Under the pieces are notes generated by a model. It was not told the origin of the DNA and made no database searches. It saw nothing but the letters and a program-made list of their open reading frames with translations. Source: Hormiphora californensis (taxonomy: Eukaryota > Animalia > Ctenophora). Taken from it: DNA of 64,000 bases. Shown piece after piece: positions 1 to 64,000 of the stretch (position 1 is the first letter of the stretch; each line of letters begins with the position of its first letter). Position numbers and translations under genes: made by a program. The stretch is taken from positions 930,001-994,000 of the forward strand of contig CM035355.1 in assembly GCA_020137815.1 (NCBI GenBank), in the 5' to 3' direction.

Positions 1-99
1 TTACCCCTTCTCTAATTGTCTAATATTTTAATCCACCCTTTCTTCTCAACCCCACGGCCCACACACAGACACACATTGATATTTTATCCTCCCACTCAG

Positions 100-1682
<1,583 letters not shown>

Positions 1683-1849
1683 TTGTTATTAGAGTTTTCT
1701 AGACCGATAGTATAGAGAGTTATTTATAGTATATGTGAGTGAGTTATAAATTGGTCTTTATGTGTATAATAGCACATATTGCATGGTGTATCACAGACTA
1801 TTATAACATTCCCACACGATTGATGTGACTGTATGAGTTATAAAGAGAT

Positions 1850-2808
1850 AAAGTACTCCCCAAACTACTATGTCCCTCTCTCGGGTTTTGTGAAATTTCC
1901 CACGGTCATAATTCCACTGGGGGGGGGGGGTTATCATGGTGACAAATGGTGACAGATGGTGACAAATGGTGACTCATCTGACCATTTAGAGTATGTCACC
2001 ATGACCATTTGTCACCATTTGTCACCATTTATCTCCATTTGTCACCATTTGTCACCATTTGTCTCCATTTTTTGACGAAATATGCGGATTTTGGCAGAAT
2101 TTCTTTAAAATTTTTAAAGAAATTTGATTAAAATTTTTAATTTCTTTAGACCGATATATTTGTTCATAAGTTGTTAACATGGCCATTCCAGATCGGCTAG
2201 TAGTGTTTTAGACCGCTAAAACTTCCCGAAAGTCACGTTTAGGGTGTACCTCCCTCGCACAACACATAAAAGCGCAATTAACCACCTGTGACCCCTTAAT
2301 TACATCCAATCGACTTGAAACTTGGTAGAAGTGTCCCCCAGTGTCCCATAACATCATATTATGTCCCATAACATCATATTATGCCTGTAGGAAGCTCCAG
2401 AGAGAATGGTGACAAATGGTGACTCATCTCAAAATTTTGGTCATGTCACCATCACCATTTGTCACCATATGTCACCATTTGTCACCATTTGTCACCATGA
2501 TTACCCCCCCATTCCACTCCCTGATGAGATAAAGACTTGAAATTTGTTTTGTAGGAAGAACTTGACATGATCTCCTCACAAAACAAATTTCAAGTCTCTA
2601 TCTCATCAGGGGGTGGAGCTATGGCTGTCTAAAATCCTTGCCATGCTACGCAGTCTGTCTATCGGCACTTAAGCTTACGCTCGCCCTTCGGGCTCGCGTA
2701 AGCTCGCACCGGGCCTTCGGCCCGGTGTGAGAGCTGACAGACAAGCAACATGTCAATAAAATCCGGTCGTGCGCAGCAAGGGACATAATAGTTTGGGAGG
2801 ACCTTTAG
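1850..2808. mobile_element. Non-autonomous TIR element (host of a nested MITE)
   Basis: The left end aaagtactccccaaactactatgtccct is an imperfect inverted repeat of the right end agggacataatagtttgggaggaccttt. There is an internal long hairpin at 2520-2612 and a double cTTCGg hairpin module at ~2670-2730. Confidence 0.6.
1919..2510. mobile_element. MITE with GG-terminal TIRs and 8-bp TSD (Merlin/hAT-type TSD length)
   Basis: TIRs are gggg..ttatcatggtgacaaatgg / ccatttgtcaccatgattaccccccc. The exact TSD attccact sits at 1911-1918 and 2511-2518. Subterminal 10-bp repeats (atggtgacaa) occur in both orientations. Confidence 0.85.
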
Positions 2809-3998
2809 TAAGCTAGGTTTTTATGTGAGACAACAGTTTTTACGTTTCTTGATATGTATTTCAATGGCAGCTATATGTTAACGATCTAGCTTTGGTATAT
2901 GCTTTATTATAAAACTGTGGTTATTCCTGTTGTTATTGAGAGATGCACGCTGCCATCTGTCAAACAGATGTTCTACAACTTCAATAGCATCAATTTGATG
3001 ACTCATTATATTTGCTATAATTATTAAAAATAGCAGCGTGCATCTCCAGTGTCAATTGTCAAATAGAGAGGTTCAGATGATGCCACTGCGCCCATCGGAT
3101 CTGAGACTTTTGGTAGAGCCCTGTCTGGCGGCGCCAGACCCCCATTTGATTTTAAAATCTGAGCACGCGACAGTGCACTCAGATGGGGTCGCGGCGCCAG
3201 ACAGGTAGAAGAGCCGGGGCATGACCCGAGTATAACAGGAGATAATGGTTGGGCACCGTAGATACTTGTTAGAGTGATAGACCCTTCATATATATATATT
3301 CACTGTCAGTGCGATATACCGGTCCAGTTATCACTAATACTGGACAGCCTGACCAGTGGTCAGGTTCTGTGTTGTTCAAACGGAGAGTTGAACAAGACAA
3401 GTTCTGAGCACGATCACACGATGCATGACTCGCGGAGAATAGGGTCAGGCCAACGCTCTGAGTTCTGACAGCCCCTCCATCAGTTACTTGTTTCCCTTAG
3501 TCGGTCAAACGGAAACACGGTGTATTTATATTGGGTATTGTATGTAATTCTGTTAACAATAACATCGGTCAAATAAACACGGTACAGACACGTGTGCCTG
3601 GTTTGAGATTATAACACGTCCCTAACACAACACAATGCACGGACACACAACAGTCTAACACACTCACACACTGTCAGGCCAAAGCTCTGACAGCTCACAC
3701 ATTCATGACTGTGTGAGTTAGTGTGACTACTGACTAGTCACACACACTAACTCACTCACTCACACATACAGATCTCACTCCCACGTCACCCTGTAGCTGC
3801 ACTGCAGCATTTTGTTGAAAAACTAGCTCACTTCCCATTTAAATACTCGAATCTCCATATAATATACTACATAGCTTGGTCCCCTCTCTAATCTCCATAT
3901 AATATACTAAAGCATCTAGCAGTATTATCTCTATACACAAACAATGAAATGAAACTCAACCAGCATAAAAACTCTCTCTCTCTCTCTCTCTCGTCCCT

Positions 3999-5342
<1,344 letters not shown>

Positions 5343-5498
5343 CTATCGAAAAATCACAATTCAATACAAAATTACAAATCATAATATCATTTTCAACCTA
5401 TCTGAATCATCTGATTTAAAAATAAAAATGGCCGGTGCGTCTGAATAAGAAATGTACAAAAAGCTGTGACAAAATATACAAAATAAGGTATAAAACTG

Positions 5499-6827
5499 TT
5501 AATAAACATTGTCCCGGAGAGTATTAATAGATTCCATGACCCACTCAATCCCCTTCCTTCTCTCCACTCCATCCCAGCACCCCTGCATTAGCTCATTCAC
5601 CGCCTTGGTCCACCCGTCCCCTCCCCTAAACAATACCGGTCTCTGTGTTGCATCCCTTGTAAAGAATTCTCCCATCATCTCCAGGTTGATCGGCCGGGCC
5701 TTGCTAACCAACACCCCTCCCCACAATATGGTCTTGTCTTGTTTATGAAACTTGAGGTTTAACGACTTGCACAGCTCTCGTATCAGCGGTACATGCGTGC
5801 TGGTACTACACAAAACCTGTTTTCTCATCTGTCCAATATCAGTAGTGAGGACTGAGGATTGGGTTGCGTGGGAGATAAGTGGGACTCCCTGTTCCCCCAG
5901 TGCATTGATACTGTGTCTACACTGGGCCCACGTGGTACACTCCCAGATCAACAGACCCAGGGTGTAGATATCATGGGACATGTATTGGTTAAGTGTGAAT
6001 GGGGGAACTCCTAGTACTATCTCCGGCGCTAGGTAGGGAGGTGTTCCGAAGGCTTTACTAGCGAATACTTGGGGAGGGAAATCTCGATCTACGGCGTGAT
6101 CAAAATCACCTATTTTAGGGACCGGTACACCTAGTTCCCATTGCACCATAACATTATCCGTCTTTAGATCCCTGTGCGATATGTTGAGGGAGTGAATGTA
6201 TTTCAGACCTTGAGCAACACCCGTCAGGAGATCGGTTATGTATTGCCGAGTCATATCGTGGCCTCTAGTCAGAAGAAAGGAATGTAAGTTACCCGCCTGA
6301 CACAACTCCATACAGTAGAAGAGTGCAGGGGGTGTCAGGGGAGTGAGAGTTGATGGAATCTTAATCTCAGGTTTGTTCCCCATTTTACACCAAAGATAAC
6401 TGACAATGTTATCATGCTGTAGACCACTGTGTAGCTGTATTTCAAAAGGGTTCAGACACTCCTTCAGAAACCCTGTGTTATCATTACTCCAAGATATTTT
6501 AGACAGGAACATCTTTCTGTGTGGGACCATACTGACACAAGTCACCAAGTCCGGGAGCATGGATACAGCATTACCTCCCATCCCTACTGCTGATAGGACA
6601 AGAGAGGAAGAGGGGGCAGCGAGACGGGATGAAAAGTAGTACTGGAAGTTCTTGATCACTGAAGTGTGATCTTGGTCGTCAGGTTCTTGTTGTTTCTTTC
6701 CCCTGCTGTACAAGACTATCAGATTCCCAATAAAGAAGGCAACATTCAGGGCAAGCAGAAAAGATAAAGCAAGAAGGATTTCCGTTTGCTGTCTCTGATC
6801 GTCAGTAAACATGGTATGAGCAAACAC
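5499..6827 (-). CDS. Intronless N-terminally membrane-anchored protein kinase (TKL / TGF-beta-receptor-kinase-like)
   Basis: Hydrophobic segment ILLALSFLLALNVAFFIGNLIVLY. Kinase motifs are LQHDNIV, GNLHSFL, SHRDLKTDNVMV, KIGDFD, GTPPYLAPE and DIYTLGLLIWE...CW. Confidence 0.85.
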   Translation of the reverse strand: MFAHTMFTDDQRQQTEILLALSFLLALNVAFFIGNLIVLYSRGKKQQEPDDQDHTSVIKNFQYYFSSRLAAPSSSLVLSAVGMGGNAVSMLPDLVTCVSMVPHRKMFLSKISWSNDNTGFLKECLNPFEIQLHSGLQHDNIVSYLWCKMGNKPEIKIPSTLTPLTPPALFYCMELCQAGNLHSFLLTRGHDMTRQYITDLLTGVAQGLKYIHSLNISHRDLKTDNVMVQWELGVPVPKIGDFDHAVDRDFPPQVFASKAFGTPPYLAPEIVLGVPPFTLNQYMSHDIYTLGLLIWECTTWAQCRHSINALGEQGVPLISHATQSSVLTTDIGQMRKQVLCSTSTHVPLIRELCKSLNLKFHKQDKTILWGGVLVSKARPINLEMMGEFFTRDATQRPVLFRGGDGWTKAVNELMQGCWDGVERRKGIEWVMESINTLRDNVY

Positions 6828-7310
6828 ACACTACACGCACAGTGCAGTTGCAGAAGAAGGCAGCAAGATCGGTCGGTCGGTTTGTGTGTAGGCTGGAGCA
6901 ATACTTAGGCAATACCTCGCTCCAAATATGGAATAATCGGTCTCGCGCGGCGCGTGACGCGCACGAAAATGCTGTACTTTGCACTTAACGACGCGCAGCA
7001 AATGTAGTTCTTTTTGCGTTTCTCGCCGGTTGTTTGGTACCTCTCAGACGGTCATACACACACAGGGCCCGATTTGTGAAAAACACACAGCCCCATTTCC
7101 CGACTGCCCTTACTTTATGCTATAATTCATTATTTATTGCTAATTTATGCTGCTCTTTATTGATTTGCTCATTTTCACATGTTTTGACAATGATTGTTTA
7201 CACTCCGACTCCCACTTTTCTGAAAACAGTATGTTGCTACCCTTGATATTACCCCGTGCTATTTCTCTCTGATAATTGCTATCACTGTTAACATCCTACT
7301 ATTATAGACT

Positions 7311-9260
7311 ATGACACATATCGAGTTAGCGGCACTATTTCCTGAAGTGGACGGATCCACCCCTCTCTCAGCTGGAACCTCAACCCGACCCCAACCATCT
7401 CTCATACTAGTGCTGTCATCTACCTCAAAATCAAAGGAAATCCAGTCAGATCTCACGAAACTAGGAATTTCCTGTTATTTTGAAAACTCTGGCAATCGAA
7501 CATTTGCCTGCCTATATCTAAATGAGAAGAGTGCTTCTGATCTAGCTGAGAAGTTCTGTTATCATGTTCCAACCCGAACAATAAACGTCTCCAAGGGTGC
7601 GTGGTGGGACAAGGTCTACTCGCTGTGGCAGTATGGTAGTTTCTGTTATGCTGGCTATTACACCCTCTCTGTTCCATACACCAGGGATCTAGGTGCTAGA
7701 AGTGAACTAAGTACAGTGAGGGTACAAGCAGAACTAATAGAGGCCACTCTGAGAGAAGCTGGGTTTCTGGAGGGGTGGTCAGAGCATGTAATGGATACAT
7801 TCGTCCCCCACACTCCCTCAGTCGACACATTAATGGGCGACTCCAGGTTGTTTCCCCTTCATTCCTTCAGAGACTACTTCGGTGAGGAGCTGGCTTACGT
7901 GTACGGGTGGAGTAACTTCTGGGTGGTTCGAGGTCTCCTCCCTATCTCTCTATTCGCTGTCCTGTCCTTCATCTATGGGTTGGTAGAGGTGGCTAACAAG
8001 CACAACAAAGTGCTGCTTGGGGAGGTCAGTAGCTTCTGGAAGATTATTAGACTCCTAATTAACCACCCCATGACAGACGCGTATGCCATGTTCATGGTAT
8101 TGTGGGCGGCTGTCTGCCAATACTCGTGGTCTAAATCCCAGCCCAAACTGGGGATACAATGGGGAGTTAGTACCTACAACCTAGAGGAGCACACACTAAG
8201 GAGGGGAAAGAAGCGACCTGTAATGATTCCTAAACTACTGATTTCAATGTTGGGGTTTATCTTTGCAGCCGTTATTGGCTCAGCCCTGTTTGTCCTGACT
8301 GAGATTGTAATGAGAGTGATGCTGAATAAACTGGAGTTCAAAGGGATGATAAACGAGTATAAGACAACTATAATATCTTTCATTTGTTCCCTATTCTACT
8401 CTGTCCTGAACATTATATCCAGTATCTGGTTAATTCCCATCTGTTCCAGATTCCTCACAGATCTAGAACACCACAGATTCCTTTCCTTCTACAACTCCAG
8501 TTTGGTACTCAAAGTGACCGGATATAACCTTGTCTCCTCCTATTTCTACCTGGCCTATCTCACATTTGATATCAACAGATGGTTAGCAGACCAACTAGAT
8601 ACAGATCTAGATGCAGGACTGGACGACTGTAAGAACGGGATATGTTCTATCACCATCATCCAACAACTAGTTATCCAAATGTTAGTCCTCCGTCTAGTTC
8701 CACTGGGTAAAGCATTCTGTATGTGGTTGTACAGTGTAGTGGTCAAGTCCCGTGATACTACAAGTACAACATCCCCTACAAGTTCACATGATCTCAGCTA
8801 CATTCTGGAGAACTACCAAAGTGCCAGGAACACAACCACAATATTCAACATGAGTGATAGAGTCCTGATGTATGGGTATGTGGTGATATTCTCCTACCAT
8901 TTCCCACCAGCAGCTCCCCTGGCCCTGTTGTTGGAGGTGCTAGTTACCAAATTAGAGATACAACTCCTCACCCGATCTCAGAGACCCAGTCCCCGGAGAT
9001 GCAGCAATATGGAAACTTGGGATGGGGTGGTGTATCTTATAAACACTATCGGTATCCTAACTAACTCGTTTCTCTTTTCTAAGATGGTGGCAGATGGTAG
9101 TAGCAGTGTGTTACTGATTGTTCAGAACTGTCTAGTGGTTTTGTGTACCCTGATATTTGTACAGAAGCATAGTGCGGGGGATGGGGTTCAGCATATGTTG
9201 CATAGACAACACAACGCTACTGCTGCACGTGTCGACAAACAACAGGCAACCACCTTGTGA
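7311..9260 (+). CDS. Intronless divergent anoctamin/TMEM16 family protein
   Basis: FRDYFGEELAYVYGW (cf. IRDYFGEKIALYFAW), LTDLEHHR...YNSSLVLKV...YFYLAY, YGYVVIFSYHFPPAAPLALL, QRPSPRRCSNMETW and ILTN. Multiple TM segments. Confidence 0.9.
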   Translation: MTHIELAALFPEVDGSTPLSAGTSTRPQPSLILVLSSTSKSKEIQSDLTKLGISCYFENSGNRTFACLYLNEKSASDLAEKFCYHVPTRTINVSKGAWWDKVYSLWQYGSFCYAGYYTLSVPYTRDLGARSELSTVRVQAELIEATLREAGFLEGWSEHVMDTFVPHTPSVDTLMGDSRLFPLHSFRDYFGEELAYVYGWSNFWVVRGLLPISLFAVLSFIYGLVEVANKHNKVLLGEVSSFWKIIRLLINHPMTDAYAMFMVLWAAVCQYSWSKSQPKLGIQWGVSTYNLEEHTLRRGKKRPVMIPKLLISMLGFIFAAVIGSALFVLTEIVMRVMLNKLEFKGMINEYKTTIISFICSLFYSVLNIISSIWLIPICSRFLTDLEHHRFLSFYNSSLVLKVTGYNLVSSYFYLAYLTFDINRWLADQLDTDLDAGLDDCKNGICSITIIQQLVIQMLVLRLVPLGKAFCMWLYSVVVKSRDTTSTTSPTSSHDLSYILENYQSARNTTTIFNMSDRVLMYGYVVIFSYHFPPAAPLALLLEVLVTKLEIQLLTRSQRPSPRRCSNMETWDGVVYLINTIGILTNSFLFSKMVADGSSSVLLIVQNCLVVLCTLIFVQKHSAGDGVQHMLHRQHNATAARVDKQQATTL

Positions 9261-9265
9261 AGGAT

Positions 9266-12200
9266 GATGACGACACAATGTGGGTACAATGGCGACACAA
9301 TGTGGACAAAATGACGACACAATGTGGATACAATGACGACACAATGTGAATACAATGACGACACAATGTGAATACAATGACGACACAATGTGGATACAAT
9401 GACGACACAATGTGTGGATACAATGACGACACAATGTGTGGATACAATGACGACACAATGTGGATACAATGACGACACAATGTGGATACAATGACGACAC
9501 AATGTGTGGATACAATGACGACACAATGTGGATACAATGACGACACAGTGTGGATACAATGACGACACAATGTGGATACAATGACGACACAATGTGAATA
9601 CAATGACGACACAATGTGGATACAATGACGACACAATGTGTGGATACAATGACGACACAATGTGTGGATACAATGACGACACAATGTGGATACAATGACG
9701 ACACAATGTGGATACAATGACGACACAATGTGTGGATACAATGACGACACAATGTGGATACAATGACGACACAGTGTGGATACAATGACGACACAATGTG
9801 GATACAATGACGACACAATGTGGATACAATGACGACACAATGTGGATACAATGACGACACAATGTGGATACAATGACGACACAATGTGGATACAATGACG
9901 ACACAATGTGGATACAATGACGACACAATGTGGATACAATGACGACACAATGTGGATACAATGACGACACAATGTGGATACAATGACGACACAATGTGGG
10001 TACAATGACGACACAGTGTGGATACAATGACGACACAATGTGGATACAATGACGACACAATGTGGATACAATGACGACACAATGTGGATACAATGACGAC
10101 ACAATGTGGATACAATGACGACACAATGTGGATACAATGACGACACAATGTGGGTACAATGACGACACAGTGTGGATACAATGACGACACAATGTGGATA
10201 CAATGACGACACAATGTGGATACAATGACGACACAATGTGGATACAATGACGACACAATGTGGATACAATGACGACACAATGTGGATACAATGACGACAT
10301 AATGTGGATACAATGACGACATAATGTGGATACAATGACGACACAATGTGGATACAATGACGACACAATGTGTATACAATGACGACACAATGTGGATACA
10401 ATGACGACACAATGTGGGTACAATGACGACACAATGTGGATACAATGACGACACAATGTGGATACAATGACGACACAATGTGGATACAATGACGACACAA
10501 CGTGTGGATACAATGACGACACAATGTGGATACAATGACGACACAATGTGGATACAATGACGACACAATGTGGATACAATGACGACATAATGTGGATACA
10601 ATGACGACATAATGTGGATACAATGACGACACAATGTGGATACAATGACGACACAATGTGGATACAATGACGACACAATGTGGATACAATGACGACACAA
10701 TGTGGATACAATGACGACACAATGTGTGGATACAATGACGACACAATGTGGATACAATGACGACATAATGTGGATACAATGACGACACAATGTGGATACA
10801 ATGACGACACAATGTGTGGATACAATGACGACACAATGTGGATACAATGACGACACAATGTGGATACAATGACGACACAATGTGGATACAATGACGACAC
10901 AATGTGGATACAATGACGACACAATGTGGATACAATGACGACACAATGTGGATACAATGACGACACAATGTGGATACAATGACGACACAATGTGGATACA
11001 ATGACGACACAATGTGGATACAATGACGACACAATGTGGATACAATGACGACACAATGTGGATACAATGACGACACAATGTGGATACAATGACGACACAA
11101 TGTGGATACAATGACGACACAATGTGGATACAATGACGACACAATGTGGATACAATGACGACACAATGTGGATACAATGACGACACAATGTGGATACAAT
11201 GACGACACAATGTGGATACAATGACGACACAATGTGGATACAATGACGACACAATGTGGATACAATGACGACACAATGTGGATACAATGACGACACAATG
11301 TGGATACAATGACGACACAATGTGGATACAATGACGACACAATGTGTGGATACAATGACGACACAATGTGGATACAATGACGACATAATGTGGATACAAT
11401 GACGACACAATGTGGATACAATGACGACACAATGTGTGGATACAATGACGACACTATGTGTGGATACAATGACGACACTATGTGTGGATACAATGACGAC
11501 ACAATGTGGATACAATGACGACACAATGTGGATACAATGACGACATAATGTGGATACAATGACGACATAATGTGGATACAATGACGACACAATGTGGATA
11601 CAATGACGACACAATGCGGATACAATGACGACACTATGTGGATACAATGACGACACAATGTGGATACAATGACGACACAATGTGGACAAAATGACGACAC
11701 AATGTGGATACAATGACGACACAATGTGAATACAATGACGACACAATGTGAATACAATGACGACACAATGTGGATACAATGACGACACAATGTGTGGATA
11801 CAATGACGACACAATGTGTGGATACAATGACGACACAATGTGGATACAATGACGACACAATGTGGATACAATGACGACACAATGTGTGGATACAATGACG
11901 ACACAATGTGGATACAATGACGACACAGTGTGGATACAATGACGACACAATGTGGATACAATGACGACACAATGTGGATACAATGACGACACAATGTGGA
12001 TACAATGACGACACAATGTGGATACAATGACGACACAATGTGTGGATACAATGACGACACAATGTGGATACAATGACGACACAATGTGGATACAATGTTG
12101 ATACAATGTGGATACAATGACGACACAATGTGGATACAATGACGACACGATACATGTGGATACAATGACGACACAATGTGGATACAATGACGACACAATG

Positions 12201-13070
12201 TGGATACAATGACGACACAATGTGGATACAATGACGACACAATGTGGATACAATGACGACATAATGTGGATACAATGACGACACAATGTGGATACAATGA
12301 CGACACAATGTGTGGATACAATGACGACACTATGTGTGGATACAATGACGACACTATGTGTGGATACAATGACGACACAATGTGGATACAATGACGACAC
12401 AATGTGGATACAATGACGACATAATGTGGATACAATGACGACATAATGTGGATACAATGACGACACAATGTGGATACAATGACGACACAATGCGGATACA
12501 ATGACGACACTATGTGGATACAATGACGACACAATGTGGATACAATGACGACACAATGTGGATACAATGACGACACAATGTGTGGATACAATGACGACAC
12601 AATGTGGATACAATGACGACACAATGTGGATACAATGACGACACAATGTGGATACAATGACGACACAATGTGGATACAATGACGACACTATGTGTGGATA
12701 CAATGACGACACAATGTGGATACAATGACGACACAATGTGGATACAATGACGACATAATGTGGATACAATGACGACATAATGTGGATACAATGACGACAC
12801 AATGTGGATACAATGACGACACAATGCGGATACAATGACGACACTATGTGGATACAATGACGGCACAATGTGGATACAATGACGACACAATGTGGATACA
12901 ATGACGACACAATGTGGATACAATGACGACACAATGTGGATACAATGACGACACAATGTGGATACAATGACGACACAATGTGTGGATACAATGACGACAC
13001 AATGTGGATACAATGACGACACAATGTGGATACAATGACGACACAATGTGGATACAATGACGACACAATG
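9266..13070. repeat. ~3.8-kb satellite of 22-bp units (GATACAATGAC GACACAATGTG)
   Basis: About 170 units, each made of two related 11-mers. Variant units (+TG, cata, cta, gaat) recur in blocks. Confidence 0.97.
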
Positions 13071-14005
13071 ATAACTCACCAGCACTGTAATGTATAATTG
13101 GCCATCTTTCTAAAGGGGTAGGAGGGTTGAGGAACTGTGTGTTGCATGGTGAATGAAGTGTGCGGAGAAATGAAAGACGATTTTTAAAGATGATGTATTA
13201 TCATTATGGGCATGTTTACACGTCCTACATTGTATTGGGGGGGGGGGGATTGCATGTATAAATAATGAAGTGTGTATTGTGTGTGTACTTGGTGTGTGGG
13301 ATTGTGTGTGAACTGTTTTATAGATTTCTGTTTTAACAAACTCTGTTCCAAAATGCAAAACAAAAGGCGGTGTTTTATTGGAAACTATAAAACAAATTGG
13401 GATGGTATACATGGTAATACACTGGGTGTAGCATGTCCTGTCAGGGTCTCAACTCGCGTCTACACAGTGAGTTCTCTAGTTTGTATCAGACACCCTCAAT
13501 TCACTCAGATAATAATTCTGAAAAGTGTGGAGTGCAAACTAGACAAACTGGTAGACGTGGGGGGCGGGACTGACAATATGTTTCACTGTTCAAGTAAAAA
13601 GGGTGATGAGGAATATATAATTGTGTAAAAAACATCACCACTATACTCAGATTATATAGAATTATATATATCACGATATAGAAGTTGGAGGAATGTAATT
13701 AGTGTGTTATCCAACTCATTCATTCTGCTCTAGCAAAGCTTGGAATCTCGGCACTCACGCCTCATCTCTCTCTCTCTCTCTCTCACAAATTTAAATAAAG
13801 TGTACAAAGTAAAAACATGGGGGGAACAAACAAATAAGTTACCTAGATCTCTCTACCCGACACACCATATAAGGGAGGAACTATATTGATATAGTGGGTC
13901 AAGTCACACCTTATATCTGAACAATCTTCAAGCGACCATTATCTTCTGAACAAAAATAGTTCGATTTTAAATAACAATTCCCAAAACAGAGTCCTCACTA
14001 TGTCC

Positions 14006-15427
<1,422 letters not shown>

Positions 15428-15934
15428 ACCCCAAAGCGAGGCGACAAGACATCATACGAAAGCGATCGCATCGACCGTGGCCTGACCTACCGGCCGCCCG
15501 CTCTCTACATTTGTGGGAGAGAGTACTCGCCCTCTCTCCTAGCTTACATCCCATTGGTGTAATTTCATCCAGTGCGGAAACTTCAAAAGACATAAACTGA
15601 GTCGCGCGCAATTTAATGCAAAACACGCGCGCGTTTGTGCAAAAATGGAATTGCGCGTACGAAAACAGCCGATTTTCACTGAATTTGGATGGGGGACCTC
15701 TCATGGCCAGGTACTCCCCCACCTGAGACAGGGGAGGAAGAGTTGTTGAGGAAGGGGTGGGGGAGGTACTGGTAGAGTGGAAAAGGGAAGAGAAGACGAA
15801 AAAATTAAAAGGGACTAGGAGTTGCTGGGACTGGGAGGGAGTCTGACTCTCCCTCCCTCTCAGACTCTGAGTCAGAGGGAGTATGTCACACTGTGACACA
15901 GTGTTACTGTGAATCATATCATGTGACTCACACA

Positions 15935-16058
15935 TTGACATGTTCCTTGTCTGTCAGCTCTCACACCGGGCCGAAGGCCCGGTGCGAGCTTACGCGAGCC
16001 CGAAGGGCGAGCGTAAGCGATAGACAGACAGCGATAGACAGACTGCGTAGCATGGCAA
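15935..16058 (-). repeat. Dispersed repeat module with two cTTCGg-capped hairpins
   Basis: Reverse-complement copy of ~2638-2756 (gcccttcgggc and ccgggccttcggcccgg hairpins). Confidence 0.75.
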
Positions 16059-16385
16059 CTCACACAGGGGTGAATAGTTTAAAAAATGGACTGCACGTTT
16101 CCTCTGAATTCCGAGGAAACGTACAGTCCATTTCAGCTGAAATGAGAGCAAATAGAAAGAGTTTCTTGTCGAGTAAGTTACTCAATAACGGTCTCAATTA
16201 TAATTTCACAGTTTATATTTTTCTCAAATTATACGATCTGTTCTGAGTAGTGAGTGTTTCCTTATTTACATTCACGCAGCTGCCAGTGTCTCTCTATCTC
16301 TCTCTCTCTCTGTTTATACTGTCACTGATAATCCCACTCCACCCTGATCCAGCTAAATGTTTCCCTCAGCTCAGTCTCCTTTGCT

Positions 16386-19300
16386 TCAAAATTGTTCCTC
16401 AACCTGCATCTCCTCTGCCTCATCAGGAACTTCAGGGGCAGCAGCAGCAGAGTTACCAGCTGCAGAGTTACCAGCCTCAGGGGTGACACGGGCCGTTGTG
16501 TTGAGCATTATACGCCTTGAACTCATCTGAGATCTCAGGGATCTCCTGCTCTTTCGTTCCTGAAACAAGGGGGTTTCAGTCGGCAATGGTAGTGCAGAGA
16601 AGTCACTGAACTGGCAAGCGCAAAGATGACCAGTATAATGATAAAGGGTTTAACAAGTATATGTCTAGTTTGTAGGTTTACCTTGATCCCTGATTTGGTA
16701 AATTTGATGATGACTGTTACAAAGCCTGCCATCCACACCACCACTAGTATTATGTGGAGTACAAACAGTGTGTAGTCAAAGGCTGTAGTGTCCTGAGATA
16801 TTAGTTATCAGCAGATATAGTGATTTGTAACCTAGCGGTGCTAATCCGATCATAACCAGGGCCCAGCCGGACAAGAAATCAAGTTAGTTTACAATTTTTC
16901 AGTTGTTTTCCATGGGTGGTACATCTAGTATTTACCTACTACCTGTACCCTAGAATATTCAGGAAATACACGGTCGCTTGTAGTGGGAAAACGGTAATGG
17001 AAAACGAAGATACAGTAAGACGACGCGCAACCGTGACCAATCAGGGCGCTAGTACGTGCTGACACATGAACTTTTTGCTGCGCGTTATGCACCGTGCGCG
17101 TCTCCTTACTGTATTTTGCGTTACCGTATTTTGACTGCAAGCAGCACTGATACTAACCATTCCAGTCTCACTATCAGTATCAACTAACTCAGTAACCAGT
17201 GCCAGGGCCTGAGTGAGTGTGAGAAGTAGTGTTGCAACTATTTCAAAGATGTTACACCAGTTCGCCAGGGCAGGTAGTCGTCCCTCTACTATAGTTGCTT
17301 TTCTGGGGGTGTGCGTTTATTTAGGGGAAGGTAGAGACTAATCGGGTCTTTTGTATTTGCAATTGTTTTCTATTGGCACAATTCGGGCACGATTCTCTTT
17401 GAGTTTGCAGATTTTTATGAATTACAGGAGAATGTTCTTGGTTAAGAACTGGTTTCAGATTATTGACATTTATATTTCAGATTCGGGGCCTGGCAAGGCC
17501 CCCCGACCCGAATATAACCCAAACTCAACCCATCCCCCCTAAAACATCCCCCCTAAAACTAAAACAACGGGGCCGAGCCGACAGGCCCTTAATACCAGAT
17601 GAAAAAAAAACCATAAACCATAAACCATTCGGGGCCTGGCAAGGCCCCCCGACCCGAATATAACCCAAACTCAACCCATCCCCCCTAAAACATCCCCCCT
17701 AAAACTAAAACAACGGGGCCGAGCCGACAGGCCCTTAATACCAGATGAAAAAAAACCATAAACCATAAACCATAACCATAGACATTTTTAGAGTGAAAGT
17801 TTTGAAGCCCCCTGAAGTAGTAGAGAGGTGTTCTATGGCTCGTTGGAAAGGTCTCGAGGTCCCGCGACGTATAGGGGGTGTGGCGATGGCCATACCCAAA
17901 CCTATAAGGGGTAGGACGCGAAAAATAGTCAAAATAAGGGGTATACAGAACTCGGCAATTCAAAGGAGTAGAAAGGTTTTCTAGGGTGCGTTCGAAAGCT
18001 CTCGATCGACCTCGAGGTGCTGAAGTAATTGGAATGTAATTGGAAGTAATTAAATGTAATTAAAATGTAATTACATGTAATTAAAGGGTAATAACATGTA
18101 ATTAAAAGGTCTAAATGACCCCAAATGACAATTCAGACATATTTTGACATATTTGGAGGCCCTGAGACCAGCGGGTGGCAAAATTTAATCCGGTTTCGGG
18201 TCGGCTGACGTAAAAACTCCGCGTTTTGGTCGAGGTAAAACCATAAAACCATAAAACCATAACCATAGATATTTTTAGAGTGAAAGTTTTGAAGCCCCCT
18301 GAAGTAGTAGAGAGGTGTTCTATGGCTCGTTGGAAGGGTCTCGAGGTCCTGCGACGTATAGGGGGTGTGGCGATGGCCATACCCAAACCTATAAGGGGTA
18401 GGACGCGAAAAAACAGTCAAAATAAGGGGTATACAGAACTCGGCAATTAGAAGGAGTAGAAAGGTGTTCTAGGGTGCGTTCGAAAGCTCTCGAGGTGCTG
18501 AAGTAATTGGAATGTAATTGGAAGTAATTACATGTAATTAAAATGTAATTACATGTAATTATAGGGTAATTACACGTAATTAAAAGGTCTAAATGACCCC
18601 AAATGACAATTCAGACATAGGTTGACGTATTTGGAGGCCCTGAAACCAGCGGGTGGCAAAATTTAATCCGGTTTCGGGTCGGCTGACGTAAAAACTCCGC
18701 GTTTTGGTCGAGGTTAAACCATAACCATAACCATAGATATTTTTAGAGTGAAAGTTTTGAAGCCCCCTGAAGTAGTAGAGAGGTGTTCTATGGCTCGTTG
18801 GAAAGGTCTTGAGGTCCCGCGACGTATAGGGGGTGTGGCGATGGCCATACCCAAACATATAAGGGGTAGGACGCGAAAAACAGTCAAAATAAGGGGTATA
18901 CAGAACTCGGCAATTAGAAGGAGTAGAAAGGTGTTCTAGGGTGCGTTCGAAAGCTCTCGAGGTGCTGAAGTAATTGGAATGTAATTGGAAGTAATAACAT
19001 GTAATTAAAATGTAATTACATGTAATTAAAGGGTAATTAAATGTAATTAAAAGGTCTAATTGACCCCAAATGACAATTCAGACATATTTTGACATATTTG
19101 GAGGCCCTGAGACCAGCGGGTGGCAAAATTTAATCCGGTTTCGGGTCGGCTGACGTAAAAACTCCGCGTTTTGGTCGAGGTATATTATCAACATTTATTC
19201 ATTCACATAACAGGATCTTGAACCCCTTTCATTTTACTCATCACAAATCACAGATCATGAGCACCAGAAACATGTGACCGCGGGAACGCGCCATTTTCCC

Positions 19301-22254
19301 AGGCGAATCTGCGCGCACAGATCAGCCCCGCAGTCACCGCGCCCTCCACACTCGTTCTGTCCCACACACAATACAAAACCCAGATCGAACAAGACAAACA
19401 AAGAAATTGGAAACATGGTCTAATTAGTGGGAGTGTGTATAACGGATATAAGAGCTTACTGTTTACGTGCCAAAGCTTCATGTAAAGTTCTGTATGAGGT
19501 TAAAAGATTTCAATGGGTTCTCTCTCTCTCCCCCACACCGGGCTAATGACACCCAGAATTCGAAGAGTAATTGTACACCAACCCCCTAGTGTGCAAACTG
19601 TGTATTGTTGTTAAGAGTCACCACTAGTATACAATGTACAGTACTAGTATTCTCATAACCCCATCTTGTCACCTATGTTCACTCACATGTATGGCTGTCT
19701 GATTATGATGAAAAACAACCAGATAATCGACATGGCAGTAATAACTCCTGCACTGTACAGTGGCTCCAGAAACGTTACCTGCAGGGATAGAGTTTAGTGG
19801 TTACCATGGTAACCCGGCTATTGGTTACCATAAAACCCCATATCAATCTGGGCACCGGCTATTGGTTACCATAGTTACCTGAGTTAACAAGATCATAATG
19901 AACTTCCTGAGCAGCAGGACGGGTTCACAAAACATTCCCTTGGAATTAAATGATTCATAGAGGCCCCTGCAGGGAGAGGGAGATAATACATTTTCAGATG
20001 ACAGGAGGTGTTTAGTAAATAAATAACTGCACAGTACTCTGTGAATTAATTCACTTAGTTTAATTACCCGAACATGTCACTCTGTTTATCCTCAAGGTCA
20101 AATCTCCAGATCCTGAAGATTAGGAGAAGAAGAAAGACGATAACTCCAAATATTACCACACACAAGATCGTTGCAAGAAACGCCAGCCCCTGAAAATATA
20201 TGAAATGTTAAATTGGACAATGGGGTCTAAATACAAGGGCAAGTACATTTCATATGGTAAAATTGTGTTCGGTGATCTTGCGTCATATGTTGTGGAGTGA
20301 TGTGACAAAACTGCAAAGGGTAACATGTGTTTTCTACCTGGAAATCGTATTCGTAGCAGTTAACACTGTTATCATAAAACCACTGGTTATCAATAATCTT
20401 GGAGATGTCCTCATTGTACTTTACAGTTACTGTCTGGAAGATATTAAATGAAATTGACAGAGAATAAGGATCGGTTTATTAGCCGCATAATGAAGAAGCT
20501 TAGATTTCTCCTTCCGGCTGGACAAAATGATAGACGGGGTTTTTATTGTCTAGAAGAAGCTACAAGCAAGAATCCACACGGCACATACAACCCCCACACA
20601 ACCCTCTCAACTACTAAACAAGAATCCACACAGCACATACAACCCCCACACAACCCCCTCTACAAGCAAGAATCCACACGGCACATACAACCCCCACACA
20701 ACCCCCTCTACTACTAAACAAGAATCCACACGGCACATACAACCCCCACACAACCCCCTCTACTACTAAACAAGAATCCACACGGCACATACAACCCCCA
20801 CACAACCCCCTCTACTACTAAACAAGAATCCACACGGCACATAAAACCCCCACACAACCCCCTCTACTACTAAACAAGAATCCACACAGCACATACAACC
20901 CCCACACAACCCCCTCTACTACTAAACAAGAATCCACACGGCACATACAACCCCCACACAACCCCCTCTACTACAAGCAAGAATCCACACGGCACATACA
21001 ACCCCCACACGACCCCATCTACTACTAAATCCCATTATCCAAGGAAGAAGCTACAAGCAAGAATCCCAACGTACCGTCATAGAGACCCAATCATCGCAGG
21101 AGTAGAATCTAACTGAAAGGGCCCCAACTGGAACAAACGCTATTAGCATGAACATAGTCCAGATTCTCCTCATACCTGTCTGCTTAGACCTAAATGATAA
21201 CAGTTAATTATCATAGTTAATTATAGTTAATTACAGTTAATTAATAGTGCAGCGGGCAGGTAACTACATATTGTATCCAACCTGAGGTGAAGAGATTCAG
21301 CAGTCCTCATATCTTGATCTTCTTCAGCCCCATGATTCTTCTCCAGTGTCCGGATCTTCTCCGACTAAAATATTGGAGTTAGAAAACAACCTTTTTATGA
21401 CTGATTTTAGCCGGAGTTACAGAGATTTCCGAATTCCCGAAGGTGCCCCAACCTACCAATCCCTTGTCAACAGCCAGGACTACAATAGTTGTGATGATCG
21501 GCCATATGGAGGCAGTGGCCCAGTGGATATAGAACAAGGTCAGGGGGGAGAGGTCAGTCAAACACTCTGGAAAGGGGTTATTAGAGGGACTATTATATAT
21601 ATATGGTGAGTACAAGGTAGTACTATTAGCGGGACGAGTGTGGGATAATGTTATCAGATTGTTTTCAGGGACACTAGGATATCATAATGTTTGACTCCAC
21701 AAAATAATCTGCGGAAATAAAAGGAAGGGATAGTTACCATGGTTACCATGGTTACCACTACTTACCAAGATCAAAGGACTGTGTATTCATCATGGATAGC
21801 TTGTATACATCACTTAGTTCTGAGAGGTAGGTCCCCCAGGCCGCTCTAATTCCCAGAGTCAGGTAGAACATCTGAAGAGAGAGAGGGACAAGGTGAACAT
21901 TGTATTCATAATACAGTCGGACCCCGATTTAGGGACACCCTCGGGGGAAAGGCTCTTTACTTGTCCACTAAATCGGGGTGTCCACTAAATCGGGGTCAAA
22001 TAAGGTTAATTTCCTATATCGGGGGAAAAAAATCCTGTCCCTAAATCGGGGTGCCACTAAATCGGGGGCCCTAAATCGGTAAAATAATTATGATTGAGTT
22101 TTAGTTTGTGTATGAAAAATAACTTTCGTGATTGTCTTGGCAGTTAATCTTTGTCTGTGAAATTTCTCTATTGGTTTGGAAGTAAAATCTGCCCCATCGT
22201 GCTTGCTATGTTGTTCACAAGCAGCATTGTTCTCTCTCTCTCTCTCTCTCTCCC

Positions 22255-22344
<90 letters not shown>

Positions 22345-25300
22345 CGGCATCTTTCTTGTATGAAGATAATGTACAACGTACTTGCTAACACGATACAGCT
22401 ACAGAGGCTATAAAGAGTTAAAAGAAGCCATCTTAATCAATAAAGGGACCCGAGGGTTGCCATAAATTGTACATAGGTAAGTACACAATATTTGTTAAAT
22501 TTTTATGAGCAGTACATGTGTTGGGAGCAAGGGTCACCACACACCGAAGTTAAAATTAAAATTTTGATTTTAAACCCGCACACATCTCTCTCCCCATTCT
22601 AAAAGTAACAATCTCACACGCGATTTTAACGGCGTGTTAAAATTTTGTCATCCAACGCGACCGTCAAAATCGTGCGTGAGATTGTTACTTTTAGAATGGG
22701 GAGAGAAATTTTAACGGCCGCTGGTGTGTGCGGATTTAAAATCAAAATTTTAATTTTAACTTTAACTTTGGTGTGTGGTGACCCTTGCAATACAAAACTC
22801 ACCTGGAGGTATGACATGAGTTGTTTGATCATGGTAGCAGCTAGAGGGTTTAGTCCAGTCAGGAAAATACCGTATCCAATAATCACCGTGACAATAATTA
22901 GTAGGGCCAGGGCTGCAATTGGAACCTGAAATATTAATATATTGTTGGTAAAAATACAACTACTGCATCAAACAGTAATACAAGGAGGGAGGTAACGTTA
23001 ACTTAGAAGAGATTACACAATATGAACCCGTAGTCACCATCATTGCAACTACCTTTGAATCCAGACACTCCCTACATTAGTAACTACCTTTGAATCAAGA
23101 CACTCCCTACATTTGCAACTACCTTTGAATCCAGACACTCCCTACGTTTGCAACTACCTTTGAATCCAGACACTCCCTACATTTGTAACTACCTTTGAAT
23201 CCAGACACTCCCTACACTTGCAACTACCTTTGAATCCAGACACTCCCTACATTTGTAACTACCTTTGAATCCAGACACTCCCTACACTTGCAACTACCTT
23301 TGAATCCAGACACTCCCTACATTTGCAACTACCTTTGAATCCAGACACTCCCTACATTTGCAACTACCTTTGAATCCAGGCACTCCCTACACTTGCAACT
23401 ACCTTTGAATCCAGACACTCCCTACACTTGCAACTACCTTTGAATCCAGACACTCCCTGCACTTGCAACTACCTTTGAATCCAGACACTCCCTACATTTG
23501 CAACTACCTTTGAATCCAGACACTCCCTACATTTGTAACTACCTTTGAATCCAGACACTCCCTACACTTGCAACTACCTTTGAATCCAGACACTCCCTAC
23601 ACTTGCAACTACCTTTGAATCCAGACACTCCCTGCACTTGTAACTACCTTTGAATCCAGACACTCCCTACACTTGCAACTACCTTTGAATCCAGACACTC
23701 CCTACACTTGCAACTACCTTTGAATCCAGGCACTCCCTACATTTGCAACTACCTTTGAATCCAGGCACTCCCTACATTTGCAACTACCTTTGAATCCAGA
23801 CACTCCCTACATTTGCAACTACCTTTGAATCCAGACACTCCCTGCACTTGCAACTACCTTTGAATCCAGACACTCCCTACACTTGTAACTACCTTTGAAT
23901 CCAGACACTCCCTACGTTTGCAACTATCTTTGAATCCAGACACTACCTACATTTGCAACTACCTTTGAATCCAGACACTCCCTGCACTTGCCCCCTGCCA
24001 TCCTGTACCCATCACTACACTTCTCGCAGGTAGGTCCCTCTGAGCCCTCCTCGCAGCTCCCATCCTTGCAGTTCTCAGGAAACATGCAATTGACACAGCC
24101 ATCTGTCGCGTAGGAACAATCGTAACTGTAATCGTCCCCATCATCTAGCCAGAAACTAAACCTGACCCATTTGTTAGCCATCTTCCCACTATCACATGTT
24201 ACACCTAGTGGGAATCGGGTGTTACATGGTGTTGTGAGGTAGAGGGGATAAATAGGGAGGTTTTCAAACTTTGTGTGTGAGAGTGTGTGAGAGTTTGAAC
24301 AAGTTTGGAACGTTACGACTGGCAAATCATCTACTCACAGGAGATTTCTGAGTTGTTCAGAGTCACATATTCTCCAGCGTTACTACAGAAACATTCAGAA
24401 ATATTGTTGTGATCGGACGCGTCATTTGTCAAACTGAAACACAATAAAACCAAGTTAAGCGAACGGTAGGGTGATTGAAGCAAATAGGGTCAGGCAATTG
24501 CCTGACAGGGTTCACATGATGTGGTGGGGGTGACAGAACGATGAAGACATAAAAAACGGTAGGGCCAAGAGAGTAAGTATCTAGTTATAATGAAAATATC
24601 ACTGCATACTGAGTAAAGGGGTAATTTACCTGTCACATAGAAACATGTTGCACTTCAGATCGGCCTCACCCACTCCTATCAGAGTATCAGGGTAACTTCC
24701 GGATATGTAGTTGTCGCTCAAATCAAGGCCACCAGTCCAACTCGATTTAATACTAACAAGTGATCCCTCTATCATGTTATTTGACATTTGAAGGGTCGTC
24801 AGGGCATTAAAGTTTGTATCTGATAGGTCAACTGTCGTTATATTTCCACTAAACTTATTACCGTTGAGGTTCAGGTCCACGAGCCCAGATTGATTCTGAA
24901 TCCGACCAAAGAACGTGCTGATATCCTCAGAGAGAGAGTTATTTGTGAGGTATAGAGTTTGGAGAGAATCGGGGAAATTCCCAGTTAGTGCCTTTATACT
25001 GTTGTAGGAGAAATCCACCTTCGTCAACATAGTCACATTCTCCAAACTTGGAAAAGAGCTAATACTATTCTCAGGTAAAACCAGTTTTTCAAGCTCCGAA
25101 AGTGCATCAATCCCATCTGGTACATCACCAGTTAAAGCCATATTTGTGAGACTAAGCTCTTTCAATCGGTAGCCATCGCTCCAAGTCAGGCCCTCCCCAT
25201 TTGCCATGCCGTTACGAAGTGTTTCAGCATTAGTACTGTTAGCTTCAGAAACACCTGAGAGTCCCCAACTATCCTCCACTGACCAGTTATCGCCATCAAG

Positions 25301-25457
25301 TGCATTGTAAAAATCGATGAGATCTGGGTGGGAGAACTAAAGTAAGCTTAAAATAGCCCAAAATAGGTCACAACTTACAATTTATTTCTGCGATGTTCAC
25401 CTCACCCCATGATACAGAGCATAGCAATGAGAGAACAACAAAAAACTGTCCTGTCAT
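16386..25457 (-). CDS. Multi-exon receptor-like protein: signal peptide, plant-type LRRs, Cys-rich linker, multi-pass TM domain (non-rhodopsin, TRP/PKD2-C-like)
   Basis: Signal peptide MTGQFFVVLSLLCSVSWG; cap LIDFYNALDGDNW; LRRs LNLNGNKFSGNI and LDLSDNYISGSYP; Cys-rich CEEGSEGPTCEKCSDGY...CREC. TM exons read IKQLMSYLQ, FYDNSVNCYE, GLYESF...EPVLLLRKFIMILL, IIRQPY, CNIFEIV and LHIILVVVW. The final exon ends EEQF* at 16386. The exon chain is unresolved at ~21300-21700. Confidence 0.8.
16969..17149. mobile_element. Second copy of the ~180-bp MITE
   Basis: Reverse-complement similarity to 4274-4455. Confidence 0.7.
17481..19181. repeat. Complex intronic repeat: 2 x ~146 bp followed by 3 x ~475 bp tandem units
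   Basis: attcggggcctggcaagg... occurs twice. The unit aaccatag...gaagccccctgaagtag...(gtaatta)n...ttggtcgaggt then occurs three times. Probably a transposon-derived tandem array. Confidence 0.85.
20563..21030. repeat. 52-bp minisatellite (~9 units)
   Basis: Unit acaagaatccacacggcacatacaacccccacacaaccccctctactactaa, bracketed by the direct repeat gaagaagctacaagcaagaatcc. Confidence 0.92.
21914..22079. mobile_element. Tc1/mariner(pogo)-like MITE fragment
   Basis: TA-CAGTCGGACCCCGATTTAG start, with repeated inverted subterminal motifs ctaaatcgggg. The right end is incomplete. Confidence 0.6.
22528..22788. mobile_element. Fold-back MITE
   Basis: The ends gcaagggtcaccacacacc / ggtgtgtggtgacccttgc and the internal arms ctccccattctaaaagtaacaatctcac / gtgagattgttacttttagaatggggag are inverted repeats. 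Confidence 0.8.
23043..23990 (-). repeat. 35-bp minisatellite made of an exon end plus 5' splice site (~27 units)
   Basis: The minus-strand unit gcaagtgtagggagtgtctggattcaaag|gtagtt is the last codons (KCRECLDSK) of the preceding exon plus its GT donor. Confidence 0.92.
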
Positions 25458-26034
25458 GTCTTGGAGGGGTAGAAACGTCACAAAACAGCGGCTTTTTTCA
25501 AACTTTTTGCAGTTTTACAAAAAATTTTGAAATTTTGAAATAACTTTTCAAAGCAGTCTTGCACAAAAAGTGCGCTGCTGCGCGCAGCGTTCTCTGTAGC
25601 GCGCGAAAAAATGAAAGATTGCCGCGCGGTCGCGATAAATAAAAAAAGACTCAAGTTTCTGTTTCGACTTTTTTTCCAACTTTTCAGTTTTTTGGTTTGA
25701 AAAGCGCTGCCTTATCCCGCGGGGGCCAGCAACGTTTGCCAATGAAAAGCGCTGCCAACAGCGTTTGCCAAGTCGCTTGATTCATTTGATCGGCTTCGTT
25801 TATCTCTAATTTCCACTAAAGTCCTTTTTTTCTTCAGCTGTTCACCCAAAAACTGAAATTTCATGAAATTTAGAATTTTTGTGCGTGCTAAACGTATTCC
25901 ACGCACGACTTTGGGGGGGGGGGTGAACAGTTCAAAAAAATGGAGTATAGATACTTACTTCCACTAGGCATTAAACACTCATCTTTGAGGGCATGTTTTT
26001 GTAGCCTCCTGATTTAACTCCACCTTCAGGAAGA

Positions 26035-26238
26035 ATGGCTGAAAAGGAGCAGGTCCTGCCCGAATACATCCCAACTAAGGGAGTTCTCTACTTTGAGGAG
26101 TCCAGTCAGATGGTACTTTGTAAACCCAGGATTATGCCACTGAAAAGTGCAACCCTTGAGAGAATGGAGCAGATACAAAAAGAGGCTGCTGACGCTGTAA
26201 AAGATCAGATGAAAAATGATAGCCAACAAACTTTTTAG
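26035..26238 (+). CDS. BBIP1: BBSome-interacting protein 1
   Basis: 67 aa. EYIPTKGVLYFEESSQMVLCKPRIMPLKSATLERMEQIQ matches the BBIP1 motif [35 protein letters not shown]. Confidence 0.9.
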   Translation: MAEKEQVLPEYIPTKGVLYFEESSQMVLCKPRIMPLKSATLERMEQIQKEAADAVKDQMKNDSQQTF

Positions 26239-26401
26239 ATTAGAACTAATATCAGAGATGTTGTATATTTTTGTGTATAGTTAATCACCTGCAACTTTAT
26301 TTGTGAATAACATAACTCTCCTGTTTTAATGGACTCTATTTAAGTTGGCGATTACCCTCCACAATCTCTCTGTGAATCTAGTGAGACAGACCAATGTCCG
26401 A

Positions 26402-29400
26402 ATGTCCTCTGTCATTTCCAACATTCTTTACACCCCGCTGACATTCTCACGACATATTTCACAGACAATGGTTAACAGCCTCTTCAAGGCGCTGTCCCTG
26501 ACAAACAATGATGACAGTACCGACACAACGACAGACATCACTACGACAGACAACACTACGACAGACAACACATCTGAAGATGAAGAAGAGAAAGATCCCC
26601 GGGATAAAATTGTGGAAAAACCGAAGGATTCAGAGCAGGAATTCAGGGTGTTTACACTGAAGAACGGTTTGAGGTGTTTGCTGGTGTCAGATGGTGATGG
26701 GGAGAGCAGTAAAAACTCCATGGTTCAGGCCCATAAAGACATTGATTCAACTGACACGGGAGCAGCCTGTCTGTCAGTGGGAGTGGGCAGTGTGCACAAT
26801 CCCCGACACGCACAAGGTGAGTTACCAGCTTCATGGGAGTATTGTGTCTACATTGTTTTGAGTACCTGTCTCTGTAAGTTAAACTTCACTGTTTGCATTG
26901 TTCCTGATTACCCTGTCTGTTATTGTCCTCCATGCCTGTATCTGTCTTAGCTTCCTCATTATCAGTAACGGTATCTTCACTTCCCGGCCGTATTAAACTG
27001 CAAACTCACCCCCCCCCCCCTCAGGATTGGCCCATTTCCTGGAACATATGATGTGTATGGGATGTAAAAAGTACCCCGGAGAAAACGAGTTTGATGAGTT
27101 TATCGACGAACACGGGGGTAGTTCAAATGCTGCTACTGACTTTGAAATTGTAAGTTTCACGTGATGTTTATTGTTCATGCCCAAATATGGTATTGAAAAC
27201 CATGTGATACCCATATATGGTATGAACTACGTGACAATTCTTCAGACTCAGTACATGTTTGACATATCAGTAGAGTATATCGAGGAGGGACTGGATCGAT
27301 TAGCTCATCAGTTTATACATCCCCTACTTCGAAAGAGTAGTGTAAATCGGGAGGTAAGTGCTGAACTAATTTATTGTTGTTCATGTATAATGAAATTTCT
27401 AAATGATTTAAATAATTAATAATTACTACATATTTGTCTCGCTCGACCCTGTTTCACTGCATCTCACAGAGTCTGAATATTAAAAAGGCTTTGAACAAAA
27501 CAATAAAACACCACAGGTAAACAATTAATCACCTCCCAGGTGAATGCAGTGGATAGCGAGTTTATGATGGGACTGCAGAAGGACAGTGAGAGGTTGGAAG
27601 CTATTAATGTCTCTCTCATCCAGTCTGACCATCCTTGTTGTATATTCGCTGCAGGAAACAAGAAATCCCTCCTAAAGGTATTAATTGATCAAATCGTTGA
27701 TTGTTATCTAATTATCTAATTAATAATTAATAATAATTGCTTGTGTTTTATACAGGACACAAAAAGAGCGGGTATTGACATTCTCTCAGAGCTGCGTAAG
27801 TTTTACGATCAGTACTACTCGTCCAACCTCATGACGCTGTGTGTCCAGAGCACCCTGTCCCTTGACGCGATGGAGAAGATGGTGGGGGTGTTTGAGAAGA
27901 TACCCAACAAGTCCATACCCCGGCCCACACTGGAGACACTTCCCAGACCAGTTAACAAGTGCAACTTCCTCAAGTATGATGGGGAGAGTTGTTATTCAAT
28001 AACATTGAAATGTGGATAATAGTAATAATTATGCACTGAACTGCTGTAGACATCACCCACTCACTTCATACACACACAACACCCACACACATGACCAAGC
28101 CTGTACGACAGGTTATTGATCACCGGCTGTATTACAGCACGAGAGAGCCGTCACTAGTATCGTGCAGTGATCCGAAGATCATGATAACAATTAATATGAC
28201 GTGATCAACTGCTATAGCCCAACTGTTCATTTTGAGAATTCTGATACAAAGATATTATTTGCCGTACTGATATATGAGGTAACTCAAACCCCCCAGTTTC
28301 ATCTCCTTGTTTAACATGGGAGTTACCAAGGGAATCCACTGGGTTCGATTAATCTAGGCACATACCCACAGTACTATTCGAATTGGCGTATCTTTATATC
28401 AGGAATCTCGGATAGCAACAATCCTTGTGTTTTATTGCTATCTGAACAGATTAGGCGTATAGACAGGGCTCTTATTATCAGCAGTGCTCACGTTTCAAGG
28501 ATAATAGTAATAATTATGCACTGAACTGCTGTAGACATCACCCACTCACTTCATACACACACAACACCCACACACATGACCAAGCCTGTACGACAGGTTA
28601 TTGATCACCGGCTGTATTACAGCACGAGAGAGCCGTCACTAGTATCGTGCAGTGATCCGAAGATCATGATAACAATTAATATGACGTGATCAACTGCTAT
28701 AGCCCAACTGTTCATTTTGAGAATTCTGATACAAAGATATTATTTGCCGTACTGATATATGAGCTAGACCCTGTTTCGAAGGGTTTGAACCAGTAAACAC
28801 AACCTCAGGTATTACCCAGTAAAGGACAAGACCAAGTTGTATGTGAGTTGGTTTGTAGAGCCCATGTTACCCCACTACAAATCTAAACCTGATACATTGG
28901 TTGAGTGGTGTCTAGGACACGAGGGTCCTGGATCACTGCTTAGTAAACTCAAGAAGGAACAACTCGCTACTTCCTTGGATGCAGGTTAGTGTCATGCCCA
29001 TATGTTAGTGAAATATACATGATATACATATGGTTAAGAAACTACAACGACACGTGACGACAGTGTGGTTCGGTACTTGTTGATTTATCCAGGTCACCTT
29101 GTTTTCCTTACACCAACAATCACCGCAATACTAACAACCAGTATTATGTTGTTATAGTCACATGATATATCCATATACATATGCGGCTTCTTATGCAGTC
29201 ACCCTTCTCCAGTGACTGGTGCTTGTTGTTACCATAATATTAGGTTGTCTCAGAAAATATTTCGTGACCCATTTTCTCCAATTAAGCCCGATTCCGATTT
29301 AAAACTTTTCTAGCCTTGAATCTATAAAACAAGCGCACCCTAACGCCTCATATTCCTATATATAGTCACCACCATGGAAATTCCGAATTGTACCGTACCC

Positions 29401-32400
29401 ATGAACTTTGGTAGCCAGTACCGGGAGTTCCCGGGTCTGAATGACCTACAACTGATGTGCAGTGGAGGTGAAGTAGTCCGCACCAGCTCTTTCCCGCTAG
29501 CCATAAACAGTCCAGTAATGTGCGATTTAGTTGGTACCCAGGGAATGAAAGAGCTAGACGTGGAGGAATTTTCGGAGCCCTCGGTGAATTGTTTCGTCTA
29601 TGCATGTTACTCGGGTTATTTAACTCTCCTCAAGAAGCAAAACTTTCGGGAGGTCAACAAAATGTGTGCAGTGTTTAAGGTCCAATGGATGATAGACAGC
29701 TGTCTCAAATTCTTTACTGGCCTCTGCTCCGAGCTTACCGAAGAATCCTTTGAAACAGCATGGTATCTGTTCGAGGAAGCGGCATACATCCTCAAGGAGA
29801 GGAACAGCAGAGAGCTGGAAAAGCTTTTAAAAAACAGATTGGAAGAATTGCCTACTCTCAGATTGGCACTGATAAATGAATTTCTCTCACGTGATCCTAA
29901 CGAACAGGAGTTCATGTACACCAAGCTTTGTTTATCCCTGGCTGGAAAGTCAACCCCTGTTCTTCATAGTTGGCTAATTACCCTGATAGAAAATAAGACC
30001 CCTCCCGTGGAACTTAGTGGAGTCGAAAAACAGTTCCTCAAATCCCAAACCCTGACGATTTGTTCCCAAGAGGATCCTGAAGTCTACAAAAAGTTGGTCA
30101 ATACTCTCCAATCTTTATTGGGCAACGAAGATCTTGGTGCATTATTTGCAACATTCCTTCAGGTTCAAATGATGCCAGTAGTACCCAGTCCCTCGAGTAG
30201 CTCCCAGTACAAACCTGACCAGATTGTGTATCCTATAGAAATACCAGCTCTTGGAGGGTGCACTTCCTTTCTGGATGCTGTGAAAGTACTTGATGGGGAA
30301 ACGAGAATTAATTCATGTTCCCAGTTTGTAATATCTCTATCCTACTGCTGTGACATGTTTGACGACACATCTTCACAGGACGTTGTTGATGCAATAACAG
30401 CAGCACTGGAGAAGCGACGTAACAACACTACACTCGGGCTATTTGGAGTCTCACTGTTAACCGAATTGGGGTACTTTAGAAACTTTACTGGAGTTAGCGG
30501 AGTTGTGGAGCAGTACATGAGAGAGAAGGAGGACAGTGCAGTTGGATTGTATGTGGATGCTCTATATGATGTCCCATTGAAGTTCCCACTGCAGCATTCC
30601 AGAACCGTGTTCCTTGACCTGCATGATGATGGACCAAGTTACTGTAATGAAAACCCAAAGGGGTCCAAGAAAAGATGCAAGTTGGCTGTGGAGTTTTCAT
30701 TGACTCTTTCAACTGATCAATCGTGGCCAATAATTACCACTAAATTAGTGACGGATCAAACAATTTTAGAATCTCGAACAGACTCTCATTTTCACCAAGA
30801 CCCTGAATTGCTCCAGTATCTTTGGATTGATGATTTTGGTGATCACGGTATCTTCTCCTTCACGGTGTGTAGTGATATAAACACTCCAACTACCACACTA
30901 CGAAGATTCTACGAGCACTGTAATGAACACAATATGGTGTACATTGATATCGGGTTACCTTGTGTAGAACTTGGCTAGCTGTGTTGTTACATCTTCCAAT
31001 GTACTGAGTGGCTACTAGATAAATGACAATGAGATATTTTCTCAAAATAAACTAATTGTGTGGTCAATATTATTGTATGATTCGATTTGGGTTGCGTCGT
31101 GTGAAGGATTGTTGATTCCCTTTATACTGTATGTTTATATTTAACCTAATTAATGATTATGATAATGTTTTGAATTAATTAAGTCTAACGGTGTCTACCT
31201 AGTCCCAGTTATAGTGAATGTTATGTATACCACCACAGTTTGGCCACAATAGGGCTCTAAACTAAGGTTGTGTTTTCCCATCATGGGGCTCTATAATGGT
31301 GTTATTTATCACGTGATACTCATATGTTGGTGTTGGTGGCCACGTAAAGCACAAATATTAACTGAATCAATAAGTTGACCGATCTAATCGGATGTCTTTG
31401 GCAAACATAATTATCATGAAATTTATTTAATAACACATCGATATAACACACGTGTTGGGCAAAAAAAATGTCCCCCCTAGACTAGCATAGTTCCAGATAT
31501 CGTAGAGCTCTAAAATTTTACACAGCTGTTCTATGGGACAAATAAATAGGTTCCACAAAATTTCAGACTTTTAGCTCAAAGTTCTTTTTTTTTTATAGGA
31601 ATGAACATTGTCATTCATTCCAAAAAACATGATTATTCGTTCCAGAAGTCAGGCAATTGTCTTTGGCTATCGATTTTCTTTCAAATGCGACCAAGAAAAG
31701 CCAAAACGGACAACCACAAGACACACAGTGGTCATGTTTCTGACAGTTAGTCAGGTTATGTGATCCCCACCGAATCGAGAATTGCTAATCAGGCTTAGTG
31801 GGGAAGAATCACGTATCACAATCGCTAATGAGAGATGTGTATTGAAAAAGCGACATGTGATTCGAGAGCACTTGGCTAAAGAGGCCACTTGTTAATGAGC
31901 TTCGGATCTCATGACCAATCGTCATCGTCATCCCTCATAAGCGGCTGTGTTACGTGATTCTCCACCACTAAGCCTGATTAGCGATTCTGAATAACTTACA
32001 CGATTCGGTGGGGATCACATGACCTGACTAACTGTCAGAAACATGACCACTGTGTGCCTTGTGGTTGTCCGTTTTGGCTTTTCTTGGTCGCATTTGAAAG
32101 AAAGAAAAATAGCCAAAAACAATTGCCGGGCCTTTTGGAAAGGGGAAAAATCTGTTTTTTGGAATGAATGACAATGTTTTCCCATCAAAAAAATTTAAAA
32201 ATTTTGGGGCCCAAAAAAAATCTTTAAATTTTGTTTGGGAAACCCATTTATTGGGCCCCTAGAAAAAGCTGTGTAAAATTTTAGAGCTCTTTCGATATTG
32301 GAACTTGCTGTCTAGGGGGGACATTTTTTTGCCCAAAAAACGGGACTAGTTTTTATTTTTTTTCAACAGTTCACACTATTGTCAGCCCGTATACCCCCGT

Positions 32401-35400
32401 TTTTGTTTCAAAAAGTACATCAGGGTCCCTAGCAAATTTATTTTTCACACTTCCAATTTCCCTGGGCCTTGGAAAACCCTCTAATTTTGGTTAAAAATCA
32501 TCAAAATTTCCCGGTAAGATGACCCGGATTGGTGTTTTCTCATAAGGGACCCGAATCAGCCCCTTCCCCCTGTCCCCTACTCCTAAAAAAAATACTGTAC
32601 CGGGGGCATTAGGGGTTTAGGGAATATCCAGGGATCCCTCATAGGTGCCTGCCAAAAAGGGAAAATTCCCTAAGATTTAAGGAAGAAAAAACAGAGATTG
32701 GGAAGAAAAAAGGCCCAAGAAAGAAGGGAACCCTTGTTTTAAAGGGAAAAGATAGGTAGAGGGCGTTGGGGTCAGGGGCACACATTGCCCGGGCTCAGTT
32801 TCAACCACTCAAACCCCAAAAAACTTTTTACCTCAAAACGCGACCCTTTTTGGAAATAGTTTGTCTTTGTTAAAAAGTGGGTGGTTTACTAAATTTCCTC
32901 GTTATAAAGTGACCTAACACCAAAAACCCCTAGACCAAGTTATACCACGTTCATCCCCTACTCGAAAAATTTACCAGTCAGGAAAAAAACTGTAAACCCT
33001 AATTAAAAAGGTTTGAAAAAGCTTTGGGGCACCCCATAGCTAAACTGAAACATTTCGTTTAAAACCCAAAAATTCAGCCCCTTTTCCCCAAAAATGTGGT
33101 TTTAAAACCCGGGTTTTAAAAAACCAGTAACCCCTTTTTCCCCGAGTTTTCCAGGAAAATGCCCCTCGACAGGGTGGTCTTGGCCCGAGTTTCCCCGATG
33201 AGTGGGTTTTTTTACCCTGCTGCCCAAAATGTTTTAAAAAATAGGTAAAGGGGGGGTTTAAAACAGCGTACGATGGCAAAATTTGAAACTGTACCCCCCG
33301 GGAAACCCCGGGGGGAATATTTCTCCGGGGGGGGACATCCTTTTCACTGGGGGCACTCCAACATTGTTCCAAACTGTCAACAATCTGGGGAAAACAAGCT
33401 GGTAGTTGGGTTTTGGACAATGCCAGGGGAGGGGAGCATGGGGGGGGGGAGATCATCCCCCTTCCCCACAAATTTTACATACCAAAACTCCAACAATAAA
33501 CCCCCTAAAAAAAAGCCCCCCCAAAATTTGCTGACCCCATCGCACTGATTGTTTTCTCCTCCCCCTACTGTTTTAAGATTTCCACCATACCCCGTGTTTT
33601 GGGGTAGCATAGGTGATCCCCAGGGTTTGAGGATTTTTCGCACGAAACTAACCCCCCCATAAGTGAAACCCTATAGAACAAATGCGGGTTTTTGCAGTAT
33701 GCAGTGGGGGGGCGCCCAGCTAGGTGCAGAGAAAACATAAGAAAAAAAATGTAGTGAAAAAAGCCAAAGAAAGTGATATCAGCCCCCCCGACATGGATTT
33801 TTCCCCGTCCCCTTGCTTTGTTACCAAAAACAACATCAAACCCGACCAACAACCAGTATCATGTTTTTAAATAGTCAATGATTCCCTAATCCCTTTAAAA
33901 TGGGCTCTTAGCAGTACCCCTTTTCCAGGATGGGGTTGGTTTTTACCATTTTTATTTGATTAGATTTGGTTGTCCCCGAAAAAAATTTTTGGGACCTTTT
34001 CCCAATTAAGCCCAATTCCGATTTAAAAACCCTTTTTAGGGCCCTTTAATCTATAAAAAAAAAGCGCACCCAACGCCTTTATTTTCCCCAAATTTTATAG
34101 TCAACCCCCATGGAAATTCCGAATTTTACCGTACCAATTAAAATTTGGTAGCTAGTACCCGGGGGTTTCCCCGGGGGCGGGAAAGACCCACAAACTGAGG
34201 GTGGAGGGGGAAGTGGGGAAATATTTCCCCAACCCGGTCTTTCCCCTAGGCCCCTTTAAAAAGTCGGTAATGTGCGATTTTGTCGGTACCCAGGGAATGA
34301 AAGAGTTTGACGTGGAGGAATTTTTTGGGGTCCCCGGGTGAATTGTTTGTCTATGCATGTTACTCGGGTTTAATTTTAAATTCCTTTAAGAAGCAAAAAA
34401 TTTTTGGGAGGGGCAACAAAAAGTGTGCAGTGTTTAAAGGCCAAAGGATGATAGCAGCTGCTCAAATTTTCACCGGCCTCTGCTCGGGCCTTTTCCGAAG
34501 AATCCTTTTAAAAAAGCTGGTAATTTTTTTCGGGAAAAGGGGGATCCCTCCCCCAAGGAGAGGAAAAAGCAGAGAGTGGAAAAGCTTTTTAAAAAAACCC
34601 GATTTTTAAAAATTTCCTCTTTTCAGGGGTGGTTTTTGATAAAAGAAATTTTTTCCACGTGATTTTTAAAAGAAAAAGGAGTTTAGTACACCCAAACTTT
34701 GTTATCCCTGGCTTTGGGAAAATTAACCCCCTTTTTTCTGTTGGCTTTTACCCCGATAGAAAAAAAAGACCCCTCCCCTGGAACCCTTTGTGGAGTCGAA
34801 AAAAAAAGTTCCCCAAATCCCAAAACCCCTGACGATTGTTCCCCAAAAGGATCGGAAAGTGTACCCAAAAAAATTTGGGTTTGTACCTCCAATCTTTTAT
34901 TGGGGAACGAAGACTTGGTTTCATTTTTTGGCCCAAAGTTCCTTTAGGTTCAAAAAGAGCCGTAGGACCAGGGCCCCGAAAATGCCCAGTACAAACCAAC
35001 CCGATTGTGATCCTAATAGAAATACCCGCCCCTTTTGGGGGGGGTTTCAATTCCTTTTTGGATGCTTGAAAAATACTTGATTGGGGGGGAAAAGAGAAAT
35101 TTTAATTTTGTTTCCAGTTTGTAAGTCCCTTTTTGGACTACTGGGTGTGAAATGTTTTGGGGAAACATCTCAGGATGTTTCTGACCCAAAAAAAGGAAAC
35201 ACGGGGGAACGACGTAAAAACACTACCGGGGCATTTGAGTCTCCCCTGTTTTCTAAACCCGGGGGGGTACTTGGGGAAAATTTTCCTGAAAATAAGGGGG
35301 AAATTGTGGAGAAGTACAGGGGAGAGAAGGAGGGCCCGGGAGTTATATTTTATGGGGATGCTTTTAATGATTTGGGCCCCTTGGAGTTCCCCTTTCCCGC

Positions 35401-38400
35401 ATTTCCCGAACCGTGTTCCTTGGGCCCGCATTGGGACCAACAAATTACTTAATGAAAAACCCAAAAAGGGGGCCAAAAAAAAAGATGGGAAGTTGGCGTT
35501 GGGGGTTTCAAGTCTCTTAAAAATGAAACAATCGTGGCCAATAATTCCAAATACATTGTGGGCGGATCAAAAAATTTTTGGGAATCTAAACAAAACCCCA
35601 AATTTTCCCCCAAGACCCTGAATTGGCCCCGTATTAATTTTGGGTTGTTGGTTTTAGTTTCCTTCGGTTTTCCCCTTTCCTTCACTGTGTTTATGATGGT
35701 CTCGGGATTTCCTCCCCTTCATGGGGTTTTGTGACATGAAAACCCCAACCCACCAAACTACGAAGATTTTAAGAGCACTGGAATAAAACACAATGAAAAT
35801 ATTTCCTTTTGGGTTTAGGTTAAATTTGTTTTAAATCTTTGGTAGCTGTGTTTTTAACCCTTTTAATGTACTTGGAGTGGCTACTAGATAAATGACAATG
35901 AGAAAATTTTTCCCCAAAATTTAAAAAAAATGTGTGGTCCCCAAAATTTTTTTCAGTTTGGGATTGTAGTTTCGATTTTTGTTGGTGTGAAGGGGTTTTT
36001 TGATTCCCTTAGTGTATTTAAAATTTTAAAACCCAATTAATGATTATGGGTTGTTTTGAATTAATTAAATTAACGGTGTCTACCTAAATCCCCCGTTAAG
36101 TGAATATATGATTTCCACAGTTTCGCCACAACAGGGGTCTAAAAATAAGGTTGTGTTTTCCCCTTATGGGGCCTATAAGGGGGGTTTTTTATCCCCGTGA
36201 AAATCTATATTGGGTGGCCACGTTTTAAAAACCCAAAAATTAAATGGGAAACAATTAAATTTAAACCCTCTAAGGGGTGTTTGACCCAAATAAATATCAA
36301 AAAAATTATTTAAAAACACATCGAATTTTTACATAAATTTATTTTTTCTATATCAAAAAGTTCACACAGTTTGTCAGCCCCGTATCACCCCCGTTTTTGT
36401 CATCAAGAGGACTATATATAAGAAAAATTTTTATTCTTCAATAAATTCCAATCCATGGTTGCCCTTTGGTAAAAAAGTCTATAGGGTTTAAACATCAAAT
36501 ATTTCCGGGGTGAAAAATGAATGGGTTGGTGTTACTCATCCGGACCTTTAATCAGCTCCCTTTCCCCCCGCTCCCAAACTCCCAAAGACATTTTGATAAC
36601 CCTGGTCTGTTTGGAATGCAATCATCCAGATCCCTTTGTTTGGGGCCCCGCCCAGAAGAACATCCACTTTAAAATGAAGGAAACAATGCAGAGGGGTGGA
36701 AAAGGAAAGGGTAAGATAAAAATGAAAAATGTGAAAGGGAAAAGATATTTAACGGAAGGGTTTGGGGCAGGGCACCCCCTTTTCAGTCCCCAAATTTCTA
36801 GACCACTTTAACCCGAACCCCCTTTTACCTAAAATGCGGGCCCTCTTAGGAAAAAAGTTTTTCTTTTTTAAAGGGGTTTGGGGTGGTTACTAATTCCCTG
36901 TTTTAAAGTGAAAAAAAAAACCAAACCCAATCAGCACCATAGTTATACCATGTATCACTCCCATACTCGAACATTTCACCAGTCAAGTAAAATACTGCTA
37001 CCGTAATTCCAAGGTAGAAGAGCTTGGTGCACCCTATAGCTAAACTGAAGCTATTCCGTTTAAACCAAAACTTCAGACCTTTCCCAAAGATGTGGTGTTT
37101 AAACCGGTAATACAACCAGCTAACCACTTTCTCCTGAGTTTTCTCAGCAGCCTGCCCGTCTGACAGGGTGGTCTTGCAGAGTTGCCTGATGAGTGGTTTG
37201 TACTCCCCTGCTGCAAAGTGTTTGAAAAGTAGGTAGGGTGTGTAATAAGCAGCTGCTACGATGGCAAAGTAGAACTGTACCCACTGGTACCACAGGTGGA
37301 ATATCTTCTCCGGGGGCAGGACATCCTTCTCACTGGGACACTCTAACCTTGTTCCATCTGTCAGCAATCTGGGTACACATGCTGGTAGTTGGTCTGGCAC
37401 AATGCCAGGGTAGGGGAGCATGGGGGTGGGGAGATCATACGCCTCTCTCACAGTATACATGCCAATACTCCAACAATAATCTTCTACAAACTGCTGCCCA
37501 AACTTGCTGACCCCATCGCACGTGATCGTCTCTCCTCCGTACTGTTTTTGAGATACCACCATACACACGTGTTTTGGATAGCATAGCTGATCCCCAGGTT
37601 AGTGGATTTGTCGCACGCAACTCACCGCACTAGAGTGCATACCCTATAGAATATAATGCAGTTGTTGCAGTGCAGTGGGGTGGTGCCCAGCAATGCTGTA
37701 GAGAAATATGTACCGAAAGGACCAGAGCTGAAACGCCGTAGAAAGTGATATCAGCACCCCGACATCGGATTTATCCTAGTCACCTTGCTTTGCTTACATC
37801 CACAATAACCGCAAACCTGTACCAACAACCAGTATCATGTTGTTATAGTCACATGATTCATAGTCCATACCCATATAGTTATGCGGCTCACCACCCTTTA
37901 CGAGTGAATGGTTTCGTGTCCCGTTTTCTCCAATTTAGCCCATCGATTTCGATTTAAAACTTTTCTAGCTTGTTCATTATATTAACCCTTGAATCTATAT
38001 AACGAGTGTCTATTTTTAGAAAATAATTGATTTTTTACGCGAACGAATTACGTGTTCATTTGATATTTTGGACATGTTCCTGAGTTAGTTATTGACAAGA
38101 TAAAACCGGTTAAAGGTCTCTAACCCATGTATTTCTCCTCAAAATCGGTACACGACATTATTTCTGGGACACGACATTATTTCTGGGACACAACATTATT
38201 TCTGGGACACGACATTATTTCTGGGACACGACATTCTTTCTGGGACACGACATTCTTTCTGGGACACGACATTTGTTAATCCATATACCTTAACACCTCA
38301 TTTTCCTATATAATATTATATAGTCACCACCATGGAAATTCCAAATTGTACCGTACCCATGAACTTTGGTAGCCAGTACCGGGAGTTCCCGGGTCTGAAT

Positions 38401-41400
38401 GACCTACAACTGATGTGCAGTGGAGGTGAAGTAGTCCGCACCAGCTCTTTCCCGCTAGCCATAAACAGTCCGGTAATGTGCAATTTGGTCGGTACCCAGG
38501 GCATGAAGGAGCTAGACTTGGAGGAATTTTCGGAGCCCTCGGTGAATTGTTTCGTCTATGCATGTTACTCGGGTTATTTAACTCTCCTCAAGAAGCAAAA
38601 CTTCCGGGAGGTCAACAAAATGTGTGCAGTGTTTAAGGTCCAATGGATGATAGACAGCTGTCTCAAATTCTTTACTGGCCTCTGCTCTGACCTTACCGAA
38701 GAATCCTTTGAAACAGCATGGTATTTGTTCGAGGAAGCGGCATACATCCTCAAGGACAGGAACAGCAGAGAGCTGGAAGAACCTTTAAAAAACAGATTGG
38801 AAGAATTGCCTACTCTCAGATTGGCACTGATAAATGAATTTCTCTCACGTGATCCTAACAAACAAGAGTTCATGTACACCAAGCTTTGTTTATCCCTGGC
38901 TGGAAAGTCAACCCCTGTTCTTCATAGTTGGCTAATTACCCTGATAGAAAATAAGACCCCTCCCGTGGAACTTAGTGGAGTCGAAAAACAGTTCCTCAAA
39001 TCCCAAACCCTGACGATTTGTTCCCAAGAGGATCCTGAAGTCTACAAAAAGTTGGTCATTACTCTCCAATCTTCATTGTGCAACGAAGATCTTGGTGCAT
39101 TATTTGCAACGTTCCTTCAGGTTCAAATGATGCCAGTAGTACCCAGTCCCTCGAGTAGCTCCCATTACAAACCTGACCAGATTATGAATCCTATAGAAAT
39201 ACCAGCTCTTGGAGGGTGCAATTCCTTTCTGGATGCTGTGAAAGTACTTGATGGGGAAACGAGAATTAATTCATGTTTCCAGTTTGTAATATCCTTGTAC
39301 TACTGCTGTGAAATGTTTGGCGACACATCTTCACAGGATGTTGCTGATGCAATAACAGCAGCACTGGATAAGCGCCGTAACAACACTACACGCGGGCTAT
39401 TTGGAGTCTCACTGTTAACCGAATTGGGGTATTTTGGAAACTTTACTGGAGTTAGCGGAGTTGTGGAGCAGTACATGAGAGAGAAGGAGGACAGTGTAGT
39501 TGAATGGTATTGGGATTATGTATATGATAGCCCATTGGAGTTCCCATTGCAGCATTCCGAAAACGTGTTTCTCGGCCTGCATTATGGACCAACAAGTTAC
39601 TGTAATGAAAACCCAAAAGGGTCCAAGAAAAGATGCAAGTTGGCTGTGGAGGTTTCAATGTCTCTTACAAATGATAAATCGTGGCCGATAATTACTACTA
39701 AATTAGTGACGGATCAAACAATTTTAGAATCTCAAACACACTCTCATTTTCACCAAGACCCTGAATTGCTCCAGTACATTATAATTGATGATTATGGTGG
39801 TCCCGGTATCTTACCCTTAATGGTGTGTAGTGACATGAACACTCCAACTACCACACTACGTAGATTCTACGAGCACTGTAATAAACACTATATGATGTTC
39901 ATTGTTATCGGGTTACCTCGTGTAAAACTTGGTTAGCTATGTTGTTACATCTTCCAATGTACTGAGTGGCTAAATGACAATGAGATATGCAGTAACTGAC
40001 ACAAAATAAACTAATTGTGTGGTCCGATATTATTAGATGTATGGTATTGTATGATTCGATTTGGGTTGCGTCATGTGAAGGATTGTTGGTTCCCTTAGTG
40101 TATGTTTATATTAAACCTAATTAATGTTTATAATAATGTTTTGAATTAATTAAGTCTAACGGTGTCTACCTAGTCCCAGTTATAGTGAATATATGTCTAC
40201 CACAGTTTCGCCACAACAGGGATCTAAACTAAGGTTGTGTTTTCCCATCATGGGGCTCTATAATGGTGTTATTTATCACGTGATATATATGTTGGTGTTG
40301 GTGGCCACGTAAAGCACAAATATTAACTGAATCAATAAGTTGACTGATCTAATCGGATGTCTTTGACAAACATAAATATCATAAAATTTATTTAATAACA
40401 CATCGATATACATAGTTTATTTTATCTATATCAACAGTTCACACTAGTTTGTCAGCCTGTATCACCCCCGTATTGTCATCAACAGTACTATCATGATCCA
40501 AAGCAAATTGATTCTTCACTACTTCCACATCCATGGTTGCCTTGGTAACAAGTCTATAGGTTAACTCATCAAATATCCTGGTGAAGATGACTGGATTGGT
40601 GTTACTCATCAGCACCTGAATCAGCTCTCTTCCCCCTGCTCCAATACTCCTAAAGACATACTGATACCGGGGTCTATTAGGCATCATGCAATCATCCAGC
40701 ATCCTCTCGTAGGTGCCTCGCCAGAAGAACATCTCACTAAGATGAAGGAAGCAACTGCAGAGATTGGAGAAGAAGGCTAAGATAAGAATGAACCATGTGA
40801 TAAGGAAGAGATATTGATAGAGGACGTTAGGGGTCAGGACACACATTGCAGTCTCAGTTTCTAGACCACTCAATCCGAACCGCTGAACCTCACACGCGAC
40901 CATCTTAGGAAATAGTTTATCTTTGTTAAGAGTGGTGTGGTTTACTAAATTCTCCTCGTATAAAGTGAACCTGACACCAAACCAATCAGCACCATAGTTA
41001 TACCATGTCTCACTCCCATACTCGAACATTTCACCAGTCAGGTAAAATACTGCTACCGTAATACCAAGGTAGAAGAGCTTGGTGCACCCTATAGCTAAAC
41101 TGAAGCTATTTCGTTTAAACCAAAACTTCAGACCTTTCCCAAAGATGTGGTGTTTAAACCGGTAATACAACCAGCTAACCACTTTCTCCTGAGTCTTCTC
41201 AGCAGCCTGCCCGTCTGACAGGGTGGTCTTGCAGAGTTGCCTGATGAGTGGTTTGTACTCCCCTGCTGCAAAGTGTTTGAAAAGTAGGTAGGGTGTGTAA
41301 TAAGCAGCTGCTACGATGGCAAAGTAGAACTGTACCCACTGGTACCACAGGTGGAATATCTTCTCCGGGGGCAGGACATCCTTCTCACTGAGACACTCCA

Positions 41401-44400
41401 ACCTTGTTCCATCTGTCAGCAATCTGGGTACACATGCTGGTAGTTGGTCTGGCACAATGCCAGGGTAGGGAAGCATGGGGGTGGGGAGATCATACGCCTC
41501 TCTCACAGTATACATGCCAATACTCCAACAATAATCCTCCACAAACTGCTGCCCAAACTTGCTGACCCCATCGCACGTGATCGTCTCTCCTCCGTACTGT
41601 TTTAGAGATACCATCATACACACGTGTTTTGGATAGTATAGCTGATCCCCAGGTTAGAGGATTTGTCGCATGCAACTCACCACACTAGAGTGCATACACT
41701 ATAGAACATAATGCGGTTATTAGGGTGCCCAGCTATGCTGTAGAGAAATCTTTGCCGAAAGGACCGTAGATGAAACGCCACAGAAAGTAATATCAGCACC
41801 CCGACATCGGATTTATCCAGGTCACCTTGCTTTGCTTACACCCACAATAACCGCAAACCTGTTCTAACAACCAGTACTATGTTGTTATAGTCACATGATT
41901 CATAATCCATACATATGCGGCTTCTTATGCAGTCACCCTTCTCCAGTGACTGGTGCTTGTTTTTACCATAATATTAGGTTGCCTCAGAAAAAATTTCGTG
42001 ACCCATTTTCTCCAATTGATTCCGATTTAAAACTTTTCTAGCCTTGAATCTATATAACGAGCGCACCCTAACGCCTCATTTTTCTATTATATAGTCACCA
42101 CCATGGAAATTCCGAATTGTACCGTACCCATGAACTTTGGTAGCCAGTACCGGGAGTTCCCGGGTCTGAATGACCTACAACTGATGTGCAGTGGAGGTGA
42201 AGTAGTCCGCACCAGCTCTTTCCCGCTAGCCATAAACAGTCCGGTAATGTGCGATTTGGTCGGTACCCAGGGAATGAAAGAGCTAGACTTGGAGGAATTT
42301 TCGGAGCCCTCGGTGAATTGTTTCGTCTATGCATGTTACTCGGGTCATTTAACTCTCCTCAAGAAGCAAAACTTTCGGGAGGTCAACAAAATGTGTGCAG
42401 TGTTTAAGGTCCAATGGATGATAGACAGCTGTCTCAAATTCTTTACTGGCCTCTGCTCTGACCTTACCGAAGAATCCTTTGAAACAGCGTGGTATTTGTT
42501 CGAGGAAGCGGCATACATCCTCAAGGAGAGGAACAGCAGAGAGCTGGAAGAACCTTTAAAAAACAGATTGGAAGAATTGCCTACTCTCAGATTGGCTCTG
42601 ATAAATGAATTTCTCTCACGTGATCCTAACAAACAAGAGTTCATGTACACCAAGCTTTGTTTATCCCTGGCTGGAAAGTCAACCCCTGTTCTTCATAGTT
42701 GGCTTGTTACCCTGATAGAAATTAAGACCCCTCCCGTGGAACTTAGTGGAGTCGAAAAACAGTTCCTCAAATCCCAAACCCTGACGATTTGTTCCCAAGA
42801 GGATCCTGAAGTGTACAAAAAGTTGGTCAGTACTCTACAATCTTCATTGGGCAACGAAGATCTTGGTGCATTATTTGCAACGTTCCTTCAGGTTCAAATG
42901 ATGCCAGTAGTACCCAGTCCCTCGAGTAGCTCCCAGTACAAACCTGACCAGATTGTGTATCCTATAGAAATACCAGCTCTTGGAGAGTGCACTTCCTTTC
43001 TGGATGCTGTGAAAATACTAGACGGGGAAACGAGAATTAATTCATGTTTCCAGTTTGTAATGTCCTTGTTGGACTACTGCTGTGACATGTTTGGCGACAC
43101 ATTTTCACAGGATGTTGCTGATGCAATAACAGCAGCACTGGAGAAGCGACGTAACAACACTACACGTGGGCTATTTGGAGTCTCACTGTTTACTAAACCG
43201 CGGTACTTGGGAAACTTTCCTGAAGTAAGGGGAGTTGTGGAGCAGTACATGAGAGAGAAGGAGGACAGTGCAGTTATTAATATATTGTATGGGGATGCTG
43301 TATTTTACAATTGGAATGTTGTATATGATGGCGGCCCATTTAAATTCCCATTCCAGCATTCCAGCAACATGTTCCTCGACCTGCATTGTGGAACAAGTTA
43401 CTGTAATGAAAACCCAAAGGGGTCCAAGAAAAGATGCAAGTTGGCTGTGGAGTTTTCAATGTCTCTTACAAATGATCAATCGTGGCCAATAATTACCACT
43501 AAATTAGTGACGGATCAAACAATTTTAGAATCTCAAACAGACTCTCATTTTCACCAAGACCCAGAATTGCTCCAGTACATTTGGATTGTTGGTAATGGTG
43601 CTGGTCCCGGTTTCTTCCCCTTCATGGCCATGGTGTGTAGTGACATGAAAACTCCAAATACCGAACTACGAAGATTCTACGAGCACTGTAATGAACACAA
43701 TGAGATGTTCATTGATATCATGTTACCTCGTGTAGAACTTGGTTAGCTGTGTTGTTACCTTCCAATGTACTGAGTGGCTACTAGATAAATGACAATGAGA
43801 TATGCAGTAATTGGCACAAAATAAACTAATTGTGTGGTCCAATATTATTAGATGTATGGTATTGCACAACAAATAGAAACACGTTGGTTTACAAACAAAT
43901 GTTTCGATCTTGCGATCTCATCAGTGTACACTGATGAGATCGCAAGATCGAAACATTTGTTTGTAAACCAACGTGTTTCTATTTGTTGTACTCTGCTCTC
44001 GGTTCCACGCCGATAGAGCTCTCTTGTGGCCTACTGAAACAACCATATTGATGTATGGTATAATTGTATGATTCGATTTGTGTTGCGTCGTGTGAAGGAT
44101 TGTTGATTCCCTTACTGTATGTTTATATTGAACCTAGTTAATGTTTATAATATTGTTTTGAATTAATTAAGTCTAACGGTGTCTACCTAATCCCAGTTAT
44201 AGTGAATGTTATGTATACCACAGTTTCGCCACAATAGGGCTCTAAACTAAGGTAGTGTTTTCTCATCATGGGGCTCTATAATGGTGTTATTTATCACGTG
44301 ATACTCATATCTCTATTATAATTTGGAGATGTCGCGTGATGGTCGTTCGTTCAGCGGTATCTAAGCGACAGACTGCTCCTTCATAAAACACTCTATAGGC

Positions 44401-47400
44401 CCAAAGCTGTAAAGCTGTTGCTCACACTTTTGGAACTTCCAGTGGAAGTTTGCTGATATTTTCGAATGAATTTTAATATGCCAGTCCCCATAGTTACCAA
44501 TTCAGTTGCCATGGCAACCGTGTTATTGATGTTGAAAGTGGCGAAAGGAACCACCCGGCGAAGCCGGGTGGGTTATCAAAAAGCTCTTACTTGAAGCGCA
44601 CCCAATGGGTGCGCTAGTATCTCTATTATAATTTGGAGATGAACGACGTCGAAGTGATGGCCGTTCGTTAGGCGGTATCTAAGCGACAGACTGCTCCTTC
44701 ATTAAGAATTTCAATGGCGTCCTGCAGTGGTGCAGTGACCAAAATTACGTAACTATGGCGGAAGTTGAGCCGCGCGCACACAGTGGCTGCTAACAGCGAC
44801 TGCTTTAACTTCTCCTTCCGCTGCGCGCGTTCCTGGAATGATAACGTCCTGTCATGACCACTTCATGTTGCTATGGCACTGATTTAAATTGTTTTGGGTC
44901 CTCTTGATGTGTGCTCACTGCTCCTGCTATCCGATCACATTTCATCTCATCAGAAACCAGCCCTGTCAGTGTCACATATCTCACAGTCATCAGCTCAGTA
45001 CACTGCACAGTGTCACATGTTTAAATTACCACTCCCATTATTATGGGATTGTCGAATAGAACTCTAAATCAGATGTCAAACCCAAAGCGTTACGTGTAAC
45101 ACCCGGCCCTTTTTTGGGAGCAGTTGTTTTTACTTTGCTGGCAGTTTGAGATCATTTCGGAACATAATTTAGCAATTCAGTCTCCATAGTTACCGATTTA
45201 GTTGCCATGGCAACCATTGAATTGGTGACATATGTGGGAGAAAGAGGGCCACCCGGCGGAGCCGGGTGAGTTATCAAAACGCCCTTACTTGGGGCGCACC
45301 CAATGGGTGCGCTAGTATATATATATGTTGGTGTTGGTGGCCACGTAAAGCACAAATATTAACTGAATCAATAAGTTGACCGATCTAATCGGATGTCTTT
45401 GACAAACATAAATATCATAAAATTTATTTAATAACACATCGATATACATAGTTTATTTTATCTATCTCAACAGTTCACACTAGTTTGTCAGCCTGTATCA
45501 CACCCGTATTGTCATCAACAGTACTATCATGATCCATAGCAAATTGATTCTTCACTACTTCCACATCCATGGTTGCCTTGGTAACAAGTCTATAGGTTAA
45601 CTCATCAAATATCCTGGTGAAGATGACTGGATTAGTGTTACTCATCAGCACCTGAATCAGCTCCCTTCCCCCTGCTCCAATACTCCTAAAGACATACTGA
45701 TACCGGGGTCTATTAGGCATCATGCAATCATCCAGCATCCTCTCATAGGTGCCTCGCCAGAAGAACATCTCACTAAGATGAAGGAAGCAACTGCAGAGAT
45801 TGGAGAAGAAGGCTAAGATAAGAATGAACCATGTGATAAGGAAGAGATATTGATAGAGGACGTTAGGGGTCAGGACACACATTGCAGTCTCAGTTTCTAG
45901 ACCACTCAACCCGAACCGCTGTACCTCACACGCGACCATTTTAGGAAATAGTTTATCTTTGTTAAGAGTGGTGTGGTTTACTAAATTCTCCTCGTATAAA
46001 GTGAACCTAACACCAAACCAATCAGCCCCATAGTTATACCATGTCTCACTCCCATACTCGAACATTTCACCTGTCAGGTAAAATACTGCTACCGTAATAC
46101 CTAGATAGAAGAGCTTGGTGCACCCTATAGCTAAACTGAAGCTATTTCGTTTAAACCAAAACTTCAGACCTTTCCCAAAGATGTGGTGTTTAAACCGGTA
46201 ATACAACCAACTAACCACTTTCTCCTGAGTTTTCTCAGCAGCCTGCCCGTCTGACAGGGTGGTCTTGCAGAGTTGCCTGATGAGTGGTTTGTACTCCCCT
46301 GCTGCAAAGTGTTTGAAAAGTAGGTAGGGTGTGTAGTAAGCAGCTGCTACGATGGCAAAGTAGAACTGTACCCACTGGTACCACAGGTGGAATATCTTCT
46401 CCGGGGGCAGGACATCCTTCTCACTGGGACACTCCAACCTTGTTCCATCTGTCAGCAATCTGGGTACACAAGCTGGTAGTTGGTCTGGCACAATGCCAGG
46501 GTAGGGGAGCATGGGGGTGGGGAGATCATACGCCTCTCTCACAGTATACATGCCAATACTCCAACAATAATCCTCTACAAACTGCTGCCCAAACTTGCTG
46601 ACCCCATCGCACGTGATCGTCTCTCCTCCGTACTGTTTTAGAGATACCACCATACACATGGTCAGAATGATGATGAACACGTAGCATCTATTGACCTGAT
46701 CCCAGGCATCGTCAACTGTAACGTCTTTGAAGGGCGAGTACTGACGAAGGGAGTGGACTATCCAGAATGGGTGGATTGTCATATTCAGCTAGAAATACGG
46801 CAGGATTTTATAATATAGCAGCTAGTGGACTATCCAGAAGGGGTGGATTGTCATATTCAGCTAGAAATACGGCAGGATTTTATGATATAGCAGCTAGTGG
46901 ACTATCCAGAATGGGTGGATTGTCATTATCAGCTAGAAATACGTCAATATTTTATAATATAGCAGCTAGTGGACTATCCAGAATGGGTGGATTGTCATTA
47001 TCAGCTAGAAATACGGCAGGATTTTATAATATAGCAGCTAGAAATTCAGTCAGTGGTACAGTTTCTGATGTAGTGTCTGGAGCAAAACAATGAAACTGTC
47101 AGTTTTTGATAAACAAGACCAACAGACACAATTCAAAAGTCTCCCAGCAAGGCGGGTTAAACAACTGAGTAAAGTCTGTCTTTGAGATTGCCACTGAAGC
47201 GATAAAGGGAGTGTGTAAGCTTGGTGTGGTGCATATATAGTAGACATCTCAGACAAACCTAGATAAAACCCTCCATTTCTATTTATAACTGGCTGTAATA
47301 GTCGTTGGAAAATTTCAAATTACATAGTTAGTCCGGTGGATCGGTTGAAAAGTAGTGGATTAGCATCTAACCAACTAGCTGAACCTCACAAAATGTACCA

Positions 47401-50400
47401 ACTTTTACTTATGATCAAGAGTCAAAACCCTATTACACAATTCCCTCTACACAGGTACTGCACTAGGTGGATTTGATGATTGTACCAACTACACTCGGTT
47501 TACTGTTGAAATAGTCCTGACCGATGCTGGATTTGAGAAGTATAGAGACGTGTTGGTTTTACTGTTCCAGTACATAGCTATGATGAGGGATAACCTACCG
47601 TGTGAGAGGTACTGCAATAACTTTCCGGGATTTTGTGACTTTTCATTTGATCTACCGAACACTGTGAAATAACTTGGTAATGAAATTACCCCTCCGCAAA
47701 AGCTCACGGAAGCAATATAATAACAGGGGTGACTTCGTAACCAAGAAATAACCCCGGTGTAAGTTGTCCTACACTGACTGTACACCGCGCAACCGAGGCC
47801 CAGTGCGAAGAGGAGGGTCTCATATGAGACAAGGTGTAAGCCACATAACTATGTTTGATTCCCTGTTTAGGCTCTACAAGGAGTGTAAGAAAATGTATCA
47901 GATAGATTTTGACTTCATGGAGGAGGAGGAACCTTATGACAACGTAGAGAATCTCTCAGAAAACATGCTGGTATGTGTAGCATGTGTTATCCTGTATGTG
48001 TAGCATGTGTTATCCTGTATGTGTAGCATGTGTTATCCTGTATGTGTAGCATGTGTTATCCTGTATGAGTGTTATATCACGTGTGTGTTACCTTGTGTGT
48101 GTGTCACGTGTGTTACTGATGATCAGGAGATATGAGTGTTTTTTTAGACCTCCCCGTGCTAACATATGAGTGGTTATGTTGCATCAGTAATGTGTTACTA
48201 TTGTACAAGTTGCAGATCTCTCTATATCAGGAGATTGTCTAACCCCCTCCCCCCATATCCCAGCTGTCTACCCCCTCCCCCCATATCCCAGCTGTCTACC
48301 CCCCCCCCATCTCCCAGTTGTCTACCCCCTCCCCCCATATCCCAGTTGTCTAACCCTCTCCCCTATCTCCCAGTTGTCTAACCCCCTCCCCCCATATCCC
48401 AGTTGTCTAACCCCCTCCCCCCCCCCATCTCCCAGCTGTCTACCCCCTCCCCCCCATCTCCCAGCTGTCTACCCCCTCCCCCCATATCCCAGCTGTCTAA
48501 CCTCCCCCCCCCAGTTGTCTAACCCCCTCCCCCCCTATTATATCCAGTTGTCTAACCCCCTCCCCCATCTCCCAGCTGTACCCAGCAGAACACTACATCA
48601 GTGGTCCTGAGTTGTTCTACGAGCACCAACCTGATTTAGTAACCTCCCTACTGAAAGAGATGAATCCTCATACCATGCTACTAACGCTACAGAGCAAGAC
48701 TTACCAAAGTATGTGAAATGTAGTAGTTAATTAGTTAATCAGTTAACCAGTTAATTAGTTAATTAGTTAGTTAATTAATTAGGAAATTAGTCTTCAAGGG
48801 TTCTTCAGCTAGACTTCTCTACAAATATCGTTAGTCAATTCATTATTGTATTTCTCTATTACTTCCACCCCCTTTAGAAGAGTGCAAGAGTCAGGAACAA
48901 TGGTACAGGGGCAACTACAAAAAAGATAAGCTAGAGGAGCAGTTCCTGGAGACACTAGCCAGCCAGAAGGGAGGGAGTTTCAACCTACCTGAACCAAATC
49001 CATACATACCCGAGGTATGAGCCACTTCTGAACTCATCAGACGGAGCTGGGGGCTTAGAACTCACTGTTTACTCACATGTTTCCCTCCCCTAAGTTACAC
49101 TTTTCCAATTCAGGATTTTGAGATAAAAGAACTTGATATCGACCAGACGGCCCAGGCTCCGGTTTTGATAGCAGATGAGAAAGCCCACAAATTGTGGTAC
49201 TATGTTGATGATGTTTTCGAGAAACCCGAGTGTCTAATGTACTGGCAGGTGTACTGGTGAGTTAACATCGGTTACCACTGGTTACAACTCGTTACCATAG
49301 TTACCAGTGAATAATAGTGATGTCTTGTATTGTGGCTTTGTAGCGACTATCGTGACTACCCCTCAACACTCTATAATTTTCCGCCCAAAGTTTAGTAACC
49401 CTTGTATAGACACTTGACCTAGTAGCCAAAAAAATGCAAACTTTGAGATAGGTAACGATAAGTTGAAAAGTATATCAAAATACCAATAAATAATGTTTAA
49501 AACATTAAAATGCTTAAAAAAGACCCAACGACAGTCTGAAAACCAAATTCTTAAAATTAATATTGCTCATATTAAAATTCATCTTCTTCTAAAATGATAT
49601 CATGAACATTGAAAGAACCCTGCTGCCTACAAACAATAACATGCTTCATCATGATGGCTGAATCATTGGTCTCTCACGCAACAAAATCAAATTCTGCCTT
49701 CTCCGTGCGAGTTCAGCTGCATTAGCCCTCTTCTCCATCTGCTTTTCACTGACAGGTATTCTTAAACCGTCCCTAGAGCCCTGAATGTCGTGCTATTTGG
49801 CGTCACGTTGGAGGTCTGACTATCATTTGACTTGAACATTGGGGAACTATTTAGAAGGTTTCCTAGAGATATCCTACTGGGCCTGCCCCTCCCACTGGAA
49901 TGGTGTTATAGTTGAACTAAACATGTTGCCCAGAGAGACCCGTCCTGGCCTCCTGGGGGCAGTAGGATTAGACGGTCTGGCACCTTCTGATAGCTTCCTC
50001 CCCGCCACTAGAACAGGTCTTGGACCCAGCTGGGGCACTGCAGGTGAGGCTGGTTCAGGCTGAACGTTGTTGGACACCTACTCTGGAGTCTTGTACCGTA
50101 GATCTGGTTGGGGGAGGTGAACCAGGGGCTGAAGGATCCTCAGGCGCCTTATAAGGAGCGAGCCTTCTCATAGATGATTCTAATAAGTGTCTGTATGAGT
50201 TTAGTAAACCAGTTGATAATAGGTATCGTCGTGTAGCAGAGGGTTTACCATCGAGTTGATGGGGAGAACTACAAAGCTGAAAATCAAATAGGCATCTTTA
50301 GCATCAACAATCTCAGTGATAATTCAACCCGCACACAACTATAAAGGGTATCCAGCAGCAGAAATCAGTTGCAATTAAGGATGGACAGTTTAGTTTGGAG

Positions 50401-53400
50401 TCTGTTGTTCTTCGCATTCTTCATCTTCATACCCTACTCCTTGACTCCTCATACTCTTGAACTTCTTGGATAACAGTTTCCGTGTTGACTCTGAGTTCTT
50501 GAGGTGAAGTAGGATGGATGCTGCGGTTATTACGACAAAGCAGCAGAAATTGAGGGATAGAATGGTGATGGAGTACCATTTCACATTGTCGTGATCATCT
50601 TTAACCACGAAATATCTGAACATACATCCTCCCTCGTTACCATAGAATGATACGCTCCGGGCCTGGATACTATCATCCCTCTGGCCCGTGCCATTAGATA
50701 CAAACATGGGGGTAATCAGAGTCTTGTTCAGAAGTCTCCCAGGATAGACTCTCCAGATCATTGGTTCGAAATCTACCGTAATACTGCTGGAAGGATGTCA
50801 GCTAAGTCCTCCTTCTTCAGTATCCCTCGGAAAAGTGGGTTCTGGTGAAGATACATGCCCAGGATTAAAGGAATCCTCTAAGCCGGGTATTAGCGGTATA
50901 ACCGCTATTGTCAGTGCCAGTAGGAATATAACAGTGATGATGATGATGAATCAGGACCAGTTTACTGGTAGTCACTCTTCGCTGCATCTTCCACGATGTA
51001 ACACTTACCAATCGGAACAGTGATATTGCTGTCATGGCAAAGAGGGAGAGTTGTGAGCCAATCGTTGCTAGGACACCAAATGCAGTACAGGAACTCTCAG
51101 TTAACATGTAGTACTGTTCTCGACACAACTCCTGGGGATTGGACACGCGGGTGAAGTAGGTGGTAGAGACTCCGGTTAGATAGATTCCCATCATCAGATC
51201 ACCAACTACTATCGTGAAAATGAACATCCTGTTGATAATGCCAAGAAAGGATTTAGCATCTCGTATCTTGGAAACACTGGATACCATGACAACAGAATTC
51301 GCTAGGATTGCACCCACCCCGATGATTGTTCCATACACCAGGAGCGTCATATCAACATTGTAGTTGCAAGATTCATCACACTCATCTTCAAACCGAGCAC
51401 AATCTATTTTCCCGTCGCACACCATTGATTTGGGTATCAGTTTACCTGATTCTGTGCATGTGAAGTTGTTCGCACAGATCACCTCATCACTGGAATCTCC
51501 GCAGTCGTTTTCCAGGTTGCAAACCTTGTCCCATGTGACACATAGTGAGTTGGAACATTGAAACAGGTCGTTACGGTACTCCCCATTCACCTTATACACC
51601 TGCTGTAGGGTGTTCGACTTGGAGAGGGTGTAGATAAAGGGTAGATTGGTGCACTTCGTAGGGGCTGTTTCCATGGTGATTGGACATGGAGTTTTATCAC
51701 TACACTTTCCATTGCAGGCCATGACGACATAGAGCTCACCGTAGATATACTGACAGTCTACGTCCATTTGAGGAATGACATATTGCCTCTTTTTTACTGC
51801 GAACACTTCCTCAAATCCAGGATAGGAGATAGTAGTACAGGTCCTGGAGAAGTTACTCATGTCGTAGCTGGTGAACCCAGGAAGACAATACGAAACAAAC
51901 CTGGTGCCTTTTGTTTCCAAGATTTTAGTAAAAACTGTAAAGTTTCTACACATATCGTTCTCCGATCCAAAATGTATCTTATCATCGCACAGCTCACTAA
52001 CTAACATTGGTCTTCCAGTGAAGGGCATTAGGAAAGCTGACTGAGTACAGGTTTTACTTTTAGATTCCCAGAAGACATTGTTACATTTGTGCCATTTATC
52101 TTCCTCCTCATCGACCCCCGATCTACAATCAACATAACCATTTTGTACCATATCGTAGGAGACATTAGTGTGGTACCCTCCTACTCTCCTGACACACGTG
52201 ACGTCAGACAGAGTGACGTCATTACAAACACTAGGCTGCTCGTCCATGTGATCCTCACAGTTATACCTCCCATCACACTGATAGTCCTTGTGGATATAGC
52301 AGGAGTCAGAGAAGTGGTTGCAGAGGTTATGGTAGTCTTCCCCGTCACATACATCATGGCTGCCAGAACACAGAACCAGAGAGGACAGGTTGGTTGTGTA
52401 GTTGGCAACCAGACAGGACATCACTGAGTCTGTACAGTTCAGCTGATCTAGAGCGGTGTTGTTGCAGAGGAGAAACGGGGAGCACAGCCGAGATTGTGGC
52501 AGGACGACATTGCCGCACATTGGTAACCCTGGATTGTTACAATCGACTTCATCCTCTCCTCCCGAACATTGGCTGATATTATCACAAATGTAACGAGGAT
52601 CAACGAACAATGTCCCGTTGTCACAAAGTACCCCAAAATCGGGGAATTTCCGATCCGAATCTGTGCAATTCCGTTCATCGTAACAGTTCCAGCACTGACA
52701 GTGCCCATCACACTTACTGGAGAGAGGAACTGTAGTACCAATAATATCTAGACAATCCAGTACATTGTCTATCATGTCGCATATTGCAGCTGTATTGATA
52801 TTTGTACAATTCATTGTACAGAGTTTGTGGGGCGGAATGTTAACGTAGATTCGTTTATCATGTGCTTCACAGATCACGGAGTTGCAAAGGGAATAGTTTC
52901 CGGGTACGTCCTCCTTCCTACCCTCCAGACACCCCTGAAAAACAATATTATGTTAGTTGTAATTCTTGGAAATGAGGCATTACATGTATATAATAATAGG
53001 ATCATCGGGCAAGGTCTGTGTAACAAGCCCGAATGAGGATTGAGGCATGAAGCTTTTCGAGACTAATCTTGGTAAAAACAAAAATTAAAAAAGTTTCTCA
53101 TCAACTGACCTGCTAAAAAGTCAAATACTTGGTCAGCTACCATACCTGGTAAAACATAGGATCAAGATTGCATCTTCTACTCAGCTCTGTTTGGTTGACT
53201 CTGGAATACATTTCATTCTCCCAAGGGCATTGGTAAAATGTTTCGTTCCCTTGAATACATCTCTTAGCGAGATAGGAATTCCCTTCGAAAATTCCCTTCT
53301 CCACTACTCGACAATCTGGTGGGTTATCTGTGAGTGGATAGGTCACACAATCTATAGTTACCTTGGTTACCTTGGTTACTGTAGCTACCATGGGTACTGA

Positions 53401-56400
53401 AGGATTGCGAAATCAGTGAACCAATAGCTGACGTATTGAGTTACGTATTAATGGCTTACCTTTTGATGCGTGACAGTAACTGGTCAAGTGAAGGAGTAGA
53501 AATAACATTTGACTAAAATAATAATTTATTAAAAACAAATATTAGCTCTAATTGACTAAACAGAAGTAGACTTTTGAATAAACAGAGTTAGACAGGTCGA
53601 AACACATTATATGGACAAGAACAAGTAAGATCAAACTCGTGTGAAGAGGAAACAAATCGGGAGAGAAAGGAAAGCAAGAAAGAGAGAAAAGGAGAGAGAA
53701 AAGAGAGAAGGAAGAGAGATTCATCTTTAAGAAAAGGAGAGAGAAAAGAGTGAAGGAAGAGAGATCGATGTTTAGGTGGAGAGAGAGAAAGGAGAAATCT
53801 ACAGGAAGGGGGGGGGGGGCTTGTTGTTGAATTATGTACAAGTGTGGAAAGAGAACATTGGTCCGAGGTCTCTCTCTCTCTCCATCTTCGCTCTCCATCT
53901 ATCTTTCCCTATCTTTGTCTTTCTAGCTCTCTCCCCCACACCACCTATCATTGCGGCGTACAATATGGAGAGCGGGAAAGAGAGCGGGGAAGGCAAATGG
54001 AGAGAAAGGTGAATAAAATTAAACATATTCTATCGATTCAGAAAACCCCTGTGTGAGAGATAATGGGACACAAGGAGGGGAAGGAAATAGTTTCATTCAT
54101 CAGTCCCATAACCTGTTCGAACCCCCACGATAAATGAGGGTTAGAACATTCCCAGACTTTTACAAAAACAATTAGCGTATCTATCACTATTATTGAATAA
54201 TTAGCTGATTAACATTACATGCCGTGTAGTGTGTAAAATGTTTTACGAGATGAGCTGTGACAACTAAATATAAGCTTGTACTACTATAGTCTACAAATCT
54301 AAGATAATTATATTATATCCTTGACTAAAGACTGTCCAAGAAAATTAAATATCCATCTGTGCTCTCCATATAAAGAGAGAGAGAGAGAGGGAGAGAGAGA
54401 GAGAGCGTGTATGTATAACACGTTGGTTAAGCACGTGTAGTATAGTCTCTGGGCAAGGTCCGTGAATATAAGAGAGATTAGAGATAATAGTATTGTAGTA
54501 GTTCTAGAACTTAGAGGGAAGCGAGGAATGGTGGAGAGGGAGAAATGACAATTCATCAGAAATTATCAAAAGAAGAAAAGAAAATGATTTAAGGTAACAT
54601 AATACTTTAAATGTTTATCGATTACCTGAGTTGCGAAACAAATCTACCAAACCTAGATTATGACCCTTTTTTAAAAACAATCTTATATATATATTAGTAC
54701 TAACCCCTGTAGAACATACCAACTGTTAACCCCTGTTAACCCCCTGCAGTAACGGTTTGAATGATGATATTGAAACATATGCAAAGTGTTTATTATTTGG
54801 AGAAATCGTATCCACCAGGATTGGGGAACAGTTCTACTCGGCAACACTTGCTGGGCTCAGGTCAGTCACAATTTATTGATTAATTGATGAAATTCCCGAT
54901 ATTTGAAACAGACAAACAAACACACGAATTTGCGACGAAGAATAAAAAAGAGAATACTGAAAATAAAAACACAAATCACACTCCATATATTAAAAGCTAA
55001 ACTTTTGAGTTATTTCCTCTGTATGTTGGAAATCTAACTCTCTCCTCTATACTTGGCATGCTACCATTGACAGCCAATATATTTCCTAGAACAGGAGAGT
55101 TATTTCGACTCACAGTCATCACATTACCTAACACAGGGGAGGTACCCAGCCCTGTAGATGAATGATACTGTTTAGCTGGAAGGGGGCTCTTATTGCCCAT
55201 ATTCTCAATATTATACATGCTTGCTATAGTTCTCCTCCTTACAGCAGGGTCCTGCTTCTCAACCTTGCTCCTAATGTAACTCAGAACAAACTTGCGAAAT
55301 CCTTTGTTCGTTAAGAAGTATATGTAAGGGTTAATGAAACAGGAGGTCTGCATTATGATCAGTGAAAATCTGGCATATTTGATAAGCTGCAGACCGTCCA
55401 TGGTGTCTGTGTATCCGTATATTTCGAAGCAGAGATAAAGATAAGGGAGCTGAGCGATTATATATACAACTGTGGTGACTCCGATAATTAGAAAGTTCCG
55501 TTTTTTGATGAGAGATCCACGGGGACTTGTTGGAGAGAGTGTGCCACTTGATGGCCGTCTTGAACCTAAACAGAGAGAGAGAGAGAGTTAATAATTAATT
55601 AGCAATTATCGCGGTAACTAGCTTTCAATTATTGTATCCGGTGAGGTTCATCTGTAACCTACCTTTGAACCACGCTACGAAGAGAAGTAGAGAGTTGGAT
55701 ATGATTAGTGTTACTACTGGTATTATCAGCACAATACAGGTCATGACCAGGTCCAGGTTCTCCCAATAATCAGGTTGTATAGCTGGCTCATGGGAATCAC
55801 ACGTTAGATAGTTATCTACAAACCTGCAAAGGAATGGAACGTTATTTCCCTATATTACTTTTTAAACCAACTTGCGTCACCATTACATGGTAACCGAATG
55901 TTAACTTTAATGGTAACCATGGTGGTAACTATGGTAACTGGATTACTTACTCTGCAGTGGGATTGTAGATTGCCTTGACCAGGACGACACTAGTGTAAAG
56001 ACACCCACTAAGACCAGCACATAGTGTCACCACTACCCGAGATGTCCGGGTACAGGGTCTTAGAAAGGGGCACAGGCACCTGGGAGAAGAGGTGATTTAG
56101 AAAGGGGCACAAACACCTGGGAGAAGGGGTGATTTAGAAAGGGGCACAAACACCTGGGAGAAGGGTTGGTATCGAAGACACCTCACACTCTTCGCCTTCG
56201 TTTGGCGTGCTTCGCACGCCGTGCCGGCAAGGGAGGGGTAACTTCGTTACCAAGGAGAAGGGGTGATTTAGAAAGGGGCACAGGCACCTGGGAGAAGGGG
56301 TGATTTAGAAAGGGGCACAAACACCTGGGGGAAACTGCTCTGTATGTTCACTGAGAGCTCTTTTTGGAATATTTCTAGATTACGTTGTTACCGGTTTCTA

Positions 56401-58124
56401 ATGACTGAGCAAGTTGTTATGTTAGCAGGTCTGAGTACGCACATTGCACAGTTATGAACTAATAGTGACTCATGATCTACATATGACGTCAGGAGGGCCC
56501 TCATACAGCAGTCTCATGGCGTCTTTTGAGAGAGAGACACCAGGACACTGCATGTTTTGGGAATTTCGTTAGGGGGCATACACTACAATCACTAACATAT
56601 CATGGGGTGACTACAGTCATTAGCTGTGAGAAATGGGGTGACTACAGCAGTCATTAGTTGTGAGAGATGGGGTGACTACAGCAGTCATTAGTTGTGAGAA
56701 ATGGGGAGGTTGCACAATGACTGGTCGGCATGAGGCACGTGACATACACATATATTATTCATTTTATTAAGAAAAGGGGCTCTTCTCTCTAAACCATCTG
56801 TAAATTCTGATAGTTGATTGTTACCTTATTAACTTGTTAAAAACAAGAGCGTTGATGAGAAAGGAATTACAGTCTACAAAGGTATATTTCACAACCATCA
56901 GGGGTCTACAGACAGATGTTAGCTGACTTTGAGTTGTCAGTGAAATTACTGCAGGAAGCACATGGATCAAACCTGGGGAAAGAATAGGGTCGTTATAATC
57001 GGCAATATTCCTTCAATGTGTCTGGTTTTAACGAGTCTTTCTGTCTGTCTTCTCCTCTCTCTCTCTCTCTCTGTTTATCTATCTGTCTATCTATCTCTCT
57101 CTGTCTCTCTCCTTTTATACCATGGAGGAGGTCTGCAACACAGAGATTCTGAATGATCCAAATGGACAGTTTGTCCATCTTTATAGCGCGATGGTAGACC
57201 GTTGAGAAGAGGACAAATGAGTTGCCAGTCCAGCACAGGGCTAGAATGAGCCAATAGTAGGCTGCTATAACGGTCCGCTCTAGGGAGGTCAGGGACCATT
57301 CCGTTTCGTTCATTGTTAGGTGTTCATTTTACTGTAGTGATAATCAGAGGGGTTAGTTGGAGAGACTAACACTTGCTAACAGACAGCTTCATCAAAACGG
57401 AGAAGTATATTATCGAGTTGGGCACAACAATAAATTATTAGTACAACTTTCTAAATTCCTGGCCAGCCAAAAAGCATATGTAAAATTCTTCTTTCGTCTC
57501 AAACAACACGATAATGAAAACTACACATTGCTCTTCTCGAATTATTTATTATTATATCAGCTATATTCTTGAATTATATATGGGGGGGGGTACATATATA
57601 ACTGCTCTCTCAATTCTCTAATCTCCATGTGTTGGATCACAGGAGGATCATCTGTACATTAATCAGGGTTTCTCTCTTCCAATTCACAAACGGATGAGCG
57701 TATAATACAGCATAATAATAGGGCTCAATTAGGCGCCATGGAATGTGTTGCAGATCACTAGTCTCAGAGGTTGAAGAGAGAGAGAGAGAGAGGGATGCTG
57801 ATGAGGGAAAGAGTAGAACAAATATAAGAGGTACCTGGTACCACTTCCCTAGCTCTCTCACCACACCACAAATATTGTAAATAAGGGTTAGTACATAGCA
57901 AACATCTACCCTGGCCTGGAGAATCCTACTAGGATATCCTAGAATAGTTGAGTAGAAAATTCACTACTACAGCTGGAAGAAACTGAAATTAAAAAAAGAA
58001 GAAACGGATTTCAAACAGAATCTAGAAAATATAGTGGTAAATAGTCAGAATGCTCGAAACTACAAGACTAACGACCATATGCTAGAGAAATTCAACCTCT
58101 AGCACCCTCTCTCTCCCTCCCCAC

Positions 58125-58158
<34 letters not shown>

Positions 58159-59191
58159 CCTATCCGAGATCTCTCTAACATCTCTCTGTCATCTCTCTAC
58201 CTCTCGGCTCTCCTCTCTCTCCTCTCCCTCTCTCTGCTCTCTCCCTCACTCTCTCAGTCTCCTCTCTCTCTTCTCATCTCTCTCTCTCTCCTACTCTCTC
58301 TCTTTCCCTCTCTCTCTCTCTCTCTCCTCCCTCTCCTCCCGGCTTCTTCGGCCGCGATGCTCCATCATCCTTCATTCTCAGCGCCGCTCTCCCACCTCTA
58401 GGGGTCGAACTGTTGCTGCGTCTGAGGAGTCTCGTTCCTCTCACAGCTCTGCTTCTTCCTCGATCGCTCAAAACTCAAGGTCTGTTTAGGTGCTTCCTCA
58501 GTGGTGGGCTCGATTGAGGTCTACTATAGAAAATCGCCCAAAAAACAAGCTGTCGTGAGGCCCCGGTTTACCTCGTCTGATTTCAGTTCTCTCAACACCA
58601 ATCTAATCAGATAAATCATAACTATTCATAATGTCTGTGAACAACATCGCAGAGAAATTCCTCAGACGTTGCTGTGAGATTCTCTGGTCAGCAGTCTGTT
58701 TGCAAATCAAAATAACAATGGTCAAATGAACAGTGACTAAAACATTAGCAGTATGGCTTCTACTGTTGACACACCGACAATATAAGATCTTTTGTTTGTA
58801 CCAACACATATCACTCCATCAAAACCTCTGCTGTGGTAAACTAGTCGGACTTCAACCAAATCGCATGCACTCAATTGGTGGTATACCTGTGAGACCTATC
58901 ACTGATACATGAATATTTGGAGGTTGGTTGCATCGGACTATCTGAAACACAAACAACGTTAGTAAAATGTTAGACTTACTGGTAGTCTTCAGGAGAAAAT
59001 TACTCACCCCCGGGATGTGTGTAGAGAAATATCTACTACCAACATTTTATTTCAGGAACTAGTTTATATGAGGGCACTACTTTCCTAATCTGAATCAATT
59101 CCCCTGTTTTCTTACTGCCCCCTATGACTATTTCATACAGAAGTTTCCAGGAAAAATGGTCGGTGCAGCCGCCTAAAGGATGGGGGCGGGG

Positions 59192-59223
<32 letters not shown>

Positions 59224-60593
59224 AGGGGGGGGAGGGGGGGGGGGGGATCCAGAAAGAAAGTAGAGTAATTACGACGAATCCTAGGGTTTTCTTTTTTAAA
59301 AGGGAGGGTAGAATGGGCCCTTCATACTCCTAATCAACCTTTATTACAACTCTCTAGTCTAAGCATACAACTGGCTATACTGCCGCCTTGTAGGCGAATT
59401 AGAGAGGTGGATTAAATGAGGATACTATTAATACTTCAGGGGGTTGCTTTGTTTTATTTATCTCATCTAATGTAATAAAAACACACCTTTATAAAATCAA
59501 TAACACGCTCTATTAGACAAACTCTTCACAAGAACAATTGGTTAAACACTCTGGTACACGATAGACAAACATGGTGTTTCAATTTAAAACCATTTGTTCC
59601 CACACTTTTATGGACAATATTATAGCCAGAAGAGAGTGTATAGGATTAGATACTGCAGAAGAGGGATGGATATATTAACCAATGATACAAACGAAGATTC
59701 TAGTCAAGATATCACGTATTTTAGGCAAATGCTACCGGACCTTTAAAGCACATCCAATAGTAGATTTGTGCACAAGCTCTGAAAGATGATATTCACGTTG
59801 GAGGGAGATTGCCTCTCGGTTAAGTACACACCGTTCGTGAAATCAGGGTATAAGGTTTATACGGGGGTTTTATTTCGAAAAGAAAGGTAATAGATTGAAT
59901 AAAAAAATCTATTGAATGGTTAACATGATTGTTGACGAGTCAAGCTTGAGAGAGGGAGAAAAGAGAAGAGAGAGGGGGAGGATGGGAGGAGGATGATGGG
60001 TGACTGTTTGTGTGTAGTGAGAGGGCAAAAGAGCAAGTGACGCGACACGTTTTGGTATTGAGGGCGACAGGGAGATTGGGAAGAGCACGTGTTTTCATTC
60101 ATTTGTTGACCATCACTCACTACTGTCCTGAACATGGGCATGAGGGGGCAATTGCATAGTCCTCGACTCTCTCTCTCTATCTATATCTATCTATATCTCT
60201 ATCATTATATTCTATATAGATATGATATATCCTCATCTTATTTCATGAGGGGGGGGGGGGGGGGCAATTGCATTACAGTTGCTCTCTCTCTCTCTTCCTA
60301 ACCACGCCATAGGATTATAGAAGGGGTGGTAAGATAAAAGCACTGTTTGTAGCTTATGGCAGTTAACAATCCTAGTTTGGAGACCATGATGAAGAACATG
60401 AATTAAGGATGGCAATACTATGGTGGGTGTGATAAACAAAGGGGAATGCCAGCGAAAAAAGGAGAAAAAAAGAGAGAAGAAAAAAACGGGTGAAGGAAGA
60501 GAAGGCGATGGATGGAGTGGTCTAGTTGGGGGAAAACCAAAATAAAAATAAGACAAGTTGCTTGTAGAGAGGCTGATGAAGAGAAGATAGATA

Positions 60594-60624
<31 letters not shown>

Positions 60625-61379
60625 GAGAGAGAGAGATGAGAGACGAGAGAGAGAGAGAGCGGAGAGAGAGGCGAGAGGATGAGCTGATAGTCTATATTCT
60701 CTCGCTATGATCTCTCTCTTCTATAAGTGCTCGAGATCTCAGCTCATATCCTCTATATCTAGATCGCGCTCTCTTAGCTCTCCTCTCTCTCTCTCTCTCT
60801 CTTGCTTGTTTTCTCACACAGCCAGGGTGGTATTATGATATTTGACAGGTATTAACAATTAATCGAGATATGGATAGGAGCACGTGACTTTTGGGATATG
60901 AAATCAGCGGGAAATGGAGGAAAGGAGAGAGAGAGAGAGAGCAGGCGAGGGAGAGAGAGAGATGAGAATGGGAGAGAGGTACGAGAGGACAGGACTCTCA
61001 GGATGAGGAGCGGCGAGGATAGAAGGACCCGGAGAGAGGAAGAGCAGCAGAGAGATGAAGAGCGGTTGGGAGTGTGAGATCGGACGACTAGAGGGAGAGA
61101 GAGAGGGAGCGGAGAGAGAGGAGAGCGAGAGAGAGAGAGAGAGAGAGAGCTGAGAGAGGGAGAATCGTGACTGACTGATAAATATTGAACGACAATCCTG
61201 CGGCTGGTAGACAAACTGAGAATATGCAAATCGTGAACCACAACGAAATCGGAGAGATAGAATAAGGAACAGCGGCATGGGAGAGAACGACAGCAAGGTC
61301 TGGGAGAGACGGAGAACTTATAGTGATAGCAGTAAGGTGAAAAGGAGGGAGAGACGTCATGATGAGAAGGGGAGAAAGA

Positions 61380-61441
<62 letters not shown>

Positions 61442-64000
61442 GAGAGAGTGTGAGAGAGATAGAGAGAAAGAGAGATGAGCGTTGCACCTCCACGCATCAT
61501 GATCATGGTGATAATGCCACCTGTATAGGCCCTCTGGTTTTCCATTATTTTCCCTCATCTCAACCTCTTCTCTCTCTTTTCCTCTTTATTCTAACCTCTT
61601 CTCTCTAAATTCCCCTCGTTTATATCTATTAATTTGTTAACAGTCCTCTCTTTCTATATCTCCAGTCCTAACTCCCCAAATATAAGAAATCAACTTAGAT
61701 CCTGTCGTTTTCAAGTAAAACAAAGTACCATACGCAAAAATTCCATAGGATTATCTCACAATGCATTTTAGTTCACTCGGATTTAAGTGCATTTTATTCT
61801 AAATCTAATAAAATCCGTGGCATATTCCCCTATCTCACAAAGTGCCACACACAGAGTTAGCTATCAGACTCATTTTAAAGGACAGTTTAGATGATCTGAT
61901 CGGTTTCCTACTCATTTATTGCATTGCTTTGGTAATGATTGTAGTAATGATGTCATCTAAGAGAAGTTTTTACAACATATCTAGGCAGAGAATGTTAATA
62001 AAATGGATCAATATGTCATATCTTTCTATATCTAAGAGCAGACAATAGAACGAGATGAGAGAAGAAAGAGAGAGCGAGAGAAGAGCGAGAGCCCGAGATA
62101 TACTCTATCTATATGATAGCTCTAATATTATCTATACTGAGATGCCTCTATATCTCTCCACTCTCTCTCTTCTATCGCTCTATATAGCTCTATCTCTCTC
62201 ATCTCTCTCTCTCGTCTCTCTTCTCGCTCCTATCTCTATATATACTATTCGACAGAGATCAATCTAATCTAACAATTGAAAGCCGATAAAAGATAAAAAA
62301 TGAGCATTACAAGCAGTATTGCGAAAATTTGTTTCGACTGATGACAAAATTCATTTTTCTGCCAAGTTGCATGACAGCAAGTACTCCAGACTGGTAAAAA
62401 GAATGCATATAATGAGAACAGATTATATGACAACAAATGAATACCAACTTAATAGTGTAGCATATTATGTAGCATATATTACTGTTGGTAAAGACACTGG
62501 ACGAGATACTATTGTTGTTCCTTAATTGACACATTCCCCTAACCATATCCCTCTCCCCCAGTTCGAGTGTGTCAGTGACACTGTCAGGGGTAACAATAAA
62601 AGTGGATGGGTACAGTGACAAGATGTATACCTACTTTGCTGCTTTCATGAAGGAGTTATTGGGGGAGGGTACTGCACAGAATACTGTTAACGATAATTGG
62701 GCCGCTATACAGGTGAGATGATTCTGTTATTCACAAAGGATTGTGTAGTCCAGGACACAAACTATAGATATCATATATAACATTCTCTTTCTATTATTTG
62801 GCCTTGTTCGGGCTTGGAAACACAATATACTACAATAGGCCCTATAGAAATTACGCCCTATAGGAATTATTACTTTGATGGTAGGTAGAGAGTTGAAACA
62901 AAAGGCGTGACAATACAAAGTCAGACAAGTTACATGTCAGAGTAGCGGCGATTCTGTCGACGTCTCTCGGGAGGGAGAGAGAGCGGGAGGGAGCGATGAG
63001 TAGGTAGGTAGAGGAGAGAGCTGCGCGATAGTAGCGAGAGAGGAGAGGAGAGAGAGAGATAGTGGAGAGAGAGATAGAAGAGGAGAGAGGAGAAGAGACT
63101 ATGAAGAGGGGATGGGAGATAAGAGGATATAGCTCGCAGAGGCGATAGCTATAGCATATCTCCTGCTTATCTTTCTTCTCTATTCTTCTCTCTCTCTAGC
63201 TTCTCTATCGCTCTCTATAAGCTTCCGAGCAGAATTGTGGTTCAAGGGGCGGCATCACTGAAAGGTAGCAAACTGAACTACCGGTGCTCCAACCCCTCTA
63301 CTACTGAACTATTCAGTAAGAGTTTGCCTTGGTGCAATCACTTGATTGGAGGCAAATAGATATAGAGAGAGGGTGAGGCTGGCCACTGAACACTTGGTAG
63401 AGATAGAGGGAGAGAGTGATAGATGGAAAGAGAGTGGGAGTGAAAGTGGGAGAGGGAGAGAGACTAGAGAGAGAAAGACAGTAAGATGGGACGGTTGAGA
63501 AAAGAGTGACTCCTGAGTTCTAAGCATTTTTGATTAAACTTGAATCAACCGTCGATTAAAGGGTAAGAAAGACTTTGGCTTTAAAATACAATGTTTTACT
63601 ACAATTTGGTGATGCCATTCCCTATTATTTCATAACTCCGCCCGCTTCGTTTGCCACGCTTCGCACGGCAGACGGCTGGTAGCGGAGGGGTGACTGCGTC
63701 ACCAGGACCACAATAACAAGAAAGCAATCACACAAATAAATAATGTTGCATAGAAGAGAGAAATACACGTACAAGTTTATGAAGAAAAAAAATCTAATCG
63801 CGATTAAATATCTTCTTTTTAAAAAACTTGCAAGTCTTTCTCTCTTCCTTATCATTAAATCTCCCTAACTGTCAGGCTAAACTTGTTCGTGAGTTACGTA
63901 TGGGAACATTGAAACCTAAAAACCTGGCTACAGAACTGCGGTTGCGGGTACTAAGAGATAATTACCAAAGCAGTGAGGAACTGGCCAGGAAAGTGGAGGA
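26402..64000 (+). CDS. NRDC: Nardilysin-like M16A metallopeptidase, multi-exon host gene running off the window
   Basis: Exons: 26402-26817 (LKNGLRCLLVSD, AACLSVGVGS), 27025-27149 (GLAHFLEHM), 27246-27353, ~27540-27677 (VNAVDSEF), ~27756-27973, ~28810-28984 (LGHEGPGSLLSKLK) and 47455-47608 (IVLTDAG..FQYIAMM). Further exons: 47871-47970, 48576-48708, 48878-49013, 49114-~49256 (KLWYYVDDVFEKP), a garbled exon at ~60822-60907, 62562-62712 (IKVDGYSDKM) and 63876-end (LKPKNLATELRL). The order is collinear with NRDC/IDE. Confidence 0.88.
28014..28763. repeat. Two identical 265-bp direct repeats separated by 220 bp (intronic)
   Basis: 28014-28278 and 28499-28763 appear identical. This is either a local duplication or a TRIM-like structure. 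Confidence 0.85.
29374..30978 (+). CDS. BTB/POZ-domain protein, copy B1 (intronless ORF nested in NRDC intron)
   Basis: N-terminal BTB fold pattern NDLQLMCSGGEVVRTSSFPLAINSPVM...ELDVEEFSEPSVNCFVYACYSG...NFREVNKMCAVFKVQWMIDSCLKF, then a helical BACK-like region and an unrecognised beta-rich C-terminal domain. Confidence 0.88.
   Translation: MEIPNCTVPMNFGSQYREFPGLNDLQLMCSGGEVVRTSSFPLAINSPVMCDLVGTQGMKELDVEEFSEPSVNCFVYACYSGYLTLLKKQNFREVNKMCAVFKVQWMIDSCLKFFTGLCSELTEESFETAWYLFEEAAYILKERNSRELEKLLKNRLEELPTLRLALINEFLSRDPNEQEFMYTKLCLSLAGKSTPVLHSWLITLIENKTPPVELSGVEKQFLKSQTLTICSQEDPEVYKKLVNTLQSLLGNEDLGALFATFLQVQMMPVVPSPSSSSQYKPDQIVYPIEIPALGGCTSFLDAVKVLDGETRINSCSQFVISLSYCCDMFDDTSSQDVVDAITAALEKRRNNTTLGLFGVSLLTELGYFRNFTGVSGVVEQYMREKEDSAVGLYVDALYDVPLKFPLQHSRTVFLDLHDDGPSYCNENPKGSKKRCKLAVEFSLTLSTDQSWPIITTKLVTDQTILESRTDSHFHQDPELLQYLWIDDFGDHGIFSFTVCSDINTPTTTLRRFYEHCNEHNMVYIDIGLPCVELG
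31449..32345. mobile_element. ~900-bp fold-back TIR element (TA-targeted, Tc1/mariner-like MITE) in the B1-innexin spacer
   Basis: The arms cacgtgttgggcaaaa...tcccccctagac...gtggggaagaatcacgta and their reverse complement form a long inverted repeat. The element is absent from the equivalent catcgatatacatag site in other units. Confidence 0.85.
32371..33592 (-). pseudogene. Innexin copy I1, 5'-truncated, homopolymer-corrupted sequence
   Basis: Collinear with 40439-41623 (remnants such as PSEKDVPP, CDGVSKF and KTVGGGE), but full of homopolymer indels. Confidence 0.75.
34110..35845 (+). other. BTB-domain copy B2, homopolymer-corrupted (probably sequencing error rather than true pseudogene)
   Basis: Starts atggaaattccgaatt. 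Remnants FVYACYSG, GNEDL, IEIPA..FNSFLDA and QSWPII are collinear with B1/B3/B4. Confidence 0.75.
36362..37568 (-). pseudogene. Innexin copy I2, 5'-truncated; 3' half lies in corrupted sequence
   Basis: The clean ORF 37568-36920 is nearly identical to I4 aa 43-257. Sequence below ~36920 is homopolymer-corrupted. Confidence 0.75.
38150..38272. repeat. 19-bp tandem repeat (cacgacattatttctggga x ~6) within a unit-specific insertion upstream of B3
   Basis: Directly visible, and absent upstream of B1 and B4. Confidence 0.85.
38332..39936 (+). CDS. BTB/POZ-domain protein, copy B3
   Basis: 534-aa intact paralog of B1. Confidence 0.88.
   Translation: MEIPNCTVPMNFGSQYREFPGLNDLQLMCSGGEVVRTSSFPLAINSPVMCNLVGTQGMKELDLEEFSEPSVNCFVYACYSGYLTLLKKQNFREVNKMCAVFKVQWMIDSCLKFFTGLCSDLTEESFETAWYLFEEAAYILKDRNSRELEEPLKNRLEELPTLRLALINEFLSRDPNKQEFMYTKLCLSLAGKSTPVLHSWLITLIENKTPPVELSGVEKQFLKSQTLTICSQEDPEVYKKLVITLQSSLCNEDLGALFATFLQVQMMPVVPSPSSSSHYKPDQIMNPIEIPALGGCNSFLDAVKVLDGETRINSCFQFVISLYYCCEMFGDTSSQDVADAITAALDKRRNNTTRGLFGVSLLTELGYFGNFTGVSGVVEQYMREKEDSVVEWYWDYVYDSPLEFPLQHSENVFLGLHYGPTSYCNENPKGSKKRCKLAVEVSMSLTNDKSWPIITTKLVTDQTILESQTHSHFHQDPELLQYIIIDDYGGPGILPLMVCSDMNTPTTTLRRFYEHCNKHYMMFIVIGLPRVKLG
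40439..41623 (-). CDS. Innexin copy I3, open reading frame intact but lacking the first ~42 aa (N-terminal helix and most of TM1)
   Basis: Differs from I4 from CMVV onward at three residues. Homology stops abruptly at catacac|acgtg, and the first in-frame ATG lies at the end of TM1. Function is uncertain. Confidence 0.6.
   Translation of the reverse strand: MCMMVSLKQYGGETITCDGVSKFGQQFVEDYCWSIGMYTVREAYDLPTPMLPYPGIVPDQLPACVPRLLTDGTRLECLSEKDVLPPEKIFHLWYQWVQFYFAIVAAAYYTPYLLFKHFAAGEYKPLIRQLCKTTLSDGQAAEKTQEKVVSWLYYRFKHHIFGKGLKFWFKRNSFSLAIGCTKLFYLGITVAVFYLTGEMFEYGSETWYNYGADWFGVRFTLYEENLVNHTTLNKDKLFPKMVACEVQRFGLSGLETETAMCVLTPNVLYQYLFLITWFILILAFFSNLCSCFLHLSEMFFWRGTYERMLDDCMMPNRPRYQYVFRSIGAGGRELIQVLMSNTNPVIFTRIFDELTYRLVTKATMDVEVVKNQFALDHDSTVDDNTGVIQADKLV
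42103..43746 (+). CDS. BTB/POZ-domain protein, copy B4
   Basis: 547-aa intact paralog with in-frame insertions in the variable patches. Confidence 0.88.
   Translation: MEIPNCTVPMNFGSQYREFPGLNDLQLMCSGGEVVRTSSFPLAINSPVMCDLVGTQGMKELDLEEFSEPSVNCFVYACYSGHLTLLKKQNFREVNKMCAVFKVQWMIDSCLKFFTGLCSDLTEESFETAWYLFEEAAYILKERNSRELEEPLKNRLEELPTLRLALINEFLSRDPNKQEFMYTKLCLSLAGKSTPVLHSWLVTLIEIKTPPVELSGVEKQFLKSQTLTICSQEDPEVYKKLVSTLQSSLGNEDLGALFATFLQVQMMPVVPSPSSSSQYKPDQIVYPIEIPALGECTSFLDAVKILDGETRINSCFQFVMSLLDYCCDMFGDTFSQDVADAITAALEKRRNNTTRGLFGVSLFTKPRYLGNFPEVRGVVEQYMREKEDSAVINILYGDAVFYNWNVVYDGGPFKFPFQHSSNMFLDLHCGTSYCNENPKGSKKRCKLAVEFSMSLTNDQSWPIITTKLVTDQTILESQTDSHFHQDPELLQYIWIVGNGAGPGFFPFMAMVCSDMKTPNTELRRFYEHCNEHNEMFIDIMLPRVELG
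43866..44050. mobile_element. Penelope-like/retrozyme remnant: perfect 124-bp palindrome plus tail
   Basis: 62-bp perfect arms (43866-43927 / 43928-43989) containing a hammerhead core. The flanking gatgtatggta is duplicated. The insert is absent from the other units' spacers. Confidence 0.7.
43927..43965 (+). ncRNA. Minimal type I hammerhead ribozyme motif (mirror copy on minus strand 43890-43928)
   Basis: TACA-CTGATGA-GATC(GCAA)GATC-GAA-AC(ATTT)GT-T-TGTA: stem I taca/tgta, CUGAUGA core, stem II with GNRA loop, GAAA, 2-bp stem III and a GUU cleavage triplet. Confidence 0.7.
44310..44617 (+). mobile_element. Non-autonomous Helitron, copy 1
   Basis: 5' TC (tctctattataa), 3' CTAG, subterminal GC hairpins (acccggcgaagccgggt; gcgcacccaatgggtgcgc), A|T insertion context, no TSD. 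Confidence 0.85.
44620..45315 (+). mobile_element. Non-autonomous Helitron, copy 2 (head-to-tail with copy 1)
   Basis: Same termini and hairpins as copy 1, with a different, longer interior. Confidence 0.85.
45475..46782 (-). CDS. Innexin (full-length copy I4), intronless CDS nested antisense in NRDC intron
   Basis: DDAWDQVNR, KQYGGETITC, EDYCWSIG, WYQWVQF..YYTPY, FPKMVACEV and AMCVLTPNVLYQYLFLITWF. Four TM segments. Confidence 0.96.
   Translation of the reverse strand: MTIHPFWIVHSLRQYSPFKDVTVDDAWDQVNRCYVFIIILTMCMVVSLKQYGGETITCDGVSKFGQQFVEDYCWSIGMYTVREAYDLPTPMLPYPGIVPDQLPACVPRLLTDGTRLECPSEKDVLPPEKIFHLWYQWVQFYFAIVAAAYYTPYLLFKHFAAGEYKPLIRQLCKTTLSDGQAAEKTQEKVVSWLYYRFKHHIFGKGLKFWFKRNSFSLAIGCTKLFYLGITVAVFYLTGEMFEYGSETWYNYGADWFGVRFTLYEENLVNHTTLNKDKLFPKMVACEVQRFGLSGLETETAMCVLTPNVLYQYLFLITWFILILAFFSNLCSCFLHLSEMFFWRGTYERMLDDCMMPNRPRYQYVFRSIGAGGRELIQVLMSNTNPVIFTRIFDELTYRLVTKATMDVEVVKNQFAMDHDSTVDDNTGVIQADKLV
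46753..47040 (-). repeat. 4 x 72-bp tandem repeat comprising innexin splice acceptor, start codon and first 10 codons
   Basis: Units start at 46753, 46825, 46897 and 46969. The minus strand reads ...tttctag|ctgaat ATG ACA ATC CAC CCA TTC TGG ATA GTC CAC. Confidence 0.93.
47971..48066 (+). repeat. 23-bp tandem repeat starting at an NRDC splice donor
   Basis: gtatgtgtagcatgtgttatcct x4, immediately after exon 47871-47970. Confidence 0.85.
48236..48580 (+). repeat. C-rich ~24-27-bp minisatellite ending at an NRDC splice acceptor
   Basis: Repeats of cccctccccccatatcccag(c/t)tgtcta. The last unit supplies the real cccag|ctgtac acceptor. Confidence 0.85.
49874..53391 (-). CDS. LDLa-repeat class A GPCR (GRL101/RXFP-like 7TM), nested antisense; several frameshifts
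   Basis: LDLa repeats (CDNISQCSGGEDE, CDGRYNCEDHMDE, FQCSNSLCVTWDKVCNLENDCGDSSDE, CDGKIDCARFEDE). TMs read GAILANSVV, GDLMMGIYL, SQLSLFAMTAISLFRL, FYGNEGGCMFRYFV, LNFCCFVVI, IATDFCCWIPF and PINSMVNPLL, across frames. Start and stop are approximate. Confidence 0.85.
54997..57313 (-). CDS. Class A (rhodopsin-like) orphan GPCR, 5 exons, nested antisense
   Basis: Exons ~57313-57121, 56972-56825, 56079-55971, 55823-55663 and 55566-54997. Motifs are TGNSFVL, QNLCVADL, FNKLIRCLCP, IIP, AQLPY and INPYIYFLTNKGFRKF. Confidence 0.9.
56060..56330 (-). repeat. ~37-bp tandem repeat spanning a GPCR splice acceptor, interrupted by a hairpin-rich insert
   Basis: ttagaaaggggcacaggcacctgggagaaggggtgat units; the minus strand reads ttctcccag|gtgcctgtgcccc. 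The insert at ~56165-56250 carries cttcg hairpins. Confidence 0.8.

What the first reader, a model, noticed from the sequence alone, without database searches (positions are those of the whole stretch)
30300..43746. Hypervariable patches confined to the C-terminal domain of the BTB paralogs
The first ~280 aa differ at only about ten positions. Patch 1: VGLYVDALYDVPLKFPLQHSRTVFLDLHDDGPSY / VEWYWDYVYDSPLEFPLQHSENVFLGLHYGPTSY / VINILYGDAVFYNWNVVYDGGPFKFPFQHSSNMFLDLHCGTSY. Patch 2: YLWIDDFGDHGIFSFTV / YIIIDDYGGPGILPLMV / YIWIVGNGAGPGFFPFMAMV. Patch 3: NMVYIDIGLPC / YMMFIVIGLPR / NEMFIDIMLPR. These patches are separated by near-invariant framework (CNENPKGSKKRCKLAVE, WPIITTKLVTDQTILES). Changes fall mostly at codon positions 1-2, indels are in frame, and the residues are aromatic-rich. 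This framework/CDR-like pattern recalls positively selected nematode MATH-BTB and F-box adaptors. I do not recognise the C-terminal domain.
Basis: partly seen in the sequence, partly recalled or inferred. Interest (0 to 1): 0.85.

Follow-up and report, generated by a model that had tools for sequence, protein, structure and literature searches.

The report
Fast-evolving comb jelly BTB adaptor array
Three neighbouring copies of a comb jelly gene are almost identical in their front half but differ sharply in a few short stretches of an unannotated tail domain; these stretches are predicted to form one binding face, so the proteins are likely adaptors that tag changing, possibly foreign, targets for destruction.

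The parts
29374..30978 (+). BTB gene copy A, single exon, 534 aa: BTB, 3-box/BACK-like helices, linker, helical subdomain, TRAF/Siah-like beta-sandwich
   Evidence: ORF; Pfam BTB E 8e-4; models; fold searches
29374..30189 (+). Copy A BTB plus 3-box/BACK-like region (aa 1-272), under purifying selection (omega about 0.23)
30223..30540 (+). Copy A helical subdomain (aa 284-389), with extra variable zones at about aa 316-331 and 355-376
   Evidence: DSSP; 26.3 nonsynonymous and 11.7 synonymous changes; no clear fold match
30541..30966 (+). Copy A beta-sandwich (aa 390-531), divergent TRAF/MATH/Siah-like; conserved H417, C424, C435, H472, H474 are a candidate metal site
30541..30639 (+). Patch 1 in copy A (strand 1, loop, strand 2 and its following loop)
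30820..30864 (+). Patch 2 in copy A (strand 5-6 hairpin)
   Evidence: 0-0.5 synonymous against 8.5-10.5 nonsynonymous differences pairwise
30931..30954 (+). Patch 3 in copy A (strand 8)
   Evidence: 0 synonymous against 4-6 nonsynonymous differences pairwise
34110..35845 (+). BTB copy B, unreadable; lies in an unpolished stretch of the assembly and was excluded from all counts
   Evidence: 28-29% DNA difference to A, C and D with many 1-2 nt indels; homopolymer excess; no short-read contig at 90% over 32506-35510 in 4 of 4 runs
38332..39936 (+). BTB gene copy C, 534 aa; patches at about 39499-39597, 39778-39822 and 39889-39912
   Evidence: Pfam BTB 20.9 bits, cut-off 20.5
42103..43746 (+). BTB gene copy D, 547 aa; patches at about 43273-43398, 43579-43632 and 43699-43722
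   Evidence: 22.3 bits; patch 1 matched by contig record 15 of run X3 over 43248-43418 with 0 differences
32363..33590 (-). Innexin copy 1, garbled assembly
   Evidence: 76% self-match to the full innexin
36370..37567 (-). Innexin copy 2, 5'-truncated, its 3' part garbled
40439..41620 (-). Innexin copy 3, lacking about 44 N-terminal codons, otherwise open; part of the duplicated unit
   Evidence: Pfam innexin E 7e-40; 18 synonymous and 2 nonsynonymous differences to the full copy
45475..46782 (-). Full-length innexin gene closing the array
   Evidence: Pfam E 8e-44; the named relatives are Bolinopsis microptera innexins
28985..47454 (+). About 18.5-kb intron of an M16 peptidase (nardilysin/insulysin-like) host gene that holds the whole array
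   Evidence: Upstream exons match Pfam M16 and M16_C; GT and AG ends and phase are consistent; the downstream exon has no Pfam hit of its own, so the junction is inferred

Best explanation
These are tandem copies of a ctenophore-restricted BTB gene whose conserved front half is predicted to fold like Cul3 ubiquitin-ligase adaptors and whose tail sandwich carries an excess of amino-acid changes on strands that likely form one binding face, so each copy likely picks a different, rapidly changing target, possibly a parasite or virus protein, for ubiquitination. Shown: the array, the BTB domain, purifying selection on aa 1-283, and a nonsynonymous excess on strands 1, 5, 6 and 8 with flat synonymous divergence. 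Predicted: the BTB-3-box/BACK fold and the TRAF/Siah-like sandwich. Inferred: that the four strands share one sheet (TRAF topology recalled; no coordinates were available), that the protein binds Cul3, and that the targets are foreign. My odds per step: diversifying selection 0.8, TRAF-like fold 0.75, Cul3 adaptor 0.6, foreign targets 0.45. The units probably arose by unequal crossing-over of a BTB-plus-innexin segment, recently enough that neutral divergence (4-9%) is close to allelic levels, so part of the diversity may be balanced allelic variation brought into tandem.
For: Selection: omega 0.21-0.26 in aa 1-280 against 2.6-3.3 in the patches. Strands 1, 5, 6, 8 have 36 nonsynonymous and 1 synonymous change over 33 codons; the other strands have 10 and 4 over 33. 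Partition test of omega above 1: without strand 1, omega 3.8-4.2, p 9e-6 to 6e-5; with its own rate and double mutations, p 0.0016; exact DSSP strands 5, 6, 8, p 0.0002-0.004; the other strands p 0.4.

Independent site choice: 21 distant relatives vary more on the same strands (0.79 against 0.49, p 2.5e-6), and their top-quartile sites carry 42 nonsynonymous changes among A, C and D against 17 expected at gene-wide pS.

Fold: the top 8 of 104 rows for the tail model are Siah1, TRAF6, SPOP, USP7, TRAF3, meprin, TRAF1 and full-length SPOP. For the whole model, 8 of the top 10 rows are BTB proteins: SPOP (3), KBTBD2, KLHL11, KLHL22, NPR1 and vaccinia A55. K59-E60 is invariant in 14 of 14 members covering it, with M, I or L before it.

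Precedent: adaptor families with a conserved ligase-binding part and a selected substrate part (PMC8120010, PMC4063957, passages).
Confidence: 0.55

Rival explanations
1. Selection is real, but the partner is the animal's own: a Cul3-independent BTB scaffold, or an adaptor against selfish elements or in self-recognition, with the variable sheet setting paralog- or allele-specific assembly.
For: TRAF strand 1 forms part of the trimer interface (PMC4858697, passages). The only sequence-level PDB hits of the BTB profile were weak ones to the transcription factor BACH1 (E 0.2). Nothing here names a target.
Against: The front half matches BTB plus 3-box/BACK proteins, several solved in complex with Cul3. 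Aromatic-rich changes with frequent in-frame indels in a birth-and-death family fit an arms race with an outside partner (inference).
Confidence: 0.22
2. No positive selection: the exposed strands simply tolerate change, and the patches are mosaics converted from older paralogs or local mutation hot spots.
For: The same strands are variable family-wide, as free surface would be. The strict site test is not significant. Multi-base codon changes are common, and patch 1 has an internal duplication. The family has many members that could donate tracts.
Against: Relaxation caps omega at 1, and an older tract or a hot spot would raise dS as well. Strands 5, 6 and 8 show 0.5 synonymous against 19.5 nonsynonymous changes, and omega above 1 holds with a free local rate and double mutations (p 0.002-0.004). 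Synonymous changes are not clustered (p 0.31).
Confidence: 0.15
3. The array is an assembly artefact: alleles or noisy reads of one gene laid end to end.
For: The stretch 32.5-36.7 kb is plainly unpolished. Neutral divergence between copies (4-9%) is near allelic levels for a heterozygous ctenophore (3.2% in Hormiphora, PMC8527503, passages). No contig spans the array.
Against: Short-read contigs bridge the unit junctions: 37381-37615 across the truncated-innexin junction at 37567 with 3 differences, and 41641-41850 across the linker-to-flank junction at 41810 with 0 differences in runs X1 and X3 (one sample, possibly the assembly's source). D patch 1 is matched exactly. Errors would not keep three frames open with only in-frame indels and a nonsynonymous bias. 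Even as alleles, the selection signal would stand.
Confidence: 0.06

Closest known systems
Nematode MATH-BTB (bath) and F-box adaptors; grass expanded-clade MATH-BTB
   Same: Expanded, tandemly duplicated BTB adaptor family with a conserved ligase-binding part and a positively selected substrate domain, here predicted to be of TRAF/MATH type (PMC8120010, PMC4063957, PMC4091423, passages only; Thomas 2006 itself was not held).
   Different: The order is BTB first and sandwich last. A BACK-like region and an extra 105-aa helical subdomain lie between them. No Pfam MATH hit. A candidate His/Cys metal site is present. The variable strands appear to be 1, 5, 6 and 8 rather than the canonical 3, 4, 6, 7 groove. 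Relatives were found only as ctenophore-type or unnamed proteins.
BTB-BACK-Kelch / KBTBD Cul3 adaptors (KLHL11, KBTBD2, vaccinia A55)
   Different: No Kelch propeller. The BTB is divergent (20-22 bits against a cut-off of 20.5). The Cul3-gripping loop is unresolved.
Siah/Sina substrate-binding domain

Membership tests
BTB-3-box/BACK Cul3 substrate adaptors | N-terminal BTB domain | tested here: met
BTB-3-box/BACK Cul3 substrate adaptors | 3-box/BACK helices after the BTB | tested here: met
BTB-3-box/BACK Cul3 substrate adaptors | alpha3-beta4 loop with a hydrophobic residue that inserts into Cul3 (PMC3597819, passages); hydrophobic-x-Glu motif (recalled) | tested here: inconclusive
   (M/I/L)58-K59-E60 in 14 of 14 members covering it, but it abuts strand 4, the loop looks short, and pLDDT is under 50 there
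BTB-3-box/BACK Cul3 substrate adaptors | Binds Cul3 | not testable with these tools
BTB-3-box/BACK Cul3 substrate adaptors | BTB homodimer | not tested
MATH-BTB (SPOP, nematode bath, plant BPM) | MATH domain N-terminal to the BTB | tested here: not met
   BTB at aa 21-114, sandwich at aa 390-531
MATH-BTB (SPOP, nematode bath, plant BPM) | Sequence match to the MATH profile | tested here: not met
   0 of 26 members at E 0.1; the tail profile found no MATH or TRAF chain in the PDB at E 10
MATH-BTB (SPOP, nematode bath, plant BPM) | TRAF/MATH beta-sandwich fold | tested here: inconclusive
MATH-BTB (SPOP, nematode bath, plant BPM) | Positive selection in the substrate domain, purifying selection in the BTB (expanded clades) | tested here: met
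   weaker in the masked blind test
Siah/Sina and TRAF E3 ligases | N-terminal RING and zinc fingers or coiled coil | tested here: not met
   The front half is BTB plus helices

The most novel reading that the evidence does not exclude
Ctenophores independently built a diversified intracellular recognition repertoire: BTB-BACK adaptors ending in a remodelled, metal-binding TRAF/Siah-like domain that recognises foreign proteins on the face opposite the canonical TRAF groove, with repertoires reshuffled between individuals by unequal crossing-over. It would be a candidate immune receptor family under an arms race in the earliest-branching animal lineage.
Probability: 0.3. Interest if true: 0.8.

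Novelty: new variant of a known kind. Interest (0 to 1): 0.55.

Why it matters
Little is known about how ctenophores recognise intracellular parasites. A positively selected ligase-adaptor family would show that the strategy described in nematodes and grasses arose again, with a different domain order and probably a different binding face, in the likely sister group of all other animals. It gives a concrete, testable candidate: three near-isogenic proteins that differ almost only at the proposed binding surface. It also assigns a probable fold to a domain with no Pfam, PDB-sequence or ESM Atlas match. The general pattern is known, which caps the surprise.

Tried and rejected
No whole genome was held, so family size in this species is unknown. 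The metagenome contig scan found 30 pattern matches, 0 confirmed. The longer-homolog search found none among 7985 candidates of 1001-2855 aa, which is weak evidence. ESM Atlas gave no usable hit for aa 285-534 of copy A or for the sandwich of P0002. Foldseek found nothing at E 0.001 in the PDB for either model or in BFVD. tblastn against phages gave no match. The helical subdomain has no clear fold match, but it was not folded alone.

The homodimer job for the tail returned 'no answer' (score 0.00, alignment not used), which is no evidence either way. RNA run X14 held only 4 partial contigs of more distant family members, and no RNA run of organism A held the gene's words; neither shows absence of expression. 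Contig depths of shared pieces were about four times those of unique pieces (243 against 46-64 in X1; 1232 against 194-327 in X3); the tool warns that depth is no copy number, so this is only a hint. Copy B was left out of every count.

5' gene conversion as the sole cause was rejected: dS rises only from 0.09 to 0.14 while dN rises from 0.023 to 0.20. Four paper searches aimed at ctenophores (listings only, 18 of 19, 2 of 3, 0, and 12 of 29 shown) surfaced no description of this family. The library lacks most subscription papers, and no supplements were read. Two searches for a printed TRAF sheet topology and two papers read for it did not state it. Earlier-findings look-ups were empty.
Full report
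LOCUS. The window is animal DNA. The named relatives of its innexin are from the ctenophore Bolinopsis microptera. Eleven of the 12 BTB homologs carry EukProt 'sb' ids, a style I recall as the Pleurobrachia bachei gene set, so the source is probably a Pleurobrachia-like comb jelly. Between 29.0 and 46.8 kb lies a tandem array: BTB A (+), innexin 1 (-), BTB B (+), innexin 2 (-), BTB C (+), innexin 3 (-), BTB D (+), repeats, full innexin (-). The array sits in one inferred intron (28985-47454) of an M16 peptidase gene; nested genes are common in ctenophores (PMC8527503, passages). The stretch 32.5-36.7 kb, holding B and innexin 1, is full of homopolymer runs, and 32506-35510 has no short-read contig at 90% likeness in 4 of 4 runs. 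It is unpolished assembly and was excluded. A, C and D are intact single-exon frames with a strong Kozak-like start context and an AATAAA downstream. Contigs from one sample bridge two unit junctions and match D patch 1 exactly; that sample may be the assembly's source.

OBSERVATION. Confirmed with qualifications. Variable columns: 14 of 280, 25 of 110 and 65 of 158 from N- to C-terminus. Synonymous divergence is nearly flat: 0.05-0.07 in front, 0.09-0.14 in the patches. Non-coding flanks differ by 4.0-6.7%, and innexin 3 against the full innexin has pS 0.067. Nonsynonymous changes cluster (p 0.0002), synonymous ones do not (p 0.31). All six indels keep the frame. In other samples' contigs most of the 12 listed indel rows (of 40) also sum to multiples of three or cancel; one single-base deletion in one X9 contig does not visibly do so.

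SELECTION. I wrote codon models for the three-sequence tree. Blind site models on 533 ungapped codons: M1a/M2a 23.2, M7/M8 23.2, M8a/M8 23.3 (p about 1e-5 to 1e-6), with about 3% of sites at omega about 16. After masking strand 1 and all codons within four of a gap (485 left) these fall to 4.2, 4.3 and 4.4 (p 0.12, 0.12, 0.037). The blind test therefore leans on hard-to-align codons.

The structure-based test is stronger. Strands 1, 5, 6 and 8 (33 codons, bounds slightly adjusted from DSSP) have 36 nonsynonymous and 1 synonymous change; without strand 1, 19.5 and 0.5. Strands 2, 3, 4 and the short extra strand have 10 and 4. A partition likelihood test gives omega 3.3-5.4, and omega above 1 remains significant for exact DSSP strands 5, 6 and 8 with a free local rate and double-nucleotide changes (p 0.004); the other strands give p 0.4. 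These sets were chosen after seeing the patches. As an independent check, the 21 more distant members of the 26-sequence alignment (window copies, P0001 and P0006 left out) vary more on the same strands (0.79 against 0.49, p 2.5e-6). Sites in their top quartile carry 42 nonsynonymous changes among A, C and D against 17 expected at gene-wide pS (33 against 15 without aa 389-401), though against that quartile's own pS the ratio is only 1.9 (1.4). The close relatives P0001 and P0006 repeat the pattern: A and P0001 differ at 16 of 274 front residues and at 16 of 31 residues on these strands.

In TRAF topology as I recall it, strands 1, 8, 5 and 6 form one sheet and 2, 3, 4 and 7 the other. No call returned coordinates or a printed statement of this, so 'one face' is inferred. 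Alternate positions on strands 5, 6 and 8 carry most changes (12.5 against 4), as expected for an exposed face over a core. TRAFs bind receptors with strands 3, 4, 6 and 7 and use strand 1 in the trimer (PMC4858697, passages). Here strands 3 and 4 are conserved and lie with H417 (18 of 22), C424 (21 of 21), C435 (22 of 22), H472 (22 of 24) and H474 (23 of 24), a candidate metal site. Patch 1 maps near Siah's degron-contact residues T156 and M180 (alignment ranges; 10.1101/693937, passage), so a Siah-like edge site is plausible.

FAMILY. A full HMMER scan of 1.84 billion representatives with the tail found 15 proteins, 34-79% identical. A tree of 17 members places A, C, D, P0001 and P0006 in one clade (100/100) among several older subfamilies. 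This fits a lineage-restricted, expanding family. None has a functional name.

MECHANISM. Most likely (0.55): BTB-3-box/BACK recruits Cul3 (PMC3597819, passages, for how such adaptors bind), the tail binds a target, and selection from changing targets diversifies one face while duplication multiplies specificities. This is the logic proposed for nematode F-box and MATH-BTB genes (PMC8120010, PMC4063957, passages; Thomas 2006 not held) and seen in the tandem grass MATH-BTB expansion (PMC4091423, passages). Rivals: endogenous or self partner (0.22), relaxed surface plus mosaic conversion (0.15), assembly artefact (0.06). The truncated innexin 3 differs from the full gene by 18 synonymous and only 2 nonsynonymous changes, which suggests the units were assembled recently from functional alleles; the BTB diversity may therefore be partly old allelic polymorphism.

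VERDICT. A real feature and a new variant of a known kind. It is not a MATH-BTB by domain order or sequence, but it likely works like one. No description surfaced in the paper listings I saw; the innexin paper's passages (PMC9949713) do not mention this array; supplements were not read. Interest 0.55.

Noticed in passing
window 40439-41620 (-) and 36370-37567 (-): 5'-truncated innexin copies look constrained: 18 synonymous and 2 nonsynonymous differences to the full gene. An AG lies just upstream in frame, followed by an internal Met. Either recent origin from functional alleles or a used short form lacking most of TM1.
   Followed up: partly
window 32500-36700: Unpolished assembly stretch with homopolymer expansions and almost no short-read support; any gene calls here are unreliable.
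   Followed up: yes
window 31455-32336: About 880-bp inverted-repeat element, high-copy in contigs of all four runs; MITE-like.
   Followed up: partly
window 43866-43989 and 44308-45324: Perfect 124-bp palindrome and internally repeated high-copy insertions downstream of copy D.
   Followed up: partly
window 41620-41810 and 37570-37760: About 190-bp linker between the truncated innexin and the BTB upstream region, absent upstream of A and from the full innexin; origin unexplained.
   Followed up: partly
window 46752-47041: 72-bp tandem repeat overlapping the start of the full innexin gene.
   Followed up: no
window 9267-13070, 17752-19182, 20560-21029, 23043-23991: Long minisatellite arrays; the first gives stop-free repetitive frames of up to 1295 codons on the minus strand.
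   Followed up: no
window 5502-6830 (-), 7308-9257 (+), 24629-25336 (-), 50868-52952 (-): Other long frames: a protein kinase, an anoctamin, a leucine-rich-repeat exon and a protein with two LDL-receptor A repeats.
   Followed up: no
runs X5, X6 against window 29374-30978: A second sample with the same species label holds only about 40% of copy A's words, against 63-70% for the first, and shows other patch letters: high between-individual variation or other paralogs.
   Followed up: partly
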